Notes: generated by a model from the letters alone, not told the origin. A stretch of 64,000 nucleotides of DNA from Candidatus Saccharimonadota bacterium (GCA_009777625.1 WRLL01000002.1:563-64562); one strand, 5' to 3'; shown: positions 1-64,000, numbered from the stretch's first letter. Translations and numbers: made by a program.

Positions 1-74
1 GACACAGCCTTAACCTTGTGGCTTTTGCCGTTAAAGTCGATCGTCGTGATATCGTAGTTTAGATCGTAAATCAT
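1..74 (-). CDS. 5' end of an unidentified CDS that runs off the window
   Basis: ATG at 74 lies 4 nt after the upstream stop, with AAGGA upstream. It opens MIYDLNYDITTIDFNGKSHKVKAV... and stays open to nt 1. Too short to assign. Confidence 0.3.
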   Translation of the reverse strand, partial: MIYDLNYDITTIDFNGKSHKVKAV

Positions 75-78
75 TTAC

Positions 79-1503
79 TTATAATCCTTTCACGTATTCC
101 TTCAAGGATTCCCGCCAGTCTTTCGATATAAAACCAGTTGCTTTGATTTTTTCTAAGTTAAGAGTGGAGAAATGCGGCCGCGGTGAAATCTTTACTTCGG
201 CATTTGCAAAGTATTCCTCGGTCGAAATGCCAGTCACGTCCGATCGCGATTTGCCGCATAATTCATATACTTCGGCGGCAAATTCGTTCCAGGCAGCCGA
301 AGGGCCGTCGCCAGTCGAATTGTAAATTCCATAGGGTGCATTGACGTCGACCAAATGTTTGATCGAACGCGCCAGTTCATCGGCAAAAGTAAGCCGGCCG
401 ATTTGGTCGTTGACGACTTTGGGCTGGACGCCTTTTTCCGCCAATCCTGCCATAGTTCGGACGAAGTTTTTGCCGTTGCCGATCAACCACGATGTTCGCA
501 GGATGTAAAACTTGTTGAGGACGGAAACAATTTCATCGCTGGCGGCCTTGGTTTGCGCGTAGACTCCGAGCGGTGCGTAGCCCTCATACTCGTCGTGGAC
601 TTCTTTCTTGCCGTCGAAAACGTAGTCTGATGAGACGTGGACCAGGGTGATATTGTGTTCGGCAGAGATTTTTGTTAAGTTTTTCACTGCCGCAACATTA
701 ACCGCCCAGGCCGCGTGCCGGCCTTCATCGGTTTCGGCGCCATCAACGTTGGCGTAAACTGCAGCATTCAAGATCAAATCAAATTCGCGCCAGTTGTAAT
801 TGGCGAACTGCGACCAGTCAGTGATATCAAATTCGTCACGGTCGACACAAACTGCGGCGGGGTAAAGTTTCTTCAGCTCGCTACCTAATTGGCCATTGGC
901 GCCAGTGATCATGACTTTCTTTGACTTAATCTTAATCGCGTCTTTTAGTGGTGGATGATTTTTATCTTTCTCGCTCATTTCCACCTTCGCGTCGTTCAAC
1001 GGAATCGGCCATTTTATTTTCAGGGCAGGATCGGCTGCGTTAACAAAAGAGTACTCGGCGTTTGGCGACCAATGGTCATTTACTAGATAAGTATAAACTA
1101 CATTGTCAGTAAGAGTTTGATAGCCATTTGCCACACCGCGTGGAATAAAAATTGCTTTACCCGGGTCAAGAATTGTAGTGTAAGTCTTACCGAATGTCGG
1201 CGAACCCTCGCGAATATCGACCCATGCACCGAAAATTTTTCCCGAACCAATGGTGATAAACTTATCCCACGGCTCTGCATGTAGACCACGAGTCGCACCG
1301 GTTTTATTGTTAAAAGAAAAATTGTTTTGCACCGGTTTGAAATCAGGCAAGCCTATGGCTACCATCTTCTCTCGTTGCCAGTTTTCCTTGAACCAGCCGC
1401 GATTATCGCCCAACACCGTCAGGTCGAATTCTATGATGCCGGGAATTTCTTTGACCTTTTTGGCTGTTAACTTTTTGTCGAATTCGAAATCTGCCACTTG
1501 CAC
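79..1503 (-). CDS. fused dTDP-4-dehydrorhamnose 3,5-epimerase (RmlC-like N-half) and dTDP-4-dehydrorhamnose reductase (RmlD-like C-half)
   Basis: 474-aa ORF. The N-half is an RmlC-type cupin (GDNRGWFKENW, RGLHAEPWDK, FIPRGVANGYQTL). The C-half has the Rossmann motif GANGQLG and the reductase motifs SSDYVFDG and YAQTK. Confidence 0.85.
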   Translation of the reverse strand: MQVADFEFDKKLTAKKVKEIPGIIEFDLTVLGDNRGWFKENWQREKMVAIGLPDFKPVQNNFSFNNKTGATRGLHAEPWDKFITIGSGKIFGAWVDIREGSPTFGKTYTTILDPGKAIFIPRGVANGYQTLTDNVVYTYLVNDHWSPNAEYSFVNAADPALKIKWPIPLNDAKVEMSEKDKNHPPLKDAIKIKSKKVMITGANGQLGSELKKLYPAAVCVDRDEFDITDWSQFANYNWREFDLILNAAVYANVDGAETDEGRHAAWAVNVAAVKNLTKISAEHNITLVHVSSDYVFDGKKEVHDEYEGYAPLGVYAQTKAASDEIVSVLNKFYILRTSWLIGNGKNFVRTMAGLAEKGVQPKVVNDQIGRLTFADELARSIKHLVDVNAPYGIYNSTGDGPSAAWNEFAAEVYELCGKSRSDVTGISTEEYFANAEVKISPRPHFSTLNLEKIKATGFISKDWRESLKEYVKGL

Positions 1504-1521
1504 ACCTCCTTATCTTTGAAG

Positions 1522-2064
1522 CTATTCTAACACGTTTGCTTTCATAATCATCTCTCGTAATTTTTCTAGCCCAAATCGCACATCCTCAGCATGAATCTGG
1601 TCCATGTTAATCTCGTCAATTGAAAACAGGCGAATGTCGGCAACATCGTCGGCCGGCTGTAATTGGCGATCGGTCAAGAGCCGGGAATAGAAGAAGGCGC
1701 TAAGGATGGGTTCGATCTCGCCGTCATATTCGTTGCTACAACTATAACCGCTAGTCAGATATGTCAAAGGTTCGTAGTCGCCTGGTTCCAGCCCTAGTTC
1801 TTCCTGAAGTTCACGAATCGCCGCGTCCTCGGAAGTCTCACTAATATCGACAAAACCGCCGGGCGAATCCAACATCCCAATATTTGGTTCTATGCCACGC
1901 ACTGCCAACCAAACTCGGTTGTCCGACGCCAGCAAGAAAACACCGACGGCTGGCGATGGGTTGACGTATAACGTATGGTTATTTTCACAACGGTAAGCCC
2001 GCTCAGCAATTTGCTCAAGCCCTGCACCGCATCGGCGACAGAAATTCATCTCGACAACTTTCAT
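1522..2064 (-). CDS. NUDIX hydrolase with N-terminal zinc ribbon
   Basis: A CRRCG...CENNH zinc ribbon is followed by the Nudix box GGFVDISETSEDAAIRELQEELGL. The start abuts the rfbB stop. Confidence 0.8.
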   Translation of the reverse strand: MKVVEMNFCRRCGAGLEQIAERAYRCENNHTLYVNPSPAVGVFLLASDNRVWLAVRGIEPNIGMLDSPGGFVDISETSEDAAIRELQEELGLEPGDYEPLTYLTSGYSCSNEYDGEIEPILSAFFYSRLLTDRQLQPADDVADIRLFSIDEINMDQIHAEDVRFGLEKLREMIMKANVLE

Positions 2065-3102
<1,038 letters not shown>

Positions 3103-3129
3103 TTAACACAATGTGCTAATATGGTTAAG

Positions 3130-4158
3130 ATGAAAGTCCTGATTGTGATTCTAAATTACAACGCCTGGCGCGATACAGCCGAGTGTCTGGAATCGCTGGC
3201 CAAATCGACTTACAAAAATTTCGAAGTTTATATCGTTGAAAACAGCGATCGCGATCAGAAAAAGCAGATTGTAGCATTGAAGAAGATCATTCCAGATTTC
3301 CCGAAGACCGTGACGCTTGACGTTCAGCCAATTAACACTGGCTTTACAGGTGGTGTAAATATCGGGATTTCTTATGCACTAAAGAATAATTTCGATGCGG
3401 CGGTGTTGTTGAATCCTGATGCAACAGTCGAAAAGACTTGGCTTAAGAATTTGGTGACGGCCGTAAAGAAAACTGGCGCCGACGCAGCAACCGGTTTGAT
3501 GCTGGACGAAAAAGGTGAAAAGGTTGTAAACACCGGGGATATCTATACGGGATGGGGCGTGCCAGAGCAGCGCGACGAAGGCTTGCCGGTCGAGAAGGCA
3601 TCGAAATCAGGTTGGGTATTCGGCGCGACTGGTGGCGCGACGCTTTATAAGACTGACTTCTTTCGCACTGTCGGGATGTTCGACGAAAAGTTTTTTGCCT
3701 ACAACGAAGATGTCGATATTTCGTGGCGCGGACAATTATTGGGGAAGAAGTTTTATTACGAACAATCGGCCGTAGTTTTGCACCGTGGTGGCGTCAGTTC
3801 GTCGAGCGCGTTCAAGACGCGGCAAGTTTTCGCCAACTTGCCAGTCGTCATGTGGAAAAACGTGCCACGCGAAATGTATTGGTCGGTTAATTGGCGATTT
3901 CTCTTGGCCTACATGTTGTTCTTTGGATTTAAATTGACCCGCGGTGAAGGCTGGGCGGCCCTGAAAGGAATTGGTCGATCGATACGCCTTTTGCCGCATT
4001 CTTTGCGTGAACGACGACGAATTATGCGTCAGTTTCGAGATGGATTTCCTGATAAGGCAGTGCGGCGCAAACGTCTAAATGAAATCGATAAACTAATCAA
4101 TCCTAAATTGCCTTTTAGACAGGTACAAAGGCTGAAGAAGTTTTTCCGCCTAGGTTGA
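3130..4158 (+). CDS. family 2 glycosyltransferase (rhamnosyltransferase-like)
   Basis: MKVLIVILNYN GT2 N-terminus and NPDA/DED-type motifs. The start was chosen at ATG 3130; ATG 3121 is also possible. TTGACA at 3091-3096 lies upstream. Confidence 0.8.
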   Translation: MKVLIVILNYNAWRDTAECLESLAKSTYKNFEVYIVENSDRDQKKQIVALKKIIPDFPKTVTLDVQPINTGFTGGVNIGISYALKNNFDAAVLLNPDATVEKTWLKNLVTAVKKTGADAATGLMLDEKGEKVVNTGDIYTGWGVPEQRDEGLPVEKASKSGWVFGATGGATLYKTDFFRTVGMFDEKFFAYNEDVDISWRGQLLGKKFYYEQSAVVLHRGGVSSSSAFKTRQVFANLPVVMWKNVPREMYWSVNWRFLLAYMLFFGFKLTRGEGWAALKGIGRSIRLLPHSLRERRRIMRQFRDGFPDKAVRRKRLNEIDKLINPKLPFRQVQRLKKFFRLG

Positions 4159-4178
4159 TTCGTGATAGAATGTTGGAT

Positions 4179-5177
4179 ATGAAGTTGATCACGATCATCA
4201 TCCCAGCCTGGAACGAAGAGAAATCTTTGCCGTTTTTGTTCAAACGTCTTGACAACCTGGTCAGGAACTGTCGTGGTTATGAATTTGAGTTTCTGTTTAT
4301 TAATGATGGCTCTAAAGACAAGACACTTTCGATCCTGCAGCAAGAATCCAAGAAAAATCCGCGAATTTCTTATCTGAACTTTTCGCGTAATTTTGGTAAG
4401 GAAATTGCCGTGGCCGCAGGGCTAGATCATGCCGCTGGCGATGCGGTGGTTATTATGGATGCCGATGGCCAAGAGCCGCCCGAGCTAGTTCCAGAAATGA
4501 TCAAGTGGTGGGAAAAAGGCTACGATGATGTCTACGCACGACGCAATAAAACTGACAGGGGTTTACTAAAGAAATCTACGTCCAAGCTGTACTATCGAAC
4601 TCTGCAAAAAATGTCGCGAGCACAAATTCAGATTGATACCGGTGATTTTCGTCTGTTTAGTCGCAAAGTCGTGTTGGCTCTGCGCGAGTTTCGAGAGGCA
4701 TCCAGGCAAAACAAAGCTATTTTTTCCTGGGTTGGCTTTGAAAAGAAGGAGATTACTTTCGACCAAGGCGAGCGCGCCGGCGGCGGCGACAGCAAATGGA
4801 ATTTCAACCCCCTCAGCCCTGTTAATTCGCTGTGGGATTTGGCAATTGACGGCTTTACCAGCTTTTCCACAATTCCGTTGCGGTTTGTGTCGCTGTTTGG
4901 CCTGATGACATCGCTGGCAGCTTTTATTTATATCATCGTGATTTTGATACAGGCCGCGATGGGCTTGCCGCGCACGGGCGGATTTAATACTTTGATTATC
5001 ATCGTGCTGTTCCTCGGCGGTGTGCAGATGATCGCGTTGGGCGTGATTGGTGAATACATTGGCCGGATTTTTATCGAAACCAAGCAGCGGCCTCTTTATC
5101 TGGTCGAAGAATTCCATAAGGCAAAAGTGGCCAGCAAAGGTAGTAAAAGTGAACAAAGCAAAAAACTTGACGAGTAG
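4179..5177 (+). CDS. GT2 polyprenyl-phosphate glycosyltransferase (GtrB/DPM1-like) with two C-terminal TM helices
   Basis: ITIIIPAWNEE, FINDGSKDKT and VIMDADGQ motifs plus a C-terminal hydrophobic pair. The start is uncertain (4155, 4170 or 4179). Confidence 0.8.
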   Translation: MKLITIIIPAWNEEKSLPFLFKRLDNLVRNCRGYEFEFLFINDGSKDKTLSILQQESKKNPRISYLNFSRNFGKEIAVAAGLDHAAGDAVVIMDADGQEPPELVPEMIKWWEKGYDDVYARRNKTDRGLLKKSTSKLYYRTLQKMSRAQIQIDTGDFRLFSRKVVLALREFREASRQNKAIFSWVGFEKKEITFDQGERAGGGDSKWNFNPLSPVNSLWDLAIDGFTSFSTIPLRFVSLFGLMTSLAAFIYIIVILIQAAMGLPRTGGFNTLIIIVLFLGGVQMIALGVIGEYIGRIFIETKQRPLYLVEEFHKAKVASKGSKSEQSKKLDE

Positions 5178-5601
5178 TAAAAAGTGGCGATTTGTGCTGG
5201 TCGGCATCTTTAATACGGTTTTGGATTTCGGCCTGATGAACGTCTTTCGGTTGTTTGTACCTCTGCCAATCGCAAATATTATTTCAACTGGTATTGCAAT
5301 GATGTCGAGCTTCTTCCTAAATAAAAAATGGACATTCAAGAGTACCGGCAAGAATTACGTGCGTGAGGTTACATTGTTTTTCCTGTTCACGATCATCGGG
5401 ATTTGGGTGATTCAGACTGGTTTCATTTGGTTTATCAAAGAGTTCGTGCCACACTTTGGCCTGCCTGATGTGGCTTTTGACAACATCGCAAAGATTATTG
5501 CGTCAGTGCCAAGTTTGATTTGGAACTACGTTACATATAACAAGATTGTGTTTCGCGACAAGCAGACCGCACGTAAGGAAACCGAGAGTCAAGGATTGTA
5601 A
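5149..5601 (+). CDS. GtrA-family membrane protein (lipid-linked sugar translocation)
   Basis: Four TM helices and a KKWRFVLVGIFNTVLDFGLMN GtrA-type N-terminus. GTG 5149 avoids the long overlap with the upstream gene that the 5047 ORF start would imply. Confidence 0.75.
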   Translation: MNKAKNLTSSKKWRFVLVGIFNTVLDFGLMNVFRLFVPLPIANIISTGIAMMSSFFLNKKWTFKSTGKNYVREVTLFFLFTIIGIWVIQTGFIWFIKEFVPHFGLPDVAFDNIAKIIASVPSLIWNYVTYNKIVFRDKQTARKETESQGL

Positions 5602-5602
5602 C

Positions 5603-6067
5603 TTATTCTGCGATTTTCTTCAGCACAATATGCCGGTCGCGTCCTTCGCCTTCTGATTCGCTGGAAAGTTGTGAATAGTCAGCCAGGACTTTGTGCACTA
5701 CGCGGCGTTCGGCTGGATTCATTGGTCGTAGATCCATCGACTCGCCAGTTTCAATAACCTGCTTGGCCCACTGTTCGGCCTGTTCGGCGATGCGATCGTT
5801 GTGGCGTTTTTTGTAATCGGCAACGTCGAGATTAATGCGCTGCAACTCAGCGTTTTTTTGGATCAAGGTCGAACGCACCAAAAACTGCAGGCTGCGCAAT
5901 GTGTCACCATTCCGTCCGATCAACAGATTCGACAGGTAGGTGTTCGGCACGCTTAGCTCTATAACGTCCTCGTCGGCCGTGGCGTAAACATCGACGTTGA
6001 TGCCAAAGAACGACAATATGTCCTCAACGTATTTTTTGGCGAAACTGATTGATTCTTCTCTGTCCAT
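5603..6067 (-). CDS. jag: Jag/KhpB-type RNA-binding protein (KH + R3H domains)
   Basis: KH-like LLIGRNGDTLRSLQFL and a C-terminal R3H region (ERRVVHKVL). It occupies the conserved position downstream of yidC. Confidence 0.8.
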   Translation of the reverse strand: MDREESISFAKKYVEDILSFFGINVDVYATADEDVIELSVPNTYLSNLLIGRNGDTLRSLQFLVRSTLIQKNAELQRINLDVADYKKRHNDRIAEQAEQWAKQVIETGESMDLRPMNPAERRVVHKVLADYSQLSSESEGEGRDRHIVLKKIAE

Positions 6068-6077
6068 GGAGACCTCC

Positions 6078-7067
6078 TTACTTAGCCTTTATCCGCCTGA
6101 CGACGGTCTGGCCGCCGCTGGAGGTTGGCTTTTCATTCTTGGCAGATTTTTTGTTTTGAGAAGGTTTCATAGTAACAATTTCGGCTTCGCGGGCGTTTTT
6201 CTCGCGGGCGGATTTGGTGGTTTTAGACTTCGTGGACTTTTTCGCAGGCTCGTTAGCGATTTCTTCCAACTCTTCCTCATCCTTGTTTAGTAAGTAGTGT
6301 TGTTGAATGACAGCTACAGCGCTAGTTGTGGCGTAATACAGCATAACAGCAGCCGGCAACATCATACCGATAAAGAAGGTGAATATCGGGAAGAAATAAA
6401 TCATTTTACTGGTCGTGGCCGCCATCATTTCGGTTTGGTCAACCTCTTTGCCAGTGCTGGCTTCTTTGAACATGTCGCGCAATTTTTTCTTTTCAGTTGG
6501 CTGTGGCATGATTTGCTTGCTCTGCCAGAACTGGAAGGCGGCGGCCAGGGCAGCGATGATCAGCGCCGGCGCGTAGCCATTGGCGGTCTTGGTCAGATCA
6601 ATAATGCCGAACAAGTGTGTTGTACTGTTGGCTAGTAGTTCAGGAATCCGGCCAAAGTTCTCTAGGAAAGGATAAATAAATTGGCTCGGATCGACGTGAT
6701 GCAGTTCTTGATATTTCTCGGAGAAGATCTGGATGACACGAAAAATTGCAAAGAAAATTGGCAACTGTAACAGTAATACAAGGATTGAACCAAATGGCTT
6801 GACGCCTTTTTCTTTATACAGTTCCATCATCAACTGGCTTTCGAGCATGCGATTGCCTTTGGCCTGTTTTTTAATCTTTTTTAGTTCGGGCTGGATTTTG
6901 CGCATTAACTTTGTCTGATGAAGCTGTTTCTTTACCAATGGCCAAAGCATGAATCGCACAATTATCGTTAAAATTATGATCGCAACACCAAAATCGCCGA
7001 CGAAGTTGTAAATCATCGATAGCAAGTTTAAAATTGGCTGCGTTAAAAGTCTGTCAAAAATGTTCAT
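6078..7067 (-). CDS. yidC: membrane protein insertase YidC
   Basis: 329 aa with 5 TM helices, YidC/Oxa1 core motifs and a basic C-terminal tail. Lies in the rnpA-yidC-jag synteny. Confidence 0.9.
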   Translation of the reverse strand: MNIFDRLLTQPILNLLSMIYNFVGDFGVAIIILTIIVRFMLWPLVKKQLHQTKLMRKIQPELKKIKKQAKGNRMLESQLMMELYKEKGVKPFGSILVLLLQLPIFFAIFRVIQIFSEKYQELHHVDPSQFIYPFLENFGRIPELLANSTTHLFGIIDLTKTANGYAPALIIAALAAAFQFWQSKQIMPQPTEKKKLRDMFKEASTGKEVDQTEMMAATTSKMIYFFPIFTFFIGMMLPAAVMLYYATTSAVAVIQQHYLLNKDEEELEEIANEPAKKSTKSKTTKSAREKNAREAEIVTMKPSQNKKSAKNEKPTSSGGQTVVRRIKAK

Positions 7068-7126
7068 GCTGGCTATTTTAACAGATTTACTATTGGAAGG
7101 CTAATGTTGTGTTTTGGTCAACATAT

Positions 7127-7477
7127 TTAACGACGTGATTTTAGGCTAGCTTTGTGAAGAAGTGGCAAGAGCTGGATTGTCAGTTCGTCGTGCGACGCAT
7201 CGAGAACTTCGGCAGCGTAAACACTGATAACAACGTCGATGGCTGGCGTGTCGGTTAAAAAAGGTCGCACGATTTCGTATACACGGCGGCGGATGCGGTT
7301 GCGTTTGACAGCCGATTTAAAGACTTTTTTGCTGACAACGACGGCTAAGCGTGGGTTTCGGCGACGCGGATTGGTTGTCCATTTGATTGAAAAGAATTTG
7401 CTGCGACTTTGTTGGCCACGCGAAAAAACGTATTTTAGACTGGCGTGACCGTGAAAGCGGAATTTTTGGGCAATCAT
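7127..7477 (-). CDS. rnpA: ribonuclease P protein component
   Basis: Basic ~116-aa protein (RNRIRRRVYE RNR motif). The start was set at MIAQKFRF. The ORF-track N-terminal extension runs into a repeat element. Confidence 0.85.
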   Translation of the reverse strand: MIAQKFRFHGHASLKYVFSRGQQSRSKFFSIKWTTNPRRRNPRLAVVVSKKVFKSAVKRNRIRRRVYEIVRPFLTDTPAIDVVISVYAAEVLDASHDELTIQLLPLLHKASLKSRR

Positions 7478-7490
7478 GAGAACATAATAA

Positions 7491-7581
7491 CATGTCATCC
7501 TGCATGTCATCCTGAATTTGTTTCAGGATCCAATCAATTAATAATTGTTCATTAGATTCCGAAATAAGTCTGGCAGTGACA
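7491..7581. repeat. double-hairpin palindromic element, copy A, preceded by a 12-bp tandem duplication
   Basis: CATGTCATCCTG occurs twice in tandem (7491-7514). It is followed by TCCTGAAtttgtTTCAGGA, an AT-rich spacer and a degenerate second arm ending GTGACA. Confidence 0.75.
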
Positions 7582-7596
7582 GGAAAAGTTAAGTAT

Positions 7597-7640
7597 AGAA
7601 AAAGAAAAACGCCCGTTTTGGGCGAGCTTTTCTTTTTCTC
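7597..7640 (-). terminator. rho-independent terminator after rpmH (symmetrical, could act bidirectionally)
   Basis: AGAAAAAGAAAA-cGCCCGttttGGGCgag-cTTTTCTTTTTCT: a GC hairpin flanked by complementary A and T runs. Confidence 0.7.
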
Positions 7641-7778
7641 TTAAACCGACAGTTGGCGGCGCTGTTTATTGCGACGGCGTTTCATAACGGCTCGGCCGAC
7701 TTTGGTTGACATACGAGCACGAAAACCGTGCACGCGGGCGCGACGGCGGGTCTTTGGTTGATGAGTTCTCTTTGGCAT
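7641..7778 (-). CDS. rpmH: 50S ribosomal protein L34
   Basis: Manual translation gives [45 protein letters not shown]. It is below the ORF-track size cutoff and sits in the canonical position facing dnaA. Confidence 0.95.
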
Positions 7779-7869
7779 GAGAGAAGTTTAGCACAAGATG
7801 CAGGTTTTGGCAAATTTATGTCCTGATTGAACTCTTTATATAAGTTAAGAATAAGAATCTTAGGAGAAG

Positions 7870-7997
7870 TTTTCCACAGGATATCCTCTTTAGAATAATG
7901 AAATAACAGATAATATTTACCATTTATTTATCAATTTCCTTTCAGTATACGAACTTTTACACAGCCAGAATCATAACGACCTTAAGCTTGTGGAAAA
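7870..7997. promoter_or_regulatory. DnaA boxes in the rpmH-dnaA spacer (dnaA autoregulation or left part of a bipartite origin)
   Basis: TTTTCCACA at 7870-7878, TTTTACACA at ~7954-7962 and TGTGGAAAA at 7989-7997, in AT-rich DNA. Confidence 0.55.
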
Positions 7998-9432
7998 CTC
8001 GCGACCTATGGTAAACTACTTAGCAATGAATGAGGGTAATATCAGCGAGGTGAATCTGGAGACGCAAACTGGCGTGGCTGATATCGGATTGTCCAGCAAC
8101 GCACTGTGGCAATCGGTCTTGGGCGAAGTTGAGTTGATATGCACGCCGCAGAGCTTTAGGACTTTCTGGCTGCCGACTAAGCTGATTTCCTTTAACAACG
8201 ACAAATTACTGATCGAAGTTAATAATATCTTTGCGAAAACTCAATTTGAGAAAAAATTTGCACCACTTATAAATGATATTTTAAAAAAGCATGGGTTGAC
8301 GCGACCGCAGCTGGAATTTATCACCAGCTCGACCAAACGGCGCGAACACAACGAAGATGTCATGGTAGTTGAAACATCGAAAAAATCATCTGGAAGTACG
8401 CCGGCCAAATTCGAATCACGCTTAAATTCCCGCTTTACGTTCGACAATTTCATCGTCGGCAGCTGTAATGATTTGGCCTATGCAGCGGCCGGCGCAGTTG
8501 CCGAACATCCCGGCGAGAAGTATAATCCGATCTTTATTTACGGCGGTGTGGGCCTAGGAAAAACTCATTTGATCCAGGCGATTGGCAATAAAATCACTGG
8601 TCAATGGCCAGCGAAACGCGTGCTTTATGCTTCGACTGAGGAATTTGTTAATGATTTCATTCATCATTTACGCAGCAAGACAGTTGACGAATTTACGCGA
8701 AAGTATCGTGATATCGATGCGCTGATAATCGATGATATGCAATTTATCGCGGGTAAAGAAAAGAATCAGGAGGCGTTTTTCAACACCTTTAACGCCCTAC
8801 ATCAAGCAAGTAAGCAAATCATTATCGCCGCCGATCGACCACCGGCCAACATTCCAACCTTGACCGATCGATTAAAAAGTCGCCTGCTAATGGGTATGGC
8901 GATCGATGTTAATTTGCCGGACTACGAAACACGTGTGGCAATTATCGAGTTAAAAGCCGCTCATTCGTCGGTGCAGTTGCCGCGCGAGACAGCTGAATAT
9001 TTAGCAGAGAACATTAAAACCAACGTGCGCGAGCTGGAGGGTTCATTGAATTACATCCTGGCTAACGCTGAGATGCGCGGCATCGAGCCGACGCCGGAAT
9101 TCGCCGCTGAACTGTTAGCTAATTCACGAACGGCCCGACCGAAACATATTACAGCCCGGCAAATTATTGAGAAAACCGCCCGATATTTCGAGCTGAAACC
9201 GGCCGACATTTGTTCGCCGGCTCGCGATAAATATATCGTTTTGCCGCGCCAAATCGCCATGTATTTGTTGCGGTCGGAACTGCATATGAGCTATCCAAAA
9301 ATCGCCAATGAACTAGGGCGGAAAGATCATACCACGGCGCTTCACTCAATCGAGAAAATCGACCGCGAGATTAAATTGGACATCACGATCCGCGAAAAAG
9401 TCGCTGAAATTCGGGAGGTGATTTATGCCTAA
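7990..9432 (+). CDS. dnaA: chromosomal replication initiator DnaA
   Basis: Walker A GGVGLGKTHL, AAA+ core and a C-terminal DnaA-box-binding HTH. The start is uncertain (GTG 7990, ATG 8008 or ATG 8026). Confidence 0.95.
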   Translation: MENSRPMVNYLAMNEGNISEVNLETQTGVADIGLSSNALWQSVLGEVELICTPQSFRTFWLPTKLISFNNDKLLIEVNNIFAKTQFEKKFAPLINDILKKHGLTRPQLEFITSSTKRREHNEDVMVVETSKKSSGSTPAKFESRLNSRFTFDNFIVGSCNDLAYAAAGAVAEHPGEKYNPIFIYGGVGLGKTHLIQAIGNKITGQWPAKRVLYASTEEFVNDFIHHLRSKTVDEFTRKYRDIDALIIDDMQFIAGKEKNQEAFFNTFNALHQASKQIIIAADRPPANIPTLTDRLKSRLLMGMAIDVNLPDYETRVAIIELKAAHSSVQLPRETAEYLAENIKTNVRELEGSLNYILANAEMRGIEPTPEFAAELLANSRTARPKHITARQIIEKTARYFELKPADICSPARDKYIVLPRQIAMYLLRSELHMSYPKIANELGRKDHTTALHSIEKIDREIKLDITIREKVAEIREVIYA

Positions 9433-9450
9433 TTTCGAACTAATAATTTC

Positions 9451-9708
9451 TGTGGAAAAGTTGTTGAAAAGCTATGGAAAGACTGTCGTAAAAAATGTGT
9501 TCAGCTTTCCACAGAATTTTAGTGAATTTTTCTTAAGGTCTAGGAACGCGTGGAAAAGTCAAAGTTATTCACAAATTTTCCTAGGTCTTCCACAGCCCGA
9601 ATTCACAGTCGATTCTTGCCAATTATCATCTTATAAACAAGAAAATTTCCACAATTTCCACAATGCTTATTATGATGACTATTATTTATATAATAAGAAA
9701 GGACATAA
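9451..9708. other. oriC: DnaA-box cluster plus AT-rich unwinding region between dnaA and dnaN
   Basis: Boxes at 9451-9459 (TGTGGAAAA), 9505-9513 (CTTTCCACA), 9548-9556 (CGTGGAAAA), 9565-9573 (TTATTCACA), 9586-9594 (TCTTCCACA) and 9599-9607 (GAATTCACA). ATTTCCACA occurs twice in tandem at 9645-9653 and 9654-9662. AT-rich ttattatgatgactattatttatataata follows. Confidence 0.8.
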
Positions 9709-10794
9709 ATGAAAATCATAGTTACACAAGAAAACTTGAATCGAGCCTTGAATATCGTAGGACGGATCGCAACAACACGAGCCAGCTTGCCGATCTTGGC
9801 CAATATTTTATTCAGAACCGACAATGGTCGACTAATCATTGCCGCCACCAACATGGAAGTCTCGATCACTGAAACCATCGGCGCCAAAGTCGAAAATGAC
9901 GGCGCCATAACAATTCCAGCACGTTTAATTACCGACTTCGTCAATAATTTGCCGCACAGTAACGTTAATCTGGAAACCGACGGCGGCAAAGTCAAGATCA
10001 GCGCCGGTGGTTACAAATCAACCATAAACGCGGCGCTGGCTGACGATTTTCCTGAGTTACCAGAGGTTAAGCCGGCCAATAAATTTACGATTGACGCCGA
10101 ATCCTTAAAGGAAGCCATTTCCAAAACCATAATCGTAGCCAGTAGCGACACGACTCGCCCGATCTTGACAGGTGTTTATGTTTATAGTTTGGATGGTGTT
10201 ATCTACTTTGCAGCGACCGATGGCTATCGTTTGGCTGAGAAAAAGGTCATGGACGAAAAAAGCGATATCTCTGTCATCGTACCAGCCAGTACTTTAAGTG
10301 ACGTTTTGAGAGTCCTAAATGGCGACGAAAAAGTCCGCATCGAACTGGACGACGAACAGATCAGCTTTATGATCGGCGACATCACGATCACTTCGCGCCT
10401 GATCGACGGCCGTTTTATTGACTATCGCCAGCTGATCCCGACCAAAACTGAATTTTCGGCTACGGTTGATCGAAATGAATTTATCCGCATCGTTAAAGTT
10501 GCCGAGCTGTTCGCCCGCGAATCAGCCGGCTCGATCGTCCTGAAAACCAAGCAAGCCGGCCAGGAATTAAGCGTCGAGTCGATCACTTCACAGATTGGCG
10601 AAAATAATTCAACCATCGACGCCGAAGTTAAGGGTGACGGCGTAGTGACGTTGAATTCGAAATTCCTGCTGGATGCGTTGAATGCGATTGGCGATGACAA
10701 GGTCAACCTGCATTTCTCTGGCAAGTTGGCGCCGGTGTTACTTACCGGTGAAAATGACGATTACAAGCATATTGTTATGCCTGTTAAATCTTAA
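9709..10794 (+). CDS. dnaN: DNA polymerase III beta sliding clamp
   Basis: 361 aa with full-length three-domain beta-clamp-like sequence. AAAGGA SD upstream. Lies in the dnaA-dnaN-recF synteny. Confidence 0.95.
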   Translation: MKIIVTQENLNRALNIVGRIATTRASLPILANILFRTDNGRLIIAATNMEVSITETIGAKVENDGAITIPARLITDFVNNLPHSNVNLETDGGKVKISAGGYKSTINAALADDFPELPEVKPANKFTIDAESLKEAISKTIIVASSDTTRPILTGVYVYSLDGVIYFAATDGYRLAEKKVMDEKSDISVIVPASTLSDVLRVLNGDEKVRIELDDEQISFMIGDITITSRLIDGRFIDYRQLIPTKTEFSATVDRNEFIRIVKVAELFARESAGSIVLKTKQAGQELSVESITSQIGENNSTIDAEVKGDGVVTLNSKFLLDALNAIGDDKVNLHFSGKLAPVLLTGENDDYKHIVMPVKS

Positions 10795-10812
10795 AAATGC
10801 TAAGATGGGTTT

Positions 10813-11856
10813 ATGATCTCAAACCTCCGTGTGCAAAATTTCCGCGTCCATGACGATTACGTAGTGGATTTTAATCAAGGCGTAACAGTGATAACTGGCC
10901 CGAACGGCAGCGGCAAGACTTCCCTGATCGAAGCAATTTATTTAGCACTGAGTGGCAAAAGCTGGCGGTCGAATTTCGCCGAGATTTTACAAACTGTTGG
11001 TGATAAACCAGCCGAATGGTGGCGGATTGACTTAACATTAGATGGCGGCGAAAAACGAACTGTGAAATTCTTAAACGATCAAGGAAATCTCAAGAAAAGC
11101 TTTGAAACTGGCGGTAAAATTTTCGCGCGCCTGCCTGCCAAAATGAAAAAACCAATCGTGTTGTTTGAGCCAAATGATTTACAACTCCTTTACGGCTCCC
11201 CTGCCCGGCGGCGACAATTCTTTGATCGTTTTATCACGGAATTAATTCCCGAGCATCAGACGAACTTAAACAAATTCGAACGGATTTTACGTCAGCGGAA
11301 TAACTTATTAAAAAAAGAAGCTTCGGCCGACGAATTATTCGTTTGGGACTTGCAGTTTTCTGATTTAAGTGAAAAGATTTCTCAGGCGCGTCGCGATGTC
11401 GTGAAGCAAATAAATGAGAATTTGACAGAAAAATATGCCGAAATTGCCGGTAAAAACGACGTGATTAATCTGAAATTCATGGCTGGCGGACCGTTGGATC
11501 GGCGTGAGATTATGAATGAATTAAGCAATCAAAAGTCTTACCAAGCCACACCGATCGGCGCCCAAAAAGACGACGTGAAATTCTTACTGAACAAGAAGCT
11601 GGCCAAAACCGCCGCCAGTCGCGGCGAAAATCGGACGATAATCTTTGCGATTTTGGCGCGACAGATTGAGATTTTGCGCGCTACTAACCAGGAAGTTTTC
11701 GTCATTCTAGACGATATCGACAGTGAGCTGGACGATGTACATAAGAATAATCTGTACAAGATTTCCGCTCTGAGTGAAAATAATTTGTTTGCGACCACAA
11801 TCAAGTTTAAAGGTAAAGCAGCTAATCACATTAAACTTTCGTCTTTGTCATCCTGA
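10813..11856 (+). CDS. recF: DNA replication/repair protein RecF
   Basis: N-terminal Walker A GPNGSGKTS, SMC-like signature region and C-terminal Walker B ILDDIDSELD. Confidence 0.9.
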   Translation: MISNLRVQNFRVHDDYVVDFNQGVTVITGPNGSGKTSLIEAIYLALSGKSWRSNFAEILQTVGDKPAEWWRIDLTLDGGEKRTVKFLNDQGNLKKSFETGGKIFARLPAKMKKPIVLFEPNDLQLLYGSPARRRQFFDRFITELIPEHQTNLNKFERILRQRNNLLKKEASADELFVWDLQFSDLSEKISQARRDVVKQINENLTEKYAEIAGKNDVINLKFMAGGPLDRREIMNELSNQKSYQATPIGAQKDDVKFLLNKKLAKTAASRGENRTIIFAILARQIEILRATNQEVFVILDDIDSELDDVHKNNLYKISALSENNLFATTIKFKGKAANHIKLSSLSS

Positions 11857-11910
11857 ATTTATTTCAGGATCTAATCGATTAATAATTAGATTACGGATCA
11901 AGCGGGACGC
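11845..11910. repeat. double-hairpin palindromic element, copy B (overlaps the recF stop)
   Basis: TTGTCATCCTGAAtttatTTCAGGATCTAATCGATTAATAATTAGATTACGGATCAAGCGGGACGC. The second arm is degenerate. Confidence 0.7.
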
Positions 11911-11956
11911 CCCTCATTTGATTTATCTGGTGAGTGGGTCAGGAAACGAAAGTGGT

Positions 11957-13168
11957 TCAAGCTAAATGTTTCAAAGCAACAATCGGATCCTGTCGCGCAG
12001 CCCGAGCCGCCGGCCAGAGGCCAAACAACAATCCAACAGACAGCGGCACGCCCAAACCAACTGCGAAAATCCACCAATCATAAACCAGCGGCAGCGAAAA
12101 TTGCAGCGTAATCAGATAGGCAGTCCCATAAGCCAGCGCCAAACCAGTCACGCCGCCGTACAGCGTAATCAGTAACGCCTCAATTAAGAACTGGCTCAGG
12201 ATATGGCGCCGCGTTGCCCCGACGGCCTTTCGGATGCCGATTTCGCGGATGCGTTCGGTGACGCTGACCAGCATGATGTTCATAATGCCGATGCCGCCGA
12301 CGACCAACGACACGCCGGCAAAGATCAGCGCTGCGGTCGTGATGGTGTTGAGCCAGCTGCTCAGGGCCCCAACAGCGTCGCGCCCAGCTCGCACAGAGTA
12401 TTCGTTGTGGTCGAGGTGGTTTTTATCTAAGACGCTCAAAATGCTTTTTTCTAAGGCTGGCAAATTATCGGCCGATTTAGCGCGCACAGCGATTTGCCCG
12501 ATCTGATTAACACCACCACTAAACATTAGTCCGTTCTTTAAAGAAATAAAGGCGGCTTTGTCGATATCGACACCAGCCAGCGAAATTGGTCGATCAACGC
12601 GCTTCAGGACGCCGATGACGGTGAAGTTCTGCCCCTTTACCTCGATAATTTGGCCGCTGGCGTCGGTGGTGCCAAGCAGACCGCGGGCTAATTTGTCGCC
12701 CAAAATCACCCACTGCTTGGCCGTTTCGTCGGCCTCGAACCAATTGCCTGATGCTAGCTTTAGATCGAAAATATTTGGAAAATTATCGCTGGTCGCGACA
12801 GTGGTAACATGCTGGTAATCGCCTTCTGAACCCTTGATTTGACCGCCCAGGAACATCATCGGTGCAACCGCTTCAACCTCTTTTAACCCGCTGATGCTGA
12901 CGACGTCGCGGTCGGTCAAGGACGAAATCGGTGCCGCTGTTAGCGGACTGAAAGCTTCTAGGCCGCTGGCGTCGTTACTACTGCCGCGGACGACGACGAT
13001 GTTATCAGATAATGCCGAGACTTGGTCGGTGATACTCTGGTGCAACCCTCGGCTGACGATCAAGATCAGCGAAATGATGAAAACGCCGATCATGACGCCC
13101 AGGCTGGTCAACACCGTGCGCAGGCGATGGCTTTTTAGGCTGGCGTGAGCCAGGCGGTAGCTCAGCAT
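11957..13168 (-). CDS. ABC transporter permease, MacB/FtsX family
   Basis: N-terminal TM helix, large extracytoplasmic domain and a C-terminal FtsX-type TM bundle. The start overlaps the ATPase stop (TAATG). Confidence 0.85.
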   Translation of the reverse strand: MLSYRLAHASLKSHRLRTVLTSLGVMIGVFIISLILIVSRGLHQSITDQVSALSDNIVVVRGSSNDASGLEAFSPLTAAPISSLTDRDVVSISGLKEVEAVAPMMFLGGQIKGSEGDYQHVTTVATSDNFPNIFDLKLASGNWFEADETAKQWVILGDKLARGLLGTTDASGQIIEVKGQNFTVIGVLKRVDRPISLAGVDIDKAAFISLKNGLMFSGGVNQIGQIAVRAKSADNLPALEKSILSVLDKNHLDHNEYSVRAGRDAVGALSSWLNTITTAALIFAGVSLVVGGIGIMNIMLVSVTERIREIGIRKAVGATRRHILSQFLIEALLITLYGGVTGLALAYGTAYLITLQFSLPLVYDWWIFAVGLGVPLSVGLLFGLWPAARAARQDPIVALKHLA

Positions 13169-14070
13169 TACTTCTTCTCCCCCTCTTTTTGGCGACGCAG
13201 GCGACCGTTGCGGAAACGGCGCGAACGCTGTTTTTTCCTCTGGGAAATGAAGCTGGTTGTGGCCTTATACGCGGCCGTGTCGGTCAGTTCGATGTCGCGA
13301 TCAATCTGGCCGTCCTTCATGTGGATGACGCGGCTGGCGTACGATAACAGATCAGGATTGTGCGTCACCATCAGGATCGTGTTGCCGGCGCGGTGCAGGC
13401 GCGTTAGTTCGTCCATAATGATCTCGGAATTTTTGCTGTCGAGGTTGCCGGTCGGTTCGTCTGCTAGGATTATCGACGGATTGTTGATCAAGGCTCGCGC
13501 AATGGCGACGCGCTGAGTTTGACCGCCGGATAGTTGATTCGGCAAATAATATTCGCGGTTTTGCAGATCAAAAGTCTTAAGAATTTTCGAGGCCTTTTCG
13601 AGATTATTAAATTTCAATCCTCGCTGATAAGTCAACGGCAAAGCCACATTATCCAGCACGTTCAACGTCGGAATCAGATTGAAATTCTGGAAAATAAAGC
13701 CGACTTCGCGGCCACGGATGCGAGCCTTTCGGGCGGCGGACAATTTGGCGACACTCTTGCTATTCAGGAAATATTCACCGGCCGATGGCTTGTCCAACAA
13801 ACCTAAGATGTTCAGTAAGGTAGTTTTTCCACAGCCACTTGGCCCCATGATAGCGACGAATTCGCCGCGCTGGATTTCCAGATCAATTCCGTCCAGTGCC
13901 TGAAAAACCGTGTCGCCAAAACCGAACGTCTTGACAGTGCTTCTTAAAGAAATCGTGGGCGTTGGTTCTTCGTCGATCGTTCGAGTGGCGGCGCCGGCGA
14001 AAAAAACTTGCCGATCCTTTAACAAGGCTTTTGGCAAAGCGAAGGCGGGGTCCTGCGGCGTGGTGGTCAT
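13168..14070 (-). CDS. ABC transporter ATP-binding protein (MacB/LolD-like) with basic C-terminal tail
   Basis: Walker A GPSGCGKTT, signature LSGGQTQRVAIARAL, Walker B ILADEPTGNLD. Confidence 0.9.
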   Translation of the reverse strand: MTTTPQDPAFALPKALLKDRQVFFAGAATRTIDEEPTPTISLRSTVKTFGFGDTVFQALDGIDLEIQRGEFVAIMGPSGCGKTTLLNILGLLDKPSAGEYFLNSKSVAKLSAARKARIRGREVGFIFQNFNLIPTLNVLDNVALPLTYQRGLKFNNLEKASKILKTFDLQNREYYLPNQLSGGQTQRVAIARALINNPSIILADEPTGNLDSKNSEIIMDELTRLHRAGNTILMVTHNPDLLSYASRVIHMKDGQIDRDIELTDTAAYKATTSFISQRKKQRSRRFRNGRLRRQKEGEKK

Positions 14071-14299
14071 AACTTACCAATTATTATAACCCTTTCTCAT
14101 GATTTTTGACAAGGGGTGAAAAAGTAAAAAACTTATGTTAAAACGCAGCAACGAGAGAACAAAATGAATCTTGTTCATTTTGTTTCGAGTGCTAATGTTT
14201 TTTCTGTGATAAAATGTAAACGTGGGCAGATTTTATTTTGCCCGGCGAAAAAGGAATGGGGCGGTCCAATATTCAGCACCGCCAGTTTAGGAGTAAAAA

Positions 14300-15412
14300 A
14301 TAGCCGAACACAAAGTTCCCCAAGATGTCGAAGCCGAAGACAAACTGCTTGGCCCATTTAGCTTTCGGCAGTTTGTTTATTTGATGATTGCTTTTGCGGC
14401 GGGCGCTATGGCTTTCTTTTTAGGGCAGATGGCGATTATATTAGCGTTTATTCCCTCGCCAGTTATAATTGTGTTTGCAGTTTTGGCGTTGCCTCTTCGC
14501 AAGGATCAGCCTATGGAGACTTATCTGGCGGCGTTGATAAAGTTTTACTTTTCGCCGCATGTTCGACTTTGGGATCCGGATGGTCAAGACAGTCTGATCG
14601 AGATCAGCAACCCGATTGTCGACGACGAACCGCGGATCAAGGAATTCGGCGGCGAAGAAGCAGCCCGGCGCCTGTCATTTCTGGCTGATGTGTCGGACAC
14701 GCAGGGCTGGGCAACGCGCGGTGTTGGTGCGCCGATTAACACGACAATTCTGGCCGATGATTTGGCAGCTGAAGCTTCGACAACAGTAGATATATTAGAG
14801 GGGGCCGATTCATTATCCCAGTCGATTGACAATATGTTAAGTCAGTCTAATCAGCAGGTTCGTCAGGCGGCGGTGATACGTATGCAAAATGACGCGCCTT
14901 CCCCTTCGGTGCCACAGATGGCAGTTCCGTCGACTTCTTCTACGCCGGTTGCAACCAGTGAACCAGCTGTTGTGCCAACTCCACCAGCTGCACCTGTTAC
15001 TGCTTCGCCGTACGCTAGCGTTCAAGCCATGGCCGTCTCGCAGCCAACCAGCAATATCAGTGAAGTCGACGAGGCTAGCGCCGAGGCCCTGCTGAAACAG
15101 GCTGCAGCTGGTATGCCAGTGTCGAATCAGCCATCTATGCAACAAAGGGTTATTCAACCTCTAGGCGGTGTTTTTGGATCGAGTTCTCATTCGACTCCGA
15201 CTCCATCCAGTACATCACCTGTCCCACCCAGACAGCCAGCCGTACCGGTAATACCCACGGCGATCGAACCAGAAGAGCCGACCCCACTGCCGCTCTCGCC
15301 AGTCGAAGCGGAATCTGCTACAATAGAGTCAGCCAGCGCGCCAGAGGACGAAGGAATTATCGACCTTGGCGGCGATGATGGTAATAACGAAACGACGGTT
15401 TCACTTCATTGA
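14300..15412 (+). CDS. PrgI/VirB3-like T4SS membrane protein with long Pro/Ser/Thr/Ala-rich tail
   Basis: The frame opens right after TAA 14294-14296. A conserved-looking KVPQDVEAEDKLLGPFSFRQFVYL motif precedes two TM helices. AGGAG sits 6 nt upstream of ATA 14300. The first canonical start (TTG 14381 / ATG 14384) would delete the motif. Confidence 0.65.
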   Translation: MAEHKVPQDVEAEDKLLGPFSFRQFVYLMIAFAAGAMAFFLGQMAIILAFIPSPVIIVFAVLALPLRKDQPMETYLAALIKFYFSPHVRLWDPDGQDSLIEISNPIVDDEPRIKEFGGEEAARRLSFLADVSDTQGWATRGVGAPINTTILADDLAAEASTTVDILEGADSLSQSIDNMLSQSNQQVRQAAVIRMQNDAPSPSVPQMAVPSTSSTPVATSEPAVVPTPPAAPVTASPYASVQAMAVSQPTSNISEVDEASAEALLKQAAAGMPVSNQPSMQQRVIQPLGGVFGSSSHSTPTPSSTSPVPPRQPAVPVIPTAIEPEEPTPLPLSPVEAESATIESASAPEDEGIIDLGGDDGNNETTVSLH

Positions 15413-15427
15413 ACAAGGGTGGGAAGC

Positions 15428-16249
15428 ATGCAACCAAATCAACAACCGATCAACCCAGCACCAGCCGCCATGCCGGCCCCTGCTCCTGTTGCATCAGGTG
15501 GCAAGCCAACCCCGGCCAGTCCAAAGAACCCAAACTCGACGCAAAATACATTGGTTTTCGAAGAGCTACGCGACAAAATGGTCATCATGGGCGACGGTAC
15601 ATTTCGGGCTGTGGTAGCAGCGCAATCGATCAACTTTGATCTGATGAGCGGCCGCGAGCGCGACAGTATCGAAATGTCATACCAGGACTTCTTGAACTCA
15701 TTGACCTTTCCGATTCAGATTTATATTCGGTCGCAAAGGGTTGATATCGGGCCGTACCTTGACAAGCTAGAGCAATTGCGGGTTAGTCAGGACAACATGC
15801 TGCTTGGCGTATTGATGGACGATTATATTCAATTTATCGACGCCTTGAGCCAAGAAGCCAACATTATGGACAAGAGTTTCTTTATCGTGGTCCCCTATTC
15901 AATCGGCGAAGGCAGCCAAAGGGTTGGCGACAGTACCAGCGGTAAGTTTCCTCTGACGCAATTATTTGCGCCGACCAAAAATCATCAGCATATCAAAGTA
16001 CCGGCCGATCAATACGAGCGCGCCAAGGACGAAATCCAGCGCCGCGTTAACGCTGTAATAGATGGTTTAGCGCAGGTCGGCATTCGTGCCGTGCGGCTGG
16101 ATACGCGCGAGCTGGGTGAGCTGTACTACAATATTTACAATCCTGATACAGCTCTGCGACAGCCCATAGGTGACTTTAAGCAATTCACTGGCACGGTGGT
16201 GCAAAAAGGCCAAGGCCCAGCACCGAGCCAACCTGTAGGAGGCGTTTAA
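15428..16249 (+). CDS. VirB4 N-terminal-domain-like protein (detached), with Pro-rich N-terminal extension
   Basis: FEELRDKMVIMGDGTFRAVVAAQSINFDLMSGRERDSIEMSYQDFLNSLTFPIQIY resembles, from my recollection, the first domain of Gram-positive-type VirB4 (Tn916 Orf16/TrsE class). It ends at a TAA in frame with the next gene. Confidence 0.6.
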   Translation: MQPNQQPINPAPAAMPAPAPVASGGKPTPASPKNPNSTQNTLVFEELRDKMVIMGDGTFRAVVAAQSINFDLMSGRERDSIEMSYQDFLNSLTFPIQIYIRSQRVDIGPYLDKLEQLRVSQDNMLLGVLMDDYIQFIDALSQEANIMDKSFFIVVPYSIGEGSQRVGDSTSGKFPLTQLFAPTKNHQHIKVPADQYERAKDEIQRRVNAVIDGLAQVGIRAVRLDTRELGELYYNIYNPDTALRQPIGDFKQFTGTVVQKGQGPAPSQPVGGV

Positions 16250-18073
16250 ATGGCGAGAAAGAAGAAAACCGAAGTCGATATAGCGGCCCAACAACAAGCT
16301 CGCGAGGCTGCCGAGGTCGCCGCCGAATTCCAAAAAGGCATTACTACTCTGCGCGACCTGATTGCACCAGCCAGCCTAGAATTCAAATCGGGTTATTTCA
16401 TGATGGGGACGCGTTGGTGTCGAACTCTGTATGCTTATGGTTATCCGCGGACTATTTATACCGGCTGGTTGAGCTCTATTATCAACCTTGACGAAGTGAT
16501 TGATGTCAGTATGTTCATTTATCCGGTTGATTCACAGGTTGTCATGAATAACCTGAGGAAGAAAGTCACTCAGCTAGAAGCCTCAATGTCGGTCAACGCC
16601 GAGCACGGCAAAGTTCGCGACCCAGGTCTGGAGGCAGCCTACCAAGATGCCGAAGAACTACGTGATAAATTGCAGATTGGTGCCGAGAAATTTTTCCGCT
16701 TTGGTTTGTATTTTACGCTGTACGGTGAAAGCCAGGACGAACTGGATTATGTGACGCACAAAGTCGAAACTGTTCTGGGCCAACAAATGGTCCTAACCAA
16801 GGTCGCCTCGAGCCAACAGGAGCAAGGACTGAATTCGATTGTGCCACAGTTTTCTGATCAGCTGCAAATTCGACGCAACATGGACACGGGTGCGGTTTCG
16901 ACCTCCTTCCCTTTTACCAGCGCCGATCTGACGCAGGATAATGGGATTTTGTATGGTGTTAACATGCATAACAACGGCTTAGTGATTTTTGATCGCTTTT
17001 CTCTAGAGAATGCTAATATGGCAGTCTTTGCTAAATCCGGTGCTGGTAAATCTTTCACCGTCAAGCTAGAGGCGCTGCGGTCAATGATGATGGGCGCCGA
17101 CATTTTAATTATCGACCCGGAAAACGAGTATCAGAAACTTAGCGATGCAGTTGGTGGCGCATATATCCACCTCAGTTTGAACAGTGACACGCGAATTAAC
17201 CCGTTCGATTTGCCTCAGGTGGTTGACAGTGATGACGGCGAAAGTGCCGATGCATTACGCGCCAACCTGGTGACTCTACATGGATTATTGCGCCAAATGC
17301 TGGGCACCAGCCAAGTTGCGGCTGATGGCTCGATGGTCAGTATCCTTAGCCCAGGCGAAGAAGCTGATCTGGACCAGGCGCTGATTGATACCTATGCGCG
17401 CGTGGGTATTACTTCCGATCCGCTGACGCACAATTCGCCGCCGCCGGTGATGGCTGATCTGTATGATACTTTGCTGCATATGAGCGGTAATGGGCCAGAG
17501 TTGGCGCAGCGGTTGCGGCAATATACCACTGGAACTTTTGCCGGAATCTTTTCGCAGCAATCGAATGTTGAAATCAATAATCACATGGTTGTCTTTAATA
17601 TTCGTGATTTGGAGGACGAACTGCGGCCAGTAGCGATGTATATCGTCCTTTCACATATCTGGAACAAGGTCCGCACAGACAAAAGAAAGCGCATGCTAAT
17701 CGTCGACGAGGCCTGGCAACTGATGAAATATCCGGACAGCGCGAACTTTATGTTTTCGTTGGCCAAGCGGGCGCGAAAGTATTACCTGGGTCTGACAACT
17801 GTGACCCAGGACGTCGAGGACTTCATGAATTCGCAGATGGGCCGAGCGATTGTGGCGAACTCGTCAATGCAGATTTTGTTGAAACAGTCGCCTAGCGCTA
17901 TCGACGTTCTTGGCCAAGTGTTTAAGCTAACAGAGGAAGAACTAAAACGGTTGGCCAACTTCCCGGTCGGTCAAGGGCTATTCTTTGCCGGGCAAAACCA
18001 CGTGCTGATTCAAATTATCGCGTCTCAGACTGAGCAGGATTTGATTACAACGAATCCAGCACAGACCCAGTAA
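16250..18073 (+). CDS. VirB4/TrbE/TraC-family T4SS ATPase (C-terminal two-thirds)
   Basis: LRDLIAPASLEF...YPRTIYTGWL middle-domain motifs, Walker A AKSGAGKSFTVK and Walker B MLIVDEAWQLM. GGAGG lies 7 nt upstream of the ATG. Confidence 0.85.
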   Translation: MARKKKTEVDIAAQQQAREAAEVAAEFQKGITTLRDLIAPASLEFKSGYFMMGTRWCRTLYAYGYPRTIYTGWLSSIINLDEVIDVSMFIYPVDSQVVMNNLRKKVTQLEASMSVNAEHGKVRDPGLEAAYQDAEELRDKLQIGAEKFFRFGLYFTLYGESQDELDYVTHKVETVLGQQMVLTKVASSQQEQGLNSIVPQFSDQLQIRRNMDTGAVSTSFPFTSADLTQDNGILYGVNMHNNGLVIFDRFSLENANMAVFAKSGAGKSFTVKLEALRSMMMGADILIIDPENEYQKLSDAVGGAYIHLSLNSDTRINPFDLPQVVDSDDGESADALRANLVTLHGLLRQMLGTSQVAADGSMVSILSPGEEADLDQALIDTYARVGITSDPLTHNSPPPVMADLYDTLLHMSGNGPELAQRLRQYTTGTFAGIFSQQSNVEINNHMVVFNIRDLEDELRPVAMYIVLSHIWNKVRTDKRKRMLIVDEAWQLMKYPDSANFMFSLAKRARKYYLGLTTVTQDVEDFMNSQMGRAIVANSSMQILLKQSPSAIDVLGQVFKLTEEELKRLANFPVGQGLFFAGQNHVLIQIIASQTEQDLITTNPAQTQ

Positions 18074-18115
18074 CTTTAGCTTTTCGCTTATCTCTTATTG
18101 TTGTACAATAGAGCA

Positions 18116-19045
18116 ATGATCAAATTCAATCGTTTAGTCGTGGTTTTCGCGCCCAATTCAACGCGGGCCGAAGAATATTTCAGGAAAGTCCGGCCCGAAT
18201 TAATAAAAATCGCTAGCCAGCAACAGGCCACCTTCAGAGAGATCGCGCTGGATAACCTGCCCTATTTTGCAGCACGGGATCTAATTGAACAACAGTTAAC
18301 CAGCGATGATTTATTGGTAGCGGCTGGTGGTGACGGTGCAGCGCAGGTGTCTTTTGATGCAGCGTTTCGATCATCAGATGTAACTTTTGCAGTTTTGCCG
18401 CTCGGTAATGGCAATGATTTATCACAGGCTTTGAATGGTCGAATGACTAACCCGGTTCGTATTCTAAACGGTTCGAGACATGATTTTTATCCGCTGGACG
18501 TGCGAATTAATGGCGAAAAGGCAATCGCTTTATCGTCATATTTAACGTTGGGCGCGACGGTTATTCTGACAGATTTTCTTAATCAAGAAGTGGCACGCGG
18601 TCGGCGAAAGAAATTGAAGTTTTTATCGCCGGCGGCCGGTTTGCCACTAAAAAACCTACGCGAGGTGTCGCGACAAATCAATGAACTGGATTCGCCGGCA
18701 TTTACGCGCGATGGGCTGGCGTATGATGATGACTCCTTAGGTTTTTTCTTAATCAACGCAGCGCGCGGGATCTTGCGGCCCAATAAAAACATTACTTTTT
18801 CGGATGAAGAATTCTTTTTCCACATATCGAATCAGAAGTTTGGCTCTAGCCTGTTACAGAAGATTCTGCGGGCCGGATTATGGGCGACGAAATTTCCCGG
18901 CCAAGTATCAGAGTCAGAAGAAATCACCTTTGACCAGCCAATCGATTTGGTCGTCAATCTGGCTGGCGATACAGTTGAATTAAAGGATGTTCAAAAGATC
19001 AGCGCTGAACGTAGCCGAACGGCACTGAAGGTTTTGGCAAAATAA
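18116..19045 (+). CDS. diacylglycerol/lipid kinase family protein (YegS/BmrU-like)
   Basis: DAGK catalytic-domain motifs LVAAGGDGAAQ and LPLGNGNDLSQAL. The start was set at MIKFNRLVVVF. Confidence 0.75.
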   Translation: MIKFNRLVVVFAPNSTRAEEYFRKVRPELIKIASQQQATFREIALDNLPYFAARDLIEQQLTSDDLLVAAGGDGAAQVSFDAAFRSSDVTFAVLPLGNGNDLSQALNGRMTNPVRILNGSRHDFYPLDVRINGEKAIALSSYLTLGATVILTDFLNQEVARGRRKKLKFLSPAAGLPLKNLREVSRQINELDSPAFTRDGLAYDDDSLGFFLINAARGILRPNKNITFSDEEFFFHISNQKFGSSLLQKILRAGLWATKFPGQVSESEEITFDQPIDLVVNLAGDTVELKDVQKISAERSRTALKVLAK

Positions 19046-19048
19046 CAG

Positions 19049-19075
19049 TTGTCATTCTAGGCTTGTCCCAGAATC
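19049..19075. repeat. half copy (single hairpin) of the palindromic element
   Basis: TTGTCATTCTAGGCTTGTCCCAGAATC, immediately after the kinase stop. Confidence 0.55.
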
Positions 19076-19090
19076 TAATCTATAACTTGA

Positions 19091-19281
19091 CCGAAACCCA
19101 AGCCTATAACATCACACAAACGGCTGCCAAAACGGTGGCGTAAGCCCAGCAAAATTCTTCTCAGGAAATTTGAAAACTCGGCTTCGCCTCAAACACTTCA
19201 AATTCCTTGATGAAGAATTTCACTAGCCTTACCCAGTTCTGTCAGAGTGTTTGCTTAGATGTTATAAGCTTGGGTTTCTGG
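19091..19281. repeat. ~190-bp imperfect palindrome (long hairpin) in a convergent intergenic spacer
   Basis: Outer arms CCGAAACCCAAGCCTATAACATC (19091-19113) and GATGTTATAAGCTTGGGTTTCTGG (19258-19281). Inner arms GGAAATTTGAA (19164-19174) and TTCAAATTCC (19197-19206). The middle of the stem is imperfect. Confidence 0.6.
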
Positions 19282-19295
19282 CTTGCCTAAGAGTT

Positions 19296-20345
19296 TTACG
19301 CCAATTCTTTCTTCAACTGCTCAACCAATTCAACCGGAGTCGGATTAACGCCGTTCAGGATCCCCAGGTAAATTGATGTGAAATCGGCCATTATGATGCC
19401 AGTTAGCATCTGGCCCAGCACACTGTCGCCGCGCAGCCAGACTTCGTGGGTGGCTGGCCGGCGGCCGCTGAGCAGCTTCTCTGTTAATTCGAATCTTTTG
19501 CCGATGCGTGGGTGGTCAAATTGCGAGCGCAGGTCAATGATCGCGAATGGCTTTTCGATCGGGTGCGATGCCCAACCCATAAACTCATTGTGGCTGAACT
19601 CTGGGAATTCGTCCATCCAAGAGGTGTTTTTGGCATTTTCGTTAAAACCAATCTTCCATTTATATGCTAATGGTGCAAACAGGCTTGACGCATAAACAAT
19701 CGGCGTTTTACCGGCGCACTGCAAGGCTAATTGCTTGGCGGGATTTTCGACAGTTGGTACATCGACGGCAACCGATGCGACCATGTCGCTGATTGGTCCA
19801 ACCAAATCGGCGATCTCGTCATAAGCGTTCAAAGTAATGCCGTGCTGGGCCAGGATTTTAGTTATGGCACGCAAGTGCATGATAACACCGTAACGCGGCT
19901 GACTGATCTTTGCCAGTTCGACGTATGGTAGATTGTGCTCCTGGGCGTGCTCCAATAGTTTGCCGCCACTGGCGACGATGGCGACGTGAGCGCCCTTGAT
20001 CTGGGCGTCTTCTAGTGCAGCCAGTGTTTCCTCGGTGTTGCCGCTGACGCTGAAGCAGATCACTAACGTATCGCTGTTAACATAGTTCGGCAAAGTATAG
20101 TCGCGAACTACTTCGAATGACTGAGATAGATCGTGCTGGTAATCGAGCCACTTTTTGGCTATCGATCCAGCCAAGGCCGAACCGCCCATGCCGGCCAGGA
20201 CTATCTGGCCAGGTGCGAAAACATCATCGCCGACTTGTTCCAGGACTGCTTCCCATGCGGCTTGATTGGCTGCTTCGGCGATGACACCGAGCGCGTCCTG
20301 GGGATCGCGCTGTCTAATTACGTTTAAATCTTCTAAAATTTCCAT
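19296..20345 (-). CDS. bifunctional phosphoglucose/phosphomannose isomerase (SIS-domain, archaeal-type PGI/PMI)
   Basis: 349 aa. SIS motif LAGMGGSALAG, a second SIS region CFSVSGNTEET and a C-terminal PGI/PMI-type domain. Confidence 0.8.
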   Translation of the reverse strand: MEILEDLNVIRQRDPQDALGVIAEAANQAAWEAVLEQVGDDVFAPGQIVLAGMGGSALAGSIAKKWLDYQHDLSQSFEVVRDYTLPNYVNSDTLVICFSVSGNTEETLAALEDAQIKGAHVAIVASGGKLLEHAQEHNLPYVELAKISQPRYGVIMHLRAITKILAQHGITLNAYDEIADLVGPISDMVASVAVDVPTVENPAKQLALQCAGKTPIVYASSLFAPLAYKWKIGFNENAKNTSWMDEFPEFSHNEFMGWASHPIEKPFAIIDLRSQFDHPRIGKRFELTEKLLSGRRPATHEVWLRGDSVLGQMLTGIIMADFTSIYLGILNGVNPTPVELVEQLKKELA

Positions 20346-20428
20346 GATCCTTACCCCGCTCCTTTACAACTTTAAAATGGTTATGATACAATTGTAACAG
20401 AAAATAACTTTGCGGGAAGGTGGGCAAG

Positions 20429-20947
20429 ATGGATGGTGGTAACCAAAATTCGGTCAATGATGACGAGTTAAATCAGATGATAGCGAATTTGCAGGGTGGC
20501 CAGGCTATCCCGCCGGCCGATCCCAGTGCTCCGACTCCCCCACTCCCTGCTGCACCAGCTAATGCTGCGCTACCAGCTATTGACCCAGCGGCTGCCCCAC
20601 CGCCTATGCCGGTCGCGCCACAGCCGGCTCCAGCTACGGCTGTTCCACCGGTCACGGTCCCGGTTGTCGGAGCTCCGCCAACTGCCGCCGCGCCAGCTCT
20701 GAGCTCGGGTTTGGACGATATCAAGCATGATGCGTTGAATGAGCTGCGCCCACTGGTCAACAAACTAAATCTGCCGCCCGAGGACAAATTTGACACGTTG
20801 CTATTGATCATCCGTTCGACCGATGATGCGTCGCTGTTGCCGACCGCGCATATGGCCGCAAAAAGCATTCCTGATGAAACACGCCGGGCACAGGCGCTGT
20901 TGGATGTGATTAAGGAAATTGATTTCTTTGGGCAGCAAGGTAAATAG
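20429..20947 (+). CDS. hypothetical protein with Pro/Ala-rich centre and helical C-terminal domain
   Basis: ORF with GGAAGGTGGG upstream of ATG 20429. No recognisable motifs. Confidence 0.5.
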   Translation: MDGGNQNSVNDDELNQMIANLQGGQAIPPADPSAPTPPLPAAPANAALPAIDPAAAPPPMPVAPQPAPATAVPPVTVPVVGAPPTAAAPALSSGLDDIKHDALNELRPLVNKLNLPPEDKFDTLLLIIRSTDDASLLPTAHMAAKSIPDETRRAQALLDVIKEIDFFGQQGK

Positions 20948-21045
20948 TTCGAATTGTTAACTTCCCTTCCTTAGACTGAACACAATATTTATTTTTGTTT
21001 AAGTATCACTGACTTTTTCGTGCCAGTTTTTATTTCGAGGTTGAA

Positions 21046-21080
21046 CAAAAAAAGTGCTACAACACGCAAATCATAGCACT
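21046..21080 (-). terminator. rho-independent terminator of groEL
   Basis: AGTGCTA(21053-21059)...TAGCACT(21074-21080) hairpin. On the minus strand it is followed by T7 (A-run 21046-21052 on plus). Confidence 0.75.
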
Positions 21081-21100
21081 TTCGTATTGTGACGTAAGGT

Positions 21101-22726
21101 TTACATCATTCCACCCATGCCACCCATGTCTGGCATTGGCGCGGATTTTGGTTCGGGGATTTCAGCGATCAATGCGCCCATCGTGATCGATGTCGCGGCC
21201 AGGCTAACAGCGGTGGCGACGGCTTCGTGGGTGACTTTGGCCGGGTCGACGATACCGGACTTTTTCAAATCGACCAGTTTGCCGGTGAATTTCATGACAT
21301 CGACGCCCTGGCCAGCCGCGGCGGTTTGGACCTGAGCCAGCAAGGCTTCGGCGTTCAGGCCGGCGTTTTGCATCAGCTGACGGAACGGCGCCATCAAGGC
21401 ATTACGCAAGATTTCGGCGCCAGCGTCTTTACCGGAAATCTCGGCGGCCAGGTTGACCAGAGTTGCACCGCCGCCCGGCACGATTCCGCTCGTGAGCGCG
21501 GCTTTGACGGCGGCCACGGCGTCGTCGACGCGGTATTTCTTTTCCTCGATTTCGGTTTCGGTGGTGCCGCCGACTTTGATGACAGCGACTTTGCCGCCGA
21601 GCGATGCGGCGCGCTTTTCCATCTGTTCTTTGTCGTATTCGCTGGAGGCGGCTTCGGCCTGGGCCAGGATTTGCTTGACGCGCTCATTGACGTTTCGTTT
21701 GTCGCCGGCGCCTTCGATTATCGTGGTGTTATCTTTGCCAACGATGACTTTTCTTGCCGAACCCAAAACTTCTAAACCAACATTTTCAAAAGACAGGCCT
21801 TGGTCGTCGGTGATGACGGTCGCGCCGGTCAGAATGGCGATGTCTCGCAGGACGTCTTTTCTTCTATCACCAAATGAAGGCGCTTTGACGGCGACGGTGT
21901 TAAAGACGCCTTTCAATCGGTTAAGGATCAGAACGCCCAACGCTTCGCCTTCGACTTCGTCGGCGATCAGGACGACGTCTTTCTTACCAGCGGCGGCTAG
22001 CTTTTCCAAAATCGGCAGAAATTCCTGGACAGAAGAGATTTTCTTATCTGTTATCAGGATGGCCGGTTTGTCGTAGATGGCCTCCATGCGGGTGGTGTCG
22101 GTCGCCATGTAGGCTGAAACGTAGCCGCGGTCAAACGTGAAGCCTTCGGTGACTTCAGCTTCCATGTCCAGGCCCTGACCTTCTTCGACGCTGACGACGC
22201 CGTCGCGGCCGATTTTCTCAATGACATTGGCGATCAGTTTGCCGATTTCTGAATCACCTGCCGAGATTGTTGCGACTTCGGCGACGCGATCGTTCTTGCC
22301 GGTGATCGGCTCGGCGATTTTGGTTAAGGCCTTCAGCACCTCGTCGCCGGCTTTCTCGACGCCTTTGCGCAGCTCCATCGGGTTGTGACCGGCCGCGATC
22401 AGACGGTTGGCCTCTTTCAGAATCTCGTAAGTCAGCACGGTAACAGTGGTCGTGCCGTCGCCGGCGGCCTTGTTCATTTTCTTGGCGGCCTGTTTGATCA
22501 GGTCGGCGCCGATTTTTTCGCCCAGGTTATCCTCGGTTTCGGGTAGGTCGATCGCCTCGGCCACGGTCACGCCGTCGTGCGTCACGCTGGGGCCGCCGTA
22601 ACTTTTGCCGATGACGACGTTTCTTCCTTTTGGTCCCATGGTGGTTTTGACGGCGTCGGCCAGGACTTTAGCGCCGGCCAGGATGGCGGCGCGGGCTTCG
22701 TCGTCGTAGATTACTTTTTTTGCCAT
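21101..22726 (-). CDS. groEL: chaperonin GroEL
   Basis: 541 aa with the AAGDGTTTVTVL motif and a GGMGGMM C-terminus. Confidence 0.97.
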   Translation of the reverse strand: MAKKVIYDDEARAAILAGAKVLADAVKTTMGPKGRNVVIGKSYGGPSVTHDGVTVAEAIDLPETEDNLGEKIGADLIKQAAKKMNKAAGDGTTTVTVLTYEILKEANRLIAAGHNPMELRKGVEKAGDEVLKALTKIAEPITGKNDRVAEVATISAGDSEIGKLIANVIEKIGRDGVVSVEEGQGLDMEAEVTEGFTFDRGYVSAYMATDTTRMEAIYDKPAILITDKKISSVQEFLPILEKLAAAGKKDVVLIADEVEGEALGVLILNRLKGVFNTVAVKAPSFGDRRKDVLRDIAILTGATVITDDQGLSFENVGLEVLGSARKVIVGKDNTTIIEGAGDKRNVNERVKQILAQAEAASSEYDKEQMEKRAASLGGKVAVIKVGGTTETEIEEKKYRVDDAVAAVKAALTSGIVPGGGATLVNLAAEISGKDAGAEILRNALMAPFRQLMQNAGLNAEALLAQVQTAAAGQGVDVMKFTGKLVDLKKSGIVDPAKVTHEAVATAVSLAATSITMGALIAEIPEPKSAPMPDMGGMGGMM

Positions 22727-22756
22727 TGATGATTTCCTTTCATTAATTATCTCTAC

Positions 22757-22816
22757 TTGTCATTCCGAGCTTGTCGAGGAATCTACGCAGATCCTTCGGC
22801 AAGCTCAGGATGACAG
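22757..22816. repeat. double-hairpin palindromic element, copy E, inside the groES-groEL spacer
   Basis: TTGTCATTCCGAGCTTGTCGAGGAATCTACGCAGATCCTTCGGCAAGCTCAGGATGACAG. Confidence 0.75.
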
Positions 22817-22823
22817 TTGCTAG

Positions 22824-23093
22824 CTAAGCGACTATAGCTAGTACGTCTTCTTCTTTTACAATTAGATATTCGGTGCCGTCAACTTTGACGTCGGTTGTTG
22901 AGTATTCGCGGACTATGATGCGTTCACCTACTTTTACTTCTTTGACTTGCGCGCCGGCAGCAACGACTGTCGCGATTTGCGATTTTTCTTTGGCGTTGTC
23001 GGGCAGATACAACCCTGTTGCAGTTTTGGCCGCTGCTTCCTCGCGCGTGGCGACGATACGCTCACCAAGCGGTTTTATAGGAACTTTTGTCAT
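22824..23093 (-). CDS. groES: co-chaperonin GroES
   Basis: 89 aa with a GroES-type sequence (PLGERIV...GLYLPD...). AGGAGG SD upstream. Confidence 0.95.
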   Translation of the reverse strand: MTKVPIKPLGERIVATREEAAAKTATGLYLPDNAKEKSQIATVVAAGAQVKEVKVGERIIVREYSTTDVKVDGTEYLIVKEEDVLAIVA

Positions 23094-23143
23094 GTTTCCT
23101 CCTCTTATAAATCTTGACTACGACTTCTATTTTATCACAAAAG

Positions 23144-23170
23144 CTGGCACTCGCAAGACCCGAGTGCTAA
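23144..23170. promoter_or_regulatory. CIRCE operator (HrcA-type inverted repeat) in the groES leader
   Basis: CTGGCACTC-N9-GAGTGCTAA compared with the consensus TTAGCACTC-N9-GAGTGCTAA. It lies 51 nt upstream of the groES start. Confidence 0.8.
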
Positions 23171-23362
23171 CTGATTTACTTCTACCCTAACGACACGCTA
23201 AATATAATGTAAAGCCCTTTACTTTTTGCGGCAAATATGGTATATATATACCAAGCCACGTCATGCATAGCATGTCAAGGGTGACATGCGTTTCATGATG
23301 CCGAGCGTAAGCGCTCTGGTGTATATCAACTGATGGGCTACGTTCCCAGAGGAGAGACTGCC

Positions 23363-24250
23363 ATGACAAACCTACTTACACCACCACAAGCACCAGATCA
23401 AAATCCAAGGCAACGAACAGGAAGTGTTCCAGCACAATCAACCAGCGTAGAATCCATAACAACGGGTGCTAACCCGGCAGAATCGACTGATTATGAACCA
23501 AGAACTCCTAGGAAAGGGCACCGCGGACTTTGGCTTGGCGTCACTGCTGCAGCTGCAGTAGCTTTACTAACAGCTTCAGTGGCTGTTGCTGCTACGGCTG
23601 GACGCAACAGAAGCGATAACACTGGGCAGCAGGGCGAGGAACAATTCGATCCCGACGGAGGGAGTGATCCTGATGGCGATATTCTAAATCCAGGTGGGAA
23701 TGGAGGAGCCGGAGCTTGCGAACAGGTTACTATTATAGGAGAGATTGCGCCTGGTATTGTAGAGATTGATAATGGCGGCAAGAACATAGACGGTGTTCCA
23801 CAAAGAACATATCGGGTAAACATGGACAGCGAAAGTGTCCTAGAGATCAGTCTCCCCGTAGGCTACGATTACAGAGAGAAATATAGTGGCGATGCCAGTA
23901 ATGGTTTCGGTGTCGGTAGTGATGAAGGCGTGAGTTTCCAGTATAGAGGATCCGATAGTTCAGGCAACGCCGGGGTAGTTATATATTGGGCGCGAGAAGG
24001 AGATACGGGACCATCCGGAGATGATAGTTACGATTATATGTGGGGCGTGCCAAGCAGTGTAGGAGTTGAGGGTTTAGAACAAGGTTCTGCCAGGCAGTAT
24101 ATGATGCCAGACGAAAGTTCTGTGAATATTGATACAGCATTAATGGTTGGAGGCAGGGTTGCGCATGTTGGGCTAAATTATGGGAACCCAGACGAAGAAG
24201 CTGCTGCTGCAGTTGCAATGGCCTATGGTCTAAAGCTGGTTAAATGCTAA
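23363..24250 (+). CDS. hypothetical membrane-anchored protein (single TM, Gly/Asp-rich ectodomain)
   Basis: GAGGAGAG SD before ATG 23363. TM helix LWLGVTAAAAVALLTASVAVAATA. No recognisable domain. Confidence 0.55.
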   Translation: MTNLLTPPQAPDQNPRQRTGSVPAQSTSVESITTGANPAESTDYEPRTPRKGHRGLWLGVTAAAAVALLTASVAVAATAGRNRSDNTGQQGEEQFDPDGGSDPDGDILNPGGNGGAGACEQVTIIGEIAPGIVEIDNGGKNIDGVPQRTYRVNMDSESVLEISLPVGYDYREKYSGDASNGFGVGSDEGVSFQYRGSDSSGNAGVVIYWAREGDTGPSGDDSYDYMWGVPSSVGVEGLEQGSARQYMMPDESSVNIDTALMVGGRVAHVGLNYGNPDEEAAAAVAMAYGLKLVKC

Positions 24251-24337
24251 CACCCTTTCGTGCTATTGCGTACGTCATCTAACACTAGAAGGGCATCAAC
24301 TGTTAGTATAGTGTCAGACACTAACAACCTAGCCTGG

Positions 24338-24817
24338 CTATTCGATGCCTGTAATTACAAACTCCGGCGACGGCTGCTCGGGATCGGCATTCACCGTGAC
24401 ATGGTAACGAAACATATCGTTGACGGTCACATCAAACTGGTAATGCCACGCCTGCGGCGGGTCTGCCGGATTTACTTGTCCGTTATCCAGGGTCACAGTA
24501 TAGCCGCTTTCTCCTGGGCCGCCATCGGCCATAACTTTATCTCTTAGCAGGTCTCTCAGAAGGTCGGTATTGCTACTGCCAATCACACGAGCTACTTCGT
24601 TGCGGCTGGCAAATTCGAATTCAAAGAAACCAGATGGCGTCAGGGTGACTGTCGTGGTATCGTCCTGGTCGTCCGGAACTAGTTCTATGTCGTTGTCGAT
24701 GCGTCGATTCCCTATCATCGTGCTGATTATAATGGCAACAATAATGGCGACTATGATAATAGCACCGCTGATAATTAATACTCGCCTGCGGCGTTTAGTT
24801 TGGTTATCATCCTGCAT
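24338..24817 (-). CDS. bitopic exported protein (N-terminal TM + ~115-aa ectodomain), last gene of the T4SS-like operon
   Basis: The RRRRVLIISGAIIIVAIIVAIIISTMI anchor gives a VirB8/PrgL-like size and topology. No sequence motif supports this. Confidence 0.5.
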   Translation of the reverse strand: MQDDNQTKRRRRVLIISGAIIIVAIIVAIIISTMIGNRRIDNDIELVPDDQDDTTTVTLTPSGFFEFEFASRNEVARVIGSSNTDLLRDLLRDKVMADGGPGESGYTVTLDNGQVNPADPPQAWHYQFDVTVNDMFRYHVTVNADPEQPSPEFVITGIE

Positions 24818-24849
24818 GTGTTGCTCCTTTCAGTCTATTGCTAATACTA

Positions 24850-25638
24850 TTAACAGCCACCCGAACCGCCAGAACCATCAGTGGGGCCGGGTTTGACCGA
24901 TTGATCGGCGGCCCATTCGTATGTTAAGACGGTACCAGTTCCGTTGTACATGCCCTGCTTGATTTCCAAATAATCAAAGGCTACGGGTGGAAAACCGGAT
25001 ACTCGACCAGTATAGCCGGATGGTGTGCCAACTTGCGGGTTAGACCAACCTTGTTTTGGATCGTTATTGCTATAAGTGTCAACACCTGTCCATGGCGCAG
25101 GTCCAGCCTCGATTGCAGCAGCATAGATCGATTTACCGTTGTCTGGATTAGTCACCTTGACAATGCGTGGTGCTTCTCTCATCCATGCCAGATATGCAGG
25201 GCCGCCATCTGTCGTTGCCGACTTGCCATTCCAATACCAAGCCACATAACCCCAGCGCATCGTGATGTAATAGTCGCGGTATTCCTGCCCCAATGCTGCG
25301 AAGCCCGAGAATGTTACTTTCGGGCCACTAGGATTAGATATCAGGGCGCCATTCTCGAGCACGGCTTCTTCTAACCCTGCTTTGCCAGAAGTCGCTGGTA
25401 TTGCGAATGATATATCACTGCCTGATGTCGATGTGCTGCCGGGTATGCTACTCACGAGTGATGACAAACAGGCATTATCCGAGTAGAAAAAGATGTTGTT
25501 GGTCGCGTAAAAATCGTTTAGTGTCATGCTAGGCACAGGGGCAGCGTGTGTCACGGAAACGCCCAGGAACGACAAAATCAAGGCCATGGCTGGCAGCCAC
25601 AGGCCTACCAGACGTTTTGGTGCGTGTTGGCGACTCAT
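24850..25638 (-). CDS. secreted protein, possible RlpA/DPBB-like (lytic transglycosylase-type) fold
   Basis: Signal peptide ending VTHAAP. VKVTNPDNGKSIYAAAIEAGP resembles the RlpA V.V.N..NGKS...V.DRGP strand region (weak). The start overlaps the upstream stop (ATGA). Confidence 0.5.
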   Translation of the reverse strand: MSRQHAPKRLVGLWLPAMALILSFLGVSVTHAAPVPSMTLNDFYATNNIFFYSDNACLSSLVSSIPGSTSTSGSDISFAIPATSGKAGLEEAVLENGALISNPSGPKVTFSGFAALGQEYRDYYITMRWGYVAWYWNGKSATTDGGPAYLAWMREAPRIVKVTNPDNGKSIYAAAIEAGPAPWTGVDTYSNNDPKQGWSNPQVGTPSGYTGRVSGFPPVAFDYLEIKQGMYNGTGTVLTYEWAADQSVKPGPTDGSGGSGGC

Positions 25639-26117
25639 AATTCTACCTCTGGTGGCGGCAAATTAGTACACTCAAATGCATCATAGATCAGCTGGCTAAC
25701 GTCGGGGCAAGTTATTAAAATAGTGCCATCACCCAGGACAGACCGGCTATCATTTAGCCAGTTGTCGAGCATCTGGTATGTCTGCTCGAGGCTGGGAATG
25801 TCAATAATGAAAAACGTAACATAGGTGCTCAGGTCATCGTTGTAGCTCTGTAAATAGGAACCATCACGAATGGCAGCGTCTTTTGCGTAGCGTCCTTCGG
25901 CCAACCCATTTTGCTGTAGCATCAGAGTTAAGGTCTGTTCGATAACCACGCGTCGGCTGTTTGGCAAGTTCCCGACATACTGATCGAAGTTGGTTATGAC
26001 TGACCTGGGGGTACCGTCAGAATTAGACAGCAGCGGCGTGAATGCCAGACCAATTATTACTATCACCAATGTGGTTACGACTATGATTACGCGTTTGCGC
26101 CAAGCCTTATATTCCAT
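25635..26117 (-). CDS. bitopic exported protein (N-terminal TM + ~125-aa ectodomain)
   Basis: RVIIVVTTLVIVIIGLAFTPLL anchor. GGAG SD upstream. Size and topology are VirB8-like. No motif evidence. Confidence 0.5.
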   Translation of the reverse strand: MEYKAWRKRVIIVVTTLVIVIIGLAFTPLLSNSDGTPRSVITNFDQYVGNLPNSRRVVIEQTLTLMLQQNGLAEGRYAKDAAIRDGSYLQSYNDDLSTYVTFFIIDIPSLEQTYQMLDNWLNDSRSVLGDGTILITCPDVSQLIYDAFECTNLPPPEVEL

Positions 26118-26164
26118 GGGTGCTCCTTGCCTTGTTATACTTCTGTCTAGATATCATAATCATT

Positions 26165-29100
26165 TTACCATCCAGTAGTCGACCAGTGCCACGGCTCTGC
26201 AAGACGTGGTGGTGTGTCCAGATTAATCAAGCCATATCTTGCAGCGTTGGCCGCCAGCCACTTAAACCCATCACTGTTTTTGTTGCTGCCAAAGTTGAAG
26301 TCTATAGCGCCGCCACCTTCGTGTTGGGAAGTGCCCGGAGTAGCGACCGGCGGGCTGCATCCGGGGCAGCCTCTGGATTTGTACAAGTTCGTCTGCGTTT
26401 CGTTGGAACGCCAGCCAGTGCCGTTCAGCCTAATTCCGGCTGTCGTCCAGGCGTCGTCAATCATCTGGGCAACATTGCCGGAAATAAGCGAGTTAACAGT
26501 AATAGTGGTGTTATTGACTGTACAGATCTTGAAGGTAACACCCCCACTAAGGCCTAGAGACGGTATGCTAAATTCCCGGTTGTTATAGGATTCTATAAAT
26601 TCTGTTGTCCCTGTAGCGCAAGGTATACTAGAATAATCCATGCCTGGGGTCAGGGTCCAGCCCCTACCGTGCTGGGTAACATTATCCGGGGTGGCAATGG
26701 TTAGAGACGAACCTGCGCTGCCGTCATCGTTTGGCTCCTCGTCCATCGAATCAAGGATGCGTTTGTAGATTAGATAGTTGTAAAACACGACGTTCTCGGA
26801 GACACCATTGATAGCGGCGACTTGATCGGTGCTGGCAACCAGTTGACCACGGCTATCCAGTGTTTCATGCGCCATGGCGATAGTTGGGCCGGCACTACCT
26901 GAGGCAAAGTCGGTGTCCTGCATACACCTGACACCATCGCCGACGTCTGCTTGGCCCTCCAGGGACTCGGTGCCTATCGGGACTCCGCGGTCAACACACT
27001 TTTCGATAAATTCAGAGAAAACAGTGCCGGCGACCGGATCACCCTCGGCGTCAATGAGATTATTGTCTTCCATGTATGCTACTGTTTGCCCTAAATCAGT
27101 CGTCGTTGTCAGACCATAGGTCGGTATACCCAAGTAGTCACAGCCAACACCGGCGGCTTCGTAGTCTAAATCGGCGCACTTAAAGTAGTCAGAAGAGATT
27201 TCTTCGGCGGAAGCTCTGGGGCCGGCTAACGCGCCACGAAAAGCTGTGCCGATCAGCCCGTACGTCTTGGCAAAGAACGCTGGGATACTGTTAGTTGCTC
27301 CATCCATATGGACTGACATATTGCCAGCAAACGATCCAAGTGGTGTGTAAGGATTCCTTACGTCGTACCAATTGGCACCGATGCGCTCTTCTGCGGCATA
27401 GGCCAGCGCGAGCCCGCGAGTCTGATTGGCTTGGTTAACGGCTTGCTGCGGACTGAGTGGCGCACAGCCGCCTGCCTGACAGGCTTCCTTAAACATGCTG
27501 CTTGCCCCGACCGCCCAAGCGTCGCCAGCCTGCTCGCCTAGTGTATCATCATCGATCACTACACCAGCTGCTATGTCTGTCAGCACACCGGGCAGTATGG
27601 CCACGATGGCCTCGAAACCAAGATTGCCAACTATATTTGTCCAGAAACGTTTGTTTTTGAGTAGTCCTTTGTTGAACATCTGTCTGAATTGTTGCTTGAT
27701 AGCTGCCTTTACGGCCTGCTGAAAGGCTATTTGGCCGCTTTTTAGGACGGCATTACCAGTGCCGGCTGTAAAGATGCCTACTACGACATTTATAGTTATA
27801 CCGATTGCAGCATCGGCAATTTGGAAGGCTATACTGCGGACCTTCTTGCAATCCGATGCGAGATTGTGCTCACCTATTTTACTGGCACCTTGGTTGATGC
27901 CAGCCAACATAGCGCCCCATATACTACCCCCCAGTGACCCCATAAAGTTCATCATCGACTCGCTGGGTGGCATGCGGTCGCCAAACAATACATATTTCAT
28001 GCCGACGCCATCAGTTGCGGCGCCCTGCACGATGTCGCCCTTTTTGATGTCGGCCAATATGGTACCATCCGTGTCTTTGATCACCTCGTCAGAGGCTGCT
28101 CTGAGTACCGTGGTCAACGTATTACCCAGGAATTCGCCCTGGGCTGGCGTGGCCTTACCAAGTCGCATAGCATCAGCTGCGCTCATAAACGCCATGGCGT
28201 AGCGGATCAACTGGATATTACGCACCATTTTTATACCGACACCGACTGCACGAACTGCATTATACAGACCGCAAACATAATTTAGGGTGCCGCCAGTGAC
28301 GTTCACGAATCCAGCTATTTTCTGGAGGTTGCTTTCGGACATGCCGCTGACTGCCGCTGTGACGGCGCGTTTGCCAGACGATGCGGCTTCTTCGGCACCG
28401 CTGGCAATGGCAGAGGTAGACCGGTTCATTTCTTCGACTTGCGCAGTCAGGCTGGCTCTATCATCCCAAGATTTCGTAATCGGCTTGCCATCATCACCTA
28501 ACACGGGCCTGTCGTTTTGGTCGACAATCTGCTGTGTACCGTTTTGGTTATCCGGATCCACTGGTGCAACCCTAAAGCTACTCTGCCCGGGTGCAACGCC
28601 ATCATTGACAGCTGACCTCAGCTTACTCTTCATTTCCTCTGCGTCGCCAGTTTCAGGCAAAGGTGGCCTTTTGCTGGCCTTAGCCTTGGCTACCACGCGG
28701 CTGAATGTGCGGTCGGTAAAACCGGCAAATTTGGGGTCGTAGCCGGCTTTGCGGAATGCCTTGCTGACTGCTGGGTCTGTTGCCATTGCTTTCTGAATAG
28801 TGGTTGCATCGTATACCATTACACCATTGAGCGGTTTGACGTTGTCTGGTAGCTGTATAGAGTGCACTGACTGACGGCCGCTGCCTGGGCTAATCGGGTG
28901 GCCCCCACTATCGAAGAGCTTGAACCCAGCTTTGTCTAGTCGTTTAACCATGCGCGCAGGCATTTTCTTGAATTTACAGGTCGCGCTGACTGCTGTGCAA
29001 ACTTGGCCGGACAGACTCTGACGCCAAACATGCCCTGAATTATTTTTCATAGGCCACCACTGGACGTTCATTATACCACCGCTCATCGCACCTGTTAGCC

Positions 29101-29491
29101 AGGGCAGCAGCGTTGCTGGTCCACTAAACATCAGTAGTGCGCCAGCAATGCCAAAACCTCCGGCACTGCCAAAGAGTATCTTTTTGGCATGTTTTTTCAT
29201 AAATGTCTTGGCCTTGTCGCCTCTGCCACCACCTTCTTTGCTGCCTTTTTTATCACCACTATAGTCCCAGGGATTGGATGGTGCATCCTGGCGCTCGGCG
29301 TCGGAAACGTTGGATGAATCGGTCGGTGAATTGCCGGCGGCTTGTTCGGCGGCACCCAGTTGGGACCCGATCGAATGGTCAGCGGGGTTGTCATAACCAG
29401 CGGTGGGATTTGAATAGTCAATCTCTGGTTGCTGGGTACGCCCAAGATCTTCTAGAAGCTGGGCGGTATACTCTTTCTTCTTAGCGGCCAT
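26165..29491 (-). CDS. 1108-aa membrane-associated protein with C-terminal M15 (VanY/D,D-carboxypeptidase-type) zinc peptidoglycan peptidase domain
   Basis: The C-terminus carries GWRSNETQTNLY, SQHEGGGAIDF (SxHxxGxAxD) and EPWHWS (ExWH), the VanY/M15B metal-ligand pattern. There is an N-terminal hydrophobic segment (ILFGSAGGFGIAGALLMFSG) and further hydrophobic stretches mid-protein. GGAGG SD upstream. Confidence 0.8.
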   Translation of the reverse strand: MAAKKKEYTAQLLEDLGRTQQPEIDYSNPTAGYDNPADHSIGSQLGAAEQAAGNSPTDSSNVSDAERQDAPSNPWDYSGDKKGSKEGGGRGDKAKTFMKKHAKKILFGSAGGFGIAGALLMFSGPATLLPWLTGAMSGGIMNVQWWPMKNNSGHVWRQSLSGQVCTAVSATCKFKKMPARMVKRLDKAGFKLFDSGGHPISPGSGRQSVHSIQLPDNVKPLNGVMVYDATTIQKAMATDPAVSKAFRKAGYDPKFAGFTDRTFSRVVAKAKASKRPPLPETGDAEEMKSKLRSAVNDGVAPGQSSFRVAPVDPDNQNGTQQIVDQNDRPVLGDDGKPITKSWDDRASLTAQVEEMNRSTSAIASGAEEAASSGKRAVTAAVSGMSESNLQKIAGFVNVTGGTLNYVCGLYNAVRAVGVGIKMVRNIQLIRYAMAFMSAADAMRLGKATPAQGEFLGNTLTTVLRAASDEVIKDTDGTILADIKKGDIVQGAATDGVGMKYVLFGDRMPPSESMMNFMGSLGGSIWGAMLAGINQGASKIGEHNLASDCKKVRSIAFQIADAAIGITINVVVGIFTAGTGNAVLKSGQIAFQQAVKAAIKQQFRQMFNKGLLKNKRFWTNIVGNLGFEAIVAILPGVLTDIAAGVVIDDDTLGEQAGDAWAVGASSMFKEACQAGGCAPLSPQQAVNQANQTRGLALAYAAEERIGANWYDVRNPYTPLGSFAGNMSVHMDGATNSIPAFFAKTYGLIGTAFRGALAGPRASAEEISSDYFKCADLDYEAAGVGCDYLGIPTYGLTTTTDLGQTVAYMEDNNLIDAEGDPVAGTVFSEFIEKCVDRGVPIGTESLEGQADVGDGVRCMQDTDFASGSAGPTIAMAHETLDSRGQLVASTDQVAAINGVSENVVFYNYLIYKRILDSMDEEPNDDGSAGSSLTIATPDNVTQHGRGWTLTPGMDYSSIPCATGTTEFIESYNNREFSIPSLGLSGGVTFKICTVNNTTITVNSLISGNVAQMIDDAWTTAGIRLNGTGWRSNETQTNLYKSRGCPGCSPPVATPGTSQHEGGGAIDFNFGSNKNSDGFKWLAANAARYGLINLDTPPRLAEPWHWSTTGW

Positions 29492-29518
29492 GGTTTACCT
29501 CCACGGTATCTTTAATCA

Positions 29519-32209
29519 TCACCCCCCACCTCCCCCAGGAGCCGGTGGCGCCGGCGGTGCAGGTGGTGGCGCTCCTCCACCCCAACCCCTCAGCGCAGCT
29601 CGTTGACCTTCGTCAAGAGAGAGATTGCGGTTGTCTAGAATGCGTTGTGCGGTGTCTGCCTTCCACTGTGCACCTGTGACGCCGTCTCCCATGTCTGCAT
29701 CGTCCCTTATTGACGTCCCCGCCTGTACTAGCGCTGCGGCATTCTGGGTAGCTATCTCGCTATCGCCCAGGGTGGCCCATACGCCACCGCGGCCTGCTGC
29801 ATCTGTAGCGCCAATGTCTTGTTCTGCGAGTGTCGCGTTGGGGTCTCTAGCCCATGCAGCCACTGAAGCATAGCCACCTTTCACTGCACCATAGTGTTTG
29901 GTCTGGATATCCGACCTTAGATCTGTCGCCACAGCATTCCATCCTCCGGTTCCTTCGACATCTCTCAATGTGTCATGCAATGCCATCACGCCACGTTTAC
30001 CACGGGCCACCATCTGGTTCTGGACTGCCCGGGCTCTGTCGACATTGCCGGTCGCTACAGCCTCTCTCATCTGACGTTCCAAACTCACTATTGGGTCAAT
30101 ATTTGTTCCTCGCTCATGCCCCTTCCCGCTCATGTCCATTTCCAGTTGGCTGGCAACGAGGGCTTCCTGAGCCTTAACAGCTTCAGTCGATCGCTCAAGT
30201 GCCAGTTCATAGCCCTTAGCTTCGCGAGCCTGTCCCGTCTTACCTAGCCTTGCATTTGCTGCCCGGGTGGCTCGTGCCCGCCAACTGTTAGACTGCTCAC
30301 CGCTTTTGTTCAGGCCAGCCCGACGGAAAGCCTGGGTCCTCTGGGCGTTGGCCTGATGTCTTTTCCACATTTGCCCGCCCAATGAACGTTCATGTTCTTC
30401 TTTGGCTTTCGACTTGGTTCGTCCAAATTGGCTGCTCATGCGTCCAGCTGCGAAACCACCGACCATAGCGCCGACCTTGCCAAGGCTATTGAGTGAACCC
30501 TTCAGGATCCATGGTACGGCGAATAGAGGTAGAATTTGGGCGGCTGAGCCAGCCAGCATCAAGGCAAAACCGGTCACATCTATGGTGCCACTACCCTTTG
30601 ACATTAGATCGTTGCCCTGCGCTATAAGGATCTGGCCACCCAGTATTGATGCGCCGTAGATTAGGCCAATGATCGGATAGACCAGCAGGAGCGACGAGAA
30701 GACCTTCCACCACTTCTTGAACAGTGATTGGGTATTAGGCAGTATGGCCATGGCGAAGGCTATTGGTGCGATGACTACCAGCAACACAACAGCCAGCTGG
30801 CGAACAATCAGGATGAGGAGTGTCATTAGCAGTACGAGCAAGACGGCCAGTATGAGCGGGATGAATATACTCAGGCTGGAGAACAGTGCTATACCACCAG
30901 CGATCAGAGCGCCGGATATAATTAGGCCGGTGATGCTGGCAAAGCCACCGCCCGTGGTTGTATTAGGGCCGTCAGGCACCTCGATTGCCGGTACATTGTA
31001 GGCTAAATCGGTGAAGAAGGCTTTCATGCTTGAGCCAAGCAAGTTGCTAATGTCTACTGCTACGGCACAGATCCACCATGACAGGTTTAACAGGATGGCA
31101 AAGATAATTAGTCTAGGCAGGATTTGCTTGACGCTGTAATTACTAAGAGCGCCAAAGCCATTGCCGGTGGCTGTAGAATAGATAATAACAAGGAACAGTA
31201 TGACCAGGAGAATGTTAGCGATCGGTAGAATAGCTGCATAGGCCCCATAGGCTGGGCTGCTGGTGTCAAACATTGTGGGCTGAACCTGCAGGAAGCCTTC
31301 GAGCAGGCTGAACGTGTGGTCGGCTACTTCACCGAGGAAGTCTAGGATTGGGCAGAGGAGCCAGCCTATGCCGGTTATGGCGCAGTCAGAGAGAGAGTTA
31401 ACATCTGCTGGTCTACAGAAAGGAAAGCCATCAGAATCGGCTTCCCACGTGCCGTCGTCAGCCTCGCACGCCGCCCGGCGTTCGGATTCAGGTATACAGC
31501 GGTTCTCAGTATTTATCCACTCACCGCCAGCATTAACACAATTTACCTGATTGGATGTTTCTAAAGTCGTGGTGTCAACTTGCTGTAGGGCCGCACCGAT
31601 GCTGGCGATGCTTGGCGGGTTATCCGTTACGATGTTTTTACCATTTATGCAGCTTTCCATTAACGCTGGACCTGATTTGCCTCTGGTTTCGTCTGCACAT
31701 GTTACGTATGCATTAATGACTCTTGATCGACAGTTTGCGTAGTCCTGTTGCATGCTGGGGCTGCCGCTGCCACCACCATATCTGGAACAATATAAACTGA
31801 TAAGAGGTTGTAGCGCAACGGCTAATTCCGGATCGTATTGTCGTTCGGCCGCCTGTAGTCCCAGAGCGCAGCTTGCCGGGGCATTATCCACAATGCTGCC
31901 AACGAAGCACGAATCGAACGTACTTCCATTGCTGGCGCTTTGATAACCCTTAATGCAATTATCTAGCCATACGTCTTCCTTGTTCTGGAAGGTAAAGCTT
32001 TTTTTTACTTGCTCGCCCGAGAGGAAATCCTTTACTTCCCATTCTACATTACGCGGGAAATTGCTTGAATTGTTCCGAAAGTTGTTACACCAATCGCTAG
32101 CCGCATCAGCATAAGCCGACTGGACGTTAGAAATCATTGGCGCAAATATAGAGACCACCAATCCCAAAATCGCTGGAAATATGAGGGCCCTCTTCCACCA
32201 CTTTTTCAT
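29519..32209 (-). CDS. VirB6/TrbL-like polytopic T4SS membrane protein with Cys-rich N-terminal ectodomain and long charged C-terminal tail
   Basis: Signal/anchor MKKWWKRALIFPAILGLVVSIFAP, then a ~290-aa ectodomain with ~20 Cys, then ~7-8 TM helices, then a ~300-aa Arg/Ala/Gly-rich tail ending PPPAPPAPPAPGGGGG. The start was set at ATG 32209. Confidence 0.65.
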   Translation of the reverse strand: MKKWWKRALIFPAILGLVVSIFAPMISNVQSAYADAASDWCNNFRNNSSNFPRNVEWEVKDFLSGEQVKKSFTFQNKEDVWLDNCIKGYQSASNGSTFDSCFVGSIVDNAPASCALGLQAAERQYDPELAVALQPLISLYCSRYGGGSGSPSMQQDYANCRSRVINAYVTCADETRGKSGPALMESCINGKNIVTDNPPSIASIGAALQQVDTTTLETSNQVNCVNAGGEWINTENRCIPESERRAACEADDGTWEADSDGFPFCRPADVNSLSDCAITGIGWLLCPILDFLGEVADHTFSLLEGFLQVQPTMFDTSSPAYGAYAAILPIANILLVILFLVIIYSTATGNGFGALSNYSVKQILPRLIIFAILLNLSWWICAVAVDISNLLGSSMKAFFTDLAYNVPAIEVPDGPNTTTGGGFASITGLIISGALIAGGIALFSSLSIFIPLILAVLLVLLMTLLILIVRQLAVVLLVVIAPIAFAMAILPNTQSLFKKWWKVFSSLLLVYPIIGLIYGASILGGQILIAQGNDLMSKGSGTIDVTGFALMLAGSAAQILPLFAVPWILKGSLNSLGKVGAMVGGFAAGRMSSQFGRTKSKAKEEHERSLGGQMWKRHQANAQRTQAFRRAGLNKSGEQSNSWRARATRAANARLGKTGQAREAKGYELALERSTEAVKAQEALVASQLEMDMSGKGHERGTNIDPIVSLERQMREAVATGNVDRARAVQNQMVARGKRGVMALHDTLRDVEGTGGWNAVATDLRSDIQTKHYGAVKGGYASVAAWARDPNATLAEQDIGATDAAGRGGVWATLGDSEIATQNAAALVQAGTSIRDDADMGDGVTGAQWKADTAQRILDNRNLSLDEGQRAALRGWGGGAPPPAPPAPPAPGGGGG

Positions 32210-32216
32210 ATATATA

Positions 32217-32245
32217 ATCATAAACGAAATTGCGTTTGAATGCAA
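32217..32245 (-). promoter_or_regulatory. leaderless promoter of the VirB6-like operon (TTGCAT-N17-TATGAT-N7-ATG)
   Basis: On the minus strand, -35 TTGCAT is at 32245-32240 and -10 TATGAT at 32222-32217, with the ATG at 32209. Near-identical to the module at 55737-55765. Confidence 0.6.
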
Positions 32246-32275
32246 CTACTGTCACGGTACAAGAATGATGCGATA

Positions 32276-32284
32276 TGCTACAAT
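32276..32284 (+). promoter_or_regulatory. extended -10 promoter, leaderless (HIT gene)
   Basis: TGcTACAAT at 32276-32284, followed by 6 nt and ATG 32291. No SD. Confidence 0.55.
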
Positions 32285-32290
32285 GTCTAT

Positions 32291-32683
32291 ATGAACGACA
32301 GTATTTTCACCAAAATCATTCGTGGCGAGATTCCGTCACAAAAAATCTACGAGGACGACAAGACCTTTGCTTTTCTGGATATTCGACCAAAACAACCTGG
32401 CCATACGCTGGTCATACCGAAGGCCCAGATCGGCAAAGTTTATGACCTGGACGACACCAACTACCGTGCGCTGTGGGCGTCGGTGCAAAAGGTTGCCCTT
32501 CATATGGAAAAGGTTTTAGGCCGGCGCGTTGCTACTATGATAATCGGCGTTGACATACCAGATCACGCTCACGTTAATCTGATACCATTCGATGGCAGTA
32601 AGGATCTAGATCTGCTGAAAGAACCCGAGGAAGCCAGCGAAGAAGAACTGACAGCGATGGCTGATAGGCTGCGAATATCGTAA
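32291..32683 (+). CDS. HIT-family (histidine triad) nucleotide hydrolase
   Basis: MNDSIFTKIIRGEIPS N-terminus and the HAHVNLIP histidine triad. Confidence 0.9.
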   Translation: MNDSIFTKIIRGEIPSQKIYEDDKTFAFLDIRPKQPGHTLVIPKAQIGKVYDLDDTNYRALWASVQKVALHMEKVLGRRVATMIIGVDIPDHAHVNLIPFDGSKDLDLLKEPEEASEEELTAMADRLRIS

Positions 32684-32703
32684 TTGATCCTTCTGACACA
32701 TAC

Positions 32704-32732
32704 TTGACATAAGCGCAAACCTATGCTAGACT
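32704..32732 (+). promoter_or_regulatory. sigma70-type promoter TTGACA-N17-(TGc)TAGACT
   Basis: TTGACA at 32704-32709 and TAGACT at 32727-32732, with ATG 32743 ten nt downstream. Confidence 0.55.
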
Positions 32733-32742
32733 GATTGCAATT

Positions 32743-33051
32743 ATGTCAAAAAAATATCATAAAAGCAAAACCCTCCCTTCCGCCCATCATAAGATTCTGT
32801 CGACGTTACTTGGCTTGGGCGTAGTCATTGCAACAACGCAGGGGGCGCCCTTTTGTGAACAGAACAAGAGCATCACATCAATTGATTTTACTGCTAAAGT
32901 CATTAAAGATTTGCACACCCACACTGATGCTGGCTTTGCAAAAGACCGCGTGCTGCTGGACCCGCGCAGTCTGCGCAGCGTGCGTTCCGAGGACGACAAG
33001 CTAGCCGAGCTGGATCTGTCGCGCGACGGTTGGAGCGTTTACCGGGTCTGA
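32743..33051 (+). CDS. small hypothetical protein with one hydrophobic segment
   Basis: 102-aa ORF directly behind a good promoter. No homology recognised. Confidence 0.4.
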   Translation: MSKKYHKSKTLPSAHHKILSTLLGLGVVIATTQGAPFCEQNKSITSIDFTAKVIKDLHTHTDAGFAKDRVLLDPRSLRSVRSEDDKLAELDLSRDGWSVYRV

Positions 33052-33114
33052 TTTGCAATTTGATATATAGATGATAAACTTATCCTAATTTAACCTGAAT
33101 GCAAGGAGGGATAA

Positions 33115-34335
33115 GTGAATCGCAAGAAACCGGTTACTAATAAGAAGTCAGCCAAGGCGGTGGCTTCTAAAACTGCCAAAAAACCACGCAAGAAATTAAT
33201 CATAATGCTGTCCAGTATCGGCGGATTTATCATGGTCGTAGCAGCAGCTTTCTTGATTTGGTGGTTTGCTTATTATAATAATGACAAGGCGATTTTGTCG
33301 GGCGCGTTTCATAACCTTTTGACTAGCCAAGAAGGCTCGGCTGATATGAAAATGACTTTCAAGCCCAACGACACTTCTGCTAGCGTCGAGGGATTTTCAT
33401 TCGAAGGCCTATCAATGGAAATGAATATGGTTGGGATTGGCCAGGACGCACAAGCTGATCTGTCTTTGACGCTAGATGTTAATGGGGTCGGTCTGAAACT
33501 AAAGGGCCAGATGTATTTCGAAATGGCTACCTCGACCTATTATTACAGGGTCGATGGCGTGTCGACATTGATTAAGGAAATCGGTAAGAATCCGGCACTG
33601 CTTGGCTCCAGTGATTATTTGAAAGCCATGACACCAGAAGAAATCGCCGACGATGCCCGAATTCAACAAATAGTTGAAGAGGTCGGATCCAAAATTGACG
33701 GCAAGTGGCTCAAATTGAGCGCGATCGATCTGATTGATCAATTCGCACCGCAGCAGATGTCGGGCGAAACCTTCACGTCATATATGAAGTGCATGACAGA
33801 CACGACTAACAAACTGGTGGACAACAAAGCAATGCGCGACAATCTGCTGTACGAAATCACTGACTCGGGCATGCTGACCGCTACGCGCGTTGGCAAAGAC
33901 GCCGATGGTTTGAAGTACGAGCTGACAGCCAACACTGCCAAATCAGGGACTTTTGTCACCAAACTAATGTCAACTGATCTAATGAAAGAAGCCCAATCAT
34001 GCATCACTGATTTCATGGAGACAATCGGTGAGGAAGCCGAGGACCTGGAAACCGAAAGCGAAGCAATCACCGATGGATTAATGGGATCGGATATGTCGCT
34101 CGAAGACGCCGACGTCAAAATTTACTTCTGGGTAGATCGTGGCAGCCGGCAAGCTCAGCGCCTAGAGGCGTTAATTAACATTCCTGGTAATGCGGGCGGT
34201 AATTTCAATTTTGTTATGACCTATGATTATGCCAAGCCTAATAAGTCGATTGCTGCGCCAACTGATAATATAGTTAATTTTATTGACTTGATGAACGATC
34301 TGCAACAGAGTGGATTGATACCAGAGATAAAGTAG
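33115..34335 (+). CDS. membrane-anchored surface protein, paralog A
   Basis: Basic N-terminus, a TM helix, and then shared blocks with the next gene (WWFAYYNNDKAILSGAFHNLLT, KYELTA, VKIYFWVDRGSRQAQRLE). GGAGGG SD before GTG 33115. Confidence 0.7.
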   Translation: MNRKKPVTNKKSAKAVASKTAKKPRKKLIIMLSSIGGFIMVVAAAFLIWWFAYYNNDKAILSGAFHNLLTSQEGSADMKMTFKPNDTSASVEGFSFEGLSMEMNMVGIGQDAQADLSLTLDVNGVGLKLKGQMYFEMATSTYYYRVDGVSTLIKEIGKNPALLGSSDYLKAMTPEEIADDARIQQIVEEVGSKIDGKWLKLSAIDLIDQFAPQQMSGETFTSYMKCMTDTTNKLVDNKAMRDNLLYEITDSGMLTATRVGKDADGLKYELTANTAKSGTFVTKLMSTDLMKEAQSCITDFMETIGEEAEDLETESEAITDGLMGSDMSLEDADVKIYFWVDRGSRQAQRLEALINIPGNAGGNFNFVMTYDYAKPNKSIAAPTDNIVNFIDLMNDLQQSGLIPEIK

Positions 34336-34430
34336 TCGAATGACATCGGGTTTGTCCGGCTTAAGCTTTGCTATTGCTTTTTAACAATCGAAAATGTTAC
34401 ACTTGTCGCTACAAATTATAAGGAGGGACA

Positions 34431-35741
34431 ATGGACGAGAATCCTAAGCAAGCGCCTGTTGATTCAGGGCAAAATCAGCCAGTGACGCCTACGGCGCCGA
34501 GCGCGCCAGAGACGCCGGCAGTACCGGCTTTGTCGGCCGAGCCAGAAACTCAAATGTTCAAATCGGCCAAAAAATCGCGCAAAAAGATGGCGATAATTCT
34601 GTCGATTGTCGGTGTTATCATAGCAGCCGCAGCGGCGGGCGCAGTTTGGTGGTTTGCCTTCTACAACAACGACAAAATGATTTTGAAGGGTGCGTTCGAT
34701 AACCTTCTTACACAACAAAGCGGTACGATCAACATGAACCTGAATGTTGACCCGGGCGAAGCAGCCGGAATGGGCGAGATTTCTGTCAAAGCCAAAGTTG
34801 CTTCGGACGATCAGGGCAACACCAACGCTGATTTTTCGTTCAGCATGGGCGGCGATGCAATGAAGCTTAGCGGTGCGACGTACTTTGCGTCGAATGGTGA
34901 TATTTATGTCAAGGTTGGCGGTCTAGAGCCGCTGGTTAACGTGGCATTGGCGGCGATGGGTGCCGAAGAGGCTGTGGGCGTAGGAGCTGTTCAGCAGCAA
35001 GCTGCGATTGATGCCATCTTTACCCCAATAATTGAAAAAGTTGATGACAAGTGGATCAAAATTAGTGCAGACGATGTCAAATCAGTGGCCGGAGATGTGG
35101 ACACGGCAGCAATTCAAAAGTGTGTGACAGGTGTAACCACTAAGCTAAACGACAACGCTGATTTGCGCAAAAACCTGCTGGAGGCCATGCAGAGCGAAGA
35201 TGTTCTGACCGCCAAGCGCGTTGGCACGGATGCTGACGGCGTGAAATACGAATTGACTATCGACGGCACCAACGCTAACCAGTTTGGCAAGAATTTGGCG
35301 AATACAGACATAGTCAAGCAGACTATGGACTGCCTCAAGAACGCTATGCCGGAAGGAACGCTCGACAACTTTGAGGCCGGGGCCGAAACCGAAGGTAGCA
35401 ATGCTGGAACAGAGGCAAACGATGCCTTGGCTGAGGCCAACGTCAAAATCTACTTCTGGGTAGATCGTGGCAGCCGTGAGGCCCGTAGAATGGAAGTCAC
35501 TGCTCAACCAGTCGACGTAGACGGCGTAAAAAGTGGCAGTGTCAAGTTCTCGATGACCAGCGACAGCAGCAAACCTGACATGCCTGCTGCGCCAACTAAC
35601 GCAACAAGCTTTCAAGATCTGATGAACGATCTGCAGAGCGTTATCATGATGCTGATGATGCAACAGATGAGCGGATTGCAGACAGATGACCTAAGCGCGC
35701 TAGATGGTCTAGAGGAGTTTGAAGGCGCCTTTGGATTCTAG
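34431..35741 (+). CDS. membrane-anchored surface protein, paralog B
   Basis: Same architecture as paralog A (WWFAFYNNDKMILKGAFDNLLT, KYELTI, VKIYFWVDRGSREARRME). AAGGAGGG SD upstream. Confidence 0.7.
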   Translation: MDENPKQAPVDSGQNQPVTPTAPSAPETPAVPALSAEPETQMFKSAKKSRKKMAIILSIVGVIIAAAAAGAVWWFAFYNNDKMILKGAFDNLLTQQSGTINMNLNVDPGEAAGMGEISVKAKVASDDQGNTNADFSFSMGGDAMKLSGATYFASNGDIYVKVGGLEPLVNVALAAMGAEEAVGVGAVQQQAAIDAIFTPIIEKVDDKWIKISADDVKSVAGDVDTAAIQKCVTGVTTKLNDNADLRKNLLEAMQSEDVLTAKRVGTDADGVKYELTIDGTNANQFGKNLANTDIVKQTMDCLKNAMPEGTLDNFEAGAETEGSNAGTEANDALAEANVKIYFWVDRGSREARRMEVTAQPVDVDGVKSGSVKFSMTSDSSKPDMPAAPTNATSFQDLMNDLQSVIMMLMMQQMSGLQTDDLSALDGLEEFEGAFGF

Positions 35742-35750
35742 TTATTCGAT

Positions 35751-35786
35751 AAAAAAGCGCGCTGCGATTTCACAGCGCGCTTTTTG
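35751..35786. terminator. bidirectional rho-independent terminator
   Basis: AAAAA-AGCGCGCTG-cgatttca-CAGCGCGCT-TTTT, between convergent genes. Confidence 0.8.
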
Positions 35787-35808
35787 GTTGGTTCGGTCTT
35801 TACTATTT

Positions 35809-38388
35809 TTATTTTGTGCTTATCACATTGAGCTCAGTAACCAGTCGCGTCTCTAGCTCTTTCTTCTCTTCTAATTGGGTGCGAGATTCTTCAACCAAGC
35901 TAGCCGGCGCTTTAGCGGTGTAGTTCTTATTGGATAATCGTTGTTCAAGCTTGGTAATTTCAGCGCGCGTATCGGCCAGCCGCCGTTCAAGCTTAATCTG
36001 GTGATCATAAACCAGCTCAGCGCTCAGATCCAACCAAGCTTCGCGGCCAGCGGTCGCGACACGTAACCCCCTGACCTGATCGACCTTAGTGATAGATCCT
36101 AGGTTGGCTAATGATTTGATCAAGTCGGTTTGGTCGGCGATCAGTGTGTCGTCTCTGTAAATCAGGTCGTATTTTTTGCTGGCTGGCAGTTCGGTAACGA
36201 CGTAGCGAATTTCGCTGACCAGACCGCGGATTTGATCAAACTCAGCGGCCTTTTCCTTGTCAAAGGGTTGAGGATCGGGCCAGGGTTGTGAAATCAACAA
36301 CGAATCATCCTCGTGGGTTATAGTCCAGATGGCTTCGGTGACAAAGGGCGCAAAAGGATGGGCCAGGCGCAGGCAAAGGCCCAGGACGTGGTTGAGGAAT
36401 TCTGGCCGCGCAGAAAGTTTCCCATGCCCAGCCGCTGCTTTACTGGCTTCGACGAACCAGTCCGCCACATCGTCCCATATGAAGTGGTAGATTGTTTCGA
36501 CCGCCTCGGCAAAGCGATAATTGGCGATGTGGTCATCTAGTCTGATTCGGGCCTGGTCAAGGCGTTGCAACACCCAATGCTCTGTCGGTGTCTGAGGGTT
36601 GACTTCTAGTAAAGTTTTAACGCTCTGCCCTTCTTCACCGGCAACATTTTCAATAAACCGCGCGATATTCCACAATTTGTTACAGAAATTGCGTCCAGCA
36701 ATAACAGAGGCCGTTGAAAAGGCTTGAGCCTGACCAGCCGAGCGATTCATGACGATACCAATCCTTAGCGCGTCACTGCCGAATTCGCCGATGACCTCCA
36801 TCGGGTTGATGACGTTGCCTTTGGATTTGGACATCTTTTGACCGCGTTCATCAAGGATTAGACCATGGAAGAAGACGTCATCAAACGGAATTTTATCGGT
36901 GCAATACAGGCCGAGCATTATCATGCGTGCCACCCATGGTCTCAGCAGGTCGGTACCAGTTTCCATAACCGAGTTCGGATAAAAGCGACTCAGATCGCCA
37001 CTTTGCAGATAATCTGTCGTGATAAACGGCCACTGGCCAGATGAAAACCATGTATCGAAAGTGTCATCATCACGTTTATATTTCTTTCCGTCGACCGTGA
37101 TTTTCTCTTGATCGACCTGTGTGTCGAAAATCCAGTCGTCGGGATCGTTTTCATTCTGGAACGCCGGGATTGGAATGCCCCACGGGATTTGTCGGCTGAT
37201 ATTCCAATCTTTCAGTTCGTCGAAATAGCGTGCCAGCTCCTTACCTTTTTGGGTGGGTATGAATTTGATATCGCCCTGCTCTATTGCTTGTTTGGCGCGC
37301 ACAGCGAGTGGCTTGACGCTCAGGAACCACTGTTTCATCGGCAGTGGTTCGATCACAGTGTCACATTTGTAACAGTGGCCGATGCGTGTTTTATAGCCTT
37401 TGTCGACCTTAACCAACAGGTCTTTTTCTTCCAGGGCCTTGACGACGGCTTTTCGCGCATCCATCACGGTCATACCAGCAAAGCGACCGGTCGCTTCGGT
37501 CATGCGTCCTTCCCTGTCAATAACAACTTTCATCGGCAGGTTGTGCCGCTGCGCTACCTCCCAGTCGTCGAAACTGTGAGCTGGTGTGATTTTAACAACA
37601 CCGGTTCCAAAGTTCGGATCAACCATTTCGTCGGCAACGACCTGGACCTCGAATGGGCCGTTGACGCCTTCGACGGTGACGGTTTGACTGACGTATTTTT
37701 CATAGCGTTTGTCGCCTGGATGGACGGCCACGGCGGTGTCGCCAAATTTGGTTTCAGGACGCGTCGTGGCCAGTTCGAACGGCCCGTACTTCATGTAATA
37801 GAGCGGCGTTTTTTCTTCCCTATACTCCACCTCAATATCTGCAAAGGATGTTTGATGTTTGGTGCAGTAGTTGACTAGGCGCTCGCCCCTGTAAATCAAT
37901 TTGTCGTCCCAGAGCTTTTTAAATGTGTCGTAAACGATATTGACAACCTTCTTGTCTAATGTAAAGACTAGGCGCGACCAATCACAGCTAGCACCGAGAG
38001 CACGCAGCTGCAATTCCATGCTACCCCTGTTTTGCTCGACGAAGTTCCAAGTCATTTTATACAATTGTTCACGTGAAAAGTCAAATCGGGATTTTCCTTC
38101 TTTTTCCAATGCTTTTTCGAAAACTACCCAAGTCTCAAAGCCGGCATGATCAGCCCCTGGAATCCAGATCGTATCCCTGCCCTGCATGCGGTGATAACGT
38201 ATCAAAATGTCTTCAATCGGAATCATATAGGCGTGACCGACGTGCAGGTTGCCGTTGGCGTTAGGCGGCGGCATGACGATCGAATAAGGTTCGCCCTGCC
38301 CTGTTGATGCAAAGGCGCCGCTGGTCTCCCAGAGGGCGTAAATCTGTGGTTCGTAGCTACTGGGTTCGTAGGCTTTGGGTAACTTCAT
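35809..38388 (-). CDS. valS: valyl-tRNA synthetase
   Basis: 859 aa. HIGH-type PNANGNLHVGHAY, KMSKSKGN and a C-terminal coiled coil. Confidence 0.97.
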   Translation of the reverse strand: MKLPKAYEPSSYEPQIYALWETSGAFASTGQGEPYSIVMPPPNANGNLHVGHAYMIPIEDILIRYHRMQGRDTIWIPGADHAGFETWVVFEKALEKEGKSRFDFSREQLYKMTWNFVEQNRGSMELQLRALGASCDWSRLVFTLDKKVVNIVYDTFKKLWDDKLIYRGERLVNYCTKHQTSFADIEVEYREEKTPLYYMKYGPFELATTRPETKFGDTAVAVHPGDKRYEKYVSQTVTVEGVNGPFEVQVVADEMVDPNFGTGVVKITPAHSFDDWEVAQRHNLPMKVVIDREGRMTEATGRFAGMTVMDARKAVVKALEEKDLLVKVDKGYKTRIGHCYKCDTVIEPLPMKQWFLSVKPLAVRAKQAIEQGDIKFIPTQKGKELARYFDELKDWNISRQIPWGIPIPAFQNENDPDDWIFDTQVDQEKITVDGKKYKRDDDTFDTWFSSGQWPFITTDYLQSGDLSRFYPNSVMETGTDLLRPWVARMIMLGLYCTDKIPFDDVFFHGLILDERGQKMSKSKGNVINPMEVIGEFGSDALRIGIVMNRSAGQAQAFSTASVIAGRNFCNKLWNIARFIENVAGEEGQSVKTLLEVNPQTPTEHWVLQRLDQARIRLDDHIANYRFAEAVETIYHFIWDDVADWFVEASKAAAGHGKLSARPEFLNHVLGLCLRLAHPFAPFVTEAIWTITHEDDSLLISQPWPDPQPFDKEKAAEFDQIRGLVSEIRYVVTELPASKKYDLIYRDDTLIADQTDLIKSLANLGSITKVDQVRGLRVATAGREAWLDLSAELVYDHQIKLERRLADTRAEITKLEQRLSNKNYTAKAPASLVEESRTQLEEKKELETRLVTELNVISTK

Positions 38389-38553
38389 GTTAGACCTCTA
38401 GGCTTTATTCGGCCTCTGTTAACTTGACATTTCACGTGAAGAATCTTATCAATCTTAAAACACGCATAACGGTTTTACTGCTCACAATATCTGATTTTAC
38501 ATAAGTATTGTAGCACCTTTTGGGCGCGGAGCAAAGTAAAAGATAAGAAGCTA

Positions 38554-38582
38554 TTGACAGGGGGGGGGTTCTGTTATATGAT
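38554..38582 (+). promoter_or_regulatory. promoter TTGACA-N17-TATGAT whose spacer begins with a G9 homopolymer
   Basis: TTGACA at 38554-38559, G9 at 38560-38568 and TATGAT at 38577-38582. Confidence 0.55.
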
Positions 38583-38683
38583 CACGGCACGATCAGTGAG
38601 AGACGAGTCTGTCTTGAACCTGATCCGCCCATGTCGCACAATCAACCTTGTGCGATACCATCCATCAACCATGGGAGGTCATC

Positions 38684-38881
38684 GTGGTAGAGAGCGTGCT
38701 GAGCGTGCTAATCGGCTTGCTTTTTGTAGCAGGGGTGCTGATAGTAGCGATGTCATGGAACGACGACTCGCCAAAGGGCAAGCGTCGTACCAACCGCGGC
38801 ATTCTGTTGCTACTCAGCGCAGCGGCGTTGTCGGCGTGTACCGCGATCTACGTCGGAGTAGTCTACGGATGGGTGAAGTGA
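38684..38881 (+). CDS. 65-aa two-TM membrane peptide (hypothetical)
   Basis: GGGAGG lies 5 nt upstream of GTG 38684. Product VVESVLSVLIGLLFVAGVLIVAMSW...ILLLLSAAALSACTAIYVGVVYGWVK. A long hairpin plus T6 (38889-38968) follows. Confidence 0.4.
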   Translation: MVESVLSVLIGLLFVAGVLIVAMSWNDDSPKGKRRTNRGILLLLSAAALSACTAIYVGVVYGWVK

Positions 38882-38957
38882 CAACTAGCCCGTCCCGAGT
38901 TGAGCTCGCAACGATGGTCGCGATTTATCCGCGATAATTGCGCTCCTCGGGGCGGGC

Positions 38958-39938
38958 TCAACTCTTTTTTGACTTAAACATTTTTAGCGCGTATCGCATT
39001 TGCTGACCGGTTAACTTCAGCATCAGGCGATAGAGCAGGTAGCGAACTTTTTTCAGGGGTAACTCCCATGTGCCAAGGCGATTGATGCGCTGACCACCAA
39101 AGGATTGTTTAAATTGGGTGAAGCCTTGCCAGGCCCTGTAGCGCGGGTCGGTCGAGCCTTCCGGCGCGACACCGAACCAGTCGAAATTCTTGCAGCCCTG
39201 TTCATGGGCAAAGAGCAGGGCATACAGACCCAAGCCTGTCGCCGGTGAAATCTTACGAAACTCTGTCAGACTAGCGGCATGGGCGTAGCTCATTGTCTCG
39301 CCATCGGTGTAGAAAATAATTGCAGCGATCTTTTGATTGTCCAGTTCGGCGAGAAGCAAACCGGCGTCCTTGGAGGGGAAAAGCGTCGCAGCAATCTCGC
39401 GGAAATACAGATCATCGTGGGCGCGCAGACCGGTCCGTGCACGGACTTCATGAATCATGTCCAGGAAAAATTTGATGTCATGCGGATCGTAACTAACAGA
39501 GTAGGTGACACCGGCGGCGTCACACTTGCGGGCATAGCGGCGGGCAGATTGGCTGAGTTGGGCGCGGATCTGGTCGGGTTCGACACTGACATCGTTAATC
39601 AGCGTGCTGGGCGGTTCAACAAAACGATCGCTGGGTCGCAGATTCAGTTTGCGTAGATCGTCCTCTGTTGCCTTTGGGGTAATCGGTTCGACGCGTACGA
39701 AATCGAGTTTGCGCGCTTTGGCTTCTTTCCTTAAATCATTTAACGCATCTGATAATTTATCAACTGAAATAGCGGTCGGGCCATAGGGGCAATACAAGCG
39801 GTTGCTAAACTGGCCGCGTTCGACTATAGCCAGATACGACCAGTCATCGCCGGATTTCTCGATGACTTCGCGGTGGATGGAGCGTTGGAATTTGGCCCAA
39901 ACGGGGGACTGCAGAAAACTCACTTGTAACTTTGTCAT
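38958..39938 (-). CDS. FemAB-family peptidoglycan interpeptide-bridge aminoacyltransferase
   Basis: 326 aa with an FLQSPVWAKFQ N-terminus and an overall FemX/FemAB-like two-GNAT-domain layout (recognised by eye). Confidence 0.75.
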   Translation of the reverse strand: MTKLQVSFLQSPVWAKFQRSIHREVIEKSGDDWSYLAIVERGQFSNRLYCPYGPTAISVDKLSDALNDLRKEAKARKLDFVRVEPITPKATEDDLRKLNLRPSDRFVEPPSTLINDVSVEPDQIRAQLSQSARRYARKCDAAGVTYSVSYDPHDIKFFLDMIHEVRARTGLRAHDDLYFREIAATLFPSKDAGLLLAELDNQKIAAIIFYTDGETMSYAHAASLTEFRKISPATGLGLYALLFAHEQGCKNFDWFGVAPEGSTDPRYRAWQGFTQFKQSFGGQRINRLGTWELPLKKVRYLLYRLMLKLTGQQMRYALKMFKSKKS

Positions 39939-39955
39939 TACTCTAGTATATCATG

Positions 39956-39964
39956 TGCTAGAAT
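39956..39964 (+). promoter_or_regulatory. extended -10 promoter, leaderless (mtnN)
   Basis: TGcTAGAAT at 39956-39964, followed by 6 nt and ATG 39971. Confidence 0.55.
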
Positions 39965-39970
39965 TGGAAT

Positions 39971-40657
39971 ATGGAAGAATTTCGTAATCAAAAAGTTCTG
40001 GGCATCGTTGTCGCCCTATCAGAGGAATTCAACGCCGTTATGGCGACCCTAGACCAGCCAAAAAAAGTTGAGCACCTGGGCCGAACATTCTATTGTCAGG
40101 ATAATATTTGCGTCACAACCAGCGGCGTCGGCCAGATTGATGCGGCTTCGGCTACAGAGGCGCTACTATGGCTCGTGCGGCAACACGGCGGAGAAGTTCA
40201 GCAGATTCTAAACGTCGGCGTGGTCGGTGCCCTGAAAAAAAATTTGAAAGTCGGCCAGACGCTGCTGGTGGAAAAAGTCGTCCACTACGATTTTGACCTG
40301 AGCGCAGATGAAAATTATGAGGTGGGGCAGTATCTGGACGGACGGATATTCTTCCCGACCGATACTAAACTGAGGGATAATTTGGGTGGGGAAATCCAGT
40401 TGGCGACGTTAGCAAGCGGCGACAAATTCCTAGCTGATCCTGAAAAAATCAATCAGATCGTCGAGCAATTCAACGCCGACATCTGTGATATGGAGGGCGC
40501 CGCAGTAGTACGTGTGGCCGACAGATACAATATTCCAGTAGTCATGGTTAAAACCGTCAGCGACAGTGGCGACTGCGCGGAATTTGATGAGAATCTTCTG
40601 TCGGCGGCGGATAATTTGAAGCAAATTTTGAAAGAAATTATTAAAGAGTCCCGTTGA
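39971..40657 (+). CDS. mtnN: 5'-methylthioadenosine/S-adenosylhomocysteine nucleosidase
   Basis: PNP_UDP_1-type sequence: GIVVALSEEF, SGVGQIDAA, DMEGAAV. Confidence 0.8.
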   Translation: MEEFRNQKVLGIVVALSEEFNAVMATLDQPKKVEHLGRTFYCQDNICVTTSGVGQIDAASATEALLWLVRQHGGEVQQILNVGVVGALKKNLKVGQTLLVEKVVHYDFDLSADENYEVGQYLDGRIFFPTDTKLRDNLGGEIQLATLASGDKFLADPEKINQIVEQFNADICDMEGAAVVRVADRYNIPVVMVKTVSDSGDCAEFDENLLSAADNLKQILKEIIKESR

Positions 40658-41735
40658 GATTCCACGCCGTTTTCGTCATTGAGATAGACGGCAAAACATC
40701 GACGTCGCGCGGATCTGTTGCTGGAACGTTTCGCGCCACGAAGTAGCCCAAGGACGCGATCATTGCGGCGTTGTCGGTGCAGAGACTCCTCGGCGGATAC
40801 TCGATTGGGATTGGCAGTTTATCTCTAAGCTGACGACGCAGTTCTTGATCTGCTGCTACGCCACCGGCGATGACTACGGATTTGGGCTGGAATTCTTGAA
40901 AGGCCCTAGCAACTTTCTCGACCAACGTCTCAATAGCGACATTTGCAAAACTGGCGGCGAAATCATTGCGCTGCTGGGTCGTCAGAAGCTCTGCAAGCTG
41001 CCCGGATGGAAAAGTGTGGTCTTCTCCGATTTCTGACTGAACGGTGCGCAGAACGGCTGTCTTGAGCCCAGAAAAGGAAAAATCATAAGGATTTTGCATC
41101 TTGGCTTTGGGCAAGGGGTATTTATGTGGATCACCATGCTCGGCGGTTCGCGCAATCGACGGCCCGCCGGGGTAGGGCAGACCTAGGATTTTGGCAACTT
41201 TGTCGTAGGCCTCACCGACTGCGTCATCGGCAGTTTGACCGATCAACTGGTAGTCACCGTGATCGCGAAATAGCACGATTTGCGAATGGCCGCCACTGAC
41301 AATTAGGGCCAACATCGGGAATTCGGGCTGGGTTTTCCTTAAGCCATCCAAATTTAATTCCGGCGCGGCGTCAGTGATAAAGTTTGCATAAACATGCGCC
41401 TCAACGTGATGAATTGGATAAAAAGGTTTCTTCTTCATCAGTGCCAAAGTTCGGCCCGCCAACGAGCCGATCAACAGCGAGCCGATCAGTCCGGGCATGG
41501 TAGTGCAGGCGATGGCGTCGATTTCGTCCCAGCCGCCAGCGTCCGCTACGGCCTTATCTATCACTGGCAGAATCATTTCAATATGCGACCGTGCTGCTAC
41601 CTCTGGTACGACGCCGCCGAAGACGGTGTGAATGTCGATTTGCGAATTGACGACGTTCGACAGCAAACGAAAACCGTCTTCGACTACAGCAGCAGCTGTT
41701 TCGTCACAAGAGCTCTCGATTCCAAGAATTTTCAT
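40641..41735 (-). CDS. tsaD: tRNA N6-adenosine threonylcarbamoyltransferase
   Basis: MKILGIESSCDETAAAVV, the HHVEAH metal site and full-length Kae1/TsaD-like sequence. Confidence 0.93.
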   Translation of the reverse strand: MKILGIESSCDETAAAVVEDGFRLLSNVVNSQIDIHTVFGGVVPEVAARSHIEMILPVIDKAVADAGGWDEIDAIACTTMPGLIGSLLIGSLAGRTLALMKKKPFYPIHHVEAHVYANFITDAAPELNLDGLRKTQPEFPMLALIVSGGHSQIVLFRDHGDYQLIGQTADDAVGEAYDKVAKILGLPYPGGPSIARTAEHGDPHKYPLPKAKMQNPYDFSFSGLKTAVLRTVQSEIGEDHTFPSGQLAELLTTQQRNDFAASFANVAIETLVEKVARAFQEFQPKSVVIAGGVAADQELRRQLRDKLPIPIEYPPRSLCTDNAAMIASLGYFVARNVPATDPRDVDVLPSISMTKTAWNLNGTL

Positions 41736-41776
41736 CGCCCTATTCTAACAGATTTCGCGAAAAAATGTTATACACA

Positions 41777-41805
41777 TTGACATATATCTAAAAGGGTTAT
41801 ATAAT
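41777..41805 (+). promoter_or_regulatory. consensus promoter TTGACA-N17-TATAAT, leaderless
   Basis: TTGACA at 41777-41782 and TATAAT at 41800-41805, followed by 6 nt and ATG 41812. Confidence 0.65.
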
Positions 41806-41811
41806 TACAAG

Positions 41812-42561
41812 ATGTCTGAAATCTCTGCTACCCCCCCCCTTATTGAGAAAATCGAACCGGAAATTATCCCAAAGCCTGTCATGTTTGGTTTGTCCGACGA
41901 AGGCGAGCGCGACGAATTAATATCAGTAGTTGTAGACGGCGAAGTCAAACGCGTAAATCTTTGTTACCCATTAGATGATGATGTAATCTCTTTCCCAGAA
42001 CTAGTCAGGCAGACGCTAGAAACAGCAGCCGCTTTTTTAGAAAGAGACATTGTGGTGTCGATGTGTGGTATTAATACTGTCAAAAAAATGAAGGACATTA
42101 AACGCATCGGAGGTAAGGATCTTCGGCGGAGTATCGCGCATTTTAATGGCGCCAGACACCATTACCCTGAAGTCGCAGCATGGTGCGCCGTGCATGGGTA
42201 TCCTTATATTCCTAGCGCCAATACTTCTAGCGAAATTGAACAATTCGAAGATTCTGGATATGATATAGTTAAGGCAATTCCATGGTTAGGCCCAGATGGG
42301 CTACACGAATATGTTAGGGAGTATGACGGCTTGTTGCATTTTAACGCGGCGGGCGGAATTCAACCGGTGGATATGGACGAAGAGACCAACACGCCCTTGG
42401 AAGTTAACCCAGATTTTGTTGCTACTGCGGGGTTAGAGCAGGTACGCTTTATCAGCGCCACTCACCCCATCAAGGTCCTAAATAGAGAAGGCGAAACCGA
42501 TCCCCTTGGGAGACTGGAAGAATATTTCAGGCTCATAAGAGATTTTCGGTCGGCAGCATAG
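41812..42561 (+). CDS. hypothetical cytoplasmic protein carrying a C9 tract in codons 7-10
   Basis: 249-aa ORF behind a consensus promoter. C9 tract at 41831-41839. No domain recognised. Confidence 0.65.
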   Translation: MSEISATPPLIEKIEPEIIPKPVMFGLSDEGERDELISVVVDGEVKRVNLCYPLDDDVISFPELVRQTLETAAAFLERDIVVSMCGINTVKKMKDIKRIGGKDLRRSIAHFNGARHHYPEVAAWCAVHGYPYIPSANTSSEIEQFEDSGYDIVKAIPWLGPDGLHEYVREYDGLLHFNAAGGIQPVDMDEETNTPLEVNPDFVATAGLEQVRFISATHPIKVLNREGETDPLGRLEEYFRLIRDFRSAA

Positions 42562-42604
42562 AGCAAAAAAGTTTCACGAAGATTAGAGAGCCCTGCGTGT
42601 TTTC

Positions 42605-43921
42605 ATGAAAGATGCTAAAATGTCTACCACGATGAAAAAAACTTTGACGAGAATCTACAATTTCGCGACGCGACCGTATCACGGGATGATGGCCTTTCGG
42701 GCGGCAAACAAATACGACTACCCGGCCAGCGGTATGACGGTGATCGGCGTTACCGGCACGAACGGCAAAACAACGACTTGTTTCATGATTTACAACATGT
42801 TGCGAAACGCCGGCAAGTCGGTCGCTATGATGACCACTGTCGCCACAGCAATTAACGACGAAATCACGCCGCAGCGGGCTCACACAACAACGCCGGATAC
42901 ACGGATCCTGAATAAGAAAATCGCTGAATTTCGCGACGCCGATGTCAAATTCCTGGTGCTAGAAGTAACCAGCCACGCTCTGTCGCAACATCGGATCTTT
43001 GGCGTGCCGATTGACATCGCGGTACTGACCAACGTGACGCACGACCACCTTGATTACCACGGTACTTTTTCAAACTATGTCAACGCTAAGCGACGATTGT
43101 TCCAGCTGGCAGCTAACCAGTCCAAGCGCGACGGCCGCGGCGTCGGCGTGATCAATGCAGACGATCCTGTGGCGAAGTATTTCGCCAGCGACGTGCCGAA
43201 GCCTTTGACATATGGCGTAGAAAAGGGCGATCTGCGGGCGCGGCAAGTCAAACTGCGATCCCAGGGCGTAGAATATTTTGTCAAGAAGGGCCGTCAGACT
43301 TTGCATATAAAAACGCGTTTGCCGGGGCAGTTCAACGTCTACAATTCTCTGGCGGCGGTTGGCGTTGGGCTAACGCTGGACTTAACACAAAAAGAAATCG
43401 AAGAAGGAATTTATGGGCTGACCAGCGTTGAGGGTCGCATGAACCAGATCGCCGAGGGTCAGAATTTCGATGTGATAATTGACTTTGCACATACGCCGGA
43501 TTCTTTCCAGAAGCTGTTGCCGGATCTGAAGAAAATGACCAAAGGTCGACTGATCGTACTGTTCGGCGCAGCTGGTAAACGCGACGTAAGTAAAAGATCC
43601 GTCATGGGTCGACTGGCTGGCGAGAACACTGATGTTGTAATAATTACGGAAGAAGATCCGCGCGGCCCGGTGCGACCGATTTCTGAACAGATTGCGGCTG
43701 GTGCCAAGGAGGCCGGTAAAACTCTGGACAAAGACCTGTTTCTAATTGATGATCGTGAAAAGGCGATAGAGTTTGCGCTCAAGATGGCCAAGAAAGGTGA
43801 TACAGTGGTTTTGCTGGGCAAGGGTCATGAAAAAACAATGGAGCGCGCCAAATCTGACGACCCGTGGGACGAGACAGAAATCACCCGCAAGTTTCTGAAA
43901 AAACTTAAACTGTCATCCTGA
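42605..43921 (+). CDS. murE: Mur ligase, MurE-like (UDP-MurNAc-L-Ala-D-Glu: diamino acid ligase), short N-terminus
   Basis: P-loop GVTGTNGKTTT, DFAHTPDS and GAAGKRDVSKR...ITEEDPR motifs. The last codons and the stop lie in a repeat element. Confidence 0.8.
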   Translation: MKDAKMSTTMKKTLTRIYNFATRPYHGMMAFRAANKYDYPASGMTVIGVTGTNGKTTTCFMIYNMLRNAGKSVAMMTTVATAINDEITPQRAHTTTPDTRILNKKIAEFRDADVKFLVLEVTSHALSQHRIFGVPIDIAVLTNVTHDHLDYHGTFSNYVNAKRRLFQLAANQSKRDGRGVGVINADDPVAKYFASDVPKPLTYGVEKGDLRARQVKLRSQGVEYFVKKGRQTLHIKTRLPGQFNVYNSLAAVGVGLTLDLTQKEIEEGIYGLTSVEGRMNQIAEGQNFDVIIDFAHTPDSFQKLLPDLKKMTKGRLIVLFGAAGKRDVSKRSVMGRLAGENTDVVIITEEDPRGPVRPISEQIAAGAKEAGKTLDKDLFLIDDREKAIEFALKMAKKGDTVVLLGKGHEKTMERAKSDDPWDETEITRKFLKKLKLSS

Positions 43922-43990
43922 AACAAGTTTTCGGGATCTTCAGTATCCATTTGATCGATTAGATTCCGGATCAAGTCCGGAATGACAAAG
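43910..43990. repeat. double-hairpin palindromic element, copy C
   Basis: CTGTCATCCTGAAacaagttTTCGGGATC...GATTAGATTCCGGAtcaagTCCGGAATGACAAAG. Confidence 0.8.
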
Positions 43991-44035
43991 TTTAGTTTCT
44001 TTGTTAAAATATGTCCAACTAACCAAGGAGGACCA

Positions 44036-45793
44036 ATGAGCAGCAGAGCGGGAGAATTGCCTCAGGAAACAGATCTGATCAACATCAAAGAAGTTCTGAC
44101 AGCGTATTACGACATCGTGCCAGACGTTGAAGATCCGGCGCAAAAAGTCGCCTTTGGCACCAGCGGCCACCGCGGCAAATCCACGTCGGGCAGTTTCAAC
44201 GAGGCCCATCTCGTGGCAATTGCAGCAGCGCTGATCGAGTACCGGCAATCACGCGGCCTGAATGGGCCGATTTTTGTCGGCATCGATACGCACCTGTTGT
44301 CACTGCCGGCCTTTCGCACAACATTGGAAGTTTTCGCCGGGGCAGGGGTGGAATACTTTGTCGACAATCACATTACCGAAGAACTTCTTGAACAAGCCGA
44401 AGCCGGCCAAGCCCCGCAAGGTTGCGCTATGTGGACGCCAACGCCAGCCATTTCGCGAGCCATCATTTCTTACAATCAAAAGAATGACCCCAAGAATTTC
44501 GAAAAGGTGGCTAAAGGCGAACAGGCTGACTTGACTAAACTGGCCGACGGTATTGTCATCACACCCAGCCACAACCCGCCGACCGATGGCGGCTTTAAAT
44601 ACAATCCCGAGCACGGCGGCGCAGCTGACACCGACGCCACCAATATGATTCAGGCTCGGGCCAACGAAATCCTCGAAACCGGCATTTGGAAAGAGGTCGT
44701 TCGGGCCGATTTCGCAACAGCATTAGAACAGGCCAAACGCTACGATTTTCGCAAAGAATATGTAAAAGATCTGAAAAACGTTGTTGATATGACAGCAATC
44801 GCCAAGAAAGGCGTGCGAATTGCCGCCGACAGTTTAGGCGGGGCGGCAATCGACTATTGGCCAGAAATTGCACGAGTCTATAATCTGAACTTAACAGAGA
44901 TCAACGACAAGGTCGACCCGCGCTTTCCGTTCCTGACTCTAGACCACGACGAAAAAATCCGCATGGATTGCTCGTCGAAATTCGCCATGAACGGCACGGT
45001 CGAGCGGGCCAATTTGTCGGCCAATTTCGACATCGTCACCGGCAACGACGGCGACGCCGACCGGCACGGCATCGTGTCGCGCGCCGACGACGCGGACGAA
45101 TTCGCGCTGATGAATCCGAATTATTATTTGGCGGTGGCAGTTTACTATTTGTGGCAGAATCGGCCGGATTGGTTCGCTGGCGGACGCGCACCGAAAGTCG
45201 GCAAAACCTTAGTCAGTTCACGCATGATCGATTACGTTGCAAAGGACGTCGGCGCCGATCTGGTCGAAATGCCGGTCGGCATGAAATGGTTCGTCGGAGG
45301 ATTATTAGACGGATCATTCGGCTTTGGCGGAGAAGAATCGGCCGGCGCAAGTTTCTTAAACTTTGACGGGGAAGTTTGGACGACCGACAAGGACGGCATT
45401 ACTTTGGCGCTGTTGGCCGCGGAAATCTTGGCGCGCACCGGCAAATCGCCAGCGGAAATTTATGTTGAACTGACCGAAAAGTTTGGCGAAAGCTTTTATG
45501 AAAGACTCGACGTGCCGGCGACCTTGGCCGAAAAAGCCCAGCTGAAAGATCTGAACGCCGAAAACGTCAAGGCGAAATCTTTAGCTGGAGAAAAAATCAC
45601 CAAAATCGAAACGACCGCCAGCGGTTTCCCAATCGGCGGCCTAAAGGTCAACACCCAAAACGCCTGGTTCGCCGCGCGACCCAGCGGCACAGAAAATATC
45701 TACAAAATTTACGCCGAAAGTTTCATCAGTCGCGAACACCTGCGCGAACTGCAAAGCTCGGCCAAAGAATTGGTCGCCAGCGTTCTGCAGTAA
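44036..45793 (+). CDS. pgm: phosphoglucomutase (alpha-D-glucose-phosphate specific)
   Basis: AAGGAGG SD before ATG 44036. Phosphoserine loop GTSGHRG and Mg site GNDGDADRHG. The ORF-track start at 43982 lies inside the repeat. Confidence 0.9.
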   Translation: MSSRAGELPQETDLINIKEVLTAYYDIVPDVEDPAQKVAFGTSGHRGKSTSGSFNEAHLVAIAAALIEYRQSRGLNGPIFVGIDTHLLSLPAFRTTLEVFAGAGVEYFVDNHITEELLEQAEAGQAPQGCAMWTPTPAISRAIISYNQKNDPKNFEKVAKGEQADLTKLADGIVITPSHNPPTDGGFKYNPEHGGAADTDATNMIQARANEILETGIWKEVVRADFATALEQAKRYDFRKEYVKDLKNVVDMTAIAKKGVRIAADSLGGAAIDYWPEIARVYNLNLTEINDKVDPRFPFLTLDHDEKIRMDCSSKFAMNGTVERANLSANFDIVTGNDGDADRHGIVSRADDADEFALMNPNYYLAVAVYYLWQNRPDWFAGGRAPKVGKTLVSSRMIDYVAKDVGADLVEMPVGMKWFVGGLLDGSFGFGGEESAGASFLNFDGEVWTTDKDGITLALLAAEILARTGKSPAEIYVELTEKFGESFYERLDVPATLAEKAQLKDLNAENVKAKSLAGEKITKIETTASGFPIGGLKVNTQNAWFAARPSGTENIYKIYAESFISREHLRELQSSAKELVASVLQ

Positions 45794-45800
45794 TATGCGA

Positions 45801-45872
45801 TTGTCATTCCGGACTTGATCCGGAATCCAATCGATTATTCATTAGATCCTGAAACAAGTTCAGGATGACAAG
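45801..45872. repeat. double-hairpin palindromic element, copy D (inverted relative to copy C)
   Basis: TTGTCATTCCGGActtgaTCCGGAATCCAATCGATTATTCATTAGATCCTGAAacaagTTCAGGATGACAAG. Confidence 0.8.
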
Positions 45873-45896
45873 TGGTGTGGTAAAATGTTCCCATAC

Positions 45897-45988
45897 GGAG
45901 AGGTGTCCGAGTGGTTGAAGGAGCACGCTTGGAAAGCGTGTAAGCGGGGTGACTCGTTTCGAGGGTTCGAATCCCTTCCTCTCCGCCA
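45897..45988 (+). tRNA. tRNA-Ser (anticodon GGA), CCA encoded
   Basis: Manual cloverleaf. Acceptor GGAGAGG/CCTCTCC; anticodon arm CACGC-TTGGAAA-GCGTG; long variable arm; T-loop TTCGAAT. Confidence 0.9.
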
Positions 45989-46052
45989 GGAAGAAAAGAA
46001 AAATGTCGGCCCGCGAGGTTGACATTTTTGTTTCTTGCAAAGTCATTGGCCA

Positions 46053-46061
46053 TGTTACAAT
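46053..46061 (+). promoter_or_regulatory. extended -10 promoter, leaderless (carboxypeptidase gene)
   Basis: TGtTACAAT at 46053-46061, followed by 7 nt and ATG 46069. No SD. Confidence 0.5.
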
Positions 46062-46068
46062 ATTCATA

Positions 46069-47247
46069 ATGAAAAAATGGTGGATTATCCTTGCAATGTT
46101 ACTGGTGCCATTGGCCAGCGGCTATTACGCTTGGCAGGCTATGGCGCGACAGCACCACTTTGATGCACCTACTATCAAAGTAGCAGCAGGTAAGACCGGG
46201 CCGTTGACTTTGGCGTGGCCCGTGCAAGGCAGGGCGGCGGTTGGTTTGGCTGACGAAGGAAAGTGTCGCGTTAATGGCGACAACGGAGCTTTTGCGACGG
46301 CCAGCATTGCAAAGGTCATCACCGCGCTGGTCGTGCTTGACAAGCATCCGCTGCAGCCCGGTGAAAATGGCCCTACCATTACAATGACAGATGACGATGT
46401 AGCGAGGCTAATCGCAACCCAAGCTATGGGCGGCAGCTATGCGCCAATCGCCGCTGGCCAAACATTGACCGAGCGCCAAATGATTGAGGCTGTCATGCTG
46501 GCCAGTTCCAACAATCTGGCCGACAGTTTGGCGATTTGGGCGTTTGGCTCGCTGGAAGACTACCAGGCGACTGCCCAGCAATGGGTACTAAAGAATAATT
46601 TGCTCGATACGACGATTGGCGATGATGCTAGCGGCCTTGATCCCAGCACGCGAGCTTCTTCTTTGGATCTATGCCAGTTGATGATGGTTGCCCTGAAGAA
46701 TCCAGTTTTGACGGAAATTATGGGTGCCAGCGAAGTTGCTTTTCCGATTGCTGGCAGTCTACAAAACACTAACCGATTACTGGGGCAGCAGGGCGTTTTC
46801 GCTGGCAAGACTGGTTACACATCAGAGGCCGGTGCCGGCGTGATTTTCGCAACACACATTGAAATTGACGGCCAAAGGCAAACTGTAGTGCTGGCGACTT
46901 TAGGCCAGGAGAATTATGATGTGGCTTTTGCGGCGGCCGAAGAACTGCTGAACAGCCTTGAAAAAAATCTGGTGGCGCATAATTTGGCCCGATCCGGTCA
47001 GGCGGTTGGTGGACTAACCAGTCCGTGGGGCGGCAAGACTGATCTGCTCGCCGCCGATGATTTGACAGTTACTACGTGGATTGATCAAATGCCGGATTTC
47101 AAGACGAAAACTTACAAGAACCTAAGCTCGCTGCAGGCTGGGCAAAGGGCTGGCACAATCAGCGTCGATGGAAAATCTGTCGAGATCGTGGCCGCTAATG
47201 ACGTGCCGGGCCCGAGTTTCTTCTGGCGATTGTTGCATGGTTTCTAA
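46069..47247 (+). CDS. D-alanyl-D-alanine carboxypeptidase (PBP5/6-type, peptidase S11)
   Basis: Signal/anchor MKKWWIILAMLLVPLASG. SxxK (SIAK), SxN (SSN) and KTG (KTGYT) motifs. The ORF-track extension to 45949 overlaps the tRNA. Confidence 0.85.
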   Translation: MKKWWIILAMLLVPLASGYYAWQAMARQHHFDAPTIKVAAGKTGPLTLAWPVQGRAAVGLADEGKCRVNGDNGAFATASIAKVITALVVLDKHPLQPGENGPTITMTDDDVARLIATQAMGGSYAPIAAGQTLTERQMIEAVMLASSNNLADSLAIWAFGSLEDYQATAQQWVLKNNLLDTTIGDDASGLDPSTRASSLDLCQLMMVALKNPVLTEIMGASEVAFPIAGSLQNTNRLLGQQGVFAGKTGYTSEAGAGVIFATHIEIDGQRQTVVLATLGQENYDVAFAAAEELLNSLEKNLVAHNLARSGQAVGGLTSPWGGKTDLLAADDLTVTTWIDQMPDFKTKTYKNLSSLQAGQRAGTISVDGKSVEIVAANDVPGPSFFWRLLHGF

Positions 47248-47281
47248 TGCTTTTCCAACAACCTGTCCTTGTTGAAAACGA

Positions 47282-47310
47282 TTGACCACCTTGGCATCCT
47301 TTGTTAAAAT
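47282..47310 (+). promoter_or_regulatory. promoter TTGACC-N17-(TGt)TAAAAT
   Basis: TTGACC at 47282-47287 and TAAAAT at 47305-47310. A leadered transcript follows, with AAGGAGGG SD before GTG 47343. Confidence 0.55.
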
Positions 47311-47342
47311 ATAAACGTAAATGTAATCTAAGGAGGGTTGCA

Positions 47343-48419
47343 GTGAGGAAGAAAATATTAACTTTTGTTATGGCGCTGGCGATGGTGTTCGCTGTCGCAG
47401 CACCGGTCGGGGCGGCTCAGTCAGCCAGCACTGTCCAGTGGAAGGGCCAAAGCGATAAAGACGTCGCCGTTAACGTCGGCGTTGCACAAAACGACACACG
47501 CAAAAACGCTTCGGGCGCAAAAATCACATCGAACGCCCATAGTGCAGACTTCCCAGGGATTTACTTTATCTGGGATTCCAAACAAAAGGACAACGGCTAT
47601 CTAAAGGTTGACGCGGCAGTTTTCGACAAATACGAGAGCTTCGTATTGACTTCAAAAGAAGCGAACACATATTGGGACTTCGCCATTTCGGTGCAGGATG
47701 GTCAACAGATGACGGCTGACGGCGCCTACGTGTTCTTTATCCCACGGGCCCAAAACAACAAGAACATCAACATGGTGTTCATCGGTGAATATAAAGAAAA
47801 AGTTGTCGAGTCAGTTCCTGTGAACCTGGGTTTCATTGGTTGCTATGAGTTCGAAGGAAAAGCACTGACCACGTCTTTCTACTGGCAGAACCTTGCTAAG
47901 CCAGGCGACAAAATTGACTGGGCAGCAGTTGACGCAGCATACCAAAAATGGGTCGACGATGGTGGCTTGGCGCCCAGCCGCGTAACCTGGCAGACCAGTG
48001 GTGGATCTTCTTTCACTTTTGACGACTATGCAAATATTGGTTACGGTGACTTTACCGCGGGCCAGATAGAGTCCTACTATGGTGCGTACTATGTTGATCC
48101 GGGATGTGGTGTGGTTGCTTCGTATGACCGCTACCAAGCCTACGTTGAGATCTGGAACGACCTGTGGACAGACAAGGTTTCAGGCGTGACAGCTGAGCAG
48201 AAGGCGCTGCTGTCGGCTTCTGGTGGTCTTGATCACTATTATGCTCTTTTGGCTCATTACGGCGCAACGTCCTTGCCGAACTACTATCACTTTGATGCTT
48301 CTATGAAAGCAGTCTATGATCAGTGGGCTGATGCGCTAGAGCCGGGCTTGAAGTCCGTCTGTGGCGAATTAGGTATTGACTTGGACGCATACGTGAGGAA
48401 TCACGAGTCAAACAAATAA
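47343..48419 (+). CDS. secreted hypothetical protein
   Basis: Signal peptide KKILTFVMALAMVFAVAAPVGAAQSA. No domain recognised. Confidence 0.6.
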   Translation: MRKKILTFVMALAMVFAVAAPVGAAQSASTVQWKGQSDKDVAVNVGVAQNDTRKNASGAKITSNAHSADFPGIYFIWDSKQKDNGYLKVDAAVFDKYESFVLTSKEANTYWDFAISVQDGQQMTADGAYVFFIPRAQNNKNINMVFIGEYKEKVVESVPVNLGFIGCYEFEGKALTTSFYWQNLAKPGDKIDWAAVDAAYQKWVDDGGLAPSRVTWQTSGGSSFTFDDYANIGYGDFTAGQIESYYGAYYVDPGCGVVASYDRYQAYVEIWNDLWTDKVSGVTAEQKALLSASGGLDHYYALLAHYGATSLPNYYHFDASMKAVYDQWADALEPGLKSVCGELGIDLDAYVRNHESNK

Positions 48420-48430
48420 CATGTAATCCC

Positions 48431-48462
48431 AAAAGAGGTCGCCTGAATCGGTGACCTCTTTT
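48431..48462. terminator. bidirectional rho-independent terminator
   Basis: AAAAGAGGTCGCC-tgaatc-GGTGACCTCTTTT, between convergent genes. Confidence 0.8.
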
Positions 48463-48490
48463 ATTTTAAATCGATAATTTTGCCCCACTA

Positions 48491-49261
48491 CTATTTTTTG
48501 CCAATATAAAAGGCGTATCCATAATACTGGTTGTATTTCGTATACAGCTCTACTTCGCGTTTTTCGTCCTTCATATATGCCTCGACAGTTTTGCTCCCAG
48601 GATATTTTTCCGGAAGCGTTTTCTCTGCTTTTTCTCGTGGGACAAAATAATTGTTCGTCCAACATTCCTTTGGCAATTTGAATGTAGCGATAGGAGTAAA
48701 ACCAGCTTTTCGCATTATCGAGATATTTTTCTCAATCGTATTTAGTTCGCAGTCCGCATCAGTCCAAAACTTTTCAATTTCTTTAGGATGCTCATCAGTA
48801 AACCATGATGCACAGCTAACGACGATATAGCCATTCTTTTTTAGGAAACCATGCCAATATTTCAACCCTTTTTCCGAGCCGAAATTATCTATCACTCCCT
48901 CCGACCAGATTAGATCAAATTCTTCTTTCTTAAACGGAAGTTCATATATCGAGCCAACTAAACCTTGTACTCTTTTCTCCAAACCTAATTTCTTTGCGTT
49001 CTCATTGAAGATATCTATGAATTCAGGAATTTGGTCGATACCAAAAATATTTCCGGCAATATTTTGGGCAAGGACCATGGTCTGTCCGCCAGTTCCGCAG
49101 CCCAAATCTAATACTCGGGAGTTTTTATTCAAGCCATTTACAAGGCTCAATGCCTTGATGGTCGTCTCGGGGCTTCCAGGCCCCTGACGCTCGAGCCCCA
49201 CGTGGGTTTCGATAATTAGATCGAGAACTGTTGGTTCATTCATCTTTCGTATCATTTTCAA
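48491..49261 (-). CDS. class I SAM-dependent methyltransferase
   Basis: Motif I VLDLGCGTGGQT and a Rossmann-fold MTase layout. Confidence 0.85.
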   Translation of the reverse strand: MKMIRKMNEPTVLDLIIETHVGLERQGPGSPETTIKALSLVNGLNKNSRVLDLGCGTGGQTMVLAQNIAGNIFGIDQIPEFIDIFNENAKKLGLEKRVQGLVGSIYELPFKKEEFDLIWSEGVIDNFGSEKGLKYWHGFLKKNGYIVVSCASWFTDEHPKEIEKFWTDADCELNTIEKNISIMRKAGFTPIATFKLPKECWTNNYFVPREKAEKTLPEKYPGSKTVEAYMKDEKREVELYTKYNQYYGYAFYIGKK

Positions 49262-49381
49262 TTTATACCTAGCGGAAGAGAGAGGATGGTTCGTCCCGAA
49301 CGCTACGCCCGAACCTTGGGCTCGAATCCTAGTTTCTTTTCAAGAAACAAATTCTTGACATGAATGTCAAAAATTTCTTCC

Positions 49382-49473
49382 TGGCGGAAGAGAGAGGATT
49401 CGAACCTCCGAGACGGCTCACACCGCCTACGCGATTTCGAGTCGCGCGCCTTCAACCACTCGGCCACTCTTCC
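49382..49473 (-). tRNA. tRNA-Ser (anticodon CGA), CCA encoded
   Basis: Manual cloverleaf. Acceptor GGAAGAG; anticodon arm CGCGA-CTCGAAA-TCGCG; long variable arm; T-loop TTCGAAT. Confidence 0.9.
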
Positions 49474-49496
49474 TTAGAAATATTTTAACACATTAT

Positions 49497-50189
49497 TTAA
49501 ATCTTGAGACGGCGGATCAGACTGTCCAGGATGTCGTTCTTGACGTCTTCCATTGGCAGACGGGCGCCGAGTTCGTCGATAATTTTTTCGCCTTGCTCTT
49601 CGTTAATGAACATTGATACATTAATTCCAAAACGTCTGATCGGCGTTAGTACCAGTTGCCACATCGCACCGACCTGGCGCACACCAAAGGCACGAAATTC
49701 ACTAAATGGATGCAGCTGGCCATTAATCGTTAGGCCAGCATCTGTTAACAGGTAGTTTACCTCGCGGGCTGGCTGGCGTGTGACAACGATCAGGGCAACC
49801 ATCATCACGATTACTAGTATCTCTGTTGTGATGCTAGTTGACAACGAAAAGATTTCGAAGAAAGTTAGTGTTGCTAGCAACGCCGTAATTGCTACAACGA
49901 TTGAAATGATGCCGATATACCAGCCTTTGCTGCGGTGGTGTTCGATGCTATCGCTGGCGGTCCAGCTAATTTCGACAGGTGCGATCTCGGGCTCGTTGAT
50001 TTCTTCATCTGTCGATTCCTGTTCTGGACTTTGTTCGTTTTGCGTTTCGTCCGGGGTTTCTGGCTGAGTCTCAACTTGTTCGTTAGTATCAGATACTTCT
50101 GCAGTTGGTTGATCAGCTGACTGATCAGTGGCCGCCGGTTGATTTTCGTCTGGCTGCCATTGGAAATCCTTGCCACCATCATTATCCAT
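49497..50189 (-). CDS. hypothetical membrane protein (acidic N-terminus, two TM helices, C-terminal soluble domain)
   Basis: 230-aa ORF. Leaderless-type promoter TGaTATAAT (minus strand, 50204-50196) lies 6 nt upstream of ATG 50189. Confidence 0.6.
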   Translation of the reverse strand: MDNDGGKDFQWQPDENQPAATDQSADQPTAEVSDTNEQVETQPETPDETQNEQSPEQESTDEEINEPEIAPVEISWTASDSIEHHRSKGWYIGIISIVVAITALLATLTFFEIFSLSTSITTEILVIVMMVALIVVTRQPAREVNYLLTDAGLTINGQLHPFSEFRAFGVRQVGAMWQLVLTPIRRFGINVSMFINEEQGEKIIDELGARLPMEDVKNDILDSLIRRLKI

Positions 50190-50283
50190 AAGCTCATTAT
50201 ATCACAATCGTTTTTTCGAAAAAAGCCCAAATTGTTAAAACTGCACAAATCTTTGACGATTCGTTTTCAGTAAAATAGAAAAC

Positions 50284-50315
50284 GACCGGACTAGTGAGTG
50301 CCCGGTCGCTTTTTC
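50284..50315. terminator. hairpin terminator downstream of tRNA-Ser(UGA)
   Basis: GACCGGactagtgagtgCCCGGTC flanked by A and T runs. Confidence 0.55.
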
Positions 50316-50405
50316 TGGCGGAAGGTGAGGGATTCGAACCCTCGGTACGGTTACCCGCACACCGGTTTTCAAGACCGGCACCTTAAGCCGCTCGGTCAAC
50401 CTTCC
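50316..50405 (-). tRNA. tRNA-Ser (anticodon TGA), CCA encoded
   Basis: Manual cloverleaf. Acceptor GGAAGGT; anticodon arm CCGGT-CTTGAAA-ACCGG; long variable arm. Confidence 0.9.
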
Positions 50406-50447
50406 ATGTTTCATTATATCAGACAATATGATAAAATTCTTGAGTAC

Positions 50448-50540
50448 GGAGGAGTACCCAAGTGGCTGAAGGGGACGGTTTGCTAAATCGTTAGGTCGGC
50501 GAAAGTTGGCGCGGGAGTTCGAATCTCCCCTCCTCCGCCA
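50448..50540 (+). tRNA. tRNA-Ser (anticodon GCT), CCA encoded
   Basis: Manual cloverleaf. Acceptor GGAGGAG/CTCCTCC; anticodon arm ACGGT-TTGCTAA-ATCGT; long variable arm. Confidence 0.9.
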
Positions 50541-50566
50541 GGCAATTATTAACAGGGGGGGGTGCT

Positions 50567-51028
50567 ATGCCAAGAGTTACAGACATAATGGTGCTAGAGA
50601 GGGGCGAGCAGCCAACTCTGACGATCCGGACCCGGACGCCGGTCCAGAATATGCCGACGGTGATTGGTGAGATTTATGGCAAAATAACTTCTTATCTGAA
50701 AGAAGCGGGGAAGTTGATGTCGGACGTGCCTTTTGTGGCCTACTACAACATGGACATGCAGGATCTGGACGTTGAAATTGGTTTCCCAGTGGCCGAAGCT
50801 TTACCTGGCAACGATGAAGTCAAAGCCAGCTCGATCCCGGCCGGGAAATATGTCGCCGCCATGCATCGCGGTCCTTACACGGAAATGGAGCCGACTTACA
50901 AAGAAATGATGGAGTGGATGAAGAATAACCAGCTCGAAGCGACAGGGACGGCCTACGAAGTTTATTATAACGGACCGGAATTTCCGCCGGAAGAAGCCTT
51001 GACGATGGTGTTGATGCCGGTTAAATAA
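50567..51028 (+). CDS. GyrI-like small-molecule-binding domain protein
   Basis: 153 aa with an internally duplicated beta-alpha-beta-beta layout typical of GyrI/AraC effector-binding domains (recognised by eye). Confidence 0.7.
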   Translation: MPRVTDIMVLERGEQPTLTIRTRTPVQNMPTVIGEIYGKITSYLKEAGKLMSDVPFVAYYNMDMQDLDVEIGFPVAEALPGNDEVKASSIPAGKYVAAMHRGPYTEMEPTYKEMMEWMKNNQLEATGTAYEVYYNGPEFPPEEALTMVLMPVK

Positions 51029-51052
51029 TTATCTAAGTAAGAAAGGGAATTT

Positions 51053-51484
51053 ATGAAACTTGAACTATTTCTAAACTTTGATGGCAACTGCCGTGAAGCC
51101 GTCGAATTCTACGCAAAAGTTTTTAAATCGAGCGTTAACAATCTGATGACTTACGCCGAAGCGCCGCCTGATCCGAACTATCCTTTGAAGGAGGAAGACA
51201 AGGATCGCATCATGTACGCCGGGGTGCCGGTCGGCGACATGACCGTGATGTTCATGGACATGCCGTCGGGCACGCCGGTAGTCAGCGGTAACAATATCAG
51301 CCCGACGGTCAGCACGGCCGACAAAGCAGAAATCCAGCGTTTGTTCGACGAGCTAAAAGAGGGTGGCGAAGTACATATGGAACCGCAAAAAGCTTTCTTT
51401 AGCGAACTATATGCCATGGTCAAGGACAAATATGGTGTCATCTGGCAGATTCTACATTATGTGCCAAGGAAAGACGGCCAGTAG
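51053..51484 (+). CDS. VOC/glyoxalase-superfamily protein (PhnB-like)
   Basis: MKLELFLNFDGNCREAVEFYAKVF N-terminus typical of PhnB-like VOC proteins. Confidence 0.75.
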   Translation: MKLELFLNFDGNCREAVEFYAKVFKSSVNNLMTYAEAPPDPNYPLKEEDKDRIMYAGVPVGDMTVMFMDMPSGTPVVSGNNISPTVSTADKAEIQRLFDELKEGGEVHMEPQKAFFSELYAMVKDKYGVIWQILHYVPRKDGQ

Positions 51485-52180
51485 TTACTTCTTCGGCTGA
51501 ACTGCCACAACGGCACCAATAATATTTCTCGCACCAGAATCTTTCAGAAGTCTAGCCGCAGCTGTCATTGTTGCACCAGTTGTCCAGATATCGTCCAGTA
51601 GCAGAATAGCATTTGGAATTTTAGCGCGTGGATTTATGGCGAAAACTTGTTCGGCCGCCGCAATTCGCGCTTTGCTGCCCAACTTGTGTTGTACGGTATT
51701 TGTCTGCCGCAACAATAATCGAGGCATGCATTTTAAGCCGCGCTGCTTGCTCAATTCTTTAGCCACCAATTTCATATGGTCGAAACCACGCTGACGAACA
51801 TGCGATGAAATTGTTGGAATCGGCACAATTACAGTATCAATCGGCAGAGTAGGCAAGCGTTTGTCCAATAACCGCGCGACTATTTTTGCTGCTGCTCGCT
51901 CACTGTTGTATTTATAGTCGCCAACCAGACGACGCAAGTTTTTTTGCCGCCAACCGACTGCCCAAACTTGCTTGAAGCTGCTGCTCCGGCAACAGCCAGA
52001 ACACATATTTGCCCCTTTTGTCATTTGGCCACATTTTACGCACCAGATGAAGCCATTGTCCAAAATGTCAATTATACAACGATCACACAGTAGCGCACCA
52101 CTGGCATTGCAACCCTTGCAAATATGGGGTGAAACTACACCCAAAAACTTATCAGTCCACCCATTCATTGTAATTTCCAC
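51485..52180 (-). CDS. comF: ComF-family phosphoribosyltransferase-domain protein (competence protein ComFC-like)
   Basis: N-terminal Cys4 zinc finger (CKGC...CDRC, CVKC...CSGC) and PRTase motif LLLDDIWTTGATM. The start is GTG 52180 or ATG 52168. Confidence 0.8.
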   Translation of the reverse strand: MEITMNGWTDKFLGVVSPHICKGCNASGALLCDRCIIDILDNGFIWCVKCGQMTKGANMCSGCCRSSSFKQVWAVGWRQKNLRRLVGDYKYNSERAAAKIVARLLDKRLPTLPIDTVIVPIPTISSHVRQRGFDHMKLVAKELSKQRGLKCMPRLLLRQTNTVQHKLGSKARIAAAEQVFAINPRAKIPNAILLLDDIWTTGATMTAAARLLKDSGARNIIGAVVAVQPKK

Positions 52181-52269
52181 ATCAAACTTATGCCAAAACT
52201 TGCATAAATAGTAACTTTACGCTACAATTATCGCATAAACACCCGAATTAAGCGAGATGGAGGGAAAAA

Positions 52270-52755
52270 ATGGCGAGGCAAAATGACGACGATTTGTTGC
52301 TGGATGACGAGCTGGCAGCAGCCTTTTTAACTGAAGAAGAACCGATTGAGGCAGCTGAGACAGTAGTACAGCAGACAACAACGACAACAACCACGACTAC
52401 TTCGAGTAACGAAGATGACTATGACTCGGTGCCGGGGCAACTGGCGGTCGATGTCTATGAAACACCAGATAGACTGGTCGTTAAGGCTCGCACGCCTGGT
52501 GTCAACAAGAATGATCTAGACGTGTCGATTTCTGATGGCGTACTGACGATCAGCGGAACATTGAGCAGTGGTGACGACACCGAAGCGACACAGTGGCACG
52601 TCCAAGAATGCTACTGGGGCGAGTTCAGCCGAACCTTGGTATTACCAGTTGCGGTCAAAGAAGACGAGGTTGATGCTGTTCTAAAGGACGGCGTATTGAC
52701 AGTTTCGTTCAATAAGGTCAAACAAGAGCAAGCCCGCAAGATTCAGATCCAATAG
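52270..52755 (+). CDS. Hsp20/alpha-crystallin small heat-shock protein
   Basis: Alpha-crystallin domain (AVDVYETPDRLVVKARTPGVNKNDLDVSISDGVLTISG) preceded by a poly-Thr linker. GGAGGG SD upstream. Confidence 0.9.
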   Translation: MARQNDDDLLLDDELAAAFLTEEEPIEAAETVVQQTTTTTTTTTSSNEDDYDSVPGQLAVDVYETPDRLVVKARTPGVNKNDLDVSISDGVLTISGTLSSGDDTEATQWHVQECYWGEFSRTLVLPVAVKEDEVDAVLKDGVLTVSFNKVKQEQARKIQIQ

Positions 52756-52776
52756 AGAAGAAGTAATCAAAGAGAA

Positions 52777-52806
52777 TACCCCGCTAGTGATAGCGAGGTA
52801 TTTTTC
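52777..52806 (+). terminator. rho-independent terminator of the Hsp20 gene
   Basis: TACCCCGCTA-gtga-TAGCGAGGTA followed by TTTTT. Confidence 0.7.
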
Positions 52807-52819
52807 TATTAAGAGTTTC

Positions 52820-53230
52820 CTAAACCGAAGTACCGCCGCCGGCGCCTGTACCAACAACACTGACAACCCAGCTCACGATCGCATAGCCCAGGATTGCGAC
52901 AACCAAACCGATTATAGCGTACAGGATGGTATTCTTTGCATCCTTGACCTTTTCTTGGTTACCGCCAGAGATAACATAGCGAATACCACCCCAAATCAGC
53001 ATGAAAATCGCCAGAATTCCAACGACGAACAGCATCAGATTAATGGCGCGCGGGATCAATGCTTGTGGCCCATCAAACAGCTCGGTCGGTTGGCCTTCGC
53101 CACGATAAGAACCGCTAAAAACATCCAATATCGACAAAGCAGAAGCCGGCAAGGTCGACATCAGCGTCACACCAACAAACAGCGTGGCAACTGAGATGAC
53201 CTTGCTTAACTTCTTAAATAATTGTCGCAT
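52820..53230 (-). CDS. VirB2/TrbC-like T4SS pilin paralog 7
   Basis: Signal peptide, then TM1, the WGGIRYVISGGNQEKVKDAKNTILYAIIGL loop and TM2. No Cys in the ectodomain. Confidence 0.75.
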   Translation of the reverse strand: MRQLFKKLSKVISVATLFVGVTLMSTLPASALSILDVFSGSYRGEGQPTELFDGPQALIPRAINLMLFVVGILAIFMLIWGGIRYVISGGNQEKVKDAKNTILYAIIGLVVAILGYAIVSWVVSVVGTGAGGGTSV

Positions 53231-53244
53231 AGAGCTACCTTTGA

Positions 53245-53661
53245 CTAACCGCCGAGTACTCCAAATACCCAGTTAACCAGTGCGTAGGCGATGATTGCTA
53301 TGATTAGGCCAACCACGGAGTACAGAATAGTATTCTTGGCGTTCTTGACCTCGTCTTCTTTACCGCGTGACAAGACATAGCGGATACCACCCCAGATGAT
53401 CATGATGACAGACAGGATACCAACGATAAACAGCATAATGTTGATAACGGTGGTCACAATGCCATTATTACCAAACAGCGAGCCGGTTTGCATGCCTTCG
53501 CCGACTGCACAGTCTTCGTTAATTGCGCCCGCCAAACCTTGCGTCTCGTCGCATGGATCACCCGGCGCCGCATGGACCGCTGGTGCGAACAATCCGAACC
53601 CCAGCACCAAAGCTGGCACTAAAAGCAATGTTGTGCTGATTTTCTTTATCATGCTTTTCAT
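53245..53661 (-). CDS. VirB2/TrbC-like T4SS pilin paralog 6
   Basis: Signal peptide ending VHAAP, a 2-Cys variable segment and the WGGIRYVLSRGKEDEVKNAKNTILYSVVGL core. Confidence 0.78.
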   Translation of the reverse strand: MKSMIKKISTTLLLVPALVLGFGLFAPAVHAAPGDPCDETQGLAGAINEDCAVGEGMQTGSLFGNNGIVTTVINIMLFIVGILSVIMIIWGGIRYVLSRGKEDEVKNAKNTILYSVVGLIIAIIAYALVNWVFGVLGG

Positions 53662-53736
53662 TTAGCCTCCCTCTATCAAATTACTAATTCTTTAACATTT
53701 TACTAAACTTGGAGTTTCATTGCAAATCGATTATGT

Positions 53737-54171
53737 TTAAGATCCCAGCAGACTAAACACCCATTGGACGATTGCGAAGGCCAGAATTGCCACGATCAGA
53801 CCAACGATCGCATAAATAATAGTGTTTTTTGCATTCTTAACTTTTTCAGGATCGCCGCGTGACAGGACGTAACTGATGCCGCCCCAGATGATCATGATGA
53901 CAGACAGGATACCGATGATGAAGAGCATAATATTGATGACCTGCTGGATAGTGCTGTTAAGGTCGCGGGCGCCGCTGGCTCGCACGCATTTTCCGCCGAC
54001 CCATTCTGATCCGGTCTCGGATTGGCAGGCGCTACAGGCTGCAATATTTGCAGCACCAGACAGTTTGTTACAATCAGCTGGGGCTGCGTACGCCGGTGCG
54101 GGCGCAAGGAATGTTGCGCCAACGCCCAATACTGCGACCATGGCAACAATTATATTTGTTAGTTTCCTCAT
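53737..54171 (-). CDS. VirB2/TrbC-like T4SS pilin paralog 5
   Basis: Signal peptide ending AYAAP, a 4-Cys variable segment and the WGGISYVLSRGDPEKVKNAKNTIIYAIVGL core. Confidence 0.78.
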   Translation of the reverse strand: MRKLTNIIVAMVAVLGVGATFLAPAPAYAAPADCNKLSGAANIAACSACQSETGSEWVGGKCVRASGARDLNSTIQQVINIMLFIIGILSVIMIIWGGISYVLSRGDPEKVKNAKNTIIYAIVGLIVAILAFAIVQWVFSLLGS

Positions 54172-54187
54172 AGGTGACTCCTTTCTT

Positions 54188-54586
54188 TTATAACCTACTT
54201 AAAACGAAATTGACAATTGCAAAGGCTGACACAGCGATAACCAGACCGACGATCGAATAGATCAGCATGTTACGGGCTTTTGTGACGGCATCTGGGCTGC
54301 CGCGGCCGGTTACGAAGCGAATACCGCTGATGGTGATCATGATGACGGCGATGATACCAGCTACAAAGATTAGGACATTGATGATATTTCTAAAAGTATT
54401 ATTTAAGGCTGTGTCGGCATTGGGGTCTTTCAGATCGGCGCAAACGGAGGAGTTCGGATTGGCCTTGCATAATTCCTGTATATTCTTTTCCGTAGAGGTA
54501 TCGGGTGCGGCAGATGCTGGCATTGCAAAGACCAAACTACCGGACAGGCCTGCGATCATGACTAAACTTAAGAAGATCTTCTTCAT
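54188..54586 (-). CDS. VirB2/TrbC-like T4SS pilin paralog 4
   Basis: Signal peptide ending ASAAP, a 2-Cys segment and the SGIRFVTGRGSPDAVTKARNMLIYSIVGL core. Confidence 0.75.
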   Translation of the reverse strand: MKKIFLSLVMIAGLSGSLVFAMPASAAPDTSTEKNIQELCKANPNSSVCADLKDPNADTALNNTFRNIINVLIFVAGIIAVIMITISGIRFVTGRGSPDAVTKARNMLIYSIVGLVIAVSAFAIVNFVLSRL

Positions 54587-54589
54587 CGG

Positions 54590-54862
54590 CTAAACCCTTC
54601 CAAACACAAAGTTAGTAATCGCAAAGGCTGCTACAACTACAACTAGCCCAATTACAGCGTAGAGAATGGTCTGCATGGCTTTCTGAGCCTTAGCCGGATC
54701 ACCGTTAGCTGTCAGATAACGGTAGCCAGCCATGATTATGAAAATTACCGCCACCATACCTAGAATAAAGTATGCGAGATTCAAAATGTTAGTCATCAGC
54801 CGGTCGCCGGAAACTTTCGGAACGTTGACATCTATTGCTGCGAGTAATCCAAGTACTTTCAT
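54590..54862 (-). CDS. VirB2/TrbC-like T4SS pilin paralog 3 (short, minimal N-terminus)
   Basis: 90 aa with the AGYRYLTANGDPAKAQKAMQTILYAVIGL core. The start overlaps the upstream stop (ATGA). Confidence 0.7.
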   Translation of the reverse strand: MKVLGLLAAIDVNVPKVSGDRLMTNILNLAYFILGMVAVIFIIMAGYRYLTANGDPAKAQKAMQTILYAVIGLVVVVAAFAITNFVFGRV

Positions 54863-55326
54863 GCGCCCAACCTCCCGACAATAAAGCTAACAATAATGGC
54901 CGATATCATAGCAATGACCGCGCCGATGACGGCCTTCAAAATTGTGTCTTGGGCCTTTTTGGTTTCTTCGGGTTCGCCTTGGGATGTAACGTATCTAAAG
55001 CCGCCATAGATAACATAGCCTACTGCCAAAATGCCGACGATACGCAAGGCGATGTCAACAATGTTCAGAACGACAGTAAAGATAATGACGTTTACCTGGA
55101 GCTCGCAATTGCCATCTTTGCCTCCTTTGCCTGGGACATTGCCCAGGCCTCGGTACCAAGTTGGGAAACCAAAAAAGTTGGCGTCAGAGTCAGCGGCGCC
55201 GGGGATCACTTCGCCTGTGCAGGGAGCATTTCTAGCTACAGCGCTGACCGCCGTTGGCATAGCAATCATCAGACCAGTTGCGCTAAATGCAACTATGGAT
55301 AAACTTATTATAAATTTCTTTATCAT
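54859..55326 (-). CDS. VirB2/TrbC-like T4SS pilin paralog 2
   Basis: AGGAGG SD before ATG 55326. Signal peptide MIKKFIISLSIVAFSATGLMIAMPTAVSA, a 2-Cys segment and the GGFRYVTSQGEPEETKKAQDTILKAVIG core. The ORF-track extension to 55521 overlaps paralog 1. Confidence 0.75.
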   Translation of the reverse strand: MIKKFIISLSIVAFSATGLMIAMPTAVSAVARNAPCTGEVIPGAADSDANFFGFPTWYRGLGNVPGKGGKDGNCELQVNVIIFTVVLNIVDIALRIVGILAVGYVIYGGFRYVTSQGEPEETKKAQDTILKAVIGAVIAMISAIIVSFIVGRLGA

Positions 55327-55730
55327 GAAAGGATGCCTCCTGGCACCAGGAAATTCAATGCTGCCCACATAATGAAGTATAGGACCAACCCGATAACAGA
55401 ATTCCTGATAGTGTCCAGACCTTTTTTCGATTGTTCGGGGTTTCCGCCACTGGTGGTGTAGAGGATCGCTCCATAAATTATGCCACCCAGCACAGCGATT
55501 GATACACCAATAGCCATCCAATTGACGATAGTGATAAGTAACGGTGTAATCTGTTCTGGGTTGCCTGAATCACAGCCCCAGTCAAAGAAAGTGTCCACAC
55601 CGCAGTTACGGTTTCCGGTCGCAGCCGAGACGCCTTTTGCGGTCAACAACGCTGCGGCAGTCACAGACAACGGCCCGCCAAATCCAAACACCCTTGATGG
55701 CAAAGAAAGCTTCAAGTGTCGTTTTAGCAT
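55323..55730 (-). CDS. VirB2/TrbC-like T4SS pilin paralog 1 (most divergent)
   Basis: Signal-like N-terminus, a 2-Cys segment (NCGVDTFFDWGC) and the two-TM core ILYTTSGGNPEQSKKGLDTIRNSVIGL. Confidence 0.65.
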   Translation of the reverse strand: MLKRHLKLSLPSRVFGFGGPLSVTAAALLTAKGVSAATGNRNCGVDTFFDWGCDSGNPEQITPLLITIVNWMAIGVSIAVLGGIIYGAILYTTSGGNPEQSKKGLDTIRNSVIGLVLYFIMWAALNFLVPGGILS

Positions 55731-55736
55731 GACTTT

Positions 55737-55765
55737 ATCATAAACGAAATGACGGGCAAATGCAA
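55737..55765 (-). promoter_or_regulatory. leaderless promoter of the pilin array (TTGCAT-N17-TATGAT-N6-ATG)
   Basis: On the minus strand, -35 TTGCAT is at 55765-55760 and -10 TATGAT at 55742-55737, with the ATG at 55730. Shares ATTTCGTTTATGAT and AGTTGCAT with 32217-32247. Confidence 0.6.
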
Positions 55766-55777
55766 CTGTTTATTGTG

Positions 55778-57406
55778 TTAATCAGACAAGCTCAAGTTGC
55801 GTTGCCGCCAAGTCACAATCCCAATAATTGCCAAGGCCAACGCAATCGACGCGATAATAAATAGCGGCAGCATCTTCACGGCTTCCGCTGGTACTGGGGC
55901 AGTGTAGTGCAGCGGCGAAAAGTTGTTCAGCCATTGAGGCAAATTCACCAAGCCGCCGATCCACGACACGAACGCCACAAAGCCGAAATAAACCCAAGTT
56001 ACCAAACCAGCGGCGCGTGGCAACAACCCGAACAGGCAAACATAGCCAGCGGAAAATACCGCAACAACAGGGAAGTAGCTTAACGCCGCTAAAATGTATT
56101 CAGAAATCTTGACACTCTCGCCACCGAGATTTGTCGCCAGCCCCAACGTAAACCCAGCCGCAATCAACATCACCAAAACCCCCGCCAACACCACGAAGAA
56201 ATGCCTCAGTAACCAGCCAATCCGCGGCAATTTCGTCGCCAACAAATTCTCCAAATATCCGGCCGATTCCTCGCCGCGCAATTTGCCCGAAGCCTGAACC
56301 GCGTAGGCCATCGTCATCAAAATTATGATCATAAGCATCGCCGACAGGAACACCGGAATCTGCGCGCCGGTGCCGCCCATGGCGCTGATGACCTGCGCGA
56401 GCTGCGGCGAGCTATCGTAGACGTGGCTCATCTGGGACACCAACGCGCCACAGATCGCCGCCATGGCCAGCACGCCGACCAGCCAACCGAGAAAAATGTT
56501 CTTTTGTAAGTACCAGGTCAAGCCTAATGCCGTTCGACGAAATACCGAAGCTCGCGCACGACCTCTTCTGGACGGCAACAATCCAGCGCCAACGTCGCGA
56601 TGATTCAACATGACAAAGGCGATAGGGATCAAGACAACGGCGCAAAGAATCGGAATTAACAGCGGCCACCATTCAGGATAAGTCAGCGAGCGCGTCGCCT
56701 GAATCCAGCCAAATGGCGACAGGTAAGAAATCCAATGCGGCTGTACTAAACCGCTGGCATCGGCCTGTCCCAAGAAATCGCCAATACCCCTTAACAAAAA
56801 AGTTACGCCGATCAAGCCCGCCAAAATCCCGTTGGCCGACCGCGCGCTCTCGACCAACTGCGCCACGACCAACGCGATCGCCGCCCAAGTGAACCCGAGC
56901 AGCGCCATGCCGGAGCTGTACAACAGTACCTGCGAGTTCGACCATAACGCGCCGCCGTCGGATAGCGCAATCATGCCAACCGCGATTATGGCTCCCAAAA
57001 CCAAGTTCGCGAAAAACGCCACAATCATGACCGCGACAGAGCTGGCACCGCGATGCACTCTGGCGCTCATGATCAATTCCTGCGCGCCGATTTCCTCGTT
57101 CTGCCGCGTGTGCCGCACGACCAACAGCGTGTTCATGAAAACGACCGCCAGCCCCCACCACAGAACCGTCTCGATCGTGAACAGCGCGCCAAACGTCGGC
57201 GCGTCCATCATACCTGTTAATAACAATCCCGCCGGGTTTAATTTGAACGTTTCATATAAGGTTTGCAGCGATTCCGGCGTGCCGTAAGTATTCTTCAGCA
57301 GAGGAATCATCCAGAGCAGGAACAGCGAAATACCGAGAATCCAGATTGGCAGTTTGACGCGGTCGCGCCGCAGGATTAATTTTATAAGTTGCCAGGTGCC
57401 AGTCAT
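55778..57406 (-). CDS. ABC-2-type exporter permease (about 12 TM helices)
   Basis: 542-aa highly hydrophobic ORF. Last gene of an ABC ATPase / Zn-ribbon / SDR / permease operon with overlapping stops and starts. Confidence 0.7.
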   Translation of the reverse strand: MTGTWQLIKLILRRDRVKLPIWILGISLFLLWMIPLLKNTYGTPESLQTLYETFKLNPAGLLLTGMMDAPTFGALFTIETVLWWGLAVVFMNTLLVVRHTRQNEEIGAQELIMSARVHRGASSVAVMIVAFFANLVLGAIIAVGMIALSDGGALWSNSQVLLYSSGMALLGFTWAAIALVVAQLVESARSANGILAGLIGVTFLLRGIGDFLGQADASGLVQPHWISYLSPFGWIQATRSLTYPEWWPLLIPILCAVVLIPIAFVMLNHRDVGAGLLPSRRGRARASVFRRTALGLTWYLQKNIFLGWLVGVLAMAAICGALVSQMSHVYDSSPQLAQVISAMGGTGAQIPVFLSAMLMIIILMTMAYAVQASGKLRGEESAGYLENLLATKLPRIGWLLRHFFVVLAGVLVMLIAAGFTLGLATNLGGESVKISEYILAALSYFPVVAVFSAGYVCLFGLLPRAAGLVTWVYFGFVAFVSWIGGLVNLPQWLNNFSPLHYTAPVPAEAVKMLPLFIIASIALALAIIGIVTWRQRNLSLSD

Positions 57407-58068
57407 TGCTCCTCCTTTATCTCATATTTCCGATTGACAACAATCTCAGAAATTTCAACTGTTCGCGGAGTTTTCAGAACTTCATAAAGCATTTTCGCGA
57501 CATCAGCAACCGGTGCCCAATTTTCTGGGTCAGCAATTTGCTTATCAATTTTCTCTGCCATTCGCGACAAGAAACCGCCCGGCACAAAACTAATCGCCCG
57601 TGCTCGTGAACCTTTCAATCGCTCTGATAAGCCAAGCGTAAAACCACGAAGCCCCCATTTGCTACTACTGTAAATTGGCTGCCGAATGTCGCCGCGTGTC
57701 GCGGAAGTAGAAATTATATTCACGAATTCACCGCCTTCTACGCGAATTTTATCAAACAGAAGATTTTCCAATAAAATTGGACCCATCGTATTTGTCAAAA
57801 ATACTCGCGAGATTTCCGCAAAATTATTTTCGGTTTCGCGAGCCATAACTCCCGCACAATTCACCAGCGAAATCTCACCGTCGGTTTTCGCGATTTCATT
57901 TGCGGCTTCGCGAATTGAATCTTCATTAGTTAAATCCAGTTTTAGAAAATCAACTTCGTAATCTGGTTTCGTTCGCGATAACCCAACAACTTTTTCGCCA
58001 TCTTCTAGTAAAAGTTTCGCGAGCTCACAGCCGAGTCTGTCGCTTGCGCCAGTGATAAAGTAAATCAT
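57403..58068 (-). CDS. short-chain dehydrogenase/reductase (SDR)
   Basis: TGxxxxxG (ITGASDRLG) and YxxxK (YSSSK) motifs. Confidence 0.85.
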   Translation of the reverse strand: MIYFITGASDRLGCELAKLLLEDGEKVVGLSRTKPDYEVDFLKLDLTNEDSIREAANEIAKTDGEISLVNCAGVMARETENNFAEISRVFLTNTMGPILLENLLFDKIRVEGGEFVNIISTSATRGDIRQPIYSSSKWGLRGFTLGLSERLKGSRARAISFVPGGFLSRMAEKIDKQIADPENWAPVADVAKMLYEVLKTPRTVEISEIVVNRKYEIKEEQ

Positions 58069-58349
58069 TTTTCCGACCCTTGCTTATTCCACCGCTTCAT
58101 TTTCTTCAGCTGCATCGGATACATTTTCTTAATCATAAATTTCATCGGCTTGCTCATCTCGGCATTTTCATCAATACCTTGCAGCCCGATTTTCAGCATT
58201 TCTTCCATCGTGATATCCGGGTTGGTGAACTGGCCGTTCGCGAAACAAAAATGACAATATTCTTGGTTTTTCGAACCGTCCGCGTTAGTGCCGAAATCCT
58301 CCGGCTTTTCCAGCGGCATGGCGCAACTTTGACAAAAAACCTTGCTCAT
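58065..58349 (-). CDS. zinc-ribbon domain protein
   Basis: [13 protein letters not shown]...YCHFCF four-Cys ribbon. ATG 58349 overlaps the upstream stop (ATGA). The ORF-track extension to 58472 was rejected. Confidence 0.6.
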
Positions 58350-59077
58350 TTTTCCTCCTCCTCGTATTTGCTCAGGAACAGCTGATCCAAATTCTCGTGC
58401 TCGCGTTTCAGCTCGGCCAGGGTGTAAACGGCGACGGTTTTGCCTTCCTTGATGATGGTGACGCGGTCGCACAGCGTTTCGGCCTCTGACAGAATGTGCG
58501 AGGACAGCAGGACGGTTTTGCCGTGTTTTTTCAGCGCGAAGATTTCGTCCTGGAAAACTTTGCCCATCAGCGGGTCGAGACCTGACGTTGGTTCGTCCAA
58601 AATGTAGAGCGGGACATCTGATGCCAAGGCTGCGACCAGGGCGACTTTCTGGCGATTCCCTTTGGAATAAGTTCGGAATTTCTTGCGCGGGTCGAGTTGG
58701 AATTTAGCTAGTAATTCTTTGCGCCTGTGTTCGCTTAAACCGCCACGTAAATTGCCAAGCAAATCAATAATTTCACCGCCGGTCAGATTCGGCCAAAAAT
58801 TCACATCGCCTGGAACATAGGCCAACTTTTCGTGAAGTTTGACAGCGTCTTTCCACGGATCCTGGCCGAATAACGTAACGTCGCCAGAATTTTTCTTAAG
58901 CAGTCCTAGGAGAACCCGAATCGTGGTCGATTTTCCAGCCCCGTTCGGCCCGAGGAAACCATGAATTTCACCTTTCTGAACGCCCATGTTGAAGCCGTCC
59001 AACGCCTTGACCGCGCCGAAATGTTTGACAAGTTTGTTTATTTCGATCACCAGATTAATGTTGTCATTCTGTGGCAT
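58346..59077 (-). CDS. ABC transporter ATP-binding protein
   Basis: Walker [10 protein letters not shown], an ABC signature region and Walker [13 protein letters not shown]. Confidence 0.9.
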
Positions 59078-59139
59078 ATTCCTCCTTTGATCATTGTGAA
59101 AATTATAACGGTAATGGCTATTAAAATCAAGAATGAAAG

Positions 59140-59148
59140 TGGTAAAAT
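59140..59148 (+). promoter_or_regulatory. extended -10 promoter, leaderless (PAP2 gene)
   Basis: TGgTAAAAT at 59140-59148, followed by 6 nt and ATG 59155. Confidence 0.55.
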
Positions 59149-59154
59149 GGCTAT

Positions 59155-59790
59155 ATGGAAAACCGCCGAACTAAAATTTCTGCACTAATTGTCGTTGGTT
59201 TATCGGCGGTTGTCTTTATGGTTTTAGCGATTTTGGTCAAATTGGGCAAGTTCGATACATTGAATTACGAAGTATATGAGGCGATTGCGACGCTGATCAA
59301 TTCGACGCTGACGAGCGTGATGATCCTAGTCAGCTTTTTGGGTGAATGGTATGTTTGGTTGACTTCAGCGGTTATTTTGACGTTGATCGCTAAAACGCGG
59401 GCCAATTTCGGGTTGCCGACACTACTTGCAACTGGCGCAGCAAGCGCCGGGGCAGTTCTTTTGAAAAAGATTTTTATGATTCCACGGCCACATATCAATT
59501 GGTTGATCCAAGAGGTCGGCTACGGTTTTCCCAGCGGGCATGCCATGATCAGCACGGCGTTTGTGGCGGTGGCGGTTTACTTTTTCTGGCAGTCGCGTGT
59601 GCGAAAATTATGGAAGATTCTTTTGGTTATCATCGGTGTGTTGTGGCTACTGGCGATCGGCTTTTCGCGGATTTATCTTGGTGTGCATACTTTATCGGAT
59701 GTAATGGCGGGCTTTGCGGCTGGCCTGGGCGTGGCGACTGCGACAGTTTATCTCAAAATGATTTTTCAGGTAGTGATCCGGCGCCGGTAA
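59155..59790 (+). CDS. PAP2-family phosphatase (undecaprenyl-diphosphatase-like)
   Basis: KxxxxxxRP (KKIFMIPRP), PSGH and [12 protein letters not shown] motifs, with about 6 TM helices. Confidence 0.85.
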
Positions 59791-59796
59791 AATTCG

Positions 59797-59805
59797 TGTT
59801 ATAAT
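59797..59805 (+). promoter_or_regulatory. extended -10 promoter of the tRNA-like/tRNA-Pro transcript
   Basis: TGtTATAAT at 59797-59805, about 9 nt before the tRNA-like element. Confidence 0.5.
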
Positions 59806-59813
59806 CTTAAATA

Positions 59814-59884
59814 TCTGGGTGCGGCGCAGTTGGTTACGGCGCCAGTCAACTGGGTGCGGTGCTCCGCACCATCAGTCACGCAGA
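59814..59884 (+). other. tRNA-like element: copy of the tRNA-Pro acceptor/D-arm 5' part fused to a long hairpin
   Basis: CTGGGTGCGGCGCAGTTGGTTACGGCGCC parallels the tRNA-Pro 5' part CTGGGTGTGGCGCAGTTGGTAGCGCGCC. Then comes ACTG-GGTGCGG-tgct-CCGCACC-at-CAGT. The 3' CACGCAGA pairs with the 5' TCTGGGTG (7 of 8 bp). No anticodon or T arm. Confidence 0.35.
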
Positions 59885-59901
59885 TTGTCAGATTCGGATG
59901 G

Positions 59902-59977
59902 CTGGGTGTGGCGCAGTTGGTAGCGCGCCGCGCTGGGGGTGCGGAGGTCGCAGGTTCAAGTCCTGTCACCCAGACCA
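59902..59977 (+). tRNA. tRNA-Pro (anticodon GGG), CCA encoded
   Basis: Manual cloverleaf. Acceptor CTGGGTG/CACCCAG; D arm GCGC-AGTTGGTA-GCGC; anticodon arm CCGCG-CTGGGGG-TGCGG; T arm GCAGG-TTCAAGT-CCTGT. Confidence 0.88.
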
Positions 59978-60124
59978 CATTTAAGCACTTGCGTTATGCA
60001 ATATGTATATGGTAAACTTACCGGGTAGGTATTGTAAGTGGGGAGGTGCGAGGTGAAGAGATTATTATATTATGTGCTTGGCAAGAAGAGGCAAGTGAAC
60101 CAAAAGAAGTCTAGCGGGGGCACA

Positions 60125-61231
60125 ATGCATATCAAAGCCGCTAGGCGTTTGTCAACTGGCCTAATGTCAATTGCTGTGGCAGTAGGAGCATTTGTGGCTG
60201 CGTTGCCACTGTTGACGGCCAATGCCGCGGCACCAACAGTTTTGAGCGTAACACCGAGCGGCACGGGCGCTGCCCTGAGCGGTAACGTGGTGATTACCTT
60301 TAGCGAGGCGATCGACACAGGGGTTACGGGAACAGTACAGCTGAACGCTCTGACACCTTTGTCTGGCGGGTCATGGGACGCGACCGACACGGTCTACACG
60401 ATTCCTTACAGTGGGTTGTCATACAGCACAGCATACACGGTAAACATTTCCGGGTTCGAAGACGTGGCGACGAACACCACCATGACGGCCGATAGCAGCA
60501 ACAGCTTTACGACAATGGCGGCACCGACGCCGGTGATTACGATTAATACTCAGCCGACGCCAACTACCACTGTGACAGAGGGAAGTATAACGGGTAGCCT
60601 GTCAGTGGCGGCCAGCGTAACCGAGAGCGCGACGTTGTCTTACCAATGGTACGAGAATGGCTCGGCCAGCAATGTCGGTGGTACGGCAATCCCGACAGAG
60701 ACCGGCGCCAGCTTTACGATTCCGACGACTTTGACCTCGGCGGGATCACCGTATTACTATTATGTCGTGGTTAGTGCGACTGGCGGAGCGACCTCAGTGC
60801 CGTCCGACCCGGCGACGGTTAATGTCGATGCTGTGCCGACATACTTAGTAACAGTTGATAGCGCCGGCACCGGCGCTACTGGTAGCGGTAGTTTTGCGGC
60901 GGGCGATGTGGTTAGCATCGACGCTGGAACACCACCGGCGGGCAAACAGTTCAAGGAATGGACTTCATCAGTGCCGGTGGTATTTGCTGACGCGACTAGC
61001 CCGACAACAACCTTCGTTATGCCGGCGGGCGGTGTTACTATCACAGCGGTGTTCGAAGACGTTGCGACGACACCTCCGGTTGGCGGTGGCGGGATTGGTG
61101 CACCTAGTGCCGGAATCTTTTCTTCGGCTGCTGGGCGAGCGACGGTAATATCAATTGCCGGGGCTTTGATGGCTGTTGGTTCAGTGGCATTCTTGGGAAG
61201 AAAGAAGATCAGTCAACTTTTCAAGCGATAG
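60125..61231 (+). CDS. cell-surface protein: signal peptide, SbsA/Big-type Ig-like domain, Listeria/Bacteroides-type repeat, C-terminal TM anchor
   Basis: Signal peptide ending LTANAAAP. An Ig-like block follows (VLSVTPSG...VVITFSEAID), then a YQWY block and a KQFKEWTS...VMPAGGVTITAVF repeat. The C-terminus is hydrophobic and ends in RKK. Confidence 0.65.
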   Translation: MHIKAARRLSTGLMSIAVAVGAFVAALPLLTANAAAPTVLSVTPSGTGAALSGNVVITFSEAIDTGVTGTVQLNALTPLSGGSWDATDTVYTIPYSGLSYSTAYTVNISGFEDVATNTTMTADSSNSFTTMAAPTPVITINTQPTPTTTVTEGSITGSLSVAASVTESATLSYQWYENGSASNVGGTAIPTETGASFTIPTTLTSAGSPYYYYVVVSATGGATSVPSDPATVNVDAVPTYLVTVDSAGTGATGSGSFAAGDVVSIDAGTPPAGKQFKEWTSSVPVVFADATSPTTTFVMPAGGVTITAVFEDVATTPPVGGGGIGAPSAGIFSSAAGRATVISIAGALMAVGSVAFLGRKKISQLFKR

Positions 61232-61246
61232 ATAATCTTGAAAAAG

Positions 61247-61278
61247 GAAAGAGCGGGCGAGAGCCCCTCTTTCTCTTG
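61247..61278 (+). terminator. probable rho-independent terminator
   Basis: GAAAGAGCGGGC-gaga-GCCCCTCTTTC followed by TCTT. Confidence 0.5.
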
Positions 61279-61378
61279 TGTTGTAACAATTCTACGAATT
61301 GATGTAGCATTTCGGCGTATCGTAAGCCGTGCAGAAGTAAGATTTGACAGACTCGTTCTCGTTGAAATCAACTAAGCC

Positions 61379-61407
61379 TTGAATTATTTTGCTATTACTT
61401 TTAGTAT
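61379..61407 (+). promoter_or_regulatory. promoter TTGAAT-N17-TAGTAT, leaderless (trehalase)
   Basis: TTGAAT at 61379-61384 and TAGTAT at 61402-61407, followed by 7 nt and ATG 61415. Confidence 0.5.
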
Positions 61408-61414
61408 ATAAGCT

Positions 61415-62932
61415 ATGCGACGAGCGATTGTTTCTAAGTTATTGCCTGATCCAAAAAGCCCCGAAGAATTACTGGGCGAACTATTCGCGCACGTCCAGAA
61501 AGCGCGGATTTTTCCCGACGGTAAAACCTTCGCCGACATGGTGCCGTCGCGTGAGGCGCTGGCAATCAGGGACGAATATGATCTGGGCAAGGATGATCCA
61601 GACTTTGACCTGACAGAATTTGTGGCGCGGCATTTTTACGAATTCCAAACCGATGGATCAGCCGATTACCAGACTAATCCGAATGACACGATGGCAGAGC
61701 ACATCACGGAACTGTGGGATGTTTTGACACGCAAGGCCAACAAGGATTATGGCTCGCTGATCGCTCTGCCCAAATCGTATATTGTACCGGGCGGACGCTT
61801 TCAGGAGCAGTTTTATTGGGACAGTTACTTTGTCATGCTGGGCCTAGCGGCTGACGGCCGCTGGGACATGATCGAAAATATGATCGGCAATTTTGCCTAC
61901 ATGATAAAGCGGCTGGGATATATTCCGACGGCTAATCGGACGTACTTTTTGTCACGCAGCCAGCCGCCGTTCTTTGTTCATATGGTGCGGCTACTGGCCA
62001 ATCACTCGGGCGACAAAATCTGGTTGAAGTATCTACCGGCGCTGCTGACCGAGTATCGTTTCTGGGTTAAGGGTTACCGGCGCCTAGATAAAGAAGTTTC
62101 GGCGGTGAACCGTGTAGTGCGAATGCCGGGCAGCGAAGTTCTGGCGCGTTATTACGATCAAAGGAAGGCGCCGCGGCCGGAATCTTTTCGCGAAGATGTT
62201 GTAACCAATGCTGAAACTGAGCGGGAGATCTACCTGCATCTGCGTGCCGCCGCCGAGAGCGGCTGGGATTTCAGTTCGCGCTGGTTGGATGATCCGGACG
62301 ATCTAGCGACGATTCGAACAGCTGACATCGTAGCGGTAGATTTGAATTGCTTGTTGTACGATCTGGAAATTGCAATTGCTGAAACGTACGGCCTTTTGAA
62401 ATCCTTACCCCTGCAAAAGAAATTCCAGAAAAAGGCCGACAAACGCCGCGCGGCGATTGATCGGTACTTTTGGCATCATGATGACGGTTTCTACTACGAT
62501 TACGATTTTGATCGCGGCCAGCAAACAGGGCGGGCGACGTTGGCGGCGGTATTTCCATTGTGGTCGGGTGTGGCCAGCGATGAACAAGCGCGTCGTGTAG
62601 CTGAAAGGTTAGAACAGGATTTCTTGGTCAAAGGTGGGCTGCTGACAACCTTGGTCGATTCGGGTCAGCAGTGGGACGCGCCAAATGGCTGGGCGCCGTT
62701 GATTTGGGTGGCCGTCCAGGGCTTAAGAAATTACGGCTACAACGATCTGGCCGAAGAAATCAGAAAACGTTGGTTGGCCATTAACGAGAAAGTTTATCGT
62801 GCCACTGGCAAAATGGTTGAAAAATACAATGTTCGCGATTCGGACAGTCTGGGCGGCGGCGGGGAATATCCGCTGCAGGACGGTTTTGGTTGGACTAATG
62901 GTGTAGCGCGGGCTTTCTTGGCGGAAGAATAA
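61415..62932 (+). CDS. treA: alpha,alpha-trehalase (GH37)
   Basis: GH37 signatures PGGRFQEQFYWDSYF and QWDAPNGWAPL. Confidence 0.9.
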   Translation: MRRAIVSKLLPDPKSPEELLGELFAHVQKARIFPDGKTFADMVPSREALAIRDEYDLGKDDPDFDLTEFVARHFYEFQTDGSADYQTNPNDTMAEHITELWDVLTRKANKDYGSLIALPKSYIVPGGRFQEQFYWDSYFVMLGLAADGRWDMIENMIGNFAYMIKRLGYIPTANRTYFLSRSQPPFFVHMVRLLANHSGDKIWLKYLPALLTEYRFWVKGYRRLDKEVSAVNRVVRMPGSEVLARYYDQRKAPRPESFREDVVTNAETEREIYLHLRAAAESGWDFSSRWLDDPDDLATIRTADIVAVDLNCLLYDLEIAIAETYGLLKSLPLQKKFQKKADKRRAAIDRYFWHHDDGFYYDYDFDRGQQTGRATLAAVFPLWSGVASDEQARRVAERLEQDFLVKGGLLTTLVDSGQQWDAPNGWAPLIWVAVQGLRNYGYNDLAEEIRKRWLAINEKVYRATGKMVEKYNVRDSDSLGGGGEYPLQDGFGWTNGVARAFLAEE

Positions 62933-62987
62933 ATTTGCCAAACGGATTTTTTTGGTGTACAATTATTACACATGAGAGGAGAGTCTT

Positions 62988-64000
62988 ATGGAAAGTAAAA
63001 ATGTCAAGGAAAATTCGCCGACTTTTGATGATGGCGAAGAGGAATCGGTCGAAAGGGGTTCTGCTATAGGTGATAGCGCCCAGGGCATTTGTTTCGACAA
63101 CGACAAATTTCTAGAACTACAAAGCGCCAAAATCGACGAACGGATTAAAATGTTCGGGGAAAAACTATATTTGGAATTCGGCGGCAAGATTCTCGATGAT
63201 ACGCCAGCATCCAGGGTCTTTCCGGGTTATCGGCCGGGCATCAAAGTCGAAATGCTACAAAAGTTAAAAGATAAAACAGAGATTATTTTCTGTATCAACG
63301 CTGATCATATCGAAAGAAGAAAAATGCGGGCTGATAACAACACCAGTTACGAGGCTGAGCTGCTGCGATTAGTCGAAAAATTCGCGGCCCTAGGCATACC
63401 GACAACGGCGGTTGTTATAACGCTTTACACTGGCCAAGTGGCGGCTAAGAAGTTCAAGAATCAGCTGGAACACCGCCGTCTAAAAGTTTATATTCATACT
63501 TTAACCAAAGGTTATCCGACTGATGTTGACACCATTGTTAGTGAAGAGGGCTATGGCGCACAAGCCTTTATCGAGACAACCAAACCACTGGTTGTGGTGG
63601 CGGCGCCGGGGCCAAATAGCGGGAAATTGGCGACTTGTTTGTCGCAGCTATATCATGAGCGCCAACGTGGTGTGCAGGCTGGTTACGCCAAGTTCGAAAC
63701 TTTTCCGGTTTGGGACTTGCCGCTGAAACACCCGGCGAATATGGCTTACGAATCGATGACGGCCGATCTCGATGATGTCAACATGATCGATGATTTCCAT
63801 CTGGAGAGGTACGGTGAAATGGCAGTCAATTACAATCGTGATTTGGTGGTCTTTCCGGTATTGAAAAATATTTTACATCGAATTATCGGGCGAGATGTTT
63901 ACTTTTCGCCGACCGATATGGGCGTCAATATGATTGGCCAGTGTATCACAAACGACGAATGCGTACGCCGTGCGGCTAAGGCTGAAATCATCCGGCGTTA
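62988..64000 (+). CDS. DUF1846 (UPF0371)-family protein, 3'-truncated by the window end
   Basis: Not in the ORF track because it is open at the window end. AGAGGAGAG SD before ATG 62988. The translation FDNDKFLELQSAKIDERIKMFGEKLYLEFGGKILDD...VVAAPGPNSGKLATCLSQLYHE matches my recollection of this family. Confidence 0.75.
   Translation, partial: MESKNVKENSPTFDDGEEESVERGSAIGDSAQGICFDNDKFLELQSAKIDERIKMFGEKLYLEFGGKILDDTPASRVFPGYRPGIKVEMLQKLKDKTEIIFCINADHIERRKMRADNNTSYEAELLRLVEKFAALGIPTTAVVITLYTGQVAAKKFKNQLEHRRLKVYIHTLTKGYPTDVDTIVSEEGYGAQAFIETTKPLVVVAAPGPNSGKLATCLSQLYHERQRGVQAGYAKFETFPVWDLPLKHPANMAYESMTADLDDVNMIDDFHLERYGEMAVNYNRDLVVFPVLKNILHRIIGRDVYFSPTDMGVNMIGQCITNDECVRRAAKAEIIRR

Follow-up and report, generated by a model that had tools for sequence, protein, structure and literature searches.

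What are seven divergent copies of one small membrane-protein design doing side by side on a Saccharibacteria (TM7) chromosome? Are they pilins of a T4SS and, if so, does the cell choose among them or does each have a place of its own? The genes lie in an oriC-proximal stretch of 64 000 nt; we call this whole stretch the window.

Gene layout and T4SS context

Seven consecutive T4SS pilin paralogs, P1 to P7, occupy the minus strand from 55730 to 52820 (Table 1). The ORF list and a reading of the sequence agree in this with the first-pass annotation, which had described seven consecutive minus-strand genes of 90–155 aa sharing one design. P2 was taken to start with the ATG of MIKK; called mechanically, its ORF begins further upstream, at a TTG. 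Translational coupling of paralogs 1–4, claimed in the same annotation, is borne out by two ATGA overlaps of −4 nt (P1/P2 and P2/P3) and a 3-nt gap (P3/P4). Paralogs 5–7 do have spacers of their own: 16 nt for P4/P5, 14 nt for P6/P7 and, for P5/P6, 75 nt with the 138-aa P6 start or 84 nt with an alternative ATG.

The P2 Shine–Dalgarno sequence, AGGAGG, sits within the 3′ end of P1; no Shine–Dalgarno precedes the P1 ATG in the 47-nt upstream region. An element seen by eye in that region, below the criteria of the scan, is possibly the array promoter, with a very short leader. The array transcript is likely ended by a hairpin past P7 that overlaps a plus-strand hairpin downstream of hsp20; the consensus scan detecting such hairpins returned a number of sites in the region not above shuffle expectation.

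Table 1. Features of the window discussed in the text (coordinates count from the first nucleotide of the window)
Feature	Coordinates	Strand	Remarks
PrgI/VirB3-like membrane protein	14381-15412	+	heads virB4 module; weak PrgI match, E 0.03
TrsD-like protein	15419-16249	+	NCBIfam TrsD E 2.3e-4, under cut-off
VirB4-like T4SS ATPase	16250-18073	+	607 aa; NF045971 (CD1110 family) 370.3 bits, cut-off 325
Membrane protein, 1108 aa	26165-29491	-	C-terminal VanY-type peptidoglycan peptidase domain, PF02557 37 bits
VirB6-like polytopic membrane protein	29519-32245	-	908 aa; putative identity, from homologues adjoining pilin arrays
comF	51485-52180	-	640 nt beyond P7
hsp20	52270-52755	opposite to array and comF	between P7 and comF
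Terminator-like hairpin	52775-52802	-	12-bp stem directly 3′ of P7; consensus scan
P7	52820-53230	-	136 aa; last gene of array; 0 Cys
P6	53245-53661	-	138 aa; 2 Cys; Shine–Dalgarno GAGGGAGG in preceding spacer
Promoter-like element	53726-53697	-	P5/P6 spacer; 9/12 by scan; not above shuffle expectation
P5	53737-54171	-	144 aa; 4 Cys; own Shine–Dalgarno AAAGGAG
P4	54188-54586	-	132 aa; 2 Cys
P3	54590-54862	-	90 aa, short form; no signal-peptide-like leader; 0 Cys
P2	54859-55326	-	155 aa; 2 Cys; longest ectodomain of array
P1	55323-55730	-	135 aa; opens the array; leader weak; 2 Cys in ectodomain; divergent loop LYTTSGGNPEQSKK
Possible array promoter	55731-55777	-	47 nt upstream of P1; TTGCAT-17 nt-TATGAT, by eye

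Elsewhere in the window we saw a T4SS of the Gram-positive type, as had been proposed: besides its CD1110-family score the VirB4-like ATPase matched Pfam TraG P-loop and AAA_10, and the gene order PrgI-like, TrsD-like, VirB4 is kept in relatives. The TrsD-like protein is homologous (E 7e-28) to the product of the gene upstream of VirB4 in a module on a Pontibacillus megaplasmid (see below). The VirB6-like protein, without a match in Pfam and NCBIfam, is weakly similar (E 3e-5) to that of a TrbL-like gene in the same module. A homologue of the 1108-aa membrane protein adjoins the VirB4 homologue in related loci, and a gene of the peptidoglycan DD-metalloendopeptidase family holds the matching place in Pontibacillus; the protein is likely the cell-wall hydrolase of the T4SS, a functional VirB1 analogue. 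No VirB5, VirB7, VirB9 or VirB10 was recognised in the window. The absence of VirD4, also stated before, holds for the window, where the VirB4-like gene is the one ATPase of VirD4 size; it tells nothing of the remaining genome. In Patescibacteria, genes for T4CP homologues usually stand far from virB4.

Family membership and predicted protein design

All seven proteins scored above the gathering threshold of PF18895, T4SS_pilin (26.6 bits, whole-protein HMM score), with 36.7, 42.9, 57.1, 43.1, 55.6, 44.0 and 45.9 bits for P1 to P7. The TrbC/VirB2 family PF04956 (gathering threshold 27.9 bits) accepted P4 (29.9) and P5 (28.8); P3 (21.6) and P6 (21.7) fell below it, and P1, P2 and P7 had no match at E ≤ 1. 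Two paralogs, P3 (46.0 bits) and P5 (43.4 bits), also passed the 40-bit cut-off of NCBIfam NF045849, the Mbov_0395/MMCAP2_0565 family of pilin-like conjugal transfer proteins known from Mycoplasma ICEs and Bacillota elements; the others matched under the cut-off (P1 30.2, P2 21.7, P4 29.0, P6 28.3, P7 29.5). An HMM built from the seven retrieved from the window precisely those seven ORFs (E 6e-32 to 4e-57, the next at 0.19), and their likeness is therefore far beyond chance. An NCBI record identical to P5 carries the name ‘pilin’. The assignment to VirB2/TrbC-type pilins was thus supported by the HMM searches, through PF18895 in all seven and through PF04956 in two. In the terms of Quinonero-Coronel et al. 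2025 (Microb Genom), for whom two or more PF18895/PF04956 genes make a VirB2 array if they stand in tandem or with one gene between them in a VirB4-encoding Patescibacteria genome, the locus is such an array, with seven genes in tandem and VirB4 in the window.

Type IV pilins (T4P, PilA-type) were considered and rejected: the prepilin-peptidase site G/(F,M)xxxE occurs in none of the seven, no T4P Pfam family was matched, and each paralog has two C-terminal TM helices instead of the single N-terminal hydrophobic helix of T4P.

Each paralog is laid out as a leader (missing from P3), a variable ectodomain, TM1, a basic loop and TM2. The hydropathy scan found two strong C-terminal hydrophobic segments in 7/7 paralogs and a hydrophobic N-terminal leader in P2, P4, P5, P6 and P7; that of P1 was weaker, below threshold, and P3 had none. 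AxA-type motifs end the leader-like n/h regions in P2 and P4–P7, with a weaker one in P1, as predicted leaders. Set against the earlier statement that every paralog except the third carries a signal peptide, the predicted leaders are clear in five paralogs and weaker in P1. Cysteines ahead of TM1 number 2, 2, 0, 2, 4, 2 and 0 from P1 to P7; the 2 or 4 Cys described as usual are found in 5/7 ectodomains, P3 and P7 having none. The TM1-loop-TM2 core is common to all seven, with only 3 invariant columns in the alignment of P1–P7. Its loop is less uniform than the consensus first given for it, from which P1 (LYTTSGGNPEQSKKGLDT) deviates, and less uniformly basic: net charge runs from −1 (P2) to +3 in the window, with 0 in P1. 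In relatives each position of the array has a median of +1 to +3.

An AF2 model of P5 (mean pLDDT 79.8) is a two-helix hairpin of residues 71–103 and 108–143, the helices having block-mean pLDDT of 75–91. Foldseek gave no match to the PDB at E ≤ 0.001; the best pilin was the A. pernix conjugation pilin 8dfu (E 5.8, TMt 0.58). No PDB sequence was matched in a profile search, and with hhalign the A. tumefaciens VirB2 aligned over 26 columns only, at E 0.067. A fold as simple as the two-helix hairpin cannot discriminate here.

With good confidence we assign the seven gene products to the VirB2 family (Pfam T4SS_pilin), as subunits of a chromosomal Gram-positive-type (MPF-FATA-like) Saccharibacteria T4SS that would work as follows. 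Each pilin would insert in the membrane as a two-helix hairpin, six of them probably by way of a cleavable Sec leader and P3 without one, with the short basic loop in the cytoplasm and both the C-terminus and the variable, often disulfide-bonded N-terminal domain outward. From there the VirB4 ATPase, together with VirB6 as platform, would pull the subunits out and polymerise them into a pilus or conduit of tubular form that runs through the cell wall in the direction of the host bacterium; if solved conjugative pili are a guide, the loop may line the lumen and the variable ectodomain may decorate the outside. Filament formation, a major/minor division of labour and the cargo are what we infer here. 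To our knowledge, no filament of a Patescibacteria T4SS has been seen so far.

That no pilus has been observed fits a reading in which the proteins are VirB2-like and yet form no extended pilus, either lining a short stalk or channel through the epibiont’s own wall or staying in the membrane as translocon parts. Gram-positive T4SSs have long been called pilus-less; Saccharibacteria live in direct contact with the surface of the host and have type IV pili for motility, so that a long T4SS pilus may be needless. We think this reading unlikely, as ectodomains that vary and are Cys-bonded point to an exposed position outside the cell, and PrgF, a Gram-positive VirB2-like protein, behaved as an extruded polymer or pilus subunit in labelling experiments. 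It differs from the preferred reading chiefly in filament length, which sequence cannot settle.

Conservation of the array and proposed roles of its positions

The pilin array is kept in 81 Saccharibacteria loci, mostly with 6 or 7 pilin genes; these loci came from a search with patterns derived from the pilins, and a small number of oral and gut lineages dominates them (only 9 lineages after dereplication). Every genome locus recovered (80/80) was from Saccharibacteria or other Patescibacteria. VirB4 and VirB6 were expected by the first-pass annotation to occur together with the pilins; VirB4 and a VirB6-like gene are both in the window. Of 73 related loci, 65 had a VirB6-like gene at most 10 kb from the array, and 29 had VirB4 there.

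The closest relative found has the identical seven-gene arrangement, its genes matching one-to-one. Across lineages, after dereplication, the best match was position-true for 99% of p1, 78% of p2 and 49% of p3 proteins; by these matches positions 1–3 are old, position-specific orthogroups. Positions 4–7 underwent lineage-specific reshuffling and duplication. In 54 related six-gene arrays the junctions 1–2, 2–3 and 3–4 were ≤5 nt in 94–98% of cases, the p5–p6 junction had a median of 75 nt, and the position 3 product was ∼94 aa, the short leaderless form being kept. P7 had as its best match the ‘lone’ pilin in 35/35 loci having one; in Nanosynbacter-type genomes this counterpart of P7 lies ∼3 kb off on the opposite strand.

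One could read the paralogs as interchangeable alternative major pilins, serving antigenic variation or host-strain matching as proposed for the tandem VirB2 of Bartonella and Anaplasma; Quinonero-Coronel et al. 2025 offered this reading. Some observations speak for it: the N-terminal part diverges faster (25–67% orthologue identity, 75–90% for the core), and the reshuffling at positions 4–7 agrees with it. Positions 1 and 2 are nonetheless distinct orthogroups over divergent lineages, the leaderless P3 form and the one-to-one correspondence in the closest relative are poorly suited to exchangeable parts, and coupling of P1–P4 means that these genes are expressed together and not chosen among. 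Reading the array sequence, we noticed no switching element. Furthermore, the pilin series of the Southlakia epibionticum T4SS is reported to be essential (Wang et al. 2023, Cell), which argues against redundancy. We consider interchangeable pilins quite improbable. The first-pass annotation had named major and minor subunits side by side with antigenic or host-range variants; positional orthology and kept coupling together favour differentiated (major/minor) subunits over the variants.

In the preferred reading, of differentiated subunits, the paralogs are probably not interchangeable. P1–P3, being old, position-fixed and translated in coupling with P4, would be candidate minor, initiating or tip subunits, and P5–P7, downstream, separately translated and more fluid, candidate bulk subunits; the assignment is made from gene order, coupling and orthology.

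A third reading starts from comF, which does lie at the distance first reported from the last array gene. It joins the array and ComF in a machine for DNA or nucleotide uptake, a ComB-like import T4SS. Gene order is indeed conserved (array, hsp20, comF, with comF in 76/81 loci and hsp20 in 77/81), most Patescibacteria T4SS clusters are without relaxases (Quinonero-Coronel et al. 2025), and uptake via T4SS has been put forward in perspective and review articles, a 2025 review discussing a possible pilus and uptake role. However, hsp20 on the opposite strand intervenes and the terminator-like hairpin follows P7; conserved gene order is common in small genomes and is no evidence of joint function. 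In S. epibionticum, where the T4SS and its pilins are essential (Wang et al. 2023, Cell), none of ComEC, ComF and DprA counts among the fitness genes, and cells survive deletion of comEC. The link of comF to the array is conserved gene order only, and we regard the uptake idea as highly improbable; none of this speaks against an import of molecules other than DNA through the T4SS.

Comparison with known systems

Arrays of this kind are not new, since Wang et al. 2023 and Quinonero-Coronel et al. 2025 reported them, the latter with 441 arrays of 2–11 VirB2-like genes each in Patescibacteria. The pilin array in the T4SS of Candidatus Southlakia epibionticum ML1 (within SEML1_0006-0019) and the catalogued Patescibacteria arrays share with the window the PF18895/PF04956 family, the class Saccharimonadia, tandem divergent paralogs, an MPF-FATA-like VirB4/VirB6/PrgI/TrsD set, an oriC-proximal place and the lack of a relaxase nearby. 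They differ in that six pilin genes were reported for ML1 and seven stand in tandem here, the seventh being the ‘lone’ pilin of other lineages, and in that the array of this genome is detached from virB6 and virB4 by 20–35 kb. The present analysis adds conservation of the array over 81 loci, positional orthology, coupling and a Bacillota module with tandem pilins; in the literature consulted we did not find positional orthology, conserved coupling or the Bacillota tandem-pilin module reported.

That module lies on the megaplasmid NZ_CP062975.1 of Pontibacillus sp. ALD_SL1 (Bacillota). Its two tandem pilins have a leader, a 2-Cys ectodomain, TM, basic loop and TM as in the window, and are followed by VirB6-like, PrgI-like, TrsD-like, CD1110-type VirB4 and peptidoglycan hydrolase genes in an order similar to that of Saccharibacteria. 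With VirB2-like proteins now reported from most Gram-positive conjugative plasmids, and with the published arrays, the pilin set can no longer be called unusual, as it was at first. Mycoplasma ICE and Bacillota elements carry one or two copies in what is presumably a conjugative element of a free-living monoderm; Saccharibacteria have six or seven, chromosomal and essential for growth on the host. Given a similarly ordered Bacillota module with two pilins, pilins of the window’s type probably arrived together with the monoderm T4SS.

One could speculate further, and we do so tentatively, that the array encodes a T4SS pilus built as a fixed-role heteropolymer, with P1–P3 and possibly P4 as minor subunits for initiation, tip or host contact in place of the missing VirB5 and P5–P7 as the bulk, and that its pilins are ancestral in a sublineage of monoderm MPF-FATA systems to which Bacillota elements like the Pontibacillus megaplasmid also belong, not co-opted from diderm systems. 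If true, it would be a T4SS counterpart to the minor-pilin logic of type IV pili.

Gram-negative VirB2/TrbC/TraA pilins (PF04956; T-pilus 8cue/8exh) resemble those of the window in small size, leader, two hydrophobic helices and short charged loop. Yet 5/7 of the window’s paralogs are under the TrbC threshold, solved pilins gave no significant match by sequence or by Foldseek, the cell is a monoderm, and the N-terminal ectodomain with its Cys far exceeds that of mature VirB2 in length. Similar in design is PrgF (PrgF-B2), encoded by Enterococcus faecalis pCF10 (ter Beek et al. 2025 preprint), a two-TM VirB2-like protein with a charged loop from a Gram-positive MPF-FATA system; it is essential for T4SS function, and its pilus has been modelled as resting on a pentamer of VirB6. 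Unlike the window’s pilins it is a single gene product with no large ectodomain and serves DNA conjugation with a relaxase and a coupling protein. Finally, the virulence T4SSs of Bartonella, Anaplasma and Ehrlichia also have several diverged tandem VirB2 copies in a host-dependent bacterium; theirs are MPF-T systems of diderms, with antigenic variation assumed for the copies, whereas in the window’s array the first three positions are stable orthogroups with coupled translation.

Seven tandem pilin genes of one family

The first-pass annotation had described seven consecutive minus-strand genes of one pilin design (P1 to P7, numbered in transcription order); the ORF list, a reading of the sequence and recovery with an HMM built from the seven paralogs all confirm them. 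When all six-frame ORFs of the window were searched, this HMM retrieved exactly P1-P7 (E 6e-32 to 4e-57) and no other pilin gene in the window, the best ORF outside the array being at E 0.19. The P1/P2 and P2/P3 junctions are ATGA overlaps, and 3 nt separate P3 from P4; the remaining spacers are of 16 nt (P4/P5), 75 nt (P5/P6) and 14 nt (P6/P7). Directly after P7 a consensus scan placed a terminator-like hairpin with a 12-bp stem; as the number of sites in the promoter/terminator scan was not above shuffle expectation, promoter-like and terminator-like sites are hints only.

Coordinates of the features discussed (window positions unless a locus is named; P1-P7 from the ORF list and a reverse-strand read)
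Feature	Position	Strand	Remark
P1	55323-55730	-	135 aa
P2	54859-55326	-	155 aa counted from ATG at MIKK
P3	54590-54862	-	90 aa
P4	54188-54586	-	132 aa
P5	53737-54171	-	144 aa
P6	53245-53661	-	138 aa
P7	52820-53230	-	136 aa
hsp20	52270-52755	+	between array and comF
comF	51485-52180	-	beyond hsp20
Origin-proximal genes	6078-11856		yidC, dnaA (7990-9432), dnaN, recF
PrgI-like, TrsD-like, VirB4	14381-18073	+	T4SS genes
VirB6-like; 1108-aa protein	32245-26165	-	polytopic; VanY-type peptidase domain
Three small genes	24338-26117	-	160, 159 and 262 aa
HIT-family gene	32240-32683		divergent from virB6
Tandem paralogs	33115-34335, 34431-35741	+	406 and 436 aa
Genes upstream of array	55778-59077	-	542-aa polytopic permease, SDR, Zn-ribbon protein, ABC ATPase
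Lone pilin, example	L071 13601-14044	-	Nanosynbacter sp. TM7-008, NZ_CP157587.1
Pontibacillus module	L082 8785-18204		NZ_CP062975.1 351801-361354, Pontibacillus sp. ALD_SL1 plasmid

A TM1-loop-TM2 core is common to all seven products; in the alignment of the paralogs, identity to P1 is 21-35%. A hydropathy scan found two strong C-terminal hydrophobic segments in every paralog. A hydrophobic leader at the N-terminus was seen in P2 and in P4-P7; it is weaker in P1 and absent from P3. From P1 to P7, the numbers of cysteines before TM1 are 2, 2, 0, 2, 4, 2 and 0. The basic-loop consensus proposed earlier fits P5-P7 well and P2-P4 less well; P1 departs from it.

The profile searches suggested at first pass, against TrbC/VirB2 and T4SS pilin families, agreed with the family assignment: the gathering threshold of PF18895 (T4SS_pilin; 26.6 bits) was exceeded by all seven paralogs (36.7-57.1 bits), and that of PF04956 (TrbC/VirB2) by P4 and P5, with P3 and P6 slightly under it. 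NF045849 of NCBIfam (Mbov_0395 family pilin-like conjugal transfer protein) matches all seven, only P3 and P5 being above the cut-off, and a protein identical to P5 is already named ‘pilin [Candidatus Saccharibacteria bacterium]’ at NCBI. Type IV (PilA-type) pilins were ruled out, as the proteins lack a prepilin motif and their topology does not fit.

P5 was modelled with AlphaFold2 from a 28-sequence alignment (mean pLDDT 79.8); the model consists of a leader helix, a small ectodomain and, as a long hairpin, two helices (H71-103 and H108-143, with block-mean pLDDT 75-91). Foldseek search of the PDB with this model gave nothing at E <= 0.001, the matches being generic helical hairpins; since a two-helix hairpin is too simple a fold, such a search is a poor discriminator here. 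The profile of the seven-paralog alignment found among PDB sequences only a spurious viral glycoprotein (E 1.1). Comparison of the 28-sequence pilin alignment with Agrobacterium tumefaciens VirB2 (sequence checked against 8cue/8exh) by hhalign was not significant (26 columns aligned, E 0.067), even if the match, from TM1 to loop, is plausibly placed.

Conserved syntax of the array

Relatives were sought in one genome per species with the P5-P7 alignment as query, the seven-paralog alignment having no usable conserved stretch. The closest relative found, locus L001 (P5 orthologue 70% identical), carries the same seven pilin genes, identically ordered; beyond them lie an opposite-strand hsp20 and, after it, comF. 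Compared with it, the window pilins are 25-67% identical in their N-terminal parts and 75-90% in their cores. The scan added 80 loci, almost all of them carrying a Saccharibacteria label; seven pilin ORFs were present in 38 of the 81 loci and six in 27.

The commonest layout has six tandem pilins and one lone pilin on the other strand; in many of the related loci (among L023-L080) the lone gene lies past hsp20 and comF, ∼3 kb beyond the array. It has no Cys and its loop is highly conserved, RYVISGGKKESVTNAKNT. Judged by best matches, the lone pilin of other lineages is the counterpart of P7/P6 of the window, as it was the best match of P7 in 35 of 35 loci and of P6 in 34 of 35.

Within the arrays, best matches stay in position for the first gene in 95-100% of comparisons across loci and for the second in about 90%. 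After dereplication to nine divergent lineages the values were 99% for the first position, 78% for the second and 49% for the third; positions 4-6 were mixed. The third gene is typically a short form (about 94 aa); its product contains no Cys in 36 of the 54 arrays with six genes. In these 54 arrays junctions 1-2, 2-3 and 3-4 are <=5 nt in 98%, 98% and 94% of cases, and the junction between genes 5 and 6 has a median of 75 nt. At each array position the loop carries a median net charge of +1 to +3 among relatives. On the strength of gene order and sequence, we favour a set of differentiated, co-expressed subunits over interchangeable variants: position-fixed orthology, close junctions and the related array results point that way.

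The best-supported mechanism is a pilus or conduit assembled by VirB4/VirB6 from specialised and bulk subunits. VirB2-family subunits would be inserted into the membrane as N-out/C-out hairpins, and the VirB4/VirB6 machinery would assemble them into a wall-crossing structure directed toward the host, with P1-P3 (perhaps also P4) as specialised and P5-P7 as bulk subunits. The analysis itself shows family membership, predicted topology, conservation, orthology and coupling; essentiality is taken from the literature, and we infer the cargo, the division of labour and the formation of a filament. The conserved syntax itself, consisting of three fixed orthogroups, coupled translation of genes 1-4 and a spacer ahead of the final genes, could guide the choice of paralogs to be depleted individually.

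T4SS partners, comF and chromosomal setting

The window covers a Saccharibacteria chromosome around oriC. Its T4SS genes are 6-48 kb from dnaA, a closeness that fits the published trend in Patescibacteria, where T4SS genes are often near oriC. A VirB6-like gene was found <=10 kb from the array in 65 of the 73 loci with at least four pilins, and in most relatives the array is divergent from one virB6/PrgI-like/TrsD-like/virB4/hydrolase cluster. In the window the partners are present but dispersed; VirB4 scores 370 bits against the NCBIfam CD1110 family (cut-off 325). No second large ATPase was found within the window. Since genes for T4CP (VirD4-type coupling protein) homologues normally lie far from virB4 in Patescibacteria (PMC12102498), ‘no VirD4’ in the window is uninformative.

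The T4SS lies here in three pieces (14381-18073, +; 26165-32245, -; 52820-55730, -), and a single inversion of ∼32.25-55.77 kb would restore P1 beside virB6, divergent, as in L001. Leftward of the array, hsp20, comF, PGM, Mur ligase and TsaD genes are in the same order as in L001. Upstream, the permease adjoining the array has no Pfam or NCBIfam match and no homologue in the 81 related loci; the segment from permease to ABC ATPase may be a lineage-specific insertion or the mark of a rearrangement breakpoint. Just past the HIT-family gene are the 406- and 436-aa tandem paralogs, each with an N-terminal membrane anchor and common motifs (WWFAYYNNDK...ILxGAFxNLLT; KIYFWVDRGSRxAxRxE); Pfam gave no match for either. 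The three small genes after the 1108-aa hydrolase gene, on the same strand, gave no family matches; by eye, the 160- and 159-aa products have one N-terminal hydrophobic TM-like segment each, and the N-terminus of the 262-aa product is signal-peptide-like. A role as accessory or effector proteins of the T4SS is possible.

We found comF in 76 of the 81 loci and hsp20 in 77, with the array-hsp20-comF order conserved across very divergent Saccharibacteria lineages; even among streamlined genomes this stands out. The proximity of comF had earlier prompted the speculation that the array has a role in DNA or nucleotide uptake. A functional link is opposed by the opposite-strand hsp20 in between, by the hairpin after P7 and by the dispensability of ComF in S. 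epibionticum, the only species with pilins known to be essential (PMC10633639); the comF-based argument is thus not retained, and we read the adjacency as probably conserved gene order, not a functional unit.

Published systems and a Bacillota counterpart

The pilin array is real, correctly identified and already known, with Pfam and NCBI labels in existence: it repeats work of 2023-2025, and all parts of the earlier interpretation are in print, the speculative role in uptake among them. Wang et al. (2023, Cell) placed the S. epibionticum T4SS closest to Gram-positive conjugative systems, and the T4SS with its pilin series was essential for epibiotic growth in the only species of Saccharibacteria tested (PMC10633639). 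Quinonero-Coronel et al. (2025), searching with PF04956 and PF18895, noted T4SS close to dnaA and proposed host-range versatility as a role (PMC12102498). A 2025 FEMS review (PMC12857230) takes up six divergent S. epibionticum pilins and the possibility that a pilus serves as an uptake conduit; nucleotide acquisition via T4SS was proposed in a 2024 PNAS perspective. The locus belongs to the active question of how ultrasmall parasites draw on their hosts; the residual novelty is the conserved syntax of the array and a counterpart in Bacillota.

A tblastn search of PLSDB plasmids with P3 returned only two records; sequence-level relatives of P3 on sequenced plasmids are rare at the tblastn sensitivity used. 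The search matched a gene of a Pontibacillus (Bacillota) megaplasmid, annotated as Mbov_0395-family pilin-like protein; MOB-suite types this plasmid (NZ_CP062975.1) as ‘non-mobilizable’. The two tandem pilins there match the seven-paralog HMM at E 8e-20 and 1e-16, and the first passes PF18895 (47.4 bits) and matches P5 in BLASTP at E 1e-14; between Pontibacillus and the window, E-values are 1.8e-128 for VirB4 and 7e-28 for the TrsD-like protein.

VirB2 pilins beside a Gram-positive-type T4SS had been taken for an anomaly, a view that this tandem-pilin module undercuts. A T4SS module with duplicated pilins in a genuine Gram-positive makes it more likely that the pilins were inherited together with a monoderm T4SS than that they were co-opted from diderm systems. 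According to a December 2025 preprint, nearly every Gram-positive conjugative plasmid analysed encodes a VirB2-like protein, and PrgF of pCF10 is VirB2-like, essential and probably pilus-forming. The Pontibacillus pilins, like those of the window, have a leader, a 2-Cys ectodomain, a TM segment, a basic loop and a second TM segment; they are followed by TrbL/VirB6-like, PrgI/TraL-like, TrsD-like, CD1110-family VirB4 and peptidoglycan hydrolase genes, an order similar to that of the Saccharibacteria T4SS, and the two-pilin module is a possible tractable Gram-positive model.
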